Shown here one piece after another: positions 1 through 64,000 of a DNA stretch of 64,000 nt; positions within the stretch are counted from its first letter, which is position 1; each line of letters begins with the position of its first letter. A program made the translations under genes and the position numbers. This DNA is from Macrostomum lignano. Taxonomy: Eukaryota. The notes under the pieces are model-generated. The model was not told the DNA's origin. It made no database searches and saw only the letters and a program-made list of their open reading frames with translations. The stretch is taken from NCBI GenBank assembly GCA_002269645.1, contig NIVC01000100.1, positions 434,001 through 498,000 of the forward strand, written 5' to 3'.

Positions 1-236
1 ATCTGGGAGGCTGGGCTCAGCAATTGAGGATCTGGGAGTCTGGCCCAGCATCTGAGGATCTGGGAGGCTGGGCCCAGCAACTGAGGATCTGGGAGGCTGA
101 CCCAACAACTGAGGATCTGGGAGGCTGGGCCCAGCAAGTGAGGATCTGGGATACTGGCCTAGCAACTGAGGATTTGGGAGGCTGGCCCAGCAATTGAAGA
201 TCTGGAAGGCTGGCCCAGAAACTGAGGATCTGGGAG
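1..236 (-). repeat. 28-bp minisatellite (CTGGGCCAGCCTCCCAGATCCTCAGTTG on minus), runs off the window edge
   Basis: Tandem units read directly; same family as 4470-4963 and 27262-28148. Confidence 0.95.
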
Positions 237-700
237 AAAATGGCAGTGGTTGCGAGGGTTCTAAGAAGATTGCAAAATAATTGAAGCAAGCATTTAAGAC
301 TTGCGCCGTGTTACACGCAATAACGTTTATCACACACAGAGAACACGAAGGATTTCAGCTGATTAACAGGAGGAAAATATCGTTAATCCAACGTAGTGGT
401 TGATGTATTTGAATTGTGTTGCAAATATAGGCTAGTATAATATAACAAAAACTAAATGGCTACGAGTAAATAGAAATTACACAACACAAAACGTGCATTT
501 ATCTGGCAATATTTTACGTTAAGATCTATCTTGGATTAATGATGTTGTTAATCAAAAGGGGGCTGGGAGTTTGGTACTAATTTGAAAAGGCTATCAATAA
601 TATTTATAGGAGATTTGATTAAGTTTTAGTTTAAAAAACGCTACAGAAGTATTGCATCTCAAACGTTTAAAAACTGTAACAAAACCAACAATATTGTCTG

Positions 701-1104
701 GACGGGGCCATCACAAACCCGAAAAATCACAACTCCGAAAAGCGCTTTTCATCATAAACCCGAAATATCATAAACCCGAAATATCACAAACCCGAAATAT
801 CATAACTCCGAAATTGATAGCAACACATATCATAAACCCGAAAAATCATAACTTCGAAAGTTCTAGCAATGTCCAAGACTATTTTGGTTTTCGGAGTTAT
901 GATATTTCGGGTTTTTGATATTTCGGGTTTATGATGTGCGTTGCTAACACTTTTGAAGTTATGATATTTCGGGTTTATGATGGGCAATGCTATTTTGGTT
1001 TTTGGAGTTTGGGTTTATGATATTTCGGAGTTGTGATTTTTCGGGTTTATGATGGGAAGTGCTTTCGGAGTTGTGATTTTTCGGGTTTGTGATGACGACC
1101 CGTC
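701..1104. mobile_element. MITE-like foldback element with internal AAACCCGAAATATCAT repeats
   Basis: Left end GACGGGGCCATCACAAACCCGAAAAATCACAACTCCGAAA is the near reverse complement of the right end TTTCGGAGTTGTGATTTTTCGGGTTTGTGATGACGACCCGTC. Imperfect direct repeat GTCT(G/T)GACGG overlaps both ends. Superfamily not assignable. Confidence 0.7.
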
Positions 1105-1258
1105 TTGACGGCTATTAAAAATCTTTTAAAGTGGCTGAGTTTAACGTGCAAGCTTACTCTAAAACAGAATTGTACACTAGAAAAAGCAAGAGGCATATTG
1201 TGACGCAAGTCAGTAACTAAAAAAACACAGATCCCTGATCCCTGAACTCCTGAACTGC

Positions 1259-2986
1259 TCAAAGTTTGCTGCTAACAGTTCCAGATTCTGCAGCCTCGTT
1301 CCCGCTTAAAAGCAGCAAGCGAAACTGGGCACACAAAGGCAGATGATCGGACGACTGCAGTCGATTAGGTATGCCCCCAATCTGATTCAACTGACGAGGC
1401 GTTAACAGATTCAGTTGGGCCAAGCACTGCAGCAAAGGTACTGGAGTCGGTTTCAATTCTGTCTGCTCTGCCGTTTTGTTGCTAACCGAAGTTCGACCCG
1501 AACTATAAAAGATTGCGTCCACTGTACAACTGTCTTGAGCAGTGTAGGACGTTATAGTAAACAGATTGTTGGAGTCGCGATAGTCGTAAGCCGATTGGAA
1601 ACTCAATTGATGAGAGAGCACTAATTCGGTAGGAGGTGCTTTTTCCTGCTTCTTTCTCTGGGCAGAAATTGATTCTGAATCGGCCTCTTTAAACTGGCAT
1701 TCGAACGTGAATCCAGCCCGTTTAATAAGTTCGGGATTGAGATAGGCCTGCGATCGCCGTCTGAGAAAGCTGGTAGCATTCTGCATAGAAATATCGGACA
1801 CTAGCAGTTTGTCCAGACTGAGACTGCCCTCCAGGAACAGATGGAACAGAGCGGAATTCGGTTGCGAATTCAAGTCGCCGCACAGAATCACCGGAGTCTC
1901 GGGTGCAACAGTGCTAGCAAGTGTGGCAAGCAGATTAGCCGATTGTAACAGTTTGGCATCGCCCCGATTCGGATTAAACAACAGGTGAGTGTTGGCGATA
2001 GCGATTTGGCTAGATGGATTCGATAGAAAGCTGAGAACGGCCACCTGAGCCACATTGTGATAAGCCATTGCTGGCAGATCCTCCCTATAAAACTCTACAG
2101 GCGTGTACTTATCCAATCGAAACACATCGCGACGCCAGAAAATAGCGCAACCGTCTAAAGCTTTGCCAGTCTTGGCCAAATAGCAGCCCTCAAAGCCGAG
2201 CGAGCTGAGCTCACGCTCGAAATAATTGGCATAGGCGTCTGGCTCCACCTCCTGCAAGCAGAGGACATCGGCGCGCAAGCAGCGAATATCGGATAACAGA
2301 TTCAATCGCCTCAGAGGCCAATTTAACCAGCGCGGATTGCGCACGTGACTGTACAAGTGCGGATTAAATTCCAGATGACATTGGGCAAGAATGTTATAAG
2401 ATAGTACGCGAAAATCCACGTGCCTAGAATTTTCCGGTTGAAGCGGCGAACTATTCGGATCTGCAAATTGTTTCCATCGTCGAAGGCTTGGCGAAGCTGA
2501 ATTACACGATGATGAGTAGTTTCTCTGGTGTCTATAGTTCGGTCCGGCACCGCCCATTCCCTGCTGATTGTAGGGCCTGTACCGAAATATACTGCCTCCG
2601 CGGCCACTACTGCGATGCTGACTCTGATACTGATGATGCTGATACTGCATAAGAGATCCATAAGACAACGCTTGCAAGTCCTGTTGAAAATATTCTAAGC
2701 CTTGATGAGGATGATGATGACCTGCTACCTGAAAGTATGAATAATTACTAGTTTGATAGCCGCCACTATCACTACTGGTAGTAGCATTCTGAGATGAATT
2801 CCAATTTTGATAGGACCGACGAAAAATCGAGCTTCTGCGATCGGGTGGCCTGCTTTGATTTCCTTGCATATCCGTTGAGTAGTAGCTGGATTCCGATCCC
2901 GCTGTTGTTATTGCTGCTTTCAATTTCTGGCACCAAAGGGGCCGAATTCTACTGCTAATGCGGTGTAGGGAACGAAAAACTGGCAT
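1259..2986 (-). CDS. ANGEL: Angel-family (CCR4/EEP) phosphoesterase, 575 aa, intronless, basic N-terminal presequence-like segment
   Basis: EEP motifs SYNILAQ, LCLQEVE, CGDLNS and SDHLPL, plus Angel-type IANTHLLFNPNRGDAKLLQ. Confidence 0.92.
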   Translation of the reverse strand: MPVFRSLHRISSRIRPLWCQKLKAAITTAGSESSYYSTDMQGNQSRPPDRRSSIFRRSYQNWNSSQNATTSSDSGGYQTSNYSYFQVAGHHHPHQGLEYFQQDLQALSYGSLMQYQHHQYQSQHRSSGRGGSIFRYRPYNQQGMGGAGPNYRHQRNYSSSCNSASPSLRRWKQFADPNSSPLQPENSRHVDFRVLSYNILAQCHLEFNPHLYSHVRNPRWLNWPLRRLNLLSDIRCLRADVLCLQEVEPDAYANYFERELSSLGFEGCYLAKTGKALDGCAIFWRRDVFRLDKYTPVEFYREDLPAMAYHNVAQVAVLSFLSNPSSQIAIANTHLLFNPNRGDAKLLQSANLLATLASTVAPETPVILCGDLNSQPNSALFHLFLEGSLSLDKLLVSDISMQNATSFLRRRSQAYLNPELIKRAGFTFECQFKEADSESISAQRKKQEKAPPTELVLSHQLSFQSAYDYRDSNNLFTITSYTAQDSCTVDAIFYSSGRTSVSNKTAEQTELKPTPVPLLQCLAQLNLLTPRQLNQIGGIPNRLQSSDHLPLCAQFRLLLLSGNEAAESGTVSSKL

Positions 2987-3627
2987 GAAAAAATAATTTC
3001 AATTTAAGCAATAATTAGGCAATATTTTGGCGATGATTGAATACAATTAATGGAAGTTTTTCATAGACTGAACTATTAGATGCTGTCACCTTAATCTTTA
3101 ATCTAACGTCATAGTTTAAGCATGAACAACTGTAGAAGAACGAAGCCTATACATTTGATCTCTACATTTTTACTAGGATTTTATGCTTGTGCGTTCAAGC
3201 ATTCCAATGTTTGACACGCAAGAAAGTGATGAATTTGAAGGTGGGACCTTTTGTCTTTTTTAAAGAACCGACGCCTAGCACCTGATGCTGTACCCTCGAT
3301 CTTTCGGAATGCTTCTTCCTAAATTAGTACTTTCCTACCACGCATCTGGCCTCCCAGTTAGGTAAATTATCATTCGCCAAAGACTTGACAGCACAAGGCA
3401 GGTTGAGAACCTTGAAGAAATTTTGAGAAATCTCTTAAATTAGCGAAACTTGAAGCCAAGGTTGATTACTCAATCGATAGATCACCTAGCAGAGCAAATA
3501 TCCTTCGTTCCCGTAAATAAAATAAATGAGAGTGGGAAGAATAAAAAATATTGATGAAACAAAGAATTCATAAATCGTGGCCTAAATAGCTAAGCAATAT
3601 GACTAAGCACATTTTGTTAATTGTAAT

Positions 3628-3897
3628 AATAATAGTAATAATAATTGATTACACCTGCTCCAATTGGGCCAGATGTGCAGCCGACAACTGAAAGCTGCCG
3701 ACATGTGGGTCACACCACACATCCTCAATTATCCCAGCTAATGCTGGCACCCATTTTACAGCTCTGGGTGAACTGAAGCAATGCAGAGTTTAGGGCCTTG
3801 CTCAAGGACACAAATTGTTCCAGTGGGATCGGAAATCGAACCCCCGACCTTCAAGTCGTGAGTACGACGCTCTGACCGCTAGGCTACAACACCCCTT
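3628..3897 (-). mobile_element. tRNA-derived CORE-type SINE, copy 1
   Basis: Minus strand shows A-box TAGCCTAGCGG, B-box GGTTCGATTTCC, CORE-like TGTGTCCTTGAGCAAG...CTGTAAAATGGG and an (ATT)n tail. Flanked by the 11-bp direct repeat TTAATTGTAAT (3617-3627 and 3898-3908). Confidence 0.85.
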
Positions 3898-4368
3898 TTA
3901 ATTGTAATGAAACTACAATTGAGCTACGCTCGTATCCAAAAGAAAAAGAAAATTAAGTTTAGAACTTAATTAAGAACTTTTGAGCAGAAAAGTAATGAGG
4001 AAAATATCGTAACTGTTTAATATTAAAAAATGAAACTAACAAACTACAAGCTCTCAGCAAGAAAGTTGTAAAAAGCCGATATATTTCACATTCCACTACA
4101 TGCACAATTTCAAAACTAAGTGACTATTTATAAGAAACATTAAACAACTAACATAAATAGCACGCATGTTAATTCAGTTCATTTTTCGCTAATTATCGCC
4201 TTTATTTTGATTCCGGGCTGCTTCAAGTCGCAGTACTTGAGGCGGCAGTAGTGACAAACCAATCCAGGACGTGATTGCATGAGCCTCTGTAATTTGTGTA
4301 GGTTTCCAAATGAGTGATTATGCATTGCTGCCAATTAATGATCACAAAGTGTACTTGAAGCAGCTAAC

Positions 4369-5214
4369 TCAATAAGACTTACTAGAGACGATTGTAGGAT
4401 ATTTTTCGTACGCGTCCAGTTGGAACTCTGAAATTTAGGCAGAAAAAGTATTTTCAAATTAAAAGTGAATTCTGGAAGGCTGGTCCAGAAACTGAGGATC
4501 TGGGAGGCTGGCCCAGCAACTGAGGATTTGGGAGGCTGGCCCAGAAACTGAGGATCTGGGAGGCTGGCCCAGCAACTGAGGATCTGGAAGGCTGGTCCAG
4601 AAACTGAGGATCTGGGAGGCTGGCCCAGCAACTGAGGATTTGGGAGGCTGGCCCAGAAACTGAGGATCTGGGAGGCTGGCCCAGCAACTGAGGATCTGGG
4701 AGGCTGGCCCAGCAACTGAGGATGTGGGAGGCTGGCCCAGCAACTGAGAATGTGGGAGGCTGGCCCAGCAACTGAGGATCTGGGAGGCTGGCCCAGAAAC
4801 TGAGGATCTGGGAGGCTGGTGGCACAGCAACTGAGGATCTGGGAGGCTGGCCCAGAAACTGAGGATCTGGGAGGCTGGCCCAGAAACTGAGGATCTGGGA
4901 GGCTGGCCCAGCAATTGAGGATCTGGGAGGCTGGCCCAGCAACTAAGGACCTGGGAGGCTGGCAAGTGGCTCCTTAACTGAAAAAGGAAGAATTAAAAAT
5001 AAATCAAAGCAGAAATTTCCATTTTTTAACAGACTCACTCACCTGAACTAGTCTTCATTCTGACCAATGTGATCAGACCCATAAGAACAATTGGAGTAGG
5101 AATAGTTACAATCAGAGCGTGTTTAAATGAAATGAAAGTTTTAGTAGCAGGCCGACCAGAGGCTACGTGCGCCTTCCGAGTTGCCTTAGTGAATCTTTGC
5201 ACCGTTGTGAACAT
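4369..5214 (-). CDS. Putative 76-aa single-pass mitochondrial-type microprotein; complement(join(4369..4427,5043..5214))
   Basis: ATG at 5214, donor CAG|GTGAGT at 5043/5042 and acceptor TTTCAG at 4428 join in phase 1. Product: MFTTVQRFTKATRKAHVASGRPATKTFISFKHALIVTIPTPIVLMGLITLVRMKTSSEFQLDAYEKYPTIVSSKSY. AATAAA about 160 nt after the stop. Confidence 0.7.
4470..4963 (-). repeat. 28-bp minisatellite filling the microprotein intron
   Basis: Tandem CAACTGAGGATCTGGGAGGCTGGCCCAG units on plus. Confidence 0.95.
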
Positions 5215-5496
5215 GCTGCAGTGCTGAAATGTTTGAAAAATATCAACTAAACATCCAGGTTTGCTAAGAATTAGACTAATTTCAGGCTAAGTACATTTTT
5301 AAACAATAAATAACAAACTAACAGATAAGAGTGCAAAATTTTTAATACACAGGCCACTGTGAAAATGCGTATAATGATATAATTAAGTTTAATTGACTGT
5401 ACGAGCACGTTATTAACATATTTAATGCGAGTCGAGGAAAAAACACTTCGGATGATATTGGTTGGGAGGGGGGAGGGTGCTAATGGTGGCTGGTCA

Positions 5497-5970
5497 ATGG
5501 GGCGCCAGGTTGCTTTGAAAGGCGCTATGATGATTTGGAAGTCGCCATAGAGATTTGGAAGGCGCCATAGGGAGTTGGAAGGCGCCATGAGGATTTGGAA
5601 GGCGCTATAGAGATTTGTAAGGCGCCATGAGGATTTGGAAGGCGCCATAGGGAGTTGGAAGGCGCCATGAGGAGTTGGAAGGCGCCATAGAGATTTGGAA
5701 GGCACCGCATGGATTTGGAAGGCGCCATAGGGATTTGATAGGCGCCGCATGGATTTGGAAGGCGCCATGAGGATTTGAAAAGCGCCATAGAGATTTGGAA
5801 GGCGCCGCATGGATTTGAAAGGCGCCATAGGGATTTGATAGGCGCCGCATGGATTTGAAAGGCGCTATAGGGATTTGATGGGCGCTATAGGGATTGGAGA
5901 GGCGCCATGAGGAACTGAAACGCGCCATAGGGATTTGAGACTCGCCACAGGGATTCGGAAGGCGCCGAAT
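5497..5970. repeat. 20-bp minisatellite (GGATTTGGAAGGCGCCATAG)
   Basis: Tandem units read directly; lies between CDC26 and the microprotein gene. Confidence 0.93.
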
Positions 5971-6189
5971 CGATTTTAGAAACACACAGAGATATTTATG
6001 CACATGTAGATAACGTAAGCATTGACATTGGCTGAAGCATCAAATTACATGATGTAATTAAAATTAAGCCGGAAAACTAATTCAAACACAACTTCCTCGA
6101 AATGCTACTATCAATAGCAGAAAATGAAAATCAAACAAATAACGAAGACGAAGAATAATAACATCATGTGTTAATCGAAATTAAAGCCT

Positions 6190-6423
6190 CTAAGAATCAT
6201 TTTGAGTAGCTGGCATAGGATTATAACCAATCCGCTCATTCCTAATAGCCTTCTCGCGTTCCAGATCGGACACTACAGGCTCTGCTTTAATGTCTGAAGT
6301 CGATGATGACGAAGCAGCGGCAGCAGCAGCCGCAGCCCTAGCTTTAGCAACTGTTCGAGCTTGCTCAAGCTCAGATAGATCGTCCATTTTCAATTCAATT
6401 CGACTGATTGGTCGGCGAAGCAT
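6190..6423 (-). CDS. CDC26: Anaphase-promoting complex subunit CDC26 (APC12), 77 aa
   Basis: N-terminus MLRRPISRIELKMDDLSELE matches the CDC26 signature MLRRxPTRLELKLDDIEEF; C-terminal IRNERIGY matches INDRIGY. Confidence 0.9.
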   Translation of the reverse strand: MLRRPISRIELKMDDLSELEQARTVAKARAAAAAAAASSSSTSDIKAEPVVSDLEREKAIRNERIGYNPMPATQNDS

Positions 6424-6633
6424 GATTTAATTAGTCAAATAATTACCGAGCTATCAGGAATATTTAGTTGAGTATGTGTTAATTAACTGACGAAATGTCT
6501 ATGGCCAAAAGACCATAGATCCAGTGCTGCAGTCAGCGGCCACACCGGCCAAGACTGTCTATGGTAAATCCTCACTCATCGCTGTACCATACGATCCAAC
6601 TATAATACGTTTAAATGCATTTGAAAGATACTA

Positions 6634-7345
6634 ATTGATGGGAATTCCACTGAGGCTGAGAGGGATTCCTCCGATGGGAATTCCACTGAGGCTGATGAGG
6701 ATTCCATCGATGAGAATTCTACCGAGGCTGAGAGGGATTCCTCCGATGGGAATTCCACTGAGACTGAGGGGGGATTCCATCGATGAGAATTCCACCGAGG
6801 CTGAGGGGGGTTCCTTCAATGGGAATTCCACTGAGGCTGGGGTTCCTCCGATGGGAATTCCACTGAGGCTGAGGGGGGTTCCTTCAATGGGAATTCCACT
6901 GAGGCTGGGGTTCCTCCGATGGGAATTCCACCGAGGCTGAGGGGGGTTCCTTCAATGGGAATTCCACTGAGGCTGGGGTTCCTCCGATGGGAATTCCACT
7001 GAGGCTGATGAGGATTCCATCGATGAGAATTCTACCGAGGCTGAGAGGGATTCCTCCGATGGGAATTCCACTGAGACTGAGGGGGGATTCCATCGATGAG
7101 AATTCCACCGAGGCTGAGGGGGGTTCCTTCAATGGGAATTCCACTGAGGCTGGGGTTCCTCCGATGGGAATTCCACTGAGGCTGAGGGGGGTTCCTTCAA
7201 TGGGAATTCCACTGAGGCTGGGGTTCCTCCGATGGGAATTCCACCGAGGCTGAGGGGGGTTCCTTCAATGGGAATTCCACTGAGGCTGGGGTTCCTCCGA
7301 TGGGAATTCCACTGAGGCTGAGGGGGATTCCTCCGATAGGAATTC
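6634..7345. repeat. About 33-39-bp minisatellite with GGGAATTCC core
   Basis: Tandem GATGGGAATTCCACTGAGGCTGAGGGGG-type units. Confidence 0.92.
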
Positions 7346-8304
7346 CAAAGATTTTAATTTTTAGGATTTCAAACTAATATATCGTACCGTAAATTTACAC
7401 AAAAACCCTAAAAGTATGATACTACTCAAACACTAGCTAAAATAATATAAACAGAAGACAAAAATCGTTTCTACAAGAATAATGATTTTTTATTTAATCA
7501 TTTCTGCAACCATACGCTATTAATGGCTTTTAAAAGCATCAATTTGCGGTACATAAACAATTTATGAAATTTATCAGCTCTTTATGTATAAAAAATATTG
7601 AAAGCTTTTTACTGGTTAACACGTTATCGAATGCAATCATTTTTATTCAAAAGAGCAGAGCACAATTCTAGCAGTAGGCCAAAAGACTATGATAAGTAAT
7701 ATGAAAGCTTTTGGTTTTTATAATTTATGTGACAGTAATAAATAACAAACAGAAATTTGAATTAATCAGAATAATGCATGGACGCAAAAGCCAAACAACA
7801 CGACAAGAAAAATCATAAAAAACGATTCTCTGTTTCTGGTCCAAGTCAGACAGTACAAAATTATGTAAAAAAACAATACAGTGATAAGCGCAAGTTGACC
7901 TCAAACTTTCATAGCACAGTAAGGCATACGGGTGGTTTTTTACTTTCAGGTGAATGGTGAAATGAAACACTATTGATAAGCACATTTTATGTTGACTGTT
8001 TCGGATTTTTCATACTTTCTTATCAAAAAAAGCTCTTCAGAGACGCATAGCAAACTAACAAAATTCCATAATTAATTCATACTAACTAGGATTTTCTTCC
8101 AATTAACTGAGATTCTCAAGCACATATATTAAATCAAACTTCTGGAGGTTCTTGAAATCATTCTTAAGATCATACTTGGTATTTTTAACCAAGTGATAAA
8201 AAAGATGAAATGCCAAAATCAAATCATTGAATGACTGAAATCCGATACTGCCCCCCAAGGGGGCAATCGCGCTAGTCCACACAACTAAATTTCTCCAGCT
8301 AAGT

Positions 8305-11300
8305 TCAGCACAAACACAGATCTTCGTCGTAGTCCTCCAGATCGTCGCTATTTCGTTGGTTGCCATGAAGACTGAAGCCTGTGTCGCGAGACGCGGAATC
8401 CTCCGCTTTACTATAATTGCGCGACATCATCGGCCGACTATTAACCAGCTTGTGGGCCAGAGTTAAGAATATCGACTCAACGTGATTAGCTTTAGAATCG
8501 TCTTTGGCGCTAGTCTCAAACAATGGCATAGAGTGACTGTCAGCGAATCGTTGAGCAGTTTGAGTTGGCACCGATTGTGCTGGCTCGTCACATTTATTGC
8601 CAATCAATAATCTGGGTATGTCGCCAGTTAAATAATGCTCCTCGCACTCTTGCAACCAGATTGGCAGACTATTAAAAGAGTTTGGCTTAGTCATATCGTA
8701 CACAAATACTACTGCGTGAACATTGCGATAGTAGTGCGGTAGCATGCTGCGGCGGAATCGCTCCTGTCCAGCCGTGTCCCAGAGTTGGAGCTGTGTTGGT
8801 TATTTCAATAGAATGGACAATTTAGTAAAGATCAAAGGTATCAGTTATTTTTACATTTTTATAATAATGTTTAGAGTTAGTTGAGAGCGATTTAAGAGCG
8901 ATGAGATTCAGGTGATCAGCTTTGGCATTCAGAGTGTAGCCAGGATTTTCTATATTTAGGGCGCCAGTACCAAGCGGCTTTAGGATGCTCTACATCTCTA
9001 AAGGCTTTAAGCACAAAGGGGCGCCAATAACAAGGGCCTTAGATAAAGCAAGGAAAAGCCTGAGTCTAAGCATTGAGGAAGACAATAAGGAAATGACAAC
9101 TTGGACTACTGAAAATTAAACATGACATCGGAATTTGTGGTACTAACATTTTTGCTAAAACAATATTGCATAACATAGTCTTAGCTATGAAAACTTGGAA
9201 AATTATCCTTCTTTTTATTAAAGCAAAAATGGATTTTTTGCATATTTTTGTGTTCTAATGCAAAAAGTACAAGGGTTGTCCCAGAAATATTGGGAAAAAC
9301 TGGTACAGAGGCTGACTGTGATATTCAAATTTGATGCAACTTTTGTCATAAGTAGAAAAAATCCAACGGTTGTTTTGGTTTTTAAATGGGCCAAAAATGT
9401 CAATTCTTTCAAAAGTTAGGCCTATAAATAGAACAAGGGGTTAGGGGTAGAGTTACAACCAAGTCCAGCCTACTATGCTGGCCATAGACTAAACTTTTGA
9501 TGTTTAGTCAGAACCATTGATTCGAAAACAAAAGCAAAGGAAGAAGCTGAAGAGAAACAAAAGAGCACATAAGCTCTCAAAAAAAGCAGAAGCTAATCTG
9601 AAGCAGAAGTGGAAGCAGAACAGCTGCAGGCTGCAGGCTGAGGGGTGACTTTGTTGAAAAATCATCAGTCAAGTGTGATGGCGATGCTGCGTGACCAACT
9701 TTGCAGACCCCTCAACTTGGTGTAACTCTACACCCCCACCCATTGTTCTATTTATAGGCACAACTTTTGAAAGAATTGACATTTTTACCCTATTTAAAAA
9801 GCAAAACAACCATTGGATTTTTTCTATTTATGATGAAAGTTGCATAAAATTCGAATATCATAGTCAGCCTCTATTTTGGTTTTTCCCACTGTTTCTAGGA
9901 CAACCCTTGTAGCATGTAACATAATACAACATAATATTATATGAAAAGAAATGGTGAAAGACTATTATATCAATAATGATTAAAAAAATTAAATATTTTA
10001 AATCCAACCTTAAAAACCTTTTATTCATATAAACACTATAACTTTATAAGTTAGTATTTACAAATTACAATATTATTTCTAGGCATGCAACTTGTTGTGA
10101 CCAAAAATGCAACTTATAAAAAGCTTAAGCAAAAATAATATAATTCTGTGTAAATAATAGGAAAACTATGACTATATTATATTAAGGCTAAATTCCAAGT
10201 TAACTAATTAGTAGTACAATGTTTATATTTGTTTGGGTGGGCATCTTTGTGACTTCCTTGGCTGACCCTCTAACTAGCCAGCCAGATTGTCTAGTCAATA
10301 TTGTTAAAACAAGCTTGGCCAGATGTTATGCATATATTGTCACTTAATTTCAATAAATTTGCTGGATCTAGACTAGAAACTCAGCCTTTTAAACTTTATT
10401 GGTATAATGCATATACAACACCTAGCAAACCTGGCCAAACTGGCTTAGTAAAAAAAGCTACTTCCCTAAAAATTGACCCTAAAAATGAAAACTTAAAAAG
10501 GATAATCAAGGAGCCAAAGAACCAAAAAATTCAAAATAAAAAAGAAAAATGAGGAAAAGACAAAGATGAAAGAAACAAAATAAATAACAATAGCTCAAGA
10601 CAAAGGGTTAAAAGGGGTAAGTAATCTAAGTAATAGCTATTACTTAAATTAAATTGCTAAAACAAACCAACCATAAACAAATGCATAATAAATGCTTAGC
10701 TAATTATATCAAGATAAAATGTTACACAAGAGATTGTGAGACAGGAACATATTATTTTAAATTCTAAAATCTTACTTATGACTCCATAACACTTCTATTT
10801 TTGGATTTTTTAATGTAGTGTAAAAGTCTACATATTAATTTTGCAAATATTTGTCTTTTTATTTGTCTTTGATTTCTTTCTTAATCTTTTGTAATCTTTT
10901 TAATCTTTCTTAATTCTTTCTTAATCTTTTGTACCTTTTTGCTATACCTGCTAATGATATTGAAACAACCTTCCTATTTGTATTTTATTATGAGCTAATT
11001 AACTTTCATGTTTCAGAAAAATAAGTTGATAAAAAAATTGATAATTACAAATGTAAGCCAAAAAAATTAGTGCACACCTATTCTTAAAAATCTGCTAGTG
11101 TTGCAACAAAAATGACCTTTTATATTGTGAAATAGACCTTTTTTGACAAACAAATTGGTTTATTTTTTTCTGTTTTTGGCATTAATATTTATAGTAGAAA
11201 ATTGATACATATAAAGATTTGTTTAAATGCTTTACTATAAGCTTAAAATCTTGGAAAGAGGGAAATTTCTATTAAGAAATAAACTTTTTTGATTTTTTTT

Positions 11301-14136
11301 CTACTTAACAGTAACTCTTCTGTGATTTTATGAAGTGCATACCAGGAATATTTTTAAGAGTGATGCATGCCAACTGTGCATGCCTATTTTGATGTACAAG
11401 GCCAATGTACACCTAAATTTTTGGGAATATACTATATAATCTAGAGTGTGGCTCTAGTCCTATCTTAGTCCTACTTTTAATAAAACTTAAATCCTACCTA
11501 CTATCTTAGCAATCTCTATATGCCAAGAGGGCACACTAGGCCTCTTTATACTAAGTTAATATCCCAATGATATACTCTAGGTCCCTATATATGCTAGAAT
11601 TTTCTTGCATACATATATACCATTTAGATTAGAATCTAGTATGATCTAGACAATAGATTAGTAGTAGTATTATTAATTGTGTGAAAATAATTTAAACCTA
11701 TTCAAAAGCAAGAAAAATAGCTAATTATATACAAAGCAGAAAAATGCTTCAATTTTGGAGCCACCAAAAGAGCTTAACAAGTTATTTGGTACCATAGAAA
11801 TAGAAAGCAACCATTACATTATAGTCAAAGTTATCTTTATATATTTAAAATAAATAACCTTGTTTGTTTTAACCTTGATGAAGTGACTAGATGCAAAACA
11901 GCTTAAAAATAATATAATGAAATGAAGTAACTAGTGAAATGAAGTAACAAGGCACTTCTGGCACTTTTAGTACTACTACTAATACTGAATGCTGACTACT
12001 AAATCACATGTCTTGATGTTTTAGCATTAACTACTAATGCTGAAACAAGACACATTCAACACAATAGAAATCCTTGTTTAACAACTCTTTGCAAGTTTTC
12101 TAACAAGCATAACTAGCAGTACATCAGGACACTACACTTGTGATTTGTAGAGCATTTTTGAAGGCCAATTTATTCATTTTGATATTTATGTACGAAAACA
12201 CAAGTGATGCACTCTAAGAAGGTTTTGAGTTTTAACTCCTTAAAGGCTAATTTTCATTTTCTAATTGCAGCAGAAAGGCACTATAATGAAGTTATTTTTA
12301 AGTCTTGCACATTGGTTCATCTATCAAATTCCAGCCATTTGTTATCCAGTATGTTTTTGTTAACTGTTAATTAGCATTTAAAACGTTCCCAAAATATTAT
12401 TATTGATTCTAAATGAGTTAGCAGTACAAAAGTATACTTACACTACTATAAATATATAGCTGCTATAAAACTACAGCACAATAATATATATAATAGGGCA
12501 ACAAGAGAATGGCCCACACAAACTAAGAGTCGCCTGAAGTATTCTACACTGATCATTTTAACATACCTATTCATGCTTAGGTGCAACCTTAGGATTCATC
12601 CGGCCATTTCTATTGGCAACATACATATGTAAGTTGCTATTGGACAGAACAGTAGTCACCTGACTGCTCTCAGCCAATAGCGAATTACATGCGTGTGTTG
12701 CCAATAGAAATGGCCGGATGTATGTATGTATTGTATGTATCTATTAGACAAAAATTATATTTATGTATACTTCTGAAGATTCAGAATCAATATTTGAAAA
12801 TCAGCTGCCAAATTTTTATGCAAATTGTCCTAATGTATTGTAATATTTGTTTTGTAAAGGTTTTATTTATTCACTCAAATTTTGGATGTGATAATAACAA
12901 AGAACATTTTGTAGCATTTTTATTTGAGGAATAATATCATGTTTAATTCTAGACCAACACATGTTTTTGTTTTTTTCACTAAGATATGTTTAAGCACTTT
13001 CTAATTGGCAGTTCTTAAAAATTAGAAAGGACTGGTAATGGAAGTACTAGAAGATGGAAGTTACTTTTTTTTAAAAGTACTGGTACCAAAACAAGTGCCA
13101 GAAGTTACTTTTTCAAAATAACTTTTTCAACATTGGAAGTAACCAAATATTTATGCTAGATACTGAATTATCAACCAATCAATCTGTGTGAGATTTTAGT
13201 TAGTAAAAACTATTTTTTGTTTATTAGCTATTAAGCTGCAGCAAGCAATAACAAATTGAACAAGTTTTATCAATTGAGATGACAAAATGACTAGGATTAA
13301 TTGACAATAAGATTCTAAAAAATATGTTTGATTGCCATATGAACTCACTTGAAGTTGGAACTAATATGATTGGTGGATGATGAAATGACTCCTTTTAGAT
13401 AGCGCATGTTAAGATGAAGTTACAATAGTCGAGATAAGCACCCTTGATACTTAGACCTAGATGACAAAATGGCAGATGACGAAACATACATGCGCAACAG
13501 TCAGCCAAGTTGGCCGACCAATTTAGCAGCCAAGCAAGGAAGTCGCAAAAATGCCCACCCAAAAATACCAAAATAGTAGTACTAAGTAGCTGATGAGGCA
13601 TTTTGGCTTAGTAAGACGATCATAGTTACTCCTGCCATTTACCCAAAGTTGCATTTATTTCACTTTAGGGTTTTTATACATGTAAGTCGCATTTTGGCCA
13701 AAAACTACATTGCTTTTTTGTTAAAACTAAGTTGCATGGCCAACCGAATTTTTGAGATGGCACATGTATATGACGAAATGACTAGGAACCTTAGGCATAG
13801 CCATAAGCTTATTTAATGATATAAAACTAAACTTAAATATTTTATAATCAATATTTTATTTTTGGTTAGAACAAATAAAAAAAAATTCAAATTTTTTTAA
13901 AAACATACCTTAACATCTTCAGAGCCTATTTTTATAGATCTCTCACGAAAGTCAACACCAATAGTGGCTTCAGTCCTAGAAGGAAACTTTCCTTCACAAA
14001 ATCGATAGGTCAGACAAGTCTTTCCAACATTGGAATCTCCAACAACAATAATTTTGAAAATTCTTTTGGACTTTTTGGCACTAGCTGAAGCAAAAGTTCC
14101 AACATTATTTCCATTTATTTCATTCAGATTGGACAT
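8305..14136 (-). CDS. RAB33: Rab33 small GTPase; complement(join(8305..8790,13909..14136))
   Basis: [40 protein letters not shown] joins in phase 0 (AAG|GTATGT ... CACAG|CTC) to [33 protein letters not shown]-terminal CLC prenylation motif. Confidence 0.95.
9270..9909. mobile_element. Tc1/mariner-like MITE in the Rab33 intron
   Basis: TA|CAAGGGTTGTCC ... GGACAACCCTTG|TA ends; inverted arms of about 190 bp (9270-9465 vs 9715-9909); no transposase ORF. Confidence 0.85.
12597..12720. repeat. 124-bp near-perfect palindrome (short foldback MITE or hairpin RNA)
   Basis: CATCCGGCCATTTCTATTGGCAAC ... GTTGCCAATAGAAATGGCCGGATG, arms of about 57 bp, loop of about 9 nt. Confidence 0.8.
13485..13770. 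mobile_element. hAT-like MITE, copy 1
   Basis: Starts CATACATGCGCAAC; right TIR degenerate; 8-bp TSD TGACGAAA at 13477-13484 and 13771-13778; homologous to 18288-18570. Confidence 0.88.
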
Positions 14137-15795
14137 ACTTAGACATTACATACTAGCCTGCTAATTAATATTACAGACTACAGTAACGATTAGATGACGA
14201 TACTAATGAAACAAAAACAGGTCTAACCAGTACGCAACTAATTATAAATTAGGAAAAATATTTAGAGTGTGTATAATTTTCGCAACGTTCTTTGAGCTCA
14301 CAGCGCTAAAGCACAAATTTAAATTTTGGACTATAGAAACTCACATGTTATAAAAGGTTTTAACAAAACGTTAAAGGTTGGTAATACCTAAACAAAATTC
14401 CTAGCTATTAAATTCAGTTAAAATACTATAAAAATAAAATATTTAGCAAAAATACTTTGATGGTCAGATAAGAAAAAAGAAACGTTTGCTTTTGACTGAG
14501 CTGCAAATTCCGGGGTGATAGATACGGGAGTTGTGTATAGTAGATTAACTATTATAGAGAAGCAGGCAAGGTATATGACGTATCTTTATGATGTGTATTC
14601 TTGAGACGGTTCGTTCCGTCTAATCGTTTTTTTGTGGTAACAAAAAGGAGCGGAAATAATTCGTTATCGTAGGAGCCCTTGTCTCACTCGCTCGTTCGTT
14701 AGTTAATTCCATTTTCCCTCCTGCGCTCAGCTCTTTAGTAACTGTCTGGGTCTTCTGATTCAATAAATAATCATACTTTATGAGGAGTGTCATGTATGCG
14801 CGCAGTAAACTTAGTGCGTACATATACATCTAAATATACTAAATCTCTATGTTTGCTTGTCCATAACGCTCTAAAGCGAGCAATTCTTCACCAATTTTGG
14901 TAGTTACTATACTTTAACTTCAATACTCTTCGTACAATTACTATTTTTCTAAAATTCTTAACCAGACTAAAGCACGAATCATTGTGACCTCATAAAATTA
15001 CTCTACGTGGCTGTCATCACAGTGCGACGCTCCGCCTTCAGGCTCGGGGACAATTTTTATAAAACCTAAAAAATAAATGCATTGACTTTTTGTTGTGATA
15101 ATAACGAGGTTCTACCCGACGGGTGCTAACAACAATTTAAATACATCAAAATCGCAGATGATTTCGAAGAAAATGCATTCTTAGTTTTGGACCTTTTGGT
15201 GTGCTACCAGCTACTGTAGGGCGTAGGCCCTATGCATTATTCTTGGCTTGGCCTCTCTGTCGTTTTGGTGGCATTTTTCAATTTAAAATTCTTCCTTTTT
15301 TCCATACTAATCATGCATTTGTTATTTTTAATCAAGTTTGTTTCCCGTGGAATTCGGTTCTTTTTATATTATAATATTCAACATTCCACATTCGTTGGTC
15401 GTTGGACTCATTCTCTTCTCATGTACAATATATGTGCAAGTTTAGTTTGTCATTGTATAAATTGTTTTAATATAGGCCCGCAGTAATAATTTAAAAGAAG
15501 GCATAACTATGAAGCTATTATGTGTAATTTTTTATTATGTAGTTTGTCTTAACTTTAATTGTTTAAAGTAAAATTCTAATTAAACATTTTTTAGATAAAT
15601 CCAACTTAAATAATAATTATTTATTCATTCATAATATTTATAGGGCTTTTTGCCAAATGCCTAGTTCAACACCATGGGTGCCAGTTATTTTGTCTGCCAA
15701 TAGTTCATCTGCTAACTATACAAAAAGTTTCTCATTCTTAAACTATTTATTTAGGCCTTTTTACAAAATTGGTGCATGACTAAGATCCCTACAAG

Positions 15796-16852
15796 ATGAG
15801 TGTAATATACACCGCACATTATTACGCATGTTATTCTGCACATTATTCCACACATTCCACTAGTTATTCTACATGTTCCGCACAGTATTCTGCATTCTAT
15901 TCCACATGCTATTCCACACGCTATTCCGCATGTTATTCTGCACATTATTCCACATGTTATTCTGCACAAAATTCTGCACATTATTCTGCAAGTTATTCCT
16001 CATGTTATTCTGTACTTTATGCTGCACATTAGTCCGCACATCTACTTTTTTAACATATTTCCCTATATTAAGCTAGCTCTAGTCTAACTTACGACTGAAC
16101 TTACGCATCCGATACATGATTTCCACATCAAAAATGTGAAGATATAGATATAGTTTTAATATAAGTATGACAATCTGCATAAAATACAATTGTAAAAATA
16201 ATGTGTCATTAGCTAAATGCTTTTAGAGCATAATTATAGCAGTAATACGGTTTACTTACTACATATTAGTTTTTATTTAGTGTTAGGACTTATAATATTT
16301 ATTAAAGCATAAACTTCTTTCAGTATCAAAGGACACTTTATTTTGCATCCTATAGTAGTGACACATTTATGACTCTGATGTGATTCTTTCATTAATTAAT
16401 ATATGTTGATATATAGTCACTCTTCTCTTATTTTTCTCTAACGTCTCCGCGACCCCACCCCTGTGCATGCAACTCTGTAACTCAACTTACAACTCTACAA
16501 CTATAGACTCTGTTGCAGTCAATTATAATTTTACGAATGCCATGTACTTGTAATCCAGGAAAATATAACGACAAGCTTATGTACATGTAGGCCTTTTGCT
16601 TTACATTTAAAATGTATCAAAAATTGAAAAATTACTTGTAAATTTTATACAGAACATTGTGAAAAAATGCCTAATATCATGCAAATAATGTGCAGTCAAA
16701 TAACGTGCGGAATAATGTGCAGTCGAATAACGTGCAGAATAATGTGCAGTCGAAAAACATGCGGAATAATGTGCCAAATAACTTATGGAATAACATGCGG
16801 AATTACATGCGGAATAACATACAGAATAACATGCGGCGTAAGTTATTCACAT
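15796..16852. mobile_element. Mutator-like non-autonomous element with inverted subterminal repeat arrays
   Basis: 9-bp direct repeat CCCTACAAG at 15787-15795 and 16853-16861; imperfect TIRs; TATTCCGCACAT-type array at left mirrored by ATGTGCGGAATA-type array at right. Confidence 0.7.
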
Positions 16853-17004
16853 CCCTACAAGGCCTACATACCAAGACTGCCATAGCTATTATTGGCTATT
16901 GGTATTAAGGGGGAGCTACTAATCTTCTTGCATTGCTATTATTCTTATAGGTTCCTCTCTTGCAGGCTTGTCTTGCTAGTTCTTCTACCCACTCATCTTG
17001 TCTA

Positions 17005-17975
17005 GCCATAGTCAAGAAGGTGGCACAGTGTACACCAAAATAATTTTTTGAGATAATCTATACGCCGTCTATGCATCGTCTATGCGCCATCTGAGCCACA
17101 CTCTTCACAAGTAGAGTTTTCTAAAAAAGGCTTTTGTACAAAGTTTTTTTTAAATATTTCAAGTATTTACATTTTAAACAAACTTAAATTATACCTACAA
17201 AAAGAGTGATACAAAATTGATAATTTTAGCAACAATTTATACTAATTTTTTTGCTGTTAATTTTTAAGAAGCAAAAAGTTTATCAATGGTTCTCTAGGCT
17301 ATATAAATCTCCTTTATTTTATATAAAAACATTAATTTATATTACAACTTTCATGTATGCCATAGTCAGGAAGGTGGCCTCTGAGGGGGAAAATTCCCGC
17401 GCACACAAAGGGTCTTGGCACACATTGGCGCATAAGTGCGGTGCACACTGAGGTCCTTGGCGCATGCGACGCACAATCATAGGGCACACTGAGGTCCCTA
17501 GTGCATGTGGCGCATAATTGTAGCACATAAGGTCCTTGACATGCATGAAAATTGTAATGCAAATTAACAATTTTATGTAAAATAAAGGAGATTTGTATAG
17601 TCTAGAAAGTCAGTGATAAACTTTTTGGGTCTTTAAAATTAACAATAAATAAAATTAGTATAAATTATTGCTAAGAATGTTAATTTTGCATTACTTTATT
17701 TGTAGGTATAATTTAAGTTTGTTTTAAATGAAATATGCATAACATTTTAAAAACAAATGGTGCATGGACAGCACACAAATTGTCCCAAAAAATTATTCTG
17801 GCGCACATTGTGCCACCTTCCTGACTATGGCATATATGTCAAGGACCTAGGTGTGGGTATGGGTGCTGCATGTGCTAAGGATCTCAGTGTATACCATTAT
17901 TGTGCACCAAATACACTAAGGACCCCTTGTGTGCGCTGGAATTTCCCATGGCAAAGGCCACTTTCCTAACTGGAT
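17005..17975. mobile_element. Interleaved foldback/MITE cluster sharing the GCCATAGTCAGGAAGGTGGC terminus
   Basis: Motif forward at 17005 and 17359, reversed ending at 17831 and (degenerate) about 17975. 17160-17350 is inverted relative to 17545-17740; a further direct copy lies at about 18130-18690. Confidence 0.7.
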
Positions 17976-18287
17976 CTCCTCTCTAGCATCATTCAATAAC
18001 ATATTAAGCCAAATTCCTTCCCTAGCTCCTCAAGTGTTGCCACAGTCTAGATTATGTAGTAGTGTATGCTGGAACAATAATCCTATCTTAGCTAAATGTA
18101 TGTCAATGTATGCCAAAAGCAAGAAATTTCCCTAAAATTTATGCAAAAAATTCCTCTTTATAAGGTCATTTGGTTTTCCTGAGAAAGGCTTTGTATAAAA
18201 ATATTTTAAAATTTTGAATATTTTCATTTAAAACAAACTTAAATTAAACTTACAGAAATAGAAATGTAAAATTTACATTATTAGCAA

Positions 18288-18570
18288 CATACATGCGCAA
18301 CAGTCAGCCGAGTCGGCCAATCCGGCCAACCAAGGAAATTGCAAAAATGCCCACTTGAAAAAATAACAAAGTAGTAATACTAAGTAGCTGACGAGGCACC
18401 TTGGCTTAATAAGACAGTCATAGTTACTCCTGCCGTTTACCCAAAGTTGCGTTAATTTTGCTTTAGTGTTTTTTTACATGTAAGTCGCATTTTTTGGCCA
18501 AAAACTACATCACATTTTTGTTAAAACTAAGTTGCATGGCTGACCAAAATTCGGAGGTTGCGCATGTATG
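18288..18570. mobile_element. hAT-like MITE, copy 2 (283 bp)
   Basis: Perfect 14-bp TIR CATACATGCGCAAC / GTTGCGCATGTATG; 8-bp TSD ATTAGCAA at 18280-18287 and 18571-18578. Confidence 0.92.
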
Positions 18571-18699
18571 ATTAGCAACTATTTATACTAATTTATTTCT
18601 TTTTTATTTTAAAGAAGCAAAAAGTTTATTACTGACTTTAGACTATACAAATTTTCCTTTTTTATGTAAAAGCAATTATTTATATTTTTTATGTATAGT

Positions 18700-20120
18700 G
18701 ATATACTTTAGTTGTTGGCAAGATGGTCTAGCAGGTTTTGGAATCCCACCACTATCACCAATGATGTGCTTAGCTTCCTGGCTTCTGGGATGGGATGGAC
18801 TGCTATTGTCCGAAGCAACCTTGCTAAATATACTTATGGGGGTTGAGACTGGGGAGAAATCTAATATCAAGGATAGTGCTGCCACCAGCGTGGAAACCGT
18901 AGGATCCGTAATGAAGGGGTCTGATTGGGTTCCACACAAATAAATAACGCTAGAACAACTAGTCTCAGATATTTCAATGTCCAAGTGACAGGACTCAATG
19001 GTAGCAAATGGCCTGAGTGGCGCAGTCCTGGCACTGACAATGTCCGCACTTGAGCATGTCTAAGTTTAGCTCTCAGAGGACCCCTAACTCCTACTAACCT
19101 AATAGCTACAACTTGCGCAGATGGGTGGCGAGGAATAGGTCTATGCACCTGAAGTAGCAATAGACTCATGCTAACTAAGCTCTCAGCTATTTCTTAGAAT
19201 CGCATATGAGTGCTGCAATTGCACACTCACTCTCACTCTTATTCGCGCCTATGTTGCAAATAGACTACAGCAGAATGGCTTCAGCCAATTGATTTCCTGC
19301 CAAATAGGGTAGGCTGGAAAACCAGAGTTATAGCACAGCAATGCTCTACCAAGACCTGCTCAGGAGCTTTGCTTTGCTGTTAACCGGCGCTAGAGCGCTA
19401 GACTTGGAGAAGGCTCTCGACAAGTCCTCACATGGCGGATCTGAGGAGAAATTCAGACAAACGGCCTGCATTCGTTAATATAGAACACGGAGGGTAGAGC
19501 ATTTGGGCATTCCATGGCTTGACCATGGAACAGCGGCCCAAAAAGTGCAGATAATGATGCACAACAGATATTGATTAAACATGGGGGAAGAGAGTAGCTT
19601 GTTCAAGGCGCCGACAGTCGCCTCAAGCTACCAGTGACAATAGCATGCCAAATTTAGGCTTGTGTGTACAAGGCTGCACGTGAGGGAGGGTTCAGCTCGG
19701 GACATGGGGTCCGCAAAACCCTCAGTCTAAAAATAGAATGACGCATGGGGAGAGGCTCGGATGCAGGAGAAATGAGAGAGCAGGAGGAAGGGTCCAGAGA
19801 GTGCATAGGGGAGGAGTGCGGCTAACTAGACTTGCGTACACTGAGCGATTGTACGCGGCAGGCTAGGCAACTACAGTACAGGTAAGTGCCAAATTTGGCG
19901 GCTTCCACTAACTAACCCTAGGCTAGGCAAAACTTCCTATTTTCCTATGCTATTGAGCCTCATACAACAGCTTGATTGCGCCATATTGTGCAACTTCTGA
20001 GCACCAAGGAAGGCTGCTTAGAGTGCATGGAGGCAGCAGAAAAATTCCTATTCCAGATGCTTGCAGATGTGACTGTTGCCCTATGCTTGTAGCAGAAGGC
20101 TGCGGCCACATCAATAGCAT
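18700..20120. other. Decayed higher-GC sequence, probably a degenerate retroelement or transposon remnant
   Basis: Non-repetitive, coding-like composition broken by many stops; no recognisable domain motif. Confidence 0.3.
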
Positions 20121-21386
20121 GAATTTATTCACCAAAATTGGTATGCCAAAAATTGGCATCAATTTTATGTACCAAAATTTGTATGCCAAAAAAATTGCAT
20201 GAATTTGTATGCCAAAATTTGTTTGCCAACTTTGAAAAGGGTCAATTTGTACACTATAATTTTCCAGAATACATGTAACCTTCTGGAGTCTAGAAGTGTG
20301 GCAGTCTTGGTATGTGATGGTCTTGGTCTTACACTAAGAAATAAGGGTAGAAATTTAGAGTGAAGTTAATTGAGAGTTAGGCCTACCTAACAATCTTTTC
20401 TTTTTTTCTGTACTCTCTCTGTCCCATTTCCCTTGTTGTTTTTTCCTTTCCCTTTTTTCTTTCTTTCCACTTCTTTTTCTTCGCTTTTTCTCTTTTCTCT
20501 CTTTTCACTTCTTTCCTCTCCTATCTTTCCCTTCTTGTCTATCCTTTCTCTTTATTCTCCCCTTTTATTCTTTCTTCTTGTAAATATTTAAGTAACAAAG
20601 TAACAAATTATACTACTATGCTTACTAAGATCTCATATGACTTGCTTATTAGTTTTCAAGATGGTATGGCAAAAGCTAACTAAATTGTTTACAATATAGA
20701 CTTTTTTGATAATAGCAAATGCTAGGTAGCCTTCTCATTGGCTTTAATTCATATTAGGCCTAACTTAACCCCTATTATCCTAACCACATGTGCAAGTAGT
20801 TAAAAAAATCTTGATTGCCTCAGTCCTTATCCTTAAGGGCTTCCCTTGCATTAAAAGTGAAAACATTCTTCTTCCAACTTTAGCATAATGCATGCATATG
20901 GGTTTAAATAAAAATCTCTATTGCTTGAGCCCTTAACCCCATAGAATTCTAGCTTTCCATATGGAAGCTTTGAAACAGTGAAAAATTACTTGTTATTAAG
21001 GATTTTCTACCTATCAAATTAATGGTTCCAATGGTCCTAAAGTCTTATGTCTTTTATGTTATTGTATGGCAAATTAACCTGTTTCTTTCTGAGCTAGATA
21101 CCATTTAGTTTCTGCAATTCATATCTTATACTAATTTATGCTATAAGTAATTTATTGATTATTGGAGTTTGTTGAATTTTAAGATTTGTATGAATTTTGA
21201 CAATTCAGTGAAGTTATTTGTGAAAGGTAAGGTAGCTGGCATCTTGTTTTTCTACTTGTCATCTTTAATTAAGTTTTGAGTGTCATTCTAAATACTTGAA
21301 AAACTTGCTAAATGTACTCTCAAGACAGTGTCTTCTATTTAATTCACATTTTAAATTTTGTTTTTATGTTGAAAACAATTTTCATA

Positions 21387-22838
21387 ATGATTGACTTTAG
21401 CAATGCTGATGCACTTAATCTGGACGCAGCTCTGGATGCAACTGTTGAAGATATTGATGATATTTTTAATAATAGGTAAGTCTGGAATCAAAATTTCTAT
21501 GCTACATTTACCGGTATATTTTTAAAGCTAATCTCTATAGAATTTATCTTGATTTTTTAAAAACTTTTAAGCTTATTTGACAGTTCAACTTGTCACAATG
21601 GCAACTGCAATGGTGTCGCATTTCGCTGCTTTGAAGAGTCGGAACTGCACTATAGCCTGTGCCATCGACACGCCTGCGAGGCATGTCATCAGGCTTTTCC
21701 TAATCACCGACTGCTGGACTGTCATATTCAGGCTGCACATTCTGGGCCGCTGTGCAAACTGGTGGGTCCTCTTCCCACACTCTACTTCTCTGTCTTCCCA
21801 CACTCTACTTCTCTGTCTACCTACACTCCACTTCTCTGTCTACCCACACTCTACTTCTGTCTTCCCACACTCTACTTCTCTGTCTTCCCACACTCTACTT
21901 CTCTGTCTTCCCACACTCTACTTCTCTTTCTTCCCACAATCTACTTCTTTATCTACCTACACTCTACTTCTCTATCTACCTACACTCTACTCTGTCTGCT
22001 TACACTCTACTTCTCTGTATACCTACACTCTACTTCTGTCTACCTTCTCTACTTCTCTGTTTACCTACACTCTACTTCTGTCTACCTTCTCTACTTCTCT
22101 GTTTACCTACACTACTTCTCTGTCTATCTACACTCTACTTCTGTCTACCTTTTCTACTTCTCTGTCTACCTAAACTCTACACTCTAAAATTTAATAACGA
22201 AATTTGTACCTGTCAGTCAAACCAATAATTATTCTACTTCAATTCCTAAAAAACAGTTTTCCTGCGTTCTGCCAGTGTGCGACGAAAAGTTTCCCAATCC
22301 ATCGTTGGCTAAAGAGCACGCCATTCGTGAGCACAAATTTCCATCGAATTATCGATTCTTTCCGCCAACTAAAGAGTCGCCAAATCGACCGCTCGATGTT
22401 CGGTTAGTAAATTCTAGCTTTCTACTTGTATTTCTACTTTTAAGTAGACGATTTGCACAGAAATAGAAAAATTAAACTTTTTTTCTACTTCAAGTAGACG
22501 ATTGGCACAGAAATAGAAAAATTAAACTTTTATTTCTACTTTCAGCAGACGACTCGCACAGAAATAGAAAAATAGACACTTTTTTCTACTTTAAGTAGAC
22601 AATTCGCACAGAAATAGAAAATTAAAACTTTTATATCTACTTTAAGTAAGTCATTAGTACATAATGAAAAATTATCCACCGCTGAAAAAAACATTTTAAT
22701 TACCTTCGTTGCAGAAAGCGACCTACTTTGTTATTTCACTCGAAGACATCTCGACATCAGCAGAGTACTGATACAAAATGTACTTTAACTGGCAATTCTG
22801 CGACAGCTACAGGCTCTGAACCAATGGAGACTGAATGA
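21387..22838 (+). CDS. ZNF511: ZNF511-like C2H2 zinc finger protein, about 178 aa; join(21387..21475,21584..21761,22257..22402,22715..22838)
   Basis: All three GT-AG introns are phase-compatible. Fingers CHNGNC..HYSLCH, CEACHQAFPNHRLLDCHIQAAH and CVLPVCDEKF..KEHAIREHKFPSNYRF resemble ZNF511 (HLLDxHI..H; H.YPxxFRF). Start codon uncertain (in-frame ATG also at 21366). Confidence 0.8.
21767..22180. repeat. About 23-bp pyrimidine-rich minisatellite in ZNF511-like intron 2
   Basis: CTCTACTTCTCTGTCTTCCCACA units starting a few nt after the donor. Confidence 0.9.
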
Positions 22839-23104
22839 TTCACGGGCTTCTAAGCGCTGATATCAAACACTGCATTCATGTTTGCGACGTTGAAGTTCTA
22901 TTAAGAACGATTATGAATCTGTATTTTGTTTGCTTTTTCTCTATTAAATAATCTAATCTTTTTGATAATATTGATAAATTTTTACTGGATTGAAAATTCA
23001 GCCGCTCGCTTTTGTATTTTTTCTTCAAAGTTCGAAAGTATTAGGCAAGCTTTTATGGTTTTTTGTCATTCATTAGGTCATTTAATAGTTCCTTCCTTGG
23101 GTCA

Positions 23105-24345
23105 TACAGTAGATTATTCAGTAGCTTAGGCAGTGGGTCAATACAGTAGGTCATACAGCAGATCATACAGTAGCTCAAAGAGTAGATCATGCACTGGGTC
23201 ATACAGCAGGTTATACAGTAGCTCAAAGTAGATCATGCAGTGGGTCATACAGCTGCTCATATAGGGTCATACAGTAGCTCATACAGCAGGTCATACAGTA
23301 GTTCATACAGTAGCTCATATAGGGTCATACAGCAACTCTTATAGAGTCATTCAGCTCATACAGTAGCTCATACAGTAGTTCATACAGTAGCTCATATAGG
23401 GTCATTCAGCTCATACAGTAGCTCATACAGTAGTTCATACAGTAGCTCATATAGGGTCATACAGCAGGTCATACAGTAGCTCATGCAGCAGGTCATACAG
23501 TAGCTCATACAGCAGGTCATACAGTAGCTCATACAGCAGGTCATACAGTAGCTCATACAGCAGGTCATACAGTAGCTCATACAGCAGGTCATACAGTAGC
23601 TCATACAGCAGTTCATACAGTAGCTCATATAGGGTCATACAGCAACTCTTATAGGGTCATTCAGCTCATACAGTAGCTCATACAGTAGTTCATACAGTAG
23701 CTCATATAGGGTCATACAGCAGGTCATACAGTAGCTCATACAGCAGGTCATACAGTAGCTCATACAGCAGGTCATACAGTAGCTCATACAGCAGGTCATA
23801 CAGTAGTTCATACAGTAGCTCATATAGGGTCATACAGCAACTCTTATAGGGTCATTCAGCTCATACAGTAGCTCATACAGTAGTTCATACAGTAGCTCAT
23901 ATAGGGTCATACAGCAGGTCATACAGTAGCTCATACAGCAGGTCATACAGTAGCTCATATAGGGTCATACAGTAGCTCATACAGCAACTCATATAGGGTC
24001 ATACAGTAGCTCATACAGCAACTCTTATAGGGTCATACAGTAGCTCATACAGCAACTCTTATAGGGTCATACAGTAGCTCATACAGCAACTCATATAGGG
24101 TCATACAGTAGCTCATACAGCAACTCTTATAGGGTCATACAGTAGCTCATACAGCAACTCTTATAGGGTCATACAGTAGCTCATACAGCAACTCTTATAG
24201 GGTTATTCAGCTCATACAGTAGCTCATACAGCAGGTCATACAGTAGCTCATATAGGGTCATACAGTAGCTCATACAGCAACTCATATAGGGTCATACAGT
24301 AGCTCATACAGCAACTCATATAGGGTCATACAGCAGGTCATACAG
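23105..24345. repeat. 12/24-bp minisatellite (CATACAGTAGCT / CATACAGCAGGT)
   Basis: Tandem units read directly. Confidence 0.95.
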
Positions 24346-24476
24346 TTCCAAAGCAGGCACAAGCTCGCACGGGTATGCACAACACTTGCTTACTTTTAAA
24401 ATGACAAATTCTAATAGAGTCTAAATTCGCTAATGTTGGCATTTCAGCGGTGCAAACAGGCGGAACACAAGTCAGT

Positions 24477-24941
24477 ATGTCAGAAGACTCCGACTCTCCT
24501 AAACCAAAACGTCGCTGCCTGAAATGCGGCATTGAGAATTGCGAGGCCCAGATAGAAATTGGCAATTCTGATAATAATTTATGCTCTACTCATGCTACTG
24601 ATGAGTATAATAAACGATTATTACGCGCTAAAATGCAAACAATGGAAAATTTAGAAAAGATTCGATCAATAACTGGGGATTTTGAGACTCAGCGACAGTC
24701 TCTACTAGCTGAGCAGCAGTCGCTGCAGCAACAGGTTGAGTCTACTGGAGCAGCTTTCGACTCTGCAATTGCAACAATTGTCCAGTTCCGTGCTCAATTT
24801 CGTCAGGCTGCAGGTTCGATGACGCCCGAGAATAGGGCGGCGGCTGTTGAGCAGTTGCGACAATTGCAAGCTAATATTGATGCTCACATGGGTAATGTAA
24901 TGCGCGAAGCTGGATTAGCTGATGATGGAGCTAATGCTTAA
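24477..24941 (+). CDS. Uncharacterised 154-aa protein with Cys/His cluster and coiled coil
   Basis: Non-repetitive open frame with coding-like composition; CLKC-x4-C-x13-CSTH followed by a Q/E/L/A-rich heptad region; TTTCAG acceptor-like site 30 nt upstream of the ATG. Confidence 0.65.
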   Translation: MSEDSDSPKPKRRCLKCGIENCEAQIEIGNSDNNLCSTHATDEYNKRLLRAKMQTMENLEKIRSITGDFETQRQSLLAEQQSLQQQVESTGAAFDSAIATIVQFRAQFRQAAGSMTPENRAAAVEQLRQLQANIDAHMGNVMREAGLADDGANA

Positions 24942-24982
24942 CTTTATATGTCCCTAGCGACTCTTTTGACTTTTAATGACTC

Positions 24983-25225
24983 AATAGTAATAGTACAAGC
25001 TGAAGGCTGCGTACGGCTGTTCAGTCCAAGGACTGGGGGGTCGCCACACACAGCCTCAATTACCCCAGCTAATGCTGGCACCCATTTTACAGCTGATTGA
25101 ACTGAAGCAATGCAGAGTTGAATAATATCTTAATCAAGGACACAAATTGTTCCGAGTGGGATCGGGAATCGAACCCCCGACCTTCAAGTCGCGAGTTTAA
25201 CGCTCTGACCACTGGGCTACGACTC
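24983..25225 (-). mobile_element. tRNA-derived CORE-type SINE, copy 2
   Basis: Shares head (TAGCCCAGTGGTCAGAGCG...GGTTCGATTCC) and CORE-like block with copies 1 and 3; ends in an ACTATT tail. Confidence 0.85.
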
Positions 25226-26214
25226 AGATGACTACGTGAGTTGCAGTTGCAGAATCATAAAAAAGTCGTTCAAAAGTCGTTGTGTTAGCGCTTAACTTTC
25301 TACTGACTAAAGTAGACTAAGTAGAGTTGTTAGAATATCGATGTGAAATGCGATTCTAATTCATAAAGTCACCCGGCAGCTCAGTGATTCTACAGCAACT
25401 CTGGCGCCGCTTTAGATACTGGGAGTCGTTTAGGGTCGCATAGGGTCGATTCTTTCCTATTTTTAGGCCTTAGGTACCGTTTTTATTGGGCAGCGTCAAA
25501 CGTTTGTTAATTAGATGACGAGGCGATTGTTTACTATATTACATAGATAGTTACTCATGCCGTTTACCCTACGCTGTCGCTATACGCTACAACTTAGCAA
25601 AGTTAGATACCAAAACGTTTTTTACTTTGCTCAATTCAAGCACTACTGTTAGTAGTACGAGAGACGAAACACGTTAAAATTATTGATTATAAAAATTATG
25701 AAATATTATTTTATAGGCTTAGTTAATGTAATTCACATTTTAAAATAAAATCAAGCTTTAAAAAGTAATTATAAAACAGTCTGTATTCCATTCCATGCAT
25801 CTTTGACGTTTCAATACAACTGTTTGTGTTGTTATTATTTGTTATTGAAAGTACTGTTTTTATATAGCATGCATTATGTGTGCATACACCAGATTGTTTT
25901 GTATTGTTTTGCATCTTTCATTATTTTTGTAACTTTATTTAACTGTCCAATGAAGCTTATTTCAATTCTATTGTTATAAACTTAATTTACTTTTGAATTT
26001 AATAATATACAAAGCGTTATTGCTTGATGTCAGATGCACTTTATATCTATTAATCATAGGTAATATTTGTTTTAGAATTCAAAAGTAAGGAACCAATTTT
26101 TTTATGGATTTTTTTAAAAATATATCAGCTTTTGTTTGTTTTAGCTCGTGTTTTATTCACCTGTATTTTTGTTGTATTACATTTTAAGAAAATCAATAAT
26201 TCCTAAAGTAATTC

Positions 26215-26570
26215 CCAAACTCTAAGATTCAATCGTAATTCCCCTTTGATCCATGATTCCCCAGTAATCCATAGTTTCCCAATAATCCATAATTCCCCAA
26301 TAATCCATAGTTCCCTAGTAATCCATAATTCCCCAATAATCGAAAGTTCCCTAGTAATCTATAATTCCCTAGTAATCCATAATTCCCTAGTAATCCATAA
26401 TTCCCTAGTAATCCATAATACCCCAATAATCCATAATTCCCCAGTAATCCATAATTCCCCAATACCCCATAATTCTCCAATAATCCATAATTCCCCAATA
26501 CCCCATAATTCCCCAATGATCCATAATTCCCCAATAATCCATAATTCCCTAATCATCCATAATCCCAACG
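26215..26570. repeat. 18-bp minisatellite (ATAATTCCCCAATAATCC)
   Basis: Tandem units read directly. Confidence 0.92.
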
Positions 26571-26720
26571 AGATCTGTAGTTCTTCTGATTTAAAGTTCC
26601 CTTCTATAGATTCGTCACCCTAAAAATATTTTGCTTAAAAACCCTCGAGGTCATCTGTGACATCCCATCTGGTGCATTAGCAGCCTACTGTAACCCAATA
26701 TTTCATGACTGCCAACAACC

Positions 26721-29348
26721 ATGAGCGGCCCAATGTCTTCGCTCAACAAATCGCGTCGAATGCCGTTTAAACCGCCATCGAATCCGAATTTTGGCGGCGC
26801 TAACAATAACATCAATACTACTCATAGCAACAGTAGTAGAAGTAGTAGTAGGCAGTCCAGCGATTTGACAACTGGAACAGGCGGTGGCGGTTCTAAGAGG
26901 TCTTCGCCTCGGCTGCCCCCAATGTCTTCTTTATCCACTATTGACGACAAAAGTCTGGGCTCGCCGAAATCTGCAAAGACTGCGGAAGACGATTCGGAGT
27001 TGCTTAAATTAGCCAACGAAGTTCTTGATGACGAAGTCAGTCGTAGAATGCGACGCGATAGGCAGAAGCGCGAAACTGCGACAGTGAAATCTGCTGATCG
27101 ACCGCCGAGTGCCCGGGGGAACAGCGACGCAGACCTGCTGGCCACTGCCGTCAGCCGGGTCGGAGCTCTTGAACGGCTGTGCAAGGAGCAGCGGGAGGAG
27201 CTGAGCAGGCGGCAGCGAAGGATCGACGTGCTAGAGGATAAGGTCTGTCTTGGTGTGCAGCTGCCCTCCCAGATCTTCAGTTGCTGGACCAGCCTCCCGA
27301 ATACTCAGTTGCTGGGCCATCCTCCCAGATCCTCAGTTGCTGGGCCAGCCTCCCAGATCCTCAGTTGCTGGGCCAGTGTCTCAGATCCTCAGTTGCTGGG
27401 CCATTCTCCCAGATCCTCAGTTGCTGGGCCATTCTCCCAGATCCACAGTTGCTGGGCCAGCCTCCCAGATCCTCAGTTGCTGGGCCATCCAGATCTTCAG
27501 TTGCTGGGCCAGCCTCCCAGATCCTCAGTTGCTGGGCCAGTCTCCCAGATCCTCAGTTGCTGGGCCATTCTCCCAAATCCTCAGTTGCTGAGCCAGCCTC
27601 CCAGATCCTCAGTTGCTGGGCCATCCAGATCTTCAGTTGCTGGGCCAGCCTCCCAGATCCTCAGTTGCTGGGCCAGTGTCTCAGATCCTCAGTTGCTGTG
27701 CCAGCCTCCCAGATCCTCAGTTGCTGGGCCATCCTCCCAAATCCTCAGTTGCTGGGCCAGCTTCCCAGATCTTCAGTTGCTGACTTGCTGGGCCATCCTC
27801 CCAAATCCTCAGTTGCTGGGCCAGCCTCCCAGATCTTCAGTTGCTGGGCCAGCCTCCCAGATCTTCAGTTGCTGGGCCAGCCTCCCAGATCCTCAGTTGC
27901 TGGGCCATTCTCCTAGATCCTCAGTTGCTGGGCCAGCTTCCCAGATCCTCAGTTGCTGGGCCAGCCTCCCAGATCCTCAGTTGCATGGCCAGTCTCCCAG
28001 ATCCTCAGTTGCTGGGCCATTCTCCCAAATCCTCAGTTGTTGAGCCATCCTCCCAGATCCCCAGTTGCTGTGCCAGTCTCCCAGATCCTCAGTTGCATGG
28101 CCAGCCTCCCAGATCCTCAGTTTCTGGGCCAGTCTCCCAGATCCCAGACAGCTGCATGTTTACATAAATCAATAGCAGCATTCGCAGTCACCAGGTTATA
28201 GTCAATAACACCAATCGTGTTGTGCACAATTCACTCAGGTTCGCCTTCTGACCACAGCCGCTGGCGCAGCCAAAGGCAGCTCCAGAGAAGTGGACTCTCT
28301 GCGATCGCGCTGCCGTGAACTGCAAAAGCAAGTCCACGAGATGGAGAATTTCTTAGCCGATTACGGATTAATCTGGGTTGGAGAAGATGACGCAGATGAG
28401 GCTGCCGACTGGAACTGGGATCCCAGCAGTTTCTGGCGTCCCAAAGATTCGACATCAACCGATGCAGCAGCTGATAGCATTGAGGCCACTCCAAACTTTT
28501 TCAATCGTCTATTAGAATGCATCAGGGAATTGAATCGTCTGGTTGGCGAGGACGAACTGCAAGTGACCAAAACTGGCACTGGAGCTAAACTAGCCAGACA
28601 AAAGTTGGAGTCTGCTATACCTTTATCAGTGTACGCCAATGGTCTGGCTCTGTGGGATGGTCCGTTTCGATTATACACCGAGCCGTCCACTAGGCAGCTG
28701 GTTGCGGACATTCTTGACGGCTATTTTCCAACAGAATTGCAGAGTCGCTATCCGGATGGCGTAGCATTTGTGGTTAACGATAGGAGAGAGGTGCAGTTTG
28801 ACTCTACTAGCAGTAATAGTACACTTGGATTCGCTGGTCAAGGCCGAGTGCTGGGCGGTGGTAGCAGAGATGATCAACAACAGCAGCAGAGACGTCAGCA
28901 GTTCTTAGGCCGTCTGCCAGCCTCGGTTGTGGCAAAATCTGGTCAGCTGGTCGATGTCCGGCAGTCAGTAGCTGATACATTAAGCGCCGGTCATGAGCAG
29001 CAACTACCAGCTCGTCAGCTGTCAAACGTGTTGATTGACGCTTCAGGCGACACCCCAGCCGATCGGGTTGCATCTGTAAAGATTCGATGCAATGTCAGAC
29101 AGGCCAATGCTGGTACATATTTAATCAGATTGCCGTTTAATTCGAAAGTGTCTCAGCTATTTAGCTTGTTGAGAGATCGGGGTGCAATGTCCAATTTAAA
29201 CATTGCCAATGGCGAACAAGTTGCTCTGGTGAATGCTTATCCAAGATCTACGCTAAGTGAGGATGGCGAATCAACGGCTACTGTGGAAGAGTGCGGACTG
29301 GCACCTAATGCTACTCTGATGCTAGTTGTGCAGAAGATTAATAAGTAG
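26721..29348 (+). CDS. UBXN11: UBX domain-containing protein 11 (SEP + UBX), about 543 aa; join(26721..27242,28239..29348)
   Basis: LQKQVHEMENFLADYGLIWVG signature; SEP-like LSVYANGLALWDGPFRLY..QLVADILDGYFPTELQSRYPDGV; C-terminal UBX-like ..APNATLML. Phase-0 intron AAG|GTCTGT ... CTCAG|GTT; AATAAA near 29786. Confidence 0.92.
27262..28148 (+). repeat. 28-bp minisatellite filling the UBXN11 intron
   Basis: Same family as 1-236 and 4470-4963, in the opposite genomic orientation. Confidence 0.95.
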
Positions 29349-30142
29349 TCTTGCTTGACGATTGATTGTAGTGTCATTTTTTATGATGTCGTGTTGTGAG
29401 GTGCGCCTATGATGTCTTATTTCAGGTGTATGTGTGTTTCTGTGATGCCATGTATCAAATGATTAGTGCCTACCATCATGCAGGTATTCTGTTACTGGTG
29501 TCATGTGCTGAATGTCTGTTATGTTATTTTATGTCATGTATTGTATGCCTTATGTCATACCATACATTGTATGTTTGTTATGTTATGTGTTGTATAATGT
29601 CATGTATAAGGCGTATATGACATTATTTTTTAGATATCCGTTATTTGATGTATTGTGTGTCTATTTTATTTTTTTATGTATATTTGCCGACATCTGACGC
29701 ATGTTTAAATCACAGTATGTCCTGGTTTTAAATGTCGTGTATACATGTGTCTATAGTATTTAACGTACGATATGAGTATCTATCTAATAAAGAATCTCAA
29801 AAATGTAATAAATTGCAAATTATATAAGAATGCTACTCGTTAGTTCCACCTGAGGTTTTTTCAAAGTTTTTTGAGATTTTAATTAGATTCTGATAATAAT
29901 TATTACTGTATTTGCAATTAACATTAATTGCTGTGATACTATATTTGACTTTCCAACAACTGTAGTGTCTATTACAGTAATGCTTACTGTGTAATACCAT
30001 CAGTAGTCCGTCCAAAATTATTTTGAAATTTCTCTCTTTATGAAAAATTTTTCTTTGCAATTATTGTAAAATTTGCCTCAGAAAATACATCTGCAATGTT
30101 TCTTTTGTTGCTGATTAATTTCATTTTGTATGTTTTAAAATC

Positions 30143-32046
30143 TGTTATTTCCCATATATTGAGCAGTGTGTGTGTCATTTCCCATATATTGAGCAGTGTG
30201 TGTGTTATTTCCCATATATTGAGCAGTGTGTGTGTCATTTCCCATATATTGAGCAGTGTGTGTGTCATTTCCCATATATTGAGCAGTGTGTGTGTGTCAT
30301 TTCCCATATATTGAGCAGTGTGTGTGTGTCATTTCCCATATATTGAGCAGTGTGTGTGTCATTTCCCATATATTGAGCAGTGTGTGTGTCATTTCCCATA
30401 TATTGAGCAGTGTGTGTGTCATTTCCCATATATTGAGCAGTGTGTGTGTCATTTCTCATACATTGAGCAGTGTGTGTGTCATTTCTCATACATTGAGCAG
30501 TGTGTGTGTCATTTCCCATATATTGAGCAGTGTGTGTGTGTCATTTCCCATATATTGAGCAGTGTGTGTGTCATTTCCCATATATTGAGCAGTGTGTGTG
30601 TCATTTCTCATACATTGAGCAGTGTGTGTGTCATTTCCCATATATTGAGCAGTGTGTGTGTCATTTCTCATACATTGAGCAGTGTGTGTGTCATTTCCCA
30701 TATATTGAGCAGTGTGTGTGTCATTTCCCATATATTGAGCAGTGTGTGTGTCATTTCCCATATATTGAGCAGTGTGTGTCATTTCTCATACATTGAGCAG
30801 TGTGTGTGTCATTTCCCATATATTGAGCAGTGTGTGTGTCATTTCTCATACATTGAGCAGTGTGTGTGTCATTTCCCATATATTGAGCAGTGTGTGTGTC
30901 ATTTCCCATATATTGAGCAGTGTGTGTATCATTTCCCATATATTGAGCAGTGTGTGTGTCATTTCCCATATATTGAGCAGTGTGTGTGTCATTTCCCATA
31001 TATTGAGCAGTGTGTGTATCATTTCCCATATATTGAGCAGTGTGTGTGTCATTTCCCATATATTGAGCAGTGTGTGTGTCATTTCCCATATATTGAGCAG
31101 TGTGTGTGTCATTTCCCATATATTGAGCAGTGTGTGTGTCATTTCCCATATATTGAGCAGTGTGTGTGTCATTTCCCATATATTGAGCAGTGTGTGTGTG
31201 TCATTTCCCATATATTGAGCAGTGTGTGTGTCATTTCCCATATATTGAGCAGTGTGTGTGTCATTTCCTATATATTGAGCAGTGTGTGTGTCATTTCCCA
31301 TATATTGAGCAGTGTGTGTGTCATTTCCCATATATTGAGCAGTGTGTGTGTCATTTCCCATATATCGAGCAGTGTGTGTCATTTCCCATATATTGAGCAG
31401 TGTGTGTGTCATTTCCCATATATTGAGCAGTGTGTGTCATTTCCCATATATTGAGCAGTGTGTGTGTCATTTCCCATATATTGAGCAGTGTGTGTGTCAT
31501 TTCCCATATATTGAGCAGTGTGTGTGTCATTTCCCATATATTGAGCAGTGTGTGTGTCATTTCCCATATATTGAGCAGTGTGTGTGTCATTTCCCATATA
31601 TTGAGCAGTGTGTGTGTCATTTCCCATATATTGAGCAGTGTGTGTGTGTCATTTCCCATATATTGAGCAGTGTGTGTGTCATTTCCCATATATTGAGCAG
31701 TGTGTGTGCCATTTCCCATATATTGAGCAGTGTGTGTGTCATTTCCCATATATTGAGCAGTGTGTGTGTGTCATTTCCCATATATTGAGCAGTGTGTGTG
31801 TCATTTCCCATATATTGAGCAGTGTGTGTGTCATTTCCCATATATTGAGCAGTGTGTGTGTCATTTCCCATATATTGAGCAGTGTGTGTGTCATTTCCCA
31901 TATATTGAGCAGTGTGTGTGTCATTTCCCATATATTGAGCAGTGTGTGTGTCATTTCCCATATATTGAGCAGTGTGTGTGTCATTTCCCATATATTGAGC
32001 AGTGTGTGTGACATTTCCCATATATTGAGCAGTGTGTGTGTCATTT
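30143..32046. repeat. 30-bp minisatellite (ATTTCCCATATATTGAGCAGTGTGTGTGTC)
   Basis: About 60 highly homogeneous units varying mainly in TG count. Confidence 0.97.
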
Positions 32047-32126
32047 AGCTTATATTTTGCAGTGCATAACTGCTACTTTAAGTATCAAATAGATGTATTT
32101 TTAACGCAATTCATGCAACACTAAGA

Positions 32127-34902
32127 ATGTCCTATCAGCTATCAACATCCCCTTTAAGTCAGCTGTTCGCTGACGCCAGCACTAAAGACAAATTTGGTAA
32201 ACAGATTCGCGAGGTCATAATGCAGTATTGCTATCGGACTGGGCTGCTACCTGACGGAGCTGATGACAAAACAATTGATGCCTCAGTGGCCAGTTTGAAT
32301 GAACTTGATGAAGCCGCTAGCAGCTGGTCAAGCTTGCAGGTGCGCTAAGCTGATGTCTGCTGACTGACGCGCCACCACGACCCCTTGACTTAGTAGTTTC
32401 TTAGAAAAGGCAGTCTTGGCATCCCTTGTTTCTCTGGGACTCTGGTTTATCCTATAATTTTTTGTTTCTTAGAAAGGCGATGTTCACTCTGCTTTTTCTT
32501 TAAAAAATCTTTAGTTAACGTATATAGGTTTTTTACAGAGTTTAATTTATCCAGCACCTGAAGTTTCTTAGAAAGACCAGTTAAGCCAGAATTTTTATTT
32601 TCTTAGAAAGGCCTTTTTTCGCTAGCTTAAACAGTTTCTTAGAAACAAAAGGCCAGTTTAGCCAGCATTTGCAGTTTCTTAGAAAAGAAAGGCCAGTTCA
32701 GCCAGCATTTGCAGTTTCTTAGAAACAAAAGGCCAGTTCAGCCAGCATTTGCAGTTTCTTAGAAACAAAAGGCCAGTATAGCCAACATTTGCAGTTTCTT
32801 AGAAACAAAAGACCAGTATAGCCAACATTTGCAGTTTCTTAGAAACAAAAGGTCAGTTAAGCCAGAATTTACAGTTTCTAAGAAACAAAGGCCAGTTCAG
32901 CCAACATTTGCAGTTTCTTAGAAAAGAAAGGCCAGTTCAGCCAACATTTGCAGTTTCTTAGAAAAGAAAGGCCAGTTTAGCCAGTATTTGCAGTTTCTTA
33001 GAAAAGAAAAGCCAGTATAGCCAACATTTGCAGTTTCTTAAAAAGTTTCTTAGAAAGTTAAGTTTACCTCACACATGATCAGCCACTACCCCCATCCGAT
33101 AACCCAGGTGTGCAGTCTGGCGGAGGTGGCTCAACCCCAGAAGCCTCTATTAGGCTGCATCATATTTTATCCAACCTACTCAACTTGGGTTGGCGGCCGG
33201 CTCAGACTGGGGCTAGTGCAGTGCGACAGCAGCCAGCAGTCAAATCAGCAGCTGCTCTATAGCCTGCTCAGATCCGTGATCTGCCGGGCGTTGGATGATG
33301 AAGATTTGCAACGGATTGAACTGCTGCATCCGGCTTCTGATGCTGCCGTATATGGACCGCTCATGCAGCTGGGGTTTGAAGATCTCACTCAGACTGAGGA
33401 GTGGCATTTTGCCAGGTGATTTCTTGAATAATAAACGCCACACCCAGGATCAGAAACCCCACACGCCAGAATCAGAAACCCCACACCCTAGAATCAGAAA
33501 CCCCACACCCTAGAATCAGAAACACCACACCCTAGAATTAGAAACACCACACCCTAGAATCAGAAACACCACACCCTAGAATCAGAAACACCACACCCTA
33601 GAATCAGAAACCCCACACCCAGAATCAGAAACCCCACATCCCAGAATCAGAAACCCCACATCCCAGAATCAGAAACCCCACACCCTAGAATCAGAAACCC
33701 CACACCTCAGAATCCGAAATCCCACACCCTTGAGATCCCATTATCTAACTCGAACGCACAAATCTCCCCACCACGCAGGCTGGACAGGGACGGATTGCAA
33801 AACCTGGCCGAACGTCCGGCAAAGTCCGGCATAGCTGTCCGGGCTGGCGCCGAGTCCGACTGCGCCGAAGTGATGAAGATGATTCATGGATTGGCCAGCT
33901 TTGAAAAACTTCAAGCTCAGGTGAGTTTGTTTTGGCGCCGAAATAAGATAGTAATGGCCCCAAAATTAAATAGTAATGGCCCCAAAATTAAATAGGAATG
34001 TCGCCAAAATTAGATAGGAATGGCGCCAAAATTAGATAAGAATGGCGCCAAAATAAGATAGGAATGGCGCCAAAATTATATAGGAATGGCGCCAAAATTA
34101 GATAAGAATGGCGCCAAAATAAGATAGGAATGGCGCCAAAATTAGATAAGAATGTCGCCAAAATAAGATAGGAATGGCGCCAAAATTAGATAAGAATGTC
34201 GCCAAAATAAGATAGGAATGGCGCCAAAATTAGATAAGAATGTCGCCAAAATAAGATAGGAATGGCGCCAAAATTAGATAAGAATGTCGCCAAAATAAGA
34301 TAGGAATGGCGCCAAAATTAGATAAGAATGTCGCCAAAATAAGATAAGGAATGGCGCCAAAATTAGAAGTTAAAAGCGCGATTAAAAACTTTTTAAACTG
34401 GCGCCAAAAGCCTCACGAGACTACTTACTACTCGTGCAGCAGTAGAAATGCAAGCATTTTCATTCTAAACTATTTTCATTCCAAGGTCCGCATCAACGAG
34501 GATCAATTGAGACGGGATATTTTTGGCGAGCGCAAATTTGCTCAACTATTCATAGCTGAGCGCTCGAATTCGGGGGAAATTCTTGGCTACGCGTTGGCAT
34601 TCGACGAGTTCTGGCCCAGTGGTCGCGGAGTTTGCTTAGAAGACGTGTTCGTTCAGCCGGCGCATCGCGGCAAAGGCGTCTGTAGCGCCCTGTTCTCAGC
34701 TGTGGCTCGCGACTCGCTTTATAATCGGCGTTGCCATTTTATGAGCCTCTGTTATCTGGCTTGGAATTCCGCCGCCTTTGATGTTTACCGACACTACGGC
34801 TTTGTAGACATCACCGGCTCTGATAGCTCCAAGTCGAATGGGGCGCATTTTTTAAGATTGTCGCGCGACCAGTTCCGATCCGCGCTTGGCCGGGCTCTGT
34901 AG
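32127..34902 (+). CDS. Tandem two-domain SSAT-like GNAT acetyltransferase, about 359 aa; join(32127..32339,33108..33415,33779..33920,34486..34902)
   Basis: Three phase-compatible GT-AG introns. Domain 1 has GCIIFYPTYSTWVG and LGFEDLT..EEWH; domain 2 has SDCAEVMKMIHGLASFEK, LEDVFVQPAHRGKGV, WNSAAFDVY and YGFVDIT. Confidence 0.85.
32560..33055. repeat. About 40-bp minisatellite in GNAT intron 1
   Basis: GCAGTTTCTTAGAAACAAAAGGCCAGTTCAGCCAGCATTT units. Confidence 0.9.
33440..33730 (+). repeat. About 22-bp minisatellite in GNAT intron 2
   Basis: AGAATCAGAAACCCCACACCCT units; inverted relative at 36505-36760. Confidence 0.9.
33940..34400. repeat. 22-bp minisatellite in GNAT intron 3
   Basis: GGAATGGCGCCAAAATTAGATA-type units. 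Confidence 0.92.
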
Positions 34903-35294
34903 TATGATTTGGGCGCGCTGTCCTCAGTAGCCTACTGATAGTAGAAATATTGACATTTTTGTCGAATTTCTTTTCTCTCCGCTAAAAATCCTATTGACAA
35001 TCAATATAGGGTCAAATTTTCCACGTTTGTGTAGAAATTTCGATTTTCATTGTTTTGGTTTTGTTTTCAAACAGGAAAAATCTGTTTATTTTGATTTGTT
35101 ATTACATTATTGTGCAGCTTATTACTTGTTATTTCGGCTTCTAGCAGTTTAATACTGTCATTAACCTATATTAGTATTGTTCTGATTGTTTTCCATGTCA
35201 AGTAATTTTGTTAAGGATTGGTCAGTGGCAATCAGTAATGTGCACGACTTAATTGTGCACAGCTTTTATTATGGGACCTTTTGTGCACATACTA

Positions 35295-35935
35295 ACTCTC
35301 CCTCTACCTCTACCCTCCCACTCATCCTCTCTCTCCCTCTCCCCCTCTCCGTCTCTCCCCTCTCCGTCTCTCCCTCTACCTCTACCCTCCCACTCATCCT
35401 CTCTCTCCCTCTCCCCCTCTCCGTCTCTCCCCTCTCCGTCTCTCCCTCTACCTCTACCCTCCCACTCATCCTCTCTCTCCCTCTCCCCTCTCCGTCTCTC
35501 CCCTCTCCGTCTCTCCCTCTACCTCTACCCTCCCACTCATCCTCTCTCTCCCTCTCCCCTCTCCGTCTCTCCCCTCTCCGTCTCTCCCTCTACCTCTACC
35601 CTCCCACTCATCCTCTCTCTCCCTCTCCCCCTCTCCGTCTCTCCCCTCTCCGTCTCTCCCTCTACCTCTACCCTCCCACTCATCCTCTCTCTCCCTCTCC
35701 CCCTCTCCGTCTCTCCCCTCTCCGTCTCTCCCTCTACCTCTACCCTCCCACTCATCCTCTCTCTCCCTCTCCCCTCTCCGTCTCTCCCCTCTCCGTCTCT
35801 CCCTCTACCTCTCCCCTCCCTCTTACCCCTCTCTCTGTCCCTCTCCCTCTACCCTCTCTCTCCCTCTCTTCCTCACCCTCTCCCCTCTCCATCCCGCTCT
35901 CTTACCCTTTCCCCCTCTTCATCTCGCAACTTTTC
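35295..35935. repeat. CT-rich tandem repeat, unit about 67 bp
   Basis: Almost purely pyrimidine strand; recurring CTCTACCTCTACCCTCCCACTCATCC. Confidence 0.9.
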
Positions 35936-36504
35936 CTCTAGTTTTATATAAGTGATTTCAATGTTATTTAGTATTATTTATTTACAGATATCATCTAGTA
36001 TTCTTTATTAGTTAGTACTCAATTATTTCTGTAAATTTCTTGAAGCAAAATACTAACAAAAAGTTTCATAAGCGCCCAGTTGTCTGCATTCAAATAAACA
36101 GACCTTATTAATATTACTATAATTATCTTATTCTGAGCCTCTTGCAAGACGGGTGCTTTGCAGTTAAATTTTTTTTTGCCTACATTTCCCTTTTTTAATT
36201 TCCGATCAGCTTACAAAGATAATTATTTAATTAATTACAATATAAGTCTGCCAGTCGTGTGATCTCCATATTTCTATTGTCTTATTTAGTACATCTATTA
36301 GCTTCAATATTTGTTAATCCACTTAATCATTATTCCATTTATTTTTGTTCTTATAATAAATGTAGTCAAAGTGATTTTGGCTTCTACCTGCTAATATTTT
36401 GCCTGTTTATGTTATATGAATCTACTGTATTCATTCAATAGGTTTTCCACAGGAGTTTTATTCTAGCTAATTTCAGTTTTAATAGGTTTTAGATGAGGCT
36501 TTTC

Positions 36505-36760
36505 TGACTCTCTGTGTGGGATTTCCGATTCTGAGGTGTGGGCTTTCTGATTCTAGGGTGTGGGGTTTCTGATTCTAGGGTGTGGAGTTTCCGATTCTGG
36601 AGTGTGGGGTTTCCGATTCTGGAGTGTGGGGTTTCCGATTCTGGAGTGTGGGGTTTCCGATTCGGAGTGTGGGGTTTCCGATTCTGGAGTGTGAGGTTTC
36701 CGATTCTGGAGTGTGGGGTTTCCGATTCGGAGTGTGGGGTTTCCGATTCTGGAGTGAAGG
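36505..36760 (-). repeat. 22-bp minisatellite, inverted relative of 33440-33730
   Basis: GATTCTGGAGTGTGGGGTTTCC units; reverse complement GGAAACCCCACACTCCAGAATC. Confidence 0.88.
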
Positions 36761-36893
36761 TTTTCTGTGTTTGAGTGTGAGATTGCTGTATTTGGGTGTG
36801 GGATTTCTGATTGAAGGTACTTAGAAAAGTTTCTAGATTCAGCGTGTTACACTTATTGTATTCATGCAACTGCAATCGGAGTAGTAGACCAGA

Positions 36894-37399
36894 ATGGACA
36901 CTCTGGGCGGTCTGCAAGCTCTGCAAACTCTGCTGAAGCCGCCAGGCGGCGGTCAAGATGAAGACAGCGACAGCGAGTCAGAGTCGGGCGGCCAGCAGCG
37001 CAAGAATCACTACGCCAAGCTGAACCCGGGAGACATCGGCAGCAAGCCTTCGTCTGCGCCAGCTGCTGACCAGTCAGGCGACGCCGCTGCTAAACTGCCG
37101 CAGGCGAACCCCAACGATATCTGGCATCCCGACGAAATTGGCGAAGGCGAATCCGGCGTCCTTGACGACCGTCTGGACCCCCGAGCTCAGCCGGAGTACG
37201 AGATGCACTTCCGGCAGGCTGTGTCGCCTGAGGACATGTTTCTGGGCACCGGGAATAAGACTCCGGCTACCGCCAGCTGCGAGCAGATGGTGGTGAGCAG
37301 TCTTGTAGCTAACGCTGACTGCTGAGCACAGGATAGCGCAAGCCAGTACTGTACGCAGGCACTACTACTACTGCTATACTACTACTACTGATACTACTA

Positions 37400-37445
<46 letters not shown>

Positions 37446-40400
37446 TCGAATTGCTAGTGAATTAGTCCGTCAAGTTTCCCAATACCCACTCACATTGACA
37501 TTGCAATGCCCACAACAAGCTGGCTCATGCATCATCTATCAGTACGATAATTATTGTTTGATCTAGGCTAAGCGGGAAAAAAAACAATTTTGTTTCTATG
37601 TGAAAGAAACTGCGCAAAGCGCTGAACTCTCAAGCTGGACTCAATATATATACACGGATGTTGCCTGAGCCAAAGCAAGCAAGACATCATCAGCTATGCA
37701 TAGCCAATCGAGCAAAGCATTCCCTACCGATCGGCAATTGACTTTGCGTCAAAAGATTCACAAAGGCTGGCACTGGAGCAATGGAATAGGCAGCTACGGT
37801 AGCCTCTCAGATCAGAGCATAACCGACTCAGAGCTGGATCACGTGACTAAAGTTATGAAACGTTGGGAAGCTTTGCAACTGGCTGACACGTTGCGTTTAC
37901 ACGGCGCCGCTCAGAGATTGCGCTGTTTAAAGAAATCTCTAGCCGGAGATGGAATCCAGTCTTGCTTGATGTGCGGCTTGAGACTGGCTAATGCGTCTCA
38001 TTGCTGCTTCCCCGGCTCCTTTGCTGCTTCAGCTGGCACCATGTGCTGTCTCTGCGGACTGCGATTCTGTGCTGACTGTCTGTGAGTACCTGCGGCAGCT
38101 CGTGCGGTTTTCTTAAAATCATCTGATTTAGCATTTACATAATCTGACATGATTTCTCACAATCTGATATGATTTCTGACAATCCGACATGATTTCTGAC
38201 AATCCGACATGATTTCTGACAATCCGTCATGATTTCTGACAACTTGACTTGATTTCTGACAATCTGACATGATTTCTGACAATCTGATATGATTTCTGAC
38301 AATCTGACATGATTTCTGACAATCTGATATGATTTCTGACAATCTGACATGATTTCTGACAATTTGATATGATTTCTGACAATCTGACATGATTTCTGAC
38401 AATCTGACATGATTTCTGACAATTTGACATGATTTCTGACAATCTGACATGATTTCTGACAATCTGACATGATTTCTGACAATTTGACATGATTTCTGAC
38501 TATATAACACGATAACTGACACTCTGACACATTAGTTGACAATCTGACACAGTTGTTGACAATCTGACACAGTTGTTGACAATCTGACACAGTTGCTGAC
38601 AATCTGACACAGTTTTTGACAATCTGACACGGTTGTTGACAATCTGACAATCTGACAGTCTGACAATCTGACACAGTTGTTGACAATCTGAAACAGTTGC
38701 TGACAATCTGACACAGTTGTTGACAATCTGACACAGTTGTTGACAATCTGACACATTAGTTGACAATCTGACAGTTGCTGACAATCTGACACAGTTGTTG
38801 ACAATCTGACAATCTGACAGTCTGACAATCTGACACAGTTGTTGACAATCTGACACAGTTGTTGACAATCTGACACAGTTGCTGACAATCTGACACAGTT
38901 GTTGACAATCTGACACAGTTGCTGACAATCTGACACAGTTGCTGACAATCTGACACAGTTGTTGACAATCTGAAACAGTTGCTGACAATCTGACACAGTT
39001 GCTGACAATCTGACACAGTTGTTGACAATCTGACACAGTTGCTGACAATCTGACACAGTTGCTGACAATCTGACACAGTTGTTGACAATCTGACACAGTT
39101 GCTGACAATCTGACACAGTTGTTGACAATCTGACACAGTTGTTGACAATCTGACACAGTTGCTGACAATCTGACACAGTTGCTGACAATCTGACACAGTT
39201 GTTGACAATCTGACACAGTTGTTGACAATCTGACACAGTTGCTGACAATCTGACACAGTTGCTGACAATCTGACACAGTTGTTGACAATCTGATACAGTT
39301 GCTGACAATCTGACACAGTTGTTGACAATCTGACACAGTTGCTGACAATCTGACACAGTTGTTGACAACCTGATACGATTTGTGACACTTGAAGTCCTGA
39401 CAGTTTGCCACAGATATTCTCAGTCAAGCGCTACTCAACCACACATGCCAGACCGCCTAAGGAAGATTCTCCAGCATCCACTCCATCCTGGAGCTCCACA
39501 GCCAGCTCCAACGCTGCCACCGCATCACCTCTAGCCGAGAAGGCCTGCCATTGCGCCAAGAAGCTGGTCTGCGAAGTTTGCCTACAAAGAAACCGGTTGC
39601 AGACAGAATCGGGCAGTTGGTGGCAAAACAATTCCGGCGCGATTTCGTCGGTTGTTGATAAGAAAATCTCTGTAACCGCCTGTCCCACAGCTGTGTCGCA
39701 AATGCCCAGTGTGAAGAAGTCAGACAGCTCCAAGTTGAACAGATTCGGGACAAGATCGGCGAGTGTCAGCTGCTACTGCTGTATTGGCAGCGCTCTGGCA
39801 ATGCGCAGGGCTGGTCTGCCCAAACTGAAGCTAATTAGGCCTGTTTTAACCGATTGAGACACGAACTGAATTATGCTTTATCGATAATAAATTAACAGAT
39901 CGTGCTGCTAAGACTGTTAGCGAGAGTTTTTGTCTTCCTTGCTGGTCTTGCTGTTTTCCTATCTTATGGTATTCCAGGTGCTATTCTTGTGCACTGATAA
40001 TCGACCTTTTGTTCATTTCAACCTGAGAATTCCCTTCAGTCTTACCTGAGAATCTCCTTCAATCTCACATGTGAATCGGCCCTCAATCTCACATGTGAAT
40101 CGGCCCTCAATCTCACCTCTGAGAATCGCCCCTCAATCATCTCACCTAAGAATCGCCCTGAATCTCACCTCTGAGAATCGCCCCTCAATCTCACCTCAGA
40201 ATCGCCCCTCAATCATCTCACCTAAGAATCGCCGCTCAATCTCACCTAAGAATTGCCCCTCAATCATCTCACCTAAGAATCGCCCTCAATCTCACCTCTG
40301 AGAATCGCCCCTCAATCATCTCACCTAAGAATCGCCACTCAATCTCACCTAAGAATCGCCCCTCAATCATCTCACCTAAGAATCGCCCTGAATCTCACCT

Positions 40401-41369
40401 CTGAGAATTGCCCCTCAATCTCACCTCTGAGAATCGCCCCTCAATCTCACCTCTGAGAATCGCCCCTCAATCATCTCACCTAAGAATCGGCCCTCAATCT
40501 CACCTTTGAGAATCGCCCCTCAATCTCACCTCTGAGAATCGCCCCTCAATCATCTCACCTAAGAATCGGCCCTCAATCTCACCTTTGAGAATCGCCCCTC
40601 AATCTCACCTCTGAGAATCGCCCCTCAATCTCACCTCAGAATCGCCCCTCAATCATCTCACCTAAGAATCGCCGCTCAATCTCACCTAAGAATTGCCCCT
40701 CAATCATCTCACCTAAGAATCGCCCTCAATCTCACCTCTGAGAATCGCCCCTCAATCATCTCACCTAAGAATCGCCACTCAATCTCACCTAAGAATCGCC
40801 CCTCAATCATCTCACCTAAGAATCGCCCTCAATCTCACCTCTGAGAATCGGCCCTCAATCTCACCTCTGATAATCGCCCCTCAATCTCACCTCTGATAAT
40901 CGCCCCTCAATCCCACCTGAGAATCGGCTCTCAATTTCATTTGAGAATCGTCGTTCAATCTCACCTGAGAATCGGCCCTCAATCTCACCTCCTAGAATCG
41001 CCCCTCAATCTCACCTGAAGATCGGTAAAGAGAAGCCTTTTTAAATCTACAACATTTTAGCTTACCAAAGTTCGTGCTGCATTCACTACTAGTTTAGCCA
41101 ACAATTTCAGTAGTAACGCACGCACATCTTCACCCCCCTTCTCCTCCGCGCAGATCAGCATTAAACTGCCTGGCACAAAATCTGCTAACGAATTAAACTT
41201 GGACATTCGCGAGAAATTTCTTGACCTTCGTTCGGCTCGTTACCGGCTGGGTTTGCACCTGCCCAATGCGGTGGACCCAGATTCGGGTAGCGCCAAATTC
41301 GACTGCGACTCTGCCAGCCTAACTATCATTCTCAACAATAAGCGGGAGTATGACTTTGTTAATTTTTAG
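36894..41369 (+). CDS. PIH1D3: PIH1D3/DNAAF6 dynein axonemal assembly factor, about 204 aa; join(36894..37292,41154..41369)
   Basis: NDIWHPDEI..DDRLDPRAQPEYEMHFRQAVSPEDMFLG.GNKTPATASCEQMV joins in phase 0 (GTG|GTGAGC ... CGCAG|ATC) to ISIKLPGT..LDIREKFLDLRS..L.LHLP..KREYDFVNF. Confidence 0.92.
37361..37445. repeat. (ACT)n microsatellite
   Basis: Read directly. Confidence 0.95.
37696..39857 (+). CDS. RPH3AL: Noc2/rabphilin-like Rab effector (Rab-binding zinc domain only, no C2), about 279 aa, nested in the PIH1D3 intron; join(37696..38081,39404..39857)
   Basis: PTDRQLTLRQKIHKGW matches the Noc2/rabphilin motif PNDRQLALRAKLxxGW. GDGIQSCLMCG, CCLCGLRFCADC, LVCEVC and SGSWW (SGAWF motif) also present. 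Donor CT|GTGAGT; the frame-compatible acceptor is CTGACAG at 39403. Confidence 0.82.
38135..39372. repeat. Two adjacent 20-bp minisatellite subfamilies in the intron of the nested gene
   Basis: ATCTGACATGATTTCTGACA (38135-38500), then ATCTGACACAGTTGTTGACA (38520-39372). Confidence 0.95.
40020..41025. repeat. 24-29-bp minisatellite (CTCAATCTCACCTCTGAGAATCGCCC)
   Basis: Tandem units; inverted relative at 45050-45350. Confidence 0.93.
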
Positions 41370-41614
41370 CATCAGTTTTCTTGTTAGAACACATTCCAAT
41401 TGTGAGTAGGCTGTGCCGAATATCCGTCCAATATAATTATGTACTCAAATTATTGCTTGCATTCACGCGGATGTGTCTTAATAAAGCTTTACCGTGTGCC
41501 TTTTCTGATGAAAATATGTTTTGTTTCATATTACTAATAAAAATAGTCATTCTTTTCGAATTTGTTATTTTGTCAATCATAATGTGAATCACATGACTTG
41601 ATTCAACGAGATTT

Positions 41615-41870
41615 ACTCTACTGATGAGTGACCATAGAGTGACTCAATTCAGGAGATTCACACTACCGATGAGTGAGGGACCGGACTGACTCAATTCAGG
41701 AGATTCACACTACCGATGGGTGAGGGACCGGACTGACTCAATTCAGGAGATTCACACTACTGACAAGTGACCAGATAGTGACAATTTAGGGAGATTCACA
41801 CCATTCTGACAAGTGACCAGAGAGTGACTCAATTTAGCGACATTCCCGCTACTGATGAGTGACTCCATTC
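41615..41870. repeat. Degenerate tandem repeat, unit about 44 bp
   Basis: Recurring GACTCAATTCAGGAGATTCACACTAC(T/C)GATGAGTGA. Confidence 0.75.
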
Positions 41871-42579
41871 ACACTATATTGGCTCTAGTTAGTGACTAGA
41901 TCAGTGACTATAGAATCGCAGCTAACCTCTCACTAATGCTGAATGAGACACTTCAGTCTGGTTAAATAATTAATAGCTAGCATTTAGCCAGAAATCTTTC
42001 ACCTGGCCTGGGCAGTGAGTGCTTGATAAGCTACCTATTTGAAGAGAATTAAATGAAGCGACATCTTGCTAATCTCAGCGGGGGATCCTGGAATTTCAAC
42101 CACTCACTCGCTCAGATTCTGTTATAGTCAAAGAGTGACAATCAATAATTGAACAGGTATATTTAGTGTGAAGTTGAAAGTTTTTTTTGCGTCAGGTAAT
42201 TAGTTATAAATATTGCATTGCTCGCAAATTATTTCATCCTGCATCCAACTGCGGTGCAGCTTCATCATTCTTGCCTCACTTAAGGGTGAATTTTAAGTGG
42301 AAGCTGGATCACTTGATGACGTGACACGGGAAACCCTGACGGATTGTTCAAAGGTAAAAACCTGATCCTTACTCCATACACACCAGTATATTGCACAGAT
42401 AATCTTCACCTGTCTTTGCATTGTGTGCTCAGTCATGGATACTTCAAAACAGAACTTGGGTTGCCAAGTCTTAAGTTTGTTTTTTCAGTTAGGGCAACTT
42501 TATATGAATAATATTTTACTGAATCTGTCATGATTTCGGCTTGGTCAAACCCAAGCTTAGCATTCCAGATATTTGAATT

Positions 42580-44990
42580 GAGGTGGGCGATTCTCAAGGA
42601 AATTTGGAGGCGAATCTCAAGGAGATTTGGGGGCGATTCTCAAGGAGATTTAGGGACGATTCTCAAGGAAATTTGGAGGCGATTCTCAAAGAAATTTGGG
42701 GACGATTCTCAAGGAGATTTGGGGGCGATTCTCAAGGAGATTTGGAGGCGATTCTCAAGGAGATTTGGGGGCGATTCTCAAGGAGATATGGGGACGATTC
42801 TCAAGGAAATTTGGAGGCGATTCTCAAAGAAATTTGGGGGCGATTCTCAAGGAAATTTGGGGGCGATTCTCAAGGAGATTTGGGGGCGATTCTCAAGGAG
42901 ATTTGGAGGCGATTCTCAAGGAGATTTGGGGGCGATTCTCAAGGAAATTTGGGGGCGATTCTCAAGGAGATTTAGAGGCGATTCTCAAGGAAATTTGGGG
43001 ACGATTCTCAAATAAATTTGGGGGCGATTCTCAAGGAGATTTGGGGGCGATTCTCAAGGAGATTTGGGGGCGATTCTCAAAGAAATTTGGGGACGATTCT
43101 CAAGGAGATTTGGGGGCGATTCTCAAGGAAATTTGGGAGCGATTCTCAAAGAGATTTGTGGGCGATTCTCAAGGAGATTTGGAGGCGATTCTCAAGGAGA
43201 TTTGGGGGCGATGCTCAAAGAGATTTGGAGGCGATTCTCAAGGAGATTTGGGGACGATTCTCAAGGAAATTTGGGGGCGATTCTCAAGGAAATTTGGGGG
43301 CGATTCTCAAGGAGATTTGGGGGCGATTCTGAAGGAGATTTAGGGGCGATTCTCAAGGAGATTTAGGGGCGATTCTCAAGGAGATTTGGGGGCGATTCTC
43401 AAGGAGATTTAGGGGCGATTCTCAAGGAGATTTAGGGGCGATTCTCAAGGAGATTTGGGGGCGATTCTCAAAGAAATTTGGAGACGATTCTCAAAGAGAT
43501 TTGGGGGCGATTCTCAAGGAAATTTGGGAGCGATTCTCAAAGAGATTTGTGGGCGATTCTCAAGGAGATTTGGGGGCGATTCTCAAGGAGATTTAGGGGC
43601 GATTCTCAAGGAGATTTAGGGCGATTCTCAAGGAGATTTGGGGGCGATTCTCAAGGAGATTTAGGGGCGATTCTCAAGGAGATTTAGGGGCGATTCTCAA
43701 GGAGATTTGGGGGCGATTCTCAAGGAGATTTGGGGGCGATTCTCAAAGAAATTTGGAGGCGATTCTCAAGGAGATTTGGGGACGATTCTCAAGGAAATTT
43801 GGGGGCGATTCTCAAAGAGATTTGGGGGCGATTCTCAAGGAGATTTGGAGGCGATTCTCAAGGAGATTTGGGGGCGATGCTCAAAGAGATTTGTGGGCGA
43901 TTCTCAAGGAGATTTGGGGACGATTCTCAAGGAAATTTGGGGGCGATTCTCAAGGAAATTTGGGGGCGATTCTCAAGGAGATTTGGGGGCGATTCTCAAG
44001 GAGATTTAGGGGCGATTCTCAAGGAGATTTAGGGGCGATTCTCAAGGAGATTTGGGGGCGATTCTCAAGGAGATTTAGGGGCGATTCTCAAGGAGATTTA
44101 GGGGCGATTCTCAAGGAGATTTGGGGGCGATTCTCAAAGAAAGTTGGGGACGATTCTCAAGGAGATTTGGGGGCGATTCTCAAGGAAATTTGGGGGCGAT
44201 TCTCAAAGAGATTTGTGGGCGATTCTCAAGGAGATTTGGAGGCGATTCTCAAGGAGATTTGGAGGCGATTCTCAAGGAGATTTGGGGGCGATTCTCAAGG
44301 AAATTTGGGGGCGATTCTCAAGGAGATTTAGAGGCGATTCTCAAGGAAATTTGGGGGCGATTCTCAAGGAGATTTGGGGGCGATTCTCAAGGAGATTTAG
44401 GGGCGATTCTCAAGGAGATTTAGGGGCGATTCTCAAGGAGATTTGGGGGCGATTCTCAAGGAGATTTGGGGGCGATTCTCAAAGAAATTTGGGGACGATT
44501 CTCAAGGAGATTTGGGGGCGATTCTCAAGGAAATTTGGGGGCGATTCTCAAAGAGATTTGTGGGCGATTCTCAAGGAGATTTGGAGGCGATTCTCAAGGA
44601 GATTTGGAGGCGATTCTCAAGGAGATTTGGGGGCGATTCTCAAGGAAATTTGGGGGCGATTCTCAAGGAGATTTAGAGGCGATTCTCAAGGAAATTTGGG
44701 GGCGATTCTCAAAGAGATTTGTGGGCGATTCTCAAGGAGATTTAGGGGCGATTCTCAAGGAGATTTAGGGGCGATTCTCAAGGAGATTTGGGGGCGATTC
44801 TCAATGAGATTTAGGGGCGATTCTCAAGGAGATTTAGGGGCGATTCTCAAAGAAATTTGGGGGCGATTCTCAATGAGATTTAGGGGCGATTCTCAAGGAG
44901 ATTTGGGGGCGATTCTCAAGGAGATTTGGAGGCGATTCTCAAGGAGATTTGGGGGCGATTCCTAAGAAGACTCGGATGATTCTCAATTAC
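42580..44990. repeat. 23-bp minisatellite (GGGGCGATTCTCAAGGAGATTTG)
   Basis: About 100 tandem units. Confidence 0.97.
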
Positions 44991-45049
44991 TCTGGCGATT
45001 CTCGAGGAGACTCTGGGAAGATTCTCAAGTAGATTCGGGGGCGATTTTC

Positions 45050-45350
45050 AAGAAGACTCAGGGCGATTCTCGAGGGAGATTAAGGGCCGATTCTCAGGTG
45101 AGATTGAGGGGTGATTCTCAGGTGAGATTGAAGGGTGATTCTCAGTTGAGATTGAGGGGCGATTCTCAGGTGAGATTGAGGGGCGGTTCTCAGGTGAGAT
45201 TGGGGGGCGGTTCTCAGGTGAGATTGAGGGGCGGTTCTCAGGTGAGATTGAGGGGCGATTCTCATTTCTCAGTTGAGATTGGGGGGCGGTTCTCAGGTGA
45301 GATTGAGGGGCGATTCTCAGGTGAGATTGGGGGGCGATTCTCAGGTGAGG
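45050..45350. repeat. 24-bp minisatellite (GGGCGATTCTCAGGTGAGATTGAG)
   Basis: Reverse complement of the 40020-41025 unit. Confidence 0.9.
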
Positions 45351-45654
45351 TAACTGCATGCAGTGCTGTATTGATGAGGTTTGGGTAGAGAACTGACACT
45401 CCATATTACGGTTTCCAAGTGTTCCTTGGCGCAATCCATGCAGCTCCAGCTCGACGCTCCCCTCGTCAACTGATCTACGTGACTGAAGAAGGAAAAAAAT
45501 TGTTTGACAAATTTTAAGTTACTCTTCTTACACAACGTGCGGTGGCCAAGCCATTGAGTGGGGGGGTTCGCTGTTTATAACTTGATGCTATCAGTGTGTT
45601 TGGTTGACTGGGCACGGGGCTTGGGTGTACATGTGTTTAGGGGCTGTTATAAAG

Positions 45655-45810
45655 AGTGCTAAACATGGATATAGGGGTGCTAAACGTGGATGTAGGGGTG
45701 CTGAAAATGGATATTGGGGTGCTAAACGTGGATATAGGGGTGCTAAACGTGGATGTAGGGGTGCTGAAAATGGATATTGGGGTGCTAAACGTGGATATAG
45801 GGGTGCTAAT
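45655..45810. repeat. 21-bp minisatellite (GGGTGCTAAACGTGGATATAG)
   Basis: Tandem units read directly. Confidence 0.88.
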
Positions 45811-46329
45811 AGGAGTATTAATATATTTTAGTGCCTTAGTGCATCAGGTGTCCAAGTGGTCAAAGCAGCCACCCTCAGTGATTTGCGGCTTCTATAGTCC
45901 TCCCAAGTCGACCTCCCCTTGGTTATGCAATGCAGCACCGTTTAATACCAAATCGAGAGCTTTACTGATCTCATGCCACCGATGAAGAGTGGAATTGAAA
46001 ACTTTGTGTCGTGATTTTGTCACCTGCCTGCTTGGATAATTGATGAGGTCGCTACTTTAATTCATCGCGCAAAATCCATTGTCCGACCCATGCACTGTGT
46101 TAGCGGGCAAGTCTTGATAGATAAGTGAGAGAGAGACAGAGAGACAAGGAGACATATCAAGTGGTTTAGAAAGATTAAACCTTGAGACAAAATGAATTCG
46201 GTGGAAATTAATTATTCAATAAGGATTAAGCTGGATGGATGAGCACCCGATGTAAACTGCCGACCCTGTCGTGTATACCAGTTTGTTTTAGTCAGCGAAA
46301 GTGGTCCCTGTTTAATTCTTCAACAGTGT

Positions 46330-46711
46330 GACGTGACCGTGTCGTAAAACTGTGGACGCGCGGCAGGAGAGAGCAGAACACGACAGATGTGGCTCTCCCA
46401 CACCGGGGGGGGAGGCTGGGGAAGTCAGACCCCGGTCTCTGATTGGTTGCCGCTATACGTGGGAAGAAGAAGCGCGGAAGTCGATCTCTCCATCATCATT
46501 TAGGTTCCGCGCGTCCTCGTTTGTTCAACAAAGTTATAAAGACAATAAAAAACTTGAGAGAGTGAGAAAGCCAAATCTGCGTTTGGAAAGTTTTCCTTAA
46601 TAATCAACAGATCGAGTTTCTATACAATCGGAACACTCTTCAAAATGGACTCCAGTGTTGAGCCTGAACAGCAGCAGCATCTCATTGTTTATCCCGACGA
46701 TGGTCGCTCGA
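46330..46711 (+). promoter_or_regulatory. Promoter-like CpG-rich segment plus candidate first coding exon 46645..46711 (MDSSVEPEQQQHLIVYPDDGRS)
   Basis: Reverse CCAAT (GATTGG), TTATAAA, AAAATGG start context and strong donor A|GTAAGT in phase 1, compatible with the NR2E DBD exon acceptor at 50847. Confidence 0.4.
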
Positions 46712-46779
46712 GTAAGTTGTTCTCAAATCGGTTCCTGGGGGTTGTCACACGGTTTACAGGCATGAGGACCCAGTGGCGC

Positions 46780-48350
46780 CTCAGGCATTCATTTTAGCGC
46801 CGCAGACACTCGTTTTAGTACCTCAGGCACTCATTTTAGCGCCTCAGGCACTCATTTTATAGCGCCTCAGGCACTCATTTTAGCGCCTCAGGCACTCATT
46901 TTAGCGCCGCAGGCACTCATTTTAGCGCCTCAGGCACTCATTTTAGCGCCGCAGGCACTCATTTTATAGCGCCTCTGGCACTCATGTTAGCGCTGCAGGC
47001 ACTCATTTTAGCGCTACAGCACTCATTTTAGCGCTACAGCACTCATTTTAGCGCCGCAGGCACTCATTTTATAAAGCGCCGCAGGCACTCATTTTAGCGC
47101 CGCAGACACTCATTTTAGCGCCGCAGGCACTCATTTTATAGCGCCTCTGGCACTCATGTTAGCGCTGCAGGCACTCATTTTAGCGCTGCAGGCACTCATT
47201 TTAGCGCTACAGCACTCATTTTAGCGCCGCAGGCACTCATTTTATAAAGCGCCGCAGGCACTCATTTTAGCGCCGCAGACACTCATTTTAGCGCCGCAGG
47301 CACTCATTTTGGCGCCTCAGGCACTCATTTTAGCGCCGCAGGCACTCATTTTAGCGCCTCAGGCACTCATTTTAGCGCCGCAGGCACTCATTTTATAGCG
47401 CCTCTGGCACTCATGTTAGCGCTGCAGGCACTCATTTTAGCGCTACAGCACTCATTTTAGCGCTACAGCACTCATTTTAGCGCCGCAGGCACTCATTTTA
47501 TAAAGCGCCGCAGGCACTCATTTTAGCGCCGCAGACACTCATTTTAGCGCCGCAGGCACTCATTTTATAGCGCCTCTGGCACTCATGTTAGCGCTGCAGG
47601 CACTCATTTTAGCGCTGCAGGCACTCATTTTAGCGCTACAGCACTCATTTTAGCGCCGCAGGCACTCATTTTATAAAGCGCCGCAGGCACTCATTTTAGC
47701 GCCGCAGACACTCATTTTAGCGCCGCAGGCACTCATTTTATAGCGCCTCTGGCACTCATGTTAGCGCTGCAGGCACTCATTTTAGCGCTGCAGGCACTCA
47801 TTTTAGCGCTACAGCACTCATTTTAGCGCCGCAGGCACTCATTTTATAAAGCGCCGCAGGCACTCATTTTAGCGCCGCAGACACTCATTTTAGCGCCGCA
47901 GGCACTCATTTTGGCGCCTCAGGCACTCATTTTAGCGCCGCAGGCACTCATTTTAGCGCCTCAGGCACTCATTTTAGCGCCGCAGGCACTCATTTTATAG
48001 CGCCTCTGGCACTCATGTTAGCGCTGCAGGCACTCATTTTAGCGCTACAGCACTCATTTTAGCGCTACAGCACTCATTTTAGCGCCGCAGGCACTCATTT
48101 TATAAAGCGCCGCAGGCACTCATTTTAGCGCCGCAGACACTCATTTTAGCGCCGCAGGCACTCATTTTATAGCGCCTCTGGCACTCATGTTAGCGCTGCA
48201 GGCACTCATTTTAGCGCTGCAGGCACTCATTTTAGCGCTACAGCACTCATTTTAGCGCCGCAGGCACTCATTTTATAAAGCGCCGCAGGCACTCATTTTA
48301 GCGCCGCAGACACTCATTTTAGCGCCGCAGGCACTCATTTTGGCGCCTAT
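46780..48350. repeat. About 22-bp minisatellite (GCGCCGCAGGCACTCATTTTA) with higher-order blocks
   Basis: Tandem units with a recurring sequence of variants. Confidence 0.95.
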
Positions 48351-48965
48351 GCATGGAGTCAGTGGAATGTACAGAATTGCTGTCACTACTGGTTGTGGGA
48401 CGATATCGCCAGGTGCCCTCTTGCTCTTGAATCGCTCCTGAATGGCAGCAAATGGTTCCTTGGAAACTGTAACATCGTTAAAGCTTCCATCCACACCCCG
48501 AAACTATAGTGGAGCTCTGGCTTAAATCTCCGAAACTTGAATGCAATCAAGTCACGTCACGCAAACTTGCAATCGAGTATTTTTATCTATACTAATTAGA
48601 CAATTTCTATACTGATTTCTAATTAAGGCATGTTCTCTGTGGTCAAATAATGGCCAAATGTTTGGCTTTTTCAACCGGCTGGATTATGGTTTGTGACAGT
48701 CTCAGCCTTTCTCTGCGTTTTGAGTTGTTTGTTTTGTGGGAAAAAGTAAGGCCTATACTGTCACGTTTCTTCTTGACTTTGTTCATTCGGTCATATTGTT
48801 TGAGTTTGAGTAAAGAGGGAAACCCATGCAGCTGCTCTATTGAATGGTGTAACACTGCAGAACGATATTCAAAATGTTGATCAAAACTAATAACAAATTT
48901 AAAACATATGTACGCTTGGGTTCTATAAGACGCAATTCTCCCCATTCCGCTGATTCCTGTGCACT

Positions 48966-48996
<31 letters not shown>

Positions 48997-50077
48997 CGTT
49001 CAGTCACACAAATTCAGGAAACTGCCCGTTAATATATCAAAACTGCATATCCCCTATAGCGTTTAGATCCTGCAGTGGAAAATCAATTAACTTTCAATTC
49101 GAAGCTTGGAACCCCTCTCGCCCTATCCTCAAAGCTTTTTGTCTTCGCAAAACATTTCACCCCTCTCTCCCTCCCCCCGCTCTCTCAAGTTCGATGCCCA
49201 ATGCAGCAGGTCTGTAAGCCTGTCATGTCTGCCATGGGAGAATGACGGTCTGTAGTTCAGTATTGACCCAAGCTCTGCCTGCTGACCTGATTGACTGAAG
49301 GCATCTGCATTAGCCATGCCGGTGGGAACAGACACACCGACGGTAGCCTTTGGACAAATCCTCAAGACTCTCTCTCTCTCTCCTCTCTGTCGTCTCTTTT
49401 CAAGCGAAAAAAAACAGCAAAGTAGATAAAAAGTTAAAGACAGAAGAAATCACTCTCTCTTTCTCTCTCTCTCTCTCCCATGGCAGTGATTGAAAAGTGA
49501 TGGCCAAATGCAGTTGGGCAGTGGAGCGCGGCGGTGAATCAATGCTGTGAGCTGCCTGACACTGCAGTTCCTTGACCGCCGAGAGGTCGGCTTCCCCCCC
49601 CCCGAGCTCTCCGTCTCGAGCAGGCCTGGCCATTTTCTCACACCAGTCGATTGAAGCCACACAGAAAATGAAAAGAACGAACTGAAGGGGGGTCTGAAGG
49701 GGGGTTAGAGAGGGAGAGAGATGGAGAGAAAAGGAAATCCCCCTCTCTCTCCTGTTACCCATTTCACTTTCTCCTCATGGCAGCCAACTTTTCCCAATAT
49801 TTTCTGATCCCATCAGTGAAGAATGAATGACAAGACAGAGCCGCAATGCACATGTGCTCATTTCTCTCTGTGAAATCCATGCACAGACTCCTAAGCGCAT
49901 GTATCCTTAATCGAGATTAACGACCCAGCATGACTGGAATCAAATACAGCTGACTGCTTGCTTTGAGCACTAATCCTGTCCACACGCTTCTTCAAGTCTG
50001 CTTGCTTGTTGGTCACCCATATAGATAGAAAATCTATCTTTTCTATATGAAAGTTCGGCCGTTATATAATCTCTCGA

Positions 50078-53000
50078 ATGCTGCAGGCTGTTCACTTTGG
50101 AATTCGTTACACAGGTGGGCACACACACAGAGACAGAGATGCGAGAGAGTAGCCTATAAATGACATCTCAGCTGGGCCAGCTGCTCTCAGCCTGCTGAGG
50201 TAGCGAAAGCTCATATTGAAATGTTTTTTGGCACTTAGCTGGGTAGCCTTGTGCTCCTGCTGGACTTGGCTACCTGCCGGTCCACTTACTGAGCCCTCTC
50301 TAGAGAGGGCAGTGTTCACGCTCTACCATTTTTCTACCATCTCTACCCTGTCTACCGTGTCTATCCTCTCTACCCTGTCTACCCTATCTACCATCTCTAC
50401 CTTCTCTACCCTCTTTAACCTGTCTACCCTCTCTACCCTATCTACCGTGTCTATCCTGTGTACCCTGTATATCTTATCTACCCTCTTTACCTTGTCTACC
50501 ATGTCTACCTTATCCAACTCTTTACTTTCTCTACCCTGTCTACCCTCTCTCTCTCTACCCAGTCTACTTTGTCTACCCTGTCTAACCTGTATACCCTCTC
50601 TACCCCGTCTACCCTGTCGACCATGTCTACCTTATCTACCTCTCTACCTTCTCTACCCTCTTTAACCTGTCTACCATCTCTACCCTGTCTACTCTCTCTA
50701 CCCTCTCTACCCTGTCTACCCTCTCTAACCAATTTACGTTACGTACCCTCCGGAACCCTACCCTCTCTACAAAAAACAGTTTATCTAGGATCAAGATCGA
50801 GGATTTCTCCCATTCCCCTTTGCCTTTATTCCTCAAACTCGCTCAGGCGACCGACTGCTTGACATCCCCTGCAAAGTGTGCGGCGACCGGTCCAGCGGCA
50901 AGCACTACGGCGTGTACAGCTGCGACGGCTGCTCCGGCTTCTTCAAGCGCAGCATTCACAAGGGCCGGGCGTACGCCTGCAAGGCCCAGGGCGACGGCAG
51001 GGACCGGTGCCCGGTGGACAAGACACACCGCAACCAGTGCAGAGCGTGTCGGCTGCACAAGTGCTTCGAGGCCAGAATGAATAAAGACGGTAGGCGCAGA
51101 GGGGGGACACGGAGTGGGAGAGTGACAGACACGGAAAGGGAGTGTGACAGACACGGAGTGGAAGAGTGACAGACACGGAGAGGAAGAGTGACAGACACGG
51201 AGAGGAAGAGTAACAGACACGGAGAGGAAGAGTGACAGACACGAAGAGGAAGAGTAACAGACACGGAGTGGAAGAGTGACAGACACGGAGAGGAAGAGTG
51301 ACAGACACGGAGAGGGAGAGTAACAGACACGGAGAGGAAGAGTGACAGACACGAAGAGGAAGAGTGACAGACACGGAGTGAAAGAGTGACAGACACTGAG
51401 AGGAAGAGTGACAGACACGGAGAGGAAGAGTGACAGACACGGAGAGGAAGAGTGACAGACACGGAGTGAAAGAGTGACAGACACTGAGAGGAAGAGTGAC
51501 AGACACGGAGAGGAAGAGTAACAGACACGGAGTGGAAGAGTGACAGACACGGAGAGGAAGAGTGACAGACACGGAGAGGAAGAGTAACAGACATGGAGTG
51601 GAAGAGTGACAGACACGGAGTGGAAGAGTGAGAGACACGGAGTGGAAGAGTGAGAGACACGGAGTGGAAGTGACAGACACGGAGTGGAAGAGTGACAGAC
51701 ACGGAGTGAAAGAGTGACAGACACTGAGAGGAAGAGTGACAGACACGGAGAGGAAGAGTGACAGACACGGAGAGGAAGAGTGACAGACACGGAGTGAAAG
51801 AGTGACAGACACTGAGAGGAAGAGTGACAGACACGGAGAGGAAGAGTAACAGACACGGAGTTGAAGAGTGACAGACACGGAGAGGAAGAGTGACAGACAC
51901 GGAGAGGAAGAGTAACAGACATGGAGTGGAAGAGTGACAGACACGGAGTGGAAGAGTGAGAGACACGGAGTGGAAGAGTGAGAGACACGGAGTGGAAGTG
52001 ACAGACACGGAGTGGGAGTGAGAGACACGGAGTGGAAGTGACAGACACGGAGTGGGAGAGTGACAGACACGGAGAGGAAGAGTGACAGAAACGGAGTGGA
52101 AGAGTGGCAGACACGGAGTGGGAGAGTGACAGATACGGAGTGGGAGAGTGACAGACACGGAGTGGGGAGTGACAAACACAGAGAGTGAGAGTGACAGATA
52201 ATGAGAAGGGGGATGAGAGGATGAGGATGAAAGGATGGGGATGAGAGGATGAGGATGAGAGGATGAGAATGAGAGGATGGGGATGATAGGATGGGGATGA
52301 GAGGATGAGGACAGTACACCCTCCCCCAACACCAAAGCGGTGCAGCACGAGCGCGGTCCCCGCAAAGGCAAGCCGCCGAAGTCGCCCAACAGTCTGACAG
52401 CGACGCAGCGCAGCTCATCGGCGGCCTGCCGCAGCCCCGCCATGGTCCCTGGTTCGACTCCGCCGCTTGCCCGACAGTCGTCGAGGACTTCAACACCAAC
52501 AGCATCGATGGCAGCAGCGGCAGCGGCGGCCAGTTGTCCTCAGCTGGTGCCGCCAGCGGCATTTTTTCAAGCCGCGGCGATGTCCAACCCGAGGCATCTG
52601 CAGGCGCCACCGCCTCCCCGCCGCCGCCCCCGCCGCCTCCGCTCTACCCGCCTCCAATGCCGCCAGCCTCTTCGGCAGCGGCTTATCTGCACGCGGCCGC
52701 AGGAGTTCCGCTGGTCCACGCGCTGATCTCCGCCGAGCTGCTCAACCGTTGGATGCCGCTGCAGACGGTCGGTGAGCAGCGGTCGCCGCCTCCAACACGT
52801 CAGCTCGTGTCCATCGCTTCCTGGTGCCGCAGTTTGCCAGCGTTTCTGCTGCTGCCGCGCGATGATCAACTGGCGCTGTTCCGGAATGCCTGGCGCCAGC
52901 TGGTGACCATTGCGACAGTGCAGGCACTCTGTCAGCAAGGAGCTGGCAGGGGTGGCGAAGCTCCTGATGAGTGCACCCGTCGAATGCTCGCTCGGGTTGG

Positions 53001-55132
53001 GACGGCAACTCCGGACATGCTGGAGTTCGCCTGTCTGAAGGCTGTGGCGCTGTTCAGAACTGGTGAGAGGGGGGTGGGAGAGGGGATGGGAGAGGGGATG
53101 GGAGAGGGGAGATGGGAGAGGGGAGATAGGAGATTGGAGATGGGAGATGGGAGATGGGAGATGGGAGATGGGAGATGGGAGATGGGAGAGGGGAGATGGG
53201 AGAGGGGAGATCCGAGAGGGGAGATAGGAGATTGGAGATTGGAGATGGGAGATGGGAGAGGGAGATAGGAGATTGGAGATGGGAGAGGGGAGAGGGGAGA
53301 TGGGAGATTGGAGATTGGAGATGGGATAGGGGAGAGGGGAGATGGGAGAGGGGAGATCGTAGAGGGGAGATGGGAGAGGGAAGAGGGGAGATGGGAGAGG
53401 GGAGAGGGGAGATGGGAGAGGGGAGATGGGAGATGGGAGATTGGAGATTGGAGATGGGATAGGGGAGAGGGGAGATCGTAGAGGGGAGATGGGAGAGGGA
53501 AGAGGGGAGATGGGAGAGGGGAGAGGGAAGATGGGAGAGGGGAGATCGGAGAGGGGAGAGGGGAGAGGGGAGATGGGAGAGAGGAGAGGGAGAGGGGAGA
53601 TGGGAGAGGGGAGAGGGGAGATGGGAGAGGGGAGAGGGGAGAAGGGAGAGGGGAGATCGGAGAGGGGAGATAGGAGATTGGAGATGGGAGAGGGGAGAGG
53701 GGAGAGGGGAGATGGGAGAGGGGAGATCGTAGAGGGGAGATGGGAGAGGGGAGAGGGGAGATGGGAGAGGGGAGAGGGGAGATGGGAGAGGGGAGATGGG
53801 AGAGGGGAGAGGGGAGATGAGAGAGGGGAGATGGAGAGGGGAGAGGGAGAGGGGAGATGGGAGATTGGAGATGGGAGAGGGGAGATTGGAGAGGGGAGAT
53901 CGGAGAGGGGAGATCGGAGAGGGGAGATCGGAGAGGGGAGATCGGAGATGGGAGAGGGGAGAGGGAAGATGGAGAGGGGAGATCGGAGAGGGGAGAGGGG
54001 AGAGGGGAGATGGGAGAGAGGAGAGGGGAGAGGGGAGATGGGAGAGGGGAGAGGGGAGGGGAGAGGGGAGAGGGGAGAAGGGAGAGGGAGATCGGAGAGG
54101 GGAGATAGGAGATTGGAGATGGGAGAGGGAGAGGGGAGAGGGGAGATGGGAGAGGGGAGATCGTAGAGGGGAGATGGGAGAGGGGAGATGGGAGATGGGA
54201 TAGGGGAGAGGGGAGATGGGAGAGGGGAGATCGTAGAGGGGAGATGGGAGAGGGAAGAGGGGAGATGGGAGAGGGGAGAGGGAAGATGGGAGAGGGGAGA
54301 TCGGAGAGGGGAGAGGGGAGAGGGGAGATGGGAGAGAGGAGAGGGGAGAGGGAGATGGGAGAGGGGAGAGGGGAGATGGGAGAGGGGAGAGGGGAGAAGG
54401 GAGAGGGGAGATCGGAGAGGGGAGATAGGAGATTGGAGATGGGAGAGGGGAGAGGGAGAGGGGAGATGGAGAGGGGAGATCGTAGAGGGGAGATGGGAGA
54501 GGGGAGAGGGGAGAGGGGAGAGGGGAGAGGGGAGATGGGAGAGGGGAGATGGGAGAGGGGAGAGGGGAGATGAGAGAGGGGAGATGGGAGAGGGGAGAGG
54601 GGAGATGGGAGAGGGGAGATCGGAGATTGGAGATGAGAGAGGGGAGATGGGAGAGGGGAGATGGGAGATTGGAGATGGGAGAGGGGAGATCGGAGAGGGG
54701 AGATCGGAGAGGGGAGATCGGAGAGGGGAGATCGGAGAGGGGAGATCGGAGATTGGAGATGGGAGATGGGAGATGGGAGATGGGAGATAGAAGATAGGGG
54801 AGGGGAGATGAATAGGGGGGTGCATGTATTGATGTATGATGTTGCAAACCAGCGCCATACTACCTGGTCAGCTGTTGAGATTGAAACGCTGAGAGCAGAT
54901 ATTGATTTTTTGTTCCACTTCAGACGGAGAGCATGAGATTGGAGAGTCGGCTCTGGTTGACACTCTGCAAGACCAGGCGCAGCTGCTGCTGGCTGAGTAC
55001 ACCAGGCACCACTACCCTAGACAGGTGAGACTCCTGCCTTTCCGGCTGGGGTTTACAAGAAAGTTGCAAAATGACTACTCAATAGTAGGATGCTCAGCAT
55101 CTTATAGAAGCTCGACAGACAGACAGACACCA

Positions 55133-55169
<37 letters not shown>

Positions 55170-55220
55170 CCAAGACAGACAGACAGACAGACACCAAGAC
55201 AGACAGACAGACAGACACCA

Positions 55221-55253
<33 letters not shown>

Positions 55254-55284
55254 CCAAGACAGACAGACAGACAGACAGACACCA

Positions 55285-55371
<87 letters not shown>

Positions 55372-55372
55372 A

Positions 55373-55419
<47 letters not shown>

Positions 55420-55810
55420 ACAGGAAACCCCTTGCTCCCCAAAGGCGGCCCGATTCGGCCGCTTGCTGCTCATGCTGTCTTCTCAGCCGCAGTCGCCAGT
55501 GGCCGTCAGTCAGAGCTCGGCCGACCAGTCTGCAGCTACAACTGACGCGGACAATTCAAGCCATCCTGATTGGTTCAGCGCTGACCAGCTTATTTCTGAG
55601 CTGTTCTCAGCTCCGCTAACACCGCACCAGCTACCTCCGCTGCCTTACAGCCTGTCCGCTGTAATCGGCACAGGTCTGTCAGTCGGCCCGTCTGTCAGCA
55701 TGCAACAGGCCATTGTTGGGGGAAGGAAATTTCTGCAACATCAGCAACATCAGCAGCAGCAGCAACAGTGCCGCAAACTATGCTCAACTATTGATCGCAG
55801 TGTGGTGTGA
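50078..55810 (+). CDS. dsf: NR2E nuclear receptor, dissatisfaction-like; exons 50078..50114 (tentative), 50847..51089, 52338..53062 (frame break near 52615), 54924..55024, 55445..55810
   Basis: [61 protein letters not shown]|[20 protein letters not shown] and RSIH are dsf-type rather than tailless-type residues as I recall those families. LBD motifs [42 protein letters not shown] and RFGRLLLML. Splice phases are consistent. Confidence 0.85.
50320..50770. repeat. CTCTACC/TCTACC-rich low-complexity repeat in NR2E intron
   Basis: Read directly. Confidence 0.88.
51100..52310. repeat. 22-bp minisatellite (GAGTGACAGACACGGAGAGGAA) followed by a GGATGA run in NR2E intron
   Basis: Tandem units filling intron 51090-52337. 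Confidence 0.95.
53065..54812. repeat. Polypurine GGGAGA/GGAGAT repeat filling NR2E intron
   Basis: About 1.75 kb, nearly all G/A on plus. Confidence 0.95.
55115..55422. repeat. (ACAG)n microsatellite in the last NR2E intron
   Basis: Read directly, with ACCA interruptions. Confidence 0.95.
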
Positions 55811-55964
55811 TGCTTTTAAATAACTGACTGGATTATAGAAACTGAATTGGAGGCAGTTAAAAATTTTTAATATGATTTTTTTAAATTTAGCATTCGATGT
55901 AACCCCATGCATATAATCTGTCTCTGCGTATTCCCCTATCTAATTACTATATAACCAGCTTCAT

Positions 55965-56820
55965 CTCGGCACCCCTAGAAACCCTAACAGTGGCCCTAGC
56001 AACCACTGATCTATTCTAGCAGCGACCCTAGCAACCACTGATCTATTCTAGCAGTGGCCCTAGCAACCACTGACCTACTCTAGCAGTGGCCCTAGCAACC
56101 ACTGACCTATTATATCAGTGGCCCTAGCAACCACTGATCTATTCTACCAGTGGCCCTAGCAACCACTGATCTATTCTAGCAGTGGCCCTAGCAACCACTG
56201 ACCTATTATATCAGTGGCCCTAGCAACCACTGACCTATTCTAGCAGTGGCCCTAGCAACCACTGACCTATTCTAGCAGTGGCCCTAACAACCACTGACCT
56301 ATTCTAGCAGTGGCCCTAGCAACCACTGACCTACTCTAGCAGTGGCCCTAGCAACCACTGACCTATTATATCAGTGGCCCTAGCAACCACTGATCTATTC
56401 TAGCAGTGGCCCTAGCAACCACTGACCTACTCTAGCAGTGGCCCTAACAACCACTGACCTATTCTAGCAGTGGCCCTAGCAACCACTGACCTACTCTAGC
56501 AGTGGCCCTAGCAACCACTGACCTATTATATCAGTGGCCCTAGCAACCACTGATCTATTCTAGCAGTGGCCCTAGCAACCACTGACCTACTCTAGCAGTG
56601 GCCCTAGCAACCACTGACCTATTATATCAGTGGCCCTAGCAACCACTGATCTATTCTACCAGTGGCCCTAGCAACCACTGACCTATTCTAGCAGTGGCCC
56701 TAACAACCACTGACCTATTCTAGCAGTGGCCCTAGCAACCACTGATCTATTCTACCAGTGGCCCTAGCAACCACTGACCTATTCTAGCAGTGACCCTAGC
56801 AACCACTGACCTAGCAACGC
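55965..56820. repeat. 32-bp minisatellite (CTAGCAGTGGCCCTAGCAACCACTGACCTATT)
   Basis: Tandem units read directly. Confidence 0.95.
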
Positions 56821-57499
56821 TCTTATAGCTACCACAAACTTATATTAGCAGCCTTCTTAGCAACGTTATTAACGCGTCATTAGCAACCACTAACACTCTA
56901 AGAAATGGCCCTAGCAACCAGCTGAATTTTGTTCTTTTCTGTGCACTTTAGACAACTAATTTTTTCTCAAGCGTCCGTAGAAACCATCCAACCATTTATT
57001 AAATATGCATAAATGTAATAATTATCACAAAAATCTCTTTTCGAATCAATGAATTGATTTTTAATGTCAAATCCTTTGCATTCTACTATTCAAGTAGTAA
57101 TGATGAAAAAACGTTACTAAATAACAATACTGTTTGATAAAATTGCTTAATAATTAATAATCATTAAAGTGCAGTGTTCCCTACATGTATGTGTAATTTG
57201 TAAGAAAACTCACTGCACTTTTATTTACTGGTATACATTGTTTTCTTGTTGTATTACAATGGCAACATCATTAGATTAATTGATACAATAAAATTTTAGT
57301 GATGAAAATAAAGCTATAACAAAAATTGATAATATAGCACTAGCTTTTTTATCTATGCTTCATTCTTTGTTAAAATAAAATTCACAATTTGAACAGCTTT
57401 AAATATCAAATATAGCAAATTTTAATCGTTTCACTCTTCATTGCTTTCTTGATCAAATCAACAAATAAAAATATATAGAATTCAAATTGCAATGGGTTT

Positions 57500-58155
57500 T
57501 CTTTCACTGGGATAGAATCCCCATCGAAAGAACCCAGATAAGTCTCACTTTCAGATGGGATAAAATCCACATCGATAGAACCCAGATAAATCTCACTTTC
57601 AGATGGGATAAACTCCCCATCGATAGAACCCAGATAAATCTCACTTTCAGATGGGATAAAGTCCTCATCGATAGAACCCAGATAAATCTCACTTTCAGAT
57701 GGGATAAAATTCACATCGATACAACCCAGATAAATCTCACTTTCAGATGGGATAAAATTCACATAGATAGAACCCATATAAATCCCAGTTCCCGATGGGA
57801 TAAAATCCCCATCGATAGAACCCAAATAAATCTCACTTTCAGATGGGATAAAATCCACATCGATAGAACCCAGATAAATCTCACTTTCAGATGGGATAAA
57901 ATTCACATAGATAGAACCCATATAAATCCCAGTTCCCGATGGGATAAAATCCTCATCGATACAACCCAAATAAATCTCACTTTCAGATGGGATAAAATTT
58001 ACATAGATAGAACCCATATAAATCCCAGTTCCCGATGGGATAAAATCCTCATCGATAGAACCCAAATAAATCCCAGTTCTCGATGGGATAAAATCCACAT
58101 CGATAGAAACCAAAGTAATCCCACTTCCCGATGGGATAAAATCCCCATCGATAGA
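57500..58155. repeat. 48-bp minisatellite
   Basis: ATCGATAGAACCCAGATAAATCTCACTTTCAGATGGGATAAAATCCAC units (16-codon periodicity in the ORF track). Confidence 0.93.
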
Positions 58156-58699
58156 GCTTAGATAATAGATCCCACTTCCTAAAGGGATAAATATCCCTAT
58201 TGATAAAGATCTGAATCCTAATTCCTACAGATAGACATACGTAAACTCCCTCCCGACAAAAACAATTCCTCTGTTTTATACGCATTGAGTAATGATGATA
58301 TATCAGACTTACAAAGTTACCAATGGTATTATTAACCTATTTACTATCATAAGGTAGTTGAGCGGCAAGTATTTTGAATTAACCTTCCGGATGGCCCAGT
58401 TCCAGCCCCCAACCCAAGCAATGGCTCCTCATAAAAAATAGTACGAGCTATAAACCGATAAGAGGTTTTTAAGCAACAGACAGATAAGAGGTCGCTAGAT
58501 TTTATTTTGGTTGGGGAGAGGAAAAACATTTCTAAAAGTATCAAGGCGCTCAGCTCATGGCTTCTTATCTAACATTATTTTTGTCTGATAATATTAGTAT
58601 TTGGCAGTCAAATAGGGGGATCATAACCTGTAGGAGAGCGGGAGACAGACTGCCCAGAAGTCACCTGACAGTTCCTGAAGAACTGTTTTTTAACCCGCA

Positions 58700-58930
58700 T
58701 AATCTAGCCTAGTGGTCAGCAGCGTCAGACTCACGACTTGAAGGTCGGGGGCTCGATTCTCGGTCCACTGGAACAGTTTGTGTCCTTGAGCACTTGACAA
58801 TTAACTCTGCATTGCTTCAGTTTACCCAGAGCTGTAAAATGGGTGCCAGCATTAGCTGGGGTAATTGACGGTGGTGTGGCGACCCCCCAGTCCTTGGACT
58901 GAACAGCCCAAGCTGTCGGTTGCACAAATG
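58700..58930 (+). mobile_element. tRNA-derived CORE-type SINE, copy 3
   Basis: TAGCCTAGTGGTCAG..GCGTCAGACTCACGACTTGAAGGTCGGGGGCTCGATT head, then TGTGTCCTTGAGCA..CAGTTTACCCAGAGCTGTAAAATGGGTGCC. Confidence 0.85.
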
Positions 58931-59231
58931 AAATAGGGCAGGTGAAAAAATGAAAAAATCTTACTTATATTAAGATTCTACTCGGATAGAAATTAATATA
59001 GTCAATTTAGCAGCGTAGATTAGGCTAGGGTAGGGTAGAGTAGGGTAAAGTAGAGCGGAGCATAGTAGAGTGGAGTAGAGTAGCAAAGGTAAATGATACA
59101 GTATACTCGTATTAGAGTAGAATAGGATTACAACTCTGGAATAGAGTACGGTGGAATAGCACATAAATATCTGATAATAAAATAGGAAACACGAGTAGCT
59201 CTTATATCGATCAGAGAACCAGATTGATCAG

Positions 59232-62200
59232 ATAGCGCCAATCAAGCGTCGCAGGTGAGATTCTAGCGCCAATCAAGCGCCGCAGGTGAGATTCTAGCGT
59301 CAATCAAGCGTCGCAGGTGAGATTCTAGCGCCAATTAAGCGCCGCAGGTGAGATTCTAGCGTCAATTAAGCGCCGCAGGTGAGATTCTAGCGTCAATTAA
59401 ACGCCGCAGGTGAGATTCTAGCGTCAATTAAGCGCCGCATGTGAGATTCTAGCGCCAATTAAACGCCGAAGGTGAGATTCAGCGCCAATTAAACGCCGAA
59501 GGTGAGATTCTAGCACCAATTAAACGCCGCAGGTGAGATTCTGGCGCCAATTAAGTGCCGCATGTGAGATTCTATCTCCAATCAAACGCCGCAGATGTGA
59601 CTCTAGCACCAATTAAACGCCGCAGGTGAGATTCTAGCGTCAATTAAGCGCCGCAGGTGAGATTCTAGCGTCAATTAAACGCCGCAGGTGAGATTCTAGC
59701 GTCAATTAAACGCCGCAGGTGAGATTCTAGCGTCAATTAAACGCCGAAGGTGAGATTCAGCGCCAATTAAACGCCGAAGGTGAGATTCTAGCACCAATTA
59801 AACGCCGCAGGTGAGATTCTGGCGCCAATTAAGTGCCGCATGTGAGATTCTATCTCCAATCAAACGCCGCAGATGTGACTCTAGCGCCAATTAAACGCCG
59901 CAGGTGAGATTCTAGCGCCAATTAAACGCCGAAGGTGAGATTCAGCGCCAATTAAACGCCGAAGGTGAGATTCTAGCGCCAATTAAACGCCGCAGATGTG
60001 ACTCTAGCGCCAATTAAACGCCGCAGGTGAGATTCTAGCGCCAATTAAACGCCGAAGGTGAGATTCAGCGCCAATTAAACGCCGAAGGTGAGATTCTAGC
60101 ACCAATTAAACGCCGCAGGTGAGATTCAGCGCCAATTAAACGCCGAAGGTGAGATTCTAGCACCAATTAAACGCCGCAGGTGAGATTCTAGCGCCAATTA
60201 AACGCCGAAGGTGAGATTCTAGCGCCAATTAAACGCCGCAGGTGAGATTCTAGCGTCAATTAAGCGCCGCAGGTGAGATTCTAGCTCCGCAGGTGAGATT
60301 CTTGCTCGGCAGGTGAGATTCTAGCTCTGCAGGTGAGATTCTAGCGTCAATTAAGCGCCGCAGGTGAGATTCTAGCGTCAATTAAGCGCCGCAGGTGAGA
60401 TTCTAGCGCCAATCAAGCGCCGCAGGTGAGATTCTAGCGTCAATTAAGCGCCGCAGGTGAGATTCTAGCGCCAATCAAGCGCCGCAGGTGAGATTCTAGC
60501 GTCAATTAAGCGCCGCAGGTGAGATTCTAGCGTCAATTAAGCGCCGCAGGTGAGATTCTAGCGTCAATTAAGCGCCGCAGGTGAGATTCTAGCGCCAATC
60601 AAGCGCCGCAGGTGAGATTCTAGCGCCAATTAAACGCCGCAGGTGAGATTCTAGCGCCAATTAAACGCCGAAGGTGAGATTCAGCGCCAATTAAACGCCG
60701 AAGGTGAGATTCTAGCACCAATTAAACGCCGCAGGTGAGATTCTAGCGTCAATTAAGCGCCGCAGGTGAGATTCTAGCGTCAATTAAACGCCGCAGGTGA
60801 GATTCTAGCGTCAATTAAACGCCGCAGGTGAGATTCTAGCGCCAATTAAGCGCCGAAGGTGAGATTCAGCGCCAATTAAACGCCGAAGGTGAGATTCTAG
60901 CACCAATTAAACGCCGCAGGTGAGATTCTAGCGTCAATTAAACGCCGCAGGTGAGATTCTAGCGTCAATTAAGCGCCGCAGGTGAGATTCTAGCTCCGCA
61001 GGTGAGATTCTAGCTCGGCAGGTGAGATTCTAGCTCTGCAGGTGAGATTCTAGCGTCAATTAAGCGCCGCAGGTGAGATTCTAGCGTCAATTAAGCGCCG
61101 CAGGTGAGATTCTAGCGTCAATCAAGCGCCGCAGGTGAGATTCTAGCGTCAATTAAGCGCCGCAGGTGAGATTCTAGCGCCAATCAAGCGCCGCAGGTGA
61201 GATTCTAGCGTCAATTAAGCGCCGCAGGTGAGATTCTAGCGTCAATTAAACGCCGCAGGTGAGATTCTAGCGTCAATTAAGCGCCGCATGTGAGATTCTA
61301 GCGCCAATTAAACGCCGAAGGTGAGATTCAGCGCCAATTAAACGCCGAAGGTGAGATTCTAGCACCAATTAAACGCCGCAGGTGAGATTCTGGCGCCAAT
61401 TAAGCGCCGCAGGTGAGATTCTAGCGTCAATTAAGCGCCGCAGGTGAGATTCTAGCGCCAATCAAGCGCCGCAGGTAAGATTCTAGCGTCAATTAAGCGC
61501 CGCAGGTGAGATTCTAGCGCCAATTAAACGCCGAAGGTGAGATTCTAGCGCCAATTAAACGCCGCAGATGTGACTCTAGCGCCAATTAAACGCCGCAGGT
61601 GAGATTCTAGCGCCAATTAAACGCCGAAGGTGAGATTCAGCGCCAATTAAACGCCGAAGGTGAGATTCTAGCACCAATTAAACGCCGCAGGTGAAATTCT
61701 AGCGCCAATTAAACGCCGAAGGTGAGATTCTAGCGCCAATTAAACGCCGCAGGTGAGATTCTAGCGTCAATTAAGCGCCGCAGGTGAGATTCTAGCTCCG
61801 CAGGTGAGATTCTAGCTCGGCAGGTGAGATTCTAGCTCTGCAGGTGAGATTCTAGCGTCAATTAAGCGCCGCAGGTGAGATTCTAGCGTCAATTAAGCGC
61901 CGCTGGTGAGATTCTAGCGCCAATCAAGCGCCGCAGGTGAGATTCTAGCGTCAATTAAGCGCCGCAGGTGAGATTCTAGCGCCAATCAAGCGCCGCAGGT
62001 GAGATTCTAGCGTCAATTAAGCGCCGCAGGTGAGATTCTAGCGTCAATTAAGCGCCGCAGGTGAGATTCTAGCGTCAATTAAGCGCCGCAGGTGAGATTC
62101 TAGCGCCAATCAAGCGCCGCAGGTGAGATTCTAGCGCCAATTAAACGCCGCAGGTGAGATTCTAGCGCCAATTAAACGCCGAAGGTGAGATTCAGCGCCA

Positions 62201-64000
62201 ATTAAACGCCGAAGGTGAGATTCTAGCACCAATTAAACGCCGCAGGTGAGATTCTAGCGTCAATTAAGCGCCGCAGGTGAGATTCTAGCGTCAATTAAAC
62301 GCCGCAGGTGAGATTCTAGCGTCAATTAAACGCCGCAGGTGAGATTCTAGCGCCAATTAAGCGCCGAAGGTGAGATTCAGCGCCAATTAAACGCCGAAGG
62401 TGAGATTCTAGCACCAATTAAACGCCGCAGGTGACATTCTAGCGTCAATTAAACGCCGCAGGTGAGATTCTAGCGTCAATTAAGCGCCGCAGGTGAGATT
62501 CTAGCTCCGCAGGTGAGATTCTAGCTCGGCAGGTGAGATTCTAGCTCTGCAGGTGAGATTCTAGCGTCAATTAAGCGCCGCAGGTGAGATTCTAGCGTCA
62601 ATTAAGCGCCGCAGGTGAGATTCTAGCGCCAATCAAGCGCCGCAGGTGAGATTCTAGCGTCAATTAAGCGCCGCAGGTGAGATTCTAGCGCCAATCAAGC
62701 GCCGCAGGTGAGATTCTAGCGTCAATTAAGCGCCGCAGGTGAGATTCTAGCGTCAATTAAACGCCGCAGGTGAGATTCTAGCGTCAATTAAGCGCCGCAT
62801 GTGAGATTCTAGCGTCAATTAAGCGCCGCAGGTGAGATTCTAGCGTCAATTAAACGCCGCAGGTGAGATTCTAGCGTCAATTAAGCGCCGCATGTGAGAT
62901 TCTAGCGCCAATTAAACGCCGAAGGTGAGATTCAGCGCCAATTAAACGCCGAAGGTGAGATTCTAGCACCAATTAAACGCCGCAGGTGAGATTCTGGCGC
63001 CAATTAAGCGCCGCAGGTGAGATTCTAGCGTCAATTAAGCGCCGCAGGTGAGATTCTAGCGCCAATCAAGCGCCGCAGGTAAGATTCTAGCGTCAATTAA
63101 GCGCCGCAGGTGAGATTCTAGCGCCAATTAAACGCCGAAGGTGAGATTCTAGCGCCAATTAAACGCCGCAGATGTGACTCTAGCGCCAATTAAACGCCGC
63201 AGGTGAGATTCTAGCGCCAATTAAACGCCGAAGGTGAGATTCAGCGCCAATTAAACGCCGAAGGTGAGATTCTAGCACCAATTAAACGCCGCAGGTGAAA
63301 TTCTAGCGCCAATTAAACGCCGAAGGTGAGATTCTAGCGCCAATTAAACGCCGCAGGTGAGATTCTAGCGTCAATTAAGCGCCGCAGGTGAGATTCTAGC
63401 TCCGCAGGTGAGATTCTAGCTCGGCAGGTGAGATTCTAGCTCTGCAGGTGAGATTCTAGCGTCAATTAAGCGCCGCAGGTGAGATTCTAGCGTCAATTAA
63501 GCGCCGCTGGTGAGATTCTAGCGCCAATCAAGCGCCGCAGGTGAGATTCTAGCGTCAATTAAGCGCCGCAGGTGAGATTCTAGCGCCAATCAAGCGCCGC
63601 AGGTGAGATTCTAGCGTCAATTAAGCGCCGCAGGTGAGATTCTAGCGTCAATTAAGCGCCGCAGGTGAGATTCTAGCGTCAATTAAGCGCCGCAGGTGAG
63701 ATTCTAGCGCCAATCAAGCGCCGCAGGTGAGATTCTAGCGCCAATTAAACGCCGCAGGTGAGATTCTAGCGCCAATTAAACGCCGAAGGTGAGATTCAGC
63801 GCCAATTAAACGCCGAAGGTGAGATTCTAGCACAATTAAACGCCGCAGGTGAGATTCTAGCGTCAATTAAGCGCCGCAGGTGAGATTCTAGCGTCAATTA
63901 AACGCCGCAGGTGAGATTCTAGCGTCAATTAAACGCCGCAGGTGAGATTCTAGCGCCAATTAAGCGCCGAAGGTGAGATTCAGCGCCAATTAAACGCCGA
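59232..64000. repeat. 31-bp satellite (GCGCCAATTAAGCGCCGCAGGTGAGATTCTA) with higher-order structure, runs off the window edge
   Basis: About 150 units; a marker block of three truncated units recurs at 60281, 60990, 61792, 62501 and 63396. Confidence 0.97.

Follow-up and report, generated by a model that had tools for sequence, protein, structure and literature searches.

A satellite-interrupted gene in Macrostomum lignano that probably encodes a small single-pass membrane protein

Does a short, spliced reading frame that is interrupted by a satellite array belong to a real gene, and if so, what kind of protein would the gene encode? The frame in question is in the flatworm Macrostomum lignano, near a gene for an Angel protein, and a first-pass annotation had described it as a hidden two-exon gene for a 76-amino-acid microprotein. 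Our analysis points to a real gene with three exons, which probably encodes a single-pass membrane protein of 104 amino acids, along with an 89-amino-acid isoform that lacks exon 2. As a guess, we would place the protein in the mitochondrial inner membrane.

The window that we analyzed is a stretch of 64,000 nucleotides. It is 100% identical to positions 434001-498000 of GenBank contig NIVC01000100.1 (assembly GCA_002269645.1; locus L003), and adding 434000 to a window coordinate gives the contig position. The three-exon gene occupies NIVC01000100.1:438189-439214 on the minus strand. It has already been recorded, and the word "hidden" does not apply: a protein model from the same locus is already in UniProt (A0A1I8HE99, or P0001), and it is 100% identical to the 76-amino-acid reading frame through residue 72. 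Past residue 72, the model reads KAHAITSWIGLSLLPPQVLRLEAARNQNKGDN, which matches a splice from a donor at 4382 to a third exon. P0001 is 100% identical to exons 1-3 as found in the window, it maps onto canonical GT-AG sites, and it defines a product of 104 amino acids from the methionine (exons 1-2-3). In the order of transcription, the features are:

5215..5231, minus strand: short 5' leader, with TTTCAG at 5229-5224 and CTGCAG at 5221-5216
5043..5214, minus strand: coding part of exon 1 (172 nt), which begins with the ATG at 5214-5212, ends in phase 1, and is identical to P0001 and P0002
4428..5042, minus strand: intron 1 (615 nt), GTGAGT...TTTCAG, with the donor GTGAGT at 5042
4383..4427, minus strand: exon 2 (45 nt, a multiple of 3), which encodes EFQLDAYEKYPTIVS; a cassette exon, absent from P0002
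4287..4382, minus strand: intron 2 (96 nt), GTAAGT...TTACAG, with the second donor at 4382 (exonic cta followed by GTAAGT)
4189..4286, minus strand: coding part of exon 3, which encodes (K)AHAITSWIGLSLLPPQVLRLEAARNQNKGDN and ends with the stop codon TAG at 4191-4189

Exon 1 covers codons 1-57 plus the first base of codon 58, a stretch that includes a basic N-terminus and a transmembrane (TM) segment at residues 33-51. There is an A at -3 relative to the ATG. Intron 1 is mostly a 28-bp satellite array (4471-4963, 17.5 copies), and it is closed by the acceptor cctaaatttcAG (tttcAG), so that exon 2 begins at 4427. The same satellite is also at 27250-28147 and at 17-289 of the window, and its copy number varies between copies of the gene. 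When we used tblastn and blastn to look for further copies of the gene within the window, only this satellite recurred.

The signals that the first-pass annotation had listed are all there, on the minus strand: a consensus donor (GTGAGT at 5042), an acceptor, matching phase, TTTCAG 9 nt before the ATG, and AATAAA at 4206-4201. The AATAAA overlaps the final codons of exon 3, ~10 nt ahead of the stop. As for the proposed two-exon structure, its junction between exons 1 and 2 is used by the UniProt model, and the 76-amino-acid product reads as quoted, but the third exon was missed, and the product has 104 amino acids. The two-exon reading is closed by an in-frame TGA at 4371-4369, and its last four codons and the TGA fall inside intron 2. 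Going by these positions, the 76-amino-acid form would arise only as a product of intron-2 retention.

A second UniProt entry, A0A1I8HMH3 (P0002), is a model for an isoform that skips exon 2. In P0002, exon 1 is joined straight to exon 3, in frame, to give 89 amino acids, and the model carries the substitution Q89H. Both P0001 and P0002 begin 5 codons upstream of the methionine, with the 5' leader translated as FQHCS. From these two protein models, we infer that the gene is expressed. In the leader, P0002 has CAG where a paralogous copy of the gene on another contig (L002, described below) has CTG, and P0002 is therefore from yet another copy or assembly.

GenBank's annotation of NIVC01000100.1 includes a Rab-like gene, a 77-amino-acid CDC26, the Angel gene, and a tetraspanin, and it has no gene at the locus of the three-exon membrane protein. 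In the GenBank submission of the M. lignano genome, transcripts that overlapped repeat annotations were excluded (PMC5730564). With a satellite in intron 1, the gene was probably left out for this reason. The Angel neighbor is a 575-amino-acid open reading frame at 1259-2986, also on the minus strand, and is 100% identical to M. lignano PAA63552.1. On the other side, CDC26 ends 960 nt upstream of the gene, and 453 nt of the gap is a tandem repeat. A search of positions 1-12000 of the window with ARAGORN and Rfam turned up nothing relevant.

If the gene is real, where would its product be? The protein has one hydrophobic segment (residues 33-51), which is 19 residues long and has a Kyte-Doolittle mean of 2.31. 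Residues 1-32 have a net charge of +7, with 7 K/R and 0 D/E, and 12 of the 32 residues are S, T, or A. The first-pass description, in which a single TM segment comes after a basic N-terminus that has no acidic residues, is borne out. By the positive-inside rule, the N-terminus would be on the cytosolic or the matrix side of a membrane, and the C-terminal part of ~50 residues would be on the opposite side. The N-terminus has a composition like that of a presequence, which would make the mitochondrial inner membrane the most likely site. The basic N-terminus could be a presequence, or it could be an uncleaved segment that faces the matrix, as in small subunits of the respiratory chain. By eye, it shows no clear R-2 or R-3 cleavage site. 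Either way, we would expect the protein to be a small accessory, assembly, structural, or regulatory subunit of a membrane complex, and not an enzyme. Given that the gene is real, a mitochondrial location is a guess from composition, and we put its chances at slightly below even.

The same small membrane protein could instead be in the secretory pathway. The TM segment would then be an ER signal anchor, and the product would be a type II protein with a cytosolic N-terminus, which might be a subunit or regulator of a complex in the ER, the Golgi, or the plasma membrane and would have no role in mitochondria. Very hydrophobic TM segments favor targeting to the ER by SRP, and the segment at residues 33-51 is very hydrophobic. 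Again by the positive-inside rule, the basic flank would suit an orientation with the N-terminus in the cytosol, and a basic N-terminus ahead of a very hydrophobic TM segment suits a type II signal anchor of the ER or Golgi just as well as it suits a mitochondrial protein. The N-terminus has no significant amphipathic moment (its maximum hydrophobic moment is 0.51, no higher than in shuffled versions of the N-terminus; P = 0.11). Also, the protein does not match any family from the respiratory chain (see below). On the other hand, an N-terminus of 32 residues with that many basic and S/T/A residues and no acidic ones is typical of presequences, and there are two prolines inside the TM segment. 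Given a real gene, we think that a location in the secretory pathway is unlikely, if still a sizeable chance; as an account of the locus as a whole, the secretory explanation is a shade less likely than that. We continue to prefer the mitochondrial inner membrane. Predicted structures were uninformative: a single-sequence AlphaFold2 model was of low confidence and all helices (pLDDT 56), and when this low-confidence model was compared to the PDB with Foldseek, there was just one match, with an E-value of 4.4, and nothing significant.

To see how the frame evolves, we compared it to paralogous copies of the neighborhood, which we reached via the cluster of Angel proteins. One copy (L001, on NIVC01001833.1) is 99.2% identical to the window, and its coding sequence is identical. 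The other copy (L002, on NIVC01000327.1) is ~91-94% identical to the window across most of the neighborhood, with ~5-7% divergence at the copy of the gene. Our test for selection is based on five substitutions in this one pair of paralogs: between the window and L002, the 312 nt of coding sequence differ by 5 substitutions, without a single indel. Each of the 5 is at the third position of a codon (P = (1/3)^5 = 0.004). The changes at 5188 and 5104 (exon 1), 4414 (exon 2), and 4243 (exon 3) are synonymous. The sole nonsynonymous change is Q89H, at 4237 in exon 3, where L002 encodes the same residue as P0002. By the Nei-Gojobori method (Sd = 4, Nd = 1), pS is 0.051 and pN is 0.0043, for a ratio of 0.084 (P = 0.016, binomial test). 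The first-pass annotation had named a dN/dS near 1, or frameshifts, as the pattern that would count against the gene; the low ratio and the lack of indels favor coding instead, with the caveat that L002 is a paralog and not a copy from a sister species.

Within the gene and around it, 34 of 711 positions (~5%) of unique non-coding sequence differ from L002, with many gap columns (P = 0.013, Fisher exact test). Directly after the TAG, divergence climbs to 8.6%, with indels. Just upstream of the ATG, there are four substitutions, at positions 2, 2, 1, and 3 of the frame, which is not a coding-like pattern. This implies that the coding constraint begins at the ATG at 5214, even though the frame stays open for 24 codons upstream. 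At the four splice sites, the window and L002 do not differ. As a control, we considered the Angel gene, which has pS = 0.070 and a ratio of 0.195 in the same comparison. In another control, the copy of CDC26 in L002 turned out to have a nonsense mutation at codon 21 (CAA>TAA), so the duplicated block tolerates the decay of genes, yet the open reading frame of the membrane protein was kept. At the level of sequence, these comparisons show purifying selection between the paralogous copies on exactly the frame from the ATG at 5214 to the TAG at 4189.

Might the open frame have arisen by chance, in a transcript that is non-coding or spurious, with luck or gene conversion behind its clean pattern between paralogs? 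There are just 5 coding substitutions, and codon usage is not clearly coding-like. (It is intermediate between that of coding sequence and that of stop-free non-coding sequence, with a synonymous-only log-likelihood ratio of 0.4-1.7 vs. 12.6 ± 6.4 for three window genes, which also served as the training set.) The protein has no homologs and no known domain, GenBank has no gene at the locus, and the structural model is of low confidence. However, gene conversion does not explain why every substitution is at the third position of a codon. Furthermore, pS is the same as the local neutral divergence, and the pN/pS ratio is 0.084. Indels are absent from all 315 nt but plentiful in the flanks; the same frame runs through three exons and survives exon skipping; and the pattern is lost directly before the ATG and right after the stop. 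Also, the CDC26 copy decayed and this frame is intact. We consider a non-coding explanation to be quite improbable. Because of the third-position changes, the pN/pS ratio of 0.08, the lack of indels, and the kept splice sites, this is very probably a real and selected coding gene, and we are correspondingly confident, from the pattern of substitutions, that the gene is functional.

A short gene that is interrupted by a satellite, and which GenBank's annotation of this repeat-rich and polyploid flatworm genome left out, can thus still be a selected coding gene. More broadly, where a sister genome is lacking, the paralogs that M. lignano has retained can provide a built-in dN/dS test for orphan microproteins.

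Which family might the protein belong to? With hmmscan, neither the 76-, 104-, 89-, and 109-amino-acid forms nor their sub-segments had any match in Pfam-A (E ≤ 10). An exhaustive phmmer search against 1.84 billion protein representatives found nothing outside of M. lignano except for two repetitive junk proteins; it did return P0002. A word-indexed search for homologs found the species' own models only. To calibrate these searches, we considered the Angel neighbor, whose best match outside of M. lignano is vertebrate ANGEL2, at 37% identity. This implies that the databases that we searched have no close relative among the flatworms, so the absence of homologs cannot be taken to mean that the gene is an orphan and cannot be used to date it. 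Judging from these searches, the family would be either restricted to the lineage or diverged beyond detection by sequence.

The first-pass annotation had likened the protein to COX8 and COX7C. Subunits of the COX8, COX7C, and NDUFC1 type are small proteins of the inner membrane that bear presequences, and they have a basic and acid-free N-terminus, one TM helix, and a short polar tail. The protein described here has the same order of elements, and that part of the comparison stands. The likeness is architectural only, as no Pfam family is matched, and in particular, no Pfam model for COX8, COX7C, or COX6C matches any of the isoforms (E ≤ 10). Pfam also holds models for other small subunits of the respiratory chain and for the ribosomal protein eS7 (Ribosomal_S7e).

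The automatic names in UniProt are "COX6C domain-containing" for P0001 and "MMPL domain-containing" for P0002. Neither name is reproducible with the current Pfam, and we flag both of them as unsupported by current models. Still, the name of P0001 (which is also its name in UniRef) implies that the gene might encode a highly diverged subunit 6C of cytochrome c oxidase from M. lignano. The protein resembles COX6C (PF02937; ~75 amino acids) in its small size and its layout, with one TM helix between a basic N-terminal segment and a polar C-terminal tail. After the TM segment, the peptide D62-A-Y-E-K-Y67, which is encoded by exon 2, loosely recalls D-F-Y-R-N-Y of vertebrates (D-x-Y-x-x-Y). P0002, which lacks exon 2, is not named COX6C, and we infer that the absence of this peptide may account for its different name. 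However, a single TM segment with a basic N-terminal segment is generic and is common to many unrelated small membrane proteins, and the product here has 104 amino acids, with a different and partly hydrophobic C-terminal exon. The Pfam searches included PF02937, which had no match to any isoform or segment, and P0001 has no precomputed Pfam domain. We also built a profile of COX6C, from vertebrate sequences only (the human sequence was verified against chain I of PDB 9i6f). With hhalign against 98 vertebrate COX6C sequences, P = 0.51, and only 11 TM residues were aligned. With hmmsearch (filters off), the score was -0.4 bits, which was equaled by 60% of shuffles that preserve the TM segment. 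In a pairwise comparison to human COX6C, P = 0.42. The post-TM motifs of the vertebrate alignment, KKAYADFYRNYD and FEEMRKAGIFQS, are not found in the C-termini of the 76- or the 104-amino-acid forms. Specifically, both the block K-K-A-Y-A-D-F-Y-R-N-Y-D and the block F-E-E-M-R-K-A-G-I-F-Q-S are lacking, and the latter includes the conserved C-terminal F-E-x-M-R-x-A-G-x-F-Q-S. As hhalign, hmmsearch, and the pairwise comparison all gave noise-level results, we rejected COX6C as a supported assignment, and we think that such an origin is very improbable.

We dismiss as chance, and as exceedingly unlikely, the idea that the gene is a relic or derivative of a fragment of ribosomal protein eS7 (RPS7; residues 95-162): three eS7 chains are the only sequence matches of the 76-amino-acid frame in the PDB, all to the same region, with an alignment that crosses the junction of exons 1 and 2 and a pairwise score of 62 for the Arabidopsis eS7 fragment (22.5 ± 4.1 for shuffles), but their E-values of 0.3-1.5 are what chance would give in the database searched (1.2-1.4 with the full 104-amino-acid protein), human eS7 aligns poorly (P = 0.024) even though a metazoan source should beat a plant, the Pfam model for eS7 is not matched, tblastn with human eS7 found no other eS7 exons in the window, and the charged residues of eS7 are replaced by a TM helix.

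A more ambitious form of the mitochondrial reading is that the gene encodes an inner-membrane microprotein that is restricted to Macrostomum (either de novo or very fast-evolving) and acts as a taxon-specific accessory subunit or assembly factor for OXPHOS. It might be co-transcribed with its upstream neighbor CDC26 and the downstream ANGEL2-like gene, in an operon that is resolved by the spliced leader (SL). We think that this full combination is unlikely. If the gene did turn out to encode a truly lineage-specific mitochondrial subunit, it would be relevant to the turnover of OXPHOS accessory subunits. Otherwise, the finding is a modest one: this is an ordinary, uncharacterized gene for a small membrane protein, and it does not make any long-standing question testable.

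The 5' leader bears on how the transcript might begin. P0001 begins with FQHCS-M, so the model starts at ~5229-5231. The acceptor motif for SL trans-splicing in M. lignano is [T/C]TNCAG (PMC8629364). TTTCAG, which ends 9 nt before the ATG, and CTGCAG, which ends 1 nt before it, both fit this motif and are candidate acceptors. The last three bases of the published M. lignano SL are ATG, which would come into frame with the gene (MHCS-M...) through splicing at TTTCAG and would not through splicing at CTGCAG. By the repeat-adjusted 1-kb criterion of PMC8629364, an operon with CDC26 is conceivable. In the paralog L002, TTTCAG is changed to TTTCTG, and CTGCAG is retained.

The microprotein gene lies within a Rab-like / CDC26 / microprotein / Angel block, and at least three copies of this block are present in GCA_002269645.1 (on NIVC01001833.1, on NIVC01000327.1, and on NIVC01000100.1, which is the contig of the window). 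Two of the copies are ~99.2% identical, while one is mostly ~91-94% identical. The multiple copies fit the redundancy and hidden polyploidy that were reported for the DV1 line of M. lignano (PMC5730564). The features in and around the block, along with other features in the window, are:

Features of the window
1259-2986, minus strand: Angel, an Exo_endo_phos protein of 575 aa, single exon
~3830-3900, minus strand: tRNA-like stretch in the spacer that separates Angel from the microprotein gene; ggggtgttgtagcctagcggtcagagcg...ggtcgggggttcgatttccgatccc, motifs resembling an A-box and a B-box
17-289, 4471-4963 and 27250-28147: 28-bp satellite, consensus TCTGGGAGGCTGGCCCAGCAACTGAGGA; the array at 4471-4963 fills intron 1, and the other arrays are elsewhere in the window
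5514-5966: tandem array of a 20-nt unit, TTTGGAAGGCGCCATGAGGA, ~22 copies, between CDC26 and the microprotein gene
6190-6423, minus strand: CDC26 (APC/C subunit), single exon, 77 aa, MLRRPISRIELKMDDLSELEQ..., annotated in GenBank
8305-8745, minus strand: last exon of a Rab/Ras-family GTPase (PF00071, E = 3e-19), with a CLC prenylation motif at its end
28290-29348, plus strand: SEP-domain ORF (PF08059, E = 7e-15)

The CDC26 protein matches PF10471 with 29.8 bits (above the cut-off of 24.5), and the microprotein gene is 960 nt downstream on the same strand. In the paralogous copy on NIVC01000327.1, CDC26 has a nonsense change at codon 21 (CAA to TAA) and a 3-nt insertion, which make that copy a pseudogene. 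For Angel, pN/pS between the window and this paralog is 0.195. Outside of M. lignano, the nearest relatives of the Angel protein are vertebrate ANGEL2 (~37% identity), and its basic N-terminus, which was noted in the first-pass annotation, is borne out (MPVFRSLHRISSRIRPLW...).

UniProt A0A1I8HMH3, a model of the microprotein without exon 2, shares Q89H with the NIVC01000327.1 copy. However, the model's translated leader is FQHCS (CAG), while the same codon in NIVC01000327.1 is CTG (7254-7285 compared). Judging from this codon, the model's source must be another copy, another allele, or an older assembly.

The tRNA-like stretch may be a tRNA-derived SINE; it was not called by ARAGORN, nor by Rfam at E ≤ 0.01. 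Downstream of Angel, a weak Rfam match to mir-3145 (830-934, plus strand; E = 0.003; 32.4 bits, gathering score 98) is almost certainly due to chance.

Compared with the window, the intron 1 array lacks two satellite units (56 nt) in NIVC01001833.1, and its length in NIVC01000327.1 is very unlike the window's. The 20-nt array has higher-order periods of 40, 60, and 100. Both repeats give rise to spurious ORFs: long ones in the window's ORF listing from the satellite, and 5271-5828 and 5605-6003 from the 20-nt array. Many further long ORFs in the window lie within repeats and have no Pfam match. The SEP-domain ORF and the GTPase exon are real coding pieces.

What the first reader, a model, noticed from the sequence alone, without database searches (positions are those of the whole stretch)
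36894..41369. Complete Noc2/rabphilin-like gene nested on the same strand inside the PIH1D3 intron
Seen: the 3.86-kb intron 37293-41153 contains a two-exon ORF (37696-38081, 39404-39857) with its own GT-AG intron and Rab-binding-domain motifs. An AG lies 2 nt before its ATG (CATCAG|CTATG). Splicing PIH1D3 exon 1 onto that AG is out of frame, so this is not a fusion isoform. Known: most nested genes are antisense, and same-strand nesting makes internal splice sites and poly(A) signals compete with host splicing. Inference: the inner mRNA may be released from the host pre-mRNA or its intron by spliced-leader trans-splicing, giving mutually exclusive or coupled output of a ciliary dynein assembly factor and an exocytosis effector.
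Basis: partly seen in the sequence, partly recalled or inferred. Interest (0 to 1): 0.8.

Follow-up and report, generated by a model that had tools for sequence, protein, structure and literature searches.

The report
Rab-effector gene nested in PIH1D3 intron
In the flatworm Macrostomum lignano, a small intact gene for a rabphilin/Noc2-like Rab-binding protein does sit on the same strand inside the only intron of the ciliary dynein-assembly gene PIH1D3/DNAAF6, but it has its own conserved promoter-like and poly(A) signals, so it looks like an ordinary, so far unannotated nested gene rather than a new trans-splicing mechanism.

Summary
The window is M. lignano Mlig_3_7 contig NIVC01000100.1, positions 434001-498000. 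Exons 36894-37292 and 41154-41369 encode the annotated 204-aa DNAAF6/PIH1D3 protein exactly. Its single phase-0 intron is at the same codon boundary as in the liver fluke ortholog. That intron holds a same-strand two-exon ORF for a C2-less rabphilin/Noc2-type Rab-binding domain. All eight zinc cysteines and the SGxW motif are present, and the domain is split across the inner intron.

A diverged homeolog (L007) has the same nesting. It shows that the inner exon 2 more likely starts at 39452 than at 39404, giving 263 aa. Between homeologs the inner CDS has no indels in 792 nt, against 12 in 779 nt of flanking non-coding DNA. However, its dN/dS is about 1, against 0.075 for the host.

The 250 nt upstream of the inner ATG, a TATATATA box 51 nt before it, and an AATAAA 28 nt after the stop are all conserved. 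The proposed SL acceptor (CATCAG|CT) lacks the species motif and a pyrimidine tract.

The most likely reading is an autonomous nested gene. Spliced-leader release from the host pre-mRNA is untested and disfavoured. NCBI lacks the inner gene, and UniProt carries chimeric fusion models.

The parts
36894..37292 (+). Host DNAAF6/PIH1D3 exon 1 (CDS, 133 codons, ends in phase 0; donor GTGAGC at 37293)
   Evidence: 100% identity to BOX15_Mlig019242g1; PIH1_CS domain.
37293..41153 (+). The only host intron (3861 nt, phase 0, between V133 and I134). Position and phase are identical to an intron of the Opisthorchis felineus ortholog.
   Evidence: O. felineus junction CEFLV|ARIRLPG versus CEQMV|ISIKLPG here.
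37361..37445 (.). (ACT)n microsatellite in the host intron
   Evidence: Its length varies between copies.
37446..37695 (+). Conserved 5' flank of the inner gene, a putative promoter or leader. It is 97.5% identical to the homeolog, against about 90.5% for other non-coding DNA.
37645..37652 (+). TATATATA (fits TATAWAWR), 51 nt upstream of the inner ATG and conserved in all three copies. It predicts a TSS near 37675, downstream of the out-of-frame uATG at 37658.
   Evidence: (only 5 plus-strand matches in the 38-kb GC-richer half of the window).
37692..37693 (+). It is conserved, lacks T at -5 and has a purine-rich upstream stretch.
   Evidence: plus the motif from PMC8629364.
37696..38081 (+). 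Inner gene exon 1 (CDS). It encodes the N-terminal PxDRQLxLRxKxxxGW motif, the SHD1 helix and the first three CxxC pairs. Donor GTGAGT at 38082.
   Evidence: (tblastn E 1e-10 to 1e-15).
38082..39451 (+). It is filled by a 20-nt tandem array at 38141-39387.
39452..39857 (+). Inner gene exon 2 (revised CDS start; stop TGA at 39855-39857). It encodes the fourth CxxC pair and the SGSWW (SHD2) motif, followed by a low-complexity tail.
   Evidence: The acceptor CATGCCAG|ACCGCC is identical in the homeolog.
39886..39891 (+). AATAAA poly(A) signal of the inner gene, 28 nt after the stop. It and the about 57 nt after the stop are conserved in the homeolog, and similarity decays after that.
40046..41016 (.). 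26-nt satellite array in the host intron. The same satellite lies inverted at 42585-45356, downstream of the host gene.
41154..41369 (+). Host exon 2 (CDS, 71 codons plus stop; acceptor CTCCTCCGCGCAG)
41480..41485 (+). First AATAAA after the host stop codon

Best explanation
This is a genuine same-strand ('parallel') nested gene pair in Macrostomum lignano. The host is the two-exon ortholog of the axonemal dynein assembly factor DNAAF6/PIH1D3. Its single intron is ancient and holds a compact two-exon gene. That gene encodes a rabphilin-family Rab-binding domain (helix, double zinc finger, SGxW helix) without C2 domains, so its architecture is Noc2-like.

The inner gene most likely works as an autonomous transcription unit. 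Its promoter would lie in the conserved 250 nt upstream of its ATG, with a TATA box at -51 and a predicted TSS near 37675. It has its own GT-AG intron (38082-39451) and its own AATAAA (39886). Host mRNA production then requires Pol II to read through the inner poly(A) site, and the spliceosome to pair 37293 with 41153 across the inner gene.

Shown: the gene identities, the nesting, its conservation between homeologs, the intact ORFs, and the conserved flank, TATA and poly(A) signal. Inferred: promoter activity, TSS position, expression, Rab binding, and any interference between the two genes.

The confidence of 0.55 is for the whole statement, including the autonomous promoter. That a real nested rabphilin-like gene is present I put at about 0.9.
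For: - Host model: identical to the annotated protein, with the PIH1_CS domain continuous across the junction. Intron position and phase are shared with O. felineus.
- Inner protein, sequence: PDB rabphilin-3A RBD at E=2e-7 and 68 homologs aligned from their N-termini, including proteins named Rab effector Noc2. Rabphilins with C2 domains are also among the homologs. Eight invariant Cys and S198/W201 span both exons.
- Inner protein, structure: the AlphaFold core (helix 44-82, helix 186-197) matches 1zbd_B (E=4e-5) and melanophilin 2zet_C by Foldseek.
- No C2 exon anywhere in the 64-kb window.
- Nesting is present in L001 and in the diverged homeolog L007.
- Window versus L007: the inner CDS has 28 substitutions and 0 indels in 792 nt. 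Pooled non-coding DNA has 74 substitutions and 12 indel events in 779 nt.
- The 5' flank is 97.5% identical, and TATATATA, the ATG context and both inner splice sites are conserved.
- The 3' UTR is conserved up to and including AATAAA and then decays.
- TATAWAWR is rare on this strand, with 5 sites in 38 kb.
Against: - No transcript evidence could be reached. The inner protein is absent from the NCBI annotation, which was built from RNA-seq, and from every protein collection searched.
- dN/dS between homeologs is about 1.0 (6.5 synonymous and 21.5 non-synonymous changes; rough 95% range 0.4-2.7), against 0.075 for the host. Protein-level constraint is therefore weak or recent.
- The low divergence of the block could partly reflect gene conversion.
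- The Pfam FYVE_2 score of 22.8 is below the gathering cut-off of 27.2.
- TATATATA could be a chance (TA)4 run.
- The 9-mer ATCAGCTAT at the inner ATG recurs only once in the window, exactly at the annotated 5' boundary of the neighbouring acetyltransferase CDS. This hints that ATCAG|CTA may be a usable 5' processing site.
- The assembly was polished with RNA-seq reads, which may distort exon similarity between copies.
Confidence: 0.55

Rival explanations
1. The inner mRNA is cut out of the host pre-mRNA or its intron by spliced-leader trans-splicing at AG 37692-37693, plus cleavage at the inner poly(A) site. This would give coupled or mutually exclusive output of the two genes.
For: - M. lignano trans-splices about 30-39% of its genes and 45% of conserved ones.
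- A conserved CAG lies 2 nt before the ATG.
- The same 9-mer, ATCAGCTAT, marks the 5'-open CDS boundary of the neighbouring acetyltransferase gene.
- Upstream ATGs at 37658 and further 5' would be removed by trans-splicing.
Against: - The acceptor fails [T/C]TNCAG, and its -20..-3 stretch is 28% pyrimidine, the lowest value (shared with two other sites) among AGs in the scanned stretch 37313-37816.
- Both footprint-verified SL acceptors in this window are TTGCAG.
- A strong cis donor (37293, GTGAGC) lies upstream on the host pre-mRNA. By the Conrad 1993 rule quoted in PMC8629364, that converts trans- into cis-splicing.
- Conservation extends 250 nt upstream and includes a TATA box, more than an acceptor needs.
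- The SL ends in AUG, which would create an out-of-frame AUG 5 nt before the real one.
- No RNA-polishing footprint (CATG replacing the acceptor) is seen in any of the three copies, although that absence is weak evidence.
Confidence: 0.12
2. The inner gene is SL trans-spliced, but from its own primary transcript, which starts at an intronic promoter further upstream (37446-37640). The outron, with its upstream ATGs, would then be discarded.
For: - The base rate of trans-splicing among conserved genes is 45%.
- A conserved 250-nt flank could hold both a promoter and an outron.
- There are several upstream ATGs in that flank, which a leader would need to lose.
Against: - The same poor acceptor features apply.
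- The TATA box at -51 predicts a TSS only about 17 nt before the AG, too short for an outron with a branch point (inference).
Confidence: 0.18
3. The inner exons are cassette exons of the host gene. This would give a fusion isoform like UniProt A0A1I8IWL8 (322 aa): host exon 1, then 37704-37798, then 39452-39710, then host exon 2.
For: - The 4-exon path is open in the window. On L007 it reproduces A0A1I8IWL8 exactly.
- Both homeolog substitutions inside 37704-37798 are synonymous in that alternative frame (n=2 only).
Against: - Exon 37704-37798 is read out of the frame that carries the family-wide N-terminal motif.
- Its donor, CG|GTAGCC, is weak.
- The 118-aa insert would split the PIH1_CS domain at V133|I134.
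- The related UniProt models are visibly built on indel-ridden ML2 sequence (P0036, P0001).
- The NCBI RNA-seq-guided model is the plain two-exon host.
Confidence: 0.05
4. The inner ORF is a decaying or non-functional relic, or a very weakly constrained gene, that has not yet picked up a disabling mutation.
For: - dN/dS is about 1 between homeologs.
- It is absent from the RNA-seq-based NCBI annotation.
Against: - There are no indels in 792 nt, where 4.5-12 are expected from the flanks (P about 0.01 to 5e-6).
- None of the 20 amino-acid changes hits a family-invariant column.
- Splice sites, the TATA box and AATAAA are conserved.
- dN (0.036) is a third of the local neutral rate (host dS 0.114; non-coding 0.095).
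Confidence: 0.12

Closest known systems
Parallel (same-strand) nested intronic genes of animals
   Same: A complete gene with its own exons lies within one intron of a host gene on the same strand. Such cases are reported in human and in the ctenophore Hormiphora (PMC8527503, which cites Yu et al. 2005 for human and Henikoff et al. 1986 for fly).
   Different: The organism here also has SL trans-splicing and operons. The host has kept only this one intron. No expression data are available here.
Cholinergic gene locus (VAChT/unc-17 inside the first intron of ChAT/cha-1); from my own knowledge, not tested here
   Same: A same-strand guest gene sits in a host intron, with possible co-regulation of two functionally distinct proteins.
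   Different: In the cholinergic locus the two genes share a non-coding 5' exon and act in one pathway. Here host exon 1 is coding, joining it to the inner ATG region is out of frame or needs a weak AG, and the two proteins act in unrelated processes (dynein pre-assembly and Rab-dependent exocytosis).
Noc2 / RPH3AL and the rabphilin-3A Rab-binding domain (PDB 1zbd_B)
   Same: It shares the N-terminal PxDRQLxLRxKxxxGW motif, a long helix, four CxxC pairs and an SGxW helix. It has no C2 domains, like Noc2.
   Different: Vertebrate Rph3al arose by duplication and fission of vertebrate Rph3a (PMC2823689). The flatworm gene is therefore at most an independent N-terminal rabphilin derivative, comparable to Daphnia Rphl. 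It also has inserts of about 10 and about 40 aa in the zinc finger, and is only 21-27% identical to homologs.
M. lignano SL-resolved operons / transcriptional units (PMC5730564, PMC8629364)
   Same: Same-strand genes are transcribed from one precursor and separated by SL addition. The upstream SEP and acetyltransferase genes in this window look trans-spliced.
   Different: Operon genes lie one after another, each behind the previous gene's poly(A) site. Here the guest lies between two coding exons of the host, with no host 3' end upstream of it.

Membership tests
DNAAF6/PIH1D3 (host) | PIH1 CS-like domain above the Pfam gathering score, with full-length colinearity to orthologs | tested here: met
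   PF18201 scores 52.1 bits against a cut-off of 23.3. Identity to DNAAF6 of molluscs, annelids, flukes and vertebrates is 40-50% over 97-100% of the length.
DNAAF6/PIH1D3 (host) | Role in axonemal dynein pre-assembly | not testable with these tools
   Inferred from orthology only.
Rabphilin/Noc2/Slp-type Rab-binding domain (Pfam FYVE_2) | Pfam FYVE_2 match at or above the gathering score | tested here: not met
   The score is 22.8 bits against a cut-off of 27.2, E=1.1e-4, covering only exon 1.
Rabphilin/Noc2/Slp-type Rab-binding domain (Pfam FYVE_2) | Eight zinc-binding cysteines in four CxxC pairs, flanked by an N-terminal helix and a C-terminal SGAWF-type helix | tested here: met
   C90, C93, C117, C120, C125, C128, C185, C188, S198 and W201 are invariant in the alignment with 7 homologs. 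The 1zbd_B alignment covers both halves. The model has helices 44-82 and 186-197, and Foldseek hits 1zbd_B at E=4e-5 and 2zet_C.
Rabphilin/Noc2/Slp-type Rab-binding domain (Pfam FYVE_2) | GTP-dependent binding of Rab3/Rab27 | not testable with these tools
Noc2 (RPH3AL) proper | Rab-binding domain without C2 domains | tested here: met
   There is a stop at 39855 with AATAAA 28 nt later. tblastn with C2-bearing rabphilins finds no C2 exon in the 64 kb.
Noc2 (RPH3AL) proper | Orthology to vertebrate Rph3al (fission product of vertebrate Rph3a, linked to Doc2b) | tested here: inconclusive
   By Craxton 2010, Rph3al is a vertebrate-lineage fission product. The best hits mix short Noc2-named proteins and long rabphilins. 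No phylogeny was made. It should be called Noc2-like in architecture only.
Same-strand nested intronic gene | The whole guest CDS and its signals lie inside one host intron, on the same strand, and the host exons demonstrably belong together | tested here: met
   repeated in L001 and L007.
Same-strand nested intronic gene | A separate mature mRNA for the guest | not testable with these tools
   No RNA data could be reached. The gene is absent from the protein collections, and the paper supplements held no entry.
SL trans-spliced gene of M. lignano | Acceptor motif [T/C]TNCAG at the exon start | tested here: not met
   CATCAG has A at -5, and the upstream 18 nt are 28% pyrimidine. The motif is present at only about 44% of real sites, so this lowers the claim but does not exclude it.
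SL trans-spliced gene of M. lignano | No splice donor upstream in cis on the precursor (outron rule) | tested here: not met
   On the host pre-mRNA, the GTGAGC donor at 37293 lies 400 nt upstream. The rule would be met only if the gene has its own TSS.
SL trans-spliced gene of M. lignano | SL-containing reads at the 5' end | not testable with these tools
   An indirect proxy, the RNA-polishing footprint GCAG to CATG, is seen at the SEP and acetyltransferase genes but not here.
M. lignano operon (Ustyantsev & Berezikov criteria) | A downstream trans-spliced gene within 1 kb (repeat-adjusted) after the 3' end of the upstream gene | tested here: not met
   No host 3' end or AATAAA lies between 37293 and 37695. 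The guest sits between host coding exons.

The most novel reading that the evidence does not exclude
The guest mRNA is produced from the host pre-mRNA itself. SL trans-splicing at 37694, together with use of the guest poly(A) site, would compete with host splicing. Each primary transcript would then yield either the dynein-assembly factor mRNA or the Rab-effector mRNA. This would be an 'operon inside an intron'. It might also explain why this is the only intron the host gene has kept, and why synonymous sites of the guest are unusually conserved.
Probability: 0.1. Interest if true: 0.6.

Novelty: new member of a known kind. Interest (0 to 1): 0.3.

Why it matters
The practical value is mainly annotational. 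M. lignano appears to have a rabphilin/Noc2-type Rab effector gene that is missing from the NCBI gene set. In UniProt/WormBase ParaSite it is represented only by chimeric PIH1D3 fusion models (A0A1I8IWL8, A0A1I8FJP1, A0A1I8FH18, A0A1I8FAU4).

The locus is also a clean, homeolog-replicated example of a parallel nested gene in an animal that has SL trans-splicing, operons and working transgenesis. It could therefore serve as a test case for how internal promoters, splice sites and poly(A) sites are handled inside a host intron.

If the guest proved to be trans-spliced out of host pre-mRNA, that would be a new operon-like topology. Nothing found here favours that.

Tried and rejected
1. Assembly artefact: rejected. 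Three contigs and an independent assembly show the same order.
2. Selection signal from L001: uninformative. L001 and the window are identical across the whole gene, including unique intron DNA, apart from repeat-length changes.
3. Transcript evidence:
   - The inner protein is not in the 5.8-billion-cluster collection or the 1.84-billion representative set, apart from chimeric models.
   - 'Mlig019242' appears in no paper.
   - The supplements of PMC5816591 hold no Mlig019242, RPH3AL or PIH1D3 entry.
4. Conserved nesting in other flatworms: not found. tblastn with the guest and nine homologs finds nothing in the O. felineus and S. solidus DNAAF6 loci, including 10-kb flanks.
5. A longer rabphilin gene with C2 exons elsewhere in the window: none found.
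6. Other content of the host intron: the remaining ORFs are translations of tandem repeats. There are no Rfam families or tRNAs in the window and no SL RNA gene.
7. The bacterial promoter/terminator scan is irrelevant and found nothing.
8. ATCAGCTAT as proof of an SL site: not accepted. The acetyltransferase CDS boundary (32142) is 3 nt, not 0-2 nt, past the AG. The copy in L007 uses an upstream TTGCAG instead.

Full report
**Source and host gene**

The window is Macrostomum lignano assembly Mlig_3_7, contig NIVC01000100.1. Locus L002, fetched through the host protein, is base-for-base identical to window 26894-51369, so contig coordinate = window coordinate + 434000.

Exons 36894-37292 and 41154-41369 join through GTGAGC...CGCGCAG into a 615-nt ORF. 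Its 204-aa product is 100% identical to the annotated protein BOX15_Mlig019242g1 and 40-50% identical over its full length to DNAAF6/PIH1D3 of many animals. The PIH1_CS domain (52 bits against a cut-off of 23) runs straight across the junction.

In Opisthorchis felineus the ortholog has a phase-0 intron at exactly the same place (CEFLV|ARIRLPG versus CEQMV|ISIKLPG), plus at least four more introns. The M. lignano gene keeps only this one.

**The guest ORF**

- Pfam FYVE_2 is hit below threshold (22.8 against 27.2 bits).
- The rabphilin-3A Rab-binding domain (1zbd_B) is hit at E=2e-7 in two pieces, one per exon.
- An exhaustive HMMER search found 68 distant relatives, nearly all aligned from their own N-termini. 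They include short proteins named 'Rab effector Noc2' and long rabphilins with two C2 domains.
- In an alignment, M1, P10, D12, R13, L17, R18, G24, W25, all eight zinc cysteines and S198/W201 of the SGxW helix are invariant.
- An AlphaFold model is confident only in the core (helix 44-82, zinc finger, helix 186-197). Its best Foldseek hits are rabphilin-3A and melanophilin Rab-binding domains.
- No C2 exon exists anywhere in the 64 kb.

The protein is therefore Noc2-like in architecture. Vertebrate Rph3al is a lineage-specific fission product of Rph3a (PMC2823689), so orthology to Noc2 proper is not claimed.

**Paralogous loci**

L001 (NIVC01001833.1) is identical across the whole host gene apart from repeat lengths, so it gives no selection signal.

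Cluster look-up revealed a second host paralog, Mlig013996g1. Its locus L007 (NIVC01000327.1) is a true diverged homeolog with the same SEP - acetyltransferase - PIH1D3 order and the same nested gene.

The in-phase acceptor CATGCCAG|ACCGCC (39451|39452), identical in both copies, keeps both open. I therefore prefer CDS 37696-38081 + 39452-39857 (263 aa). The window copy could use both acceptors.

**Selection**

Nei-Gojobori results, window versus L007:

| Gene | Synonymous changes | Non-synonymous changes | dS | dN | dN/dS |
|---|---|---|---|---|---|
| Host | 15 | 4 | 0.114 | 0.0086 | 0.075 |
| Guest | 6.5 | 21.5 | 0.036 | 0.036 | 1.0 |

Divergence by segment:

| Segment | Length | Substitutions | Indel events |
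|---|---|---|---|
| Pooled unique non-coding | 779 nt | 74 (9.5%) | 12 |
| Guest CDS | 792 nt | 28 (3.5%) | 0 |
| Host CDS | 615 nt | 19 | 0 |
| 250 nt upstream of guest ATG | 250 nt | 6 | 5 |

- Absence of indels in the guest CDS is unlikely under neutrality. The expectation is 12 from length, or 4.5 if scaled to its lower substitution count, giving P about 5e-6 to 0.01.
- None of the 20 amino-acid changes touches a family-invariant column.
- The ORF is therefore being kept, but the protein evolves fast. Its synonymous sites are oddly conserved, which remains unexplained. Gene conversion, RNA-level constraint, or homogenisation during RNA-seq-based Pilon polishing of the assembly are all possible.

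**Signals around the guest**

All three copies keep the following:

- TATATATA at 37645-37652, 51 nt before the ATG.
- The sequence from there to the ATG, with one 2-nt indel.
- The GTGAGT donor.
- AATAAA 28 nt after the stop. 3'-UTR similarity decays beyond about 57 nt.

TATAWAWR occurs only five times on this strand in the 38-kb GC-richer half of the window. A TSS about 30 nt after the TATA box (about 37675) would lie downstream of the out-of-frame ATG at 37658 and of the in-frame stop at 37666, giving a clean leader of about 20 nt.

**The trans-splicing proposal**

- The M. lignano SL is CGGTCTCTTACTGCGAAGACTCAATTTATTGCATG. SL acceptors are enriched for [T/C]TNCAG, and 30-39% of genes (45% of conserved ones) are trans-spliced (PMC8629364, PMC5730564).
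- The proposed acceptor CATCAG|CTATG has the CAG but an A at -5. Its -20..-3 stretch is 28% pyrimidine, the lowest value of any AG scanned at 37313-37816 (two other sites, at 37345 and 37792, share that value).
- On the host pre-mRNA it has a strong donor upstream in cis. By the outron rule cited in PMC8629364, that favours cis-splicing, here to a frame with a stop after 15 codons.
- The SL's terminal AUG would sit 5 nt upstream of, and out of frame with, the guest AUG.
- In its favour, ATCAGCTAT occurs only twice in the window: here, and at the 5'-open CDS boundary of the acetyltransferase gene. That boundary is 3 nt past the AG, and the L007 copy starts instead at an upstream TTGCAG, so this is only a hint.

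I put trans-splicing from the host pre-mRNA at about 0.1, and trans-splicing of an own transcript at about 0.2.

**Fusion models**

UniProt A0A1I8IWL8 (P0115) equals host exon 1 + 11047-11141 + 12004-12262 + host exon 2 of L007. The same four-exon path is open in the window. Against it:

- It reads the first guest exon in a frame other than the one carrying the family motif.
- It uses a weak GTAGCC donor.
- It would split the CS domain.
- Sister models (A0A1I8FJP1, FH18, FJN2, FAU4) show frameshift scars of the older assembly.

I regard these models as ab initio artefacts. They do show that 'out of frame, hence no fusion' is not airtight. There is also a weak in-frame AG at 37682-83.

**Comparative context**

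The DNAAF6 loci of O. felineus and Schistocephalus solidus contain no Noc2-like exon in their introns or 10-kb flanks. The nesting is therefore not shared with Neodermata. It arose in, or was kept only in, the Macrostomum lineage, and it predates the divergence of the homeologs.

Same-strand nested intronic genes are a known class, including in trans-splicing ctenophores (PMC8527503).

**Verdict**

The gene identities are confirmed. The best explanation is an autonomous, weakly constrained, unannotated nested gene. Interest is modest.

Noticed in passing
window 26704-26707 (versus L001 1194-1197) and window 32112-32115 / L001 4955-4958 (versus L007 4398-4401): At two gene 5' ends, one copy reads TTGCAG|exon, a perfect SL-acceptor motif, while another copy reads TTCATG|exon. 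The last four outron bases are replaced by CATG, the 3' end of the spliced leader. These are the only multi-base differences of this kind among the three loci. The assembly was Pilon-polished with RNA-seq reads (PMC5730564). This therefore looks like a polishing artefact that doubles as a footprint of SL trans-splicing at the SEP-domain and acetyltransferase genes.
   Followed up: yes
window <=26709-29348 (SEP gene), 32142-34902 (acetyltransferase), 36894-41369 (PIH1D3); L003 1-5466 / 10001; L004 1483-8963 / 10001: A SEP-domain (p47/UBXN2-like) gene lies upstream of PIH1D3 on the same strand in M. lignano, Opisthorchis felineus and Schistocephalus solidus. It does not in an oyster or a rotifer. 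This is flatworm-wide microsynteny and possibly an ancient operon. In M. lignano the repeat-adjusted spacings are about 0.85 and 1.1 kb.
   Followed up: partly
window 37293-41153; L003 20166-24260: The M. lignano PIH1D3 gene has lost every intron seen in the fluke ortholog except the one that now holds the nested gene. Its position and phase are identical to the fluke intron. Intron loss through processed copies would have deleted the guest, which may explain why this intron was retained.
   Followed up: partly
window 37696-38081 and 39452-39857 versus L007 11039-11424 and 12004-12409: Synonymous divergence of the guest CDS (0.036) is a third of that of the surrounding host CDS (0.114) and of non-coding DNA (0.095), while its dN equals its dS. 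This is unexplained. Gene conversion, RNA-level constraint inside the host intron, or RNA-seq polishing of the assembly are candidates.
   Followed up: partly
window 32134-32142 and 37689-37697: The 9-mer ATCAGCTAT occurs only twice in the 64 kb, both on the plus strand. One is at the 5'-open CDS boundary annotated for the acetyltransferase gene, where an SL-donated AUG would be in frame. The other overlaps the guest ATG.
   Followed up: partly
window 40046-41016 and 42585-45356: The same satellite, with units of about 23-26 nt, lies in opposite orientations in the host intron and downstream of the host gene. The arms (up to 98 nt, 87% complementary) bracket host exon 2 and its 3' UTR. GC skew flips sign accordingly.
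   Followed up: partly
window 34002-45356 generally: The introns and intergenic DNA are dominated by tandem arrays with 20-72-nt units. Examples are 35296-35901 (CT-rich), 36514-36763 (22-mer) and 38141-39387 (20-mer inside the guest intron). Copy numbers differ between the three loci.
   Followed up: no
UniProt A0A1I8IWL8, A0A1I8FJP1, A0A1I8FH18, A0A1I8FJN2, A0A1I8FAU4 (P0115, P0001, P0003, P0036, P0037): Public M. lignano protein models from the older ML2 assembly merge PIH1D3 with pieces of the nested gene, or carry frameshifted translations. One is named 'Arf-GAP domain-containing'. They need correction.
   Followed up: yes
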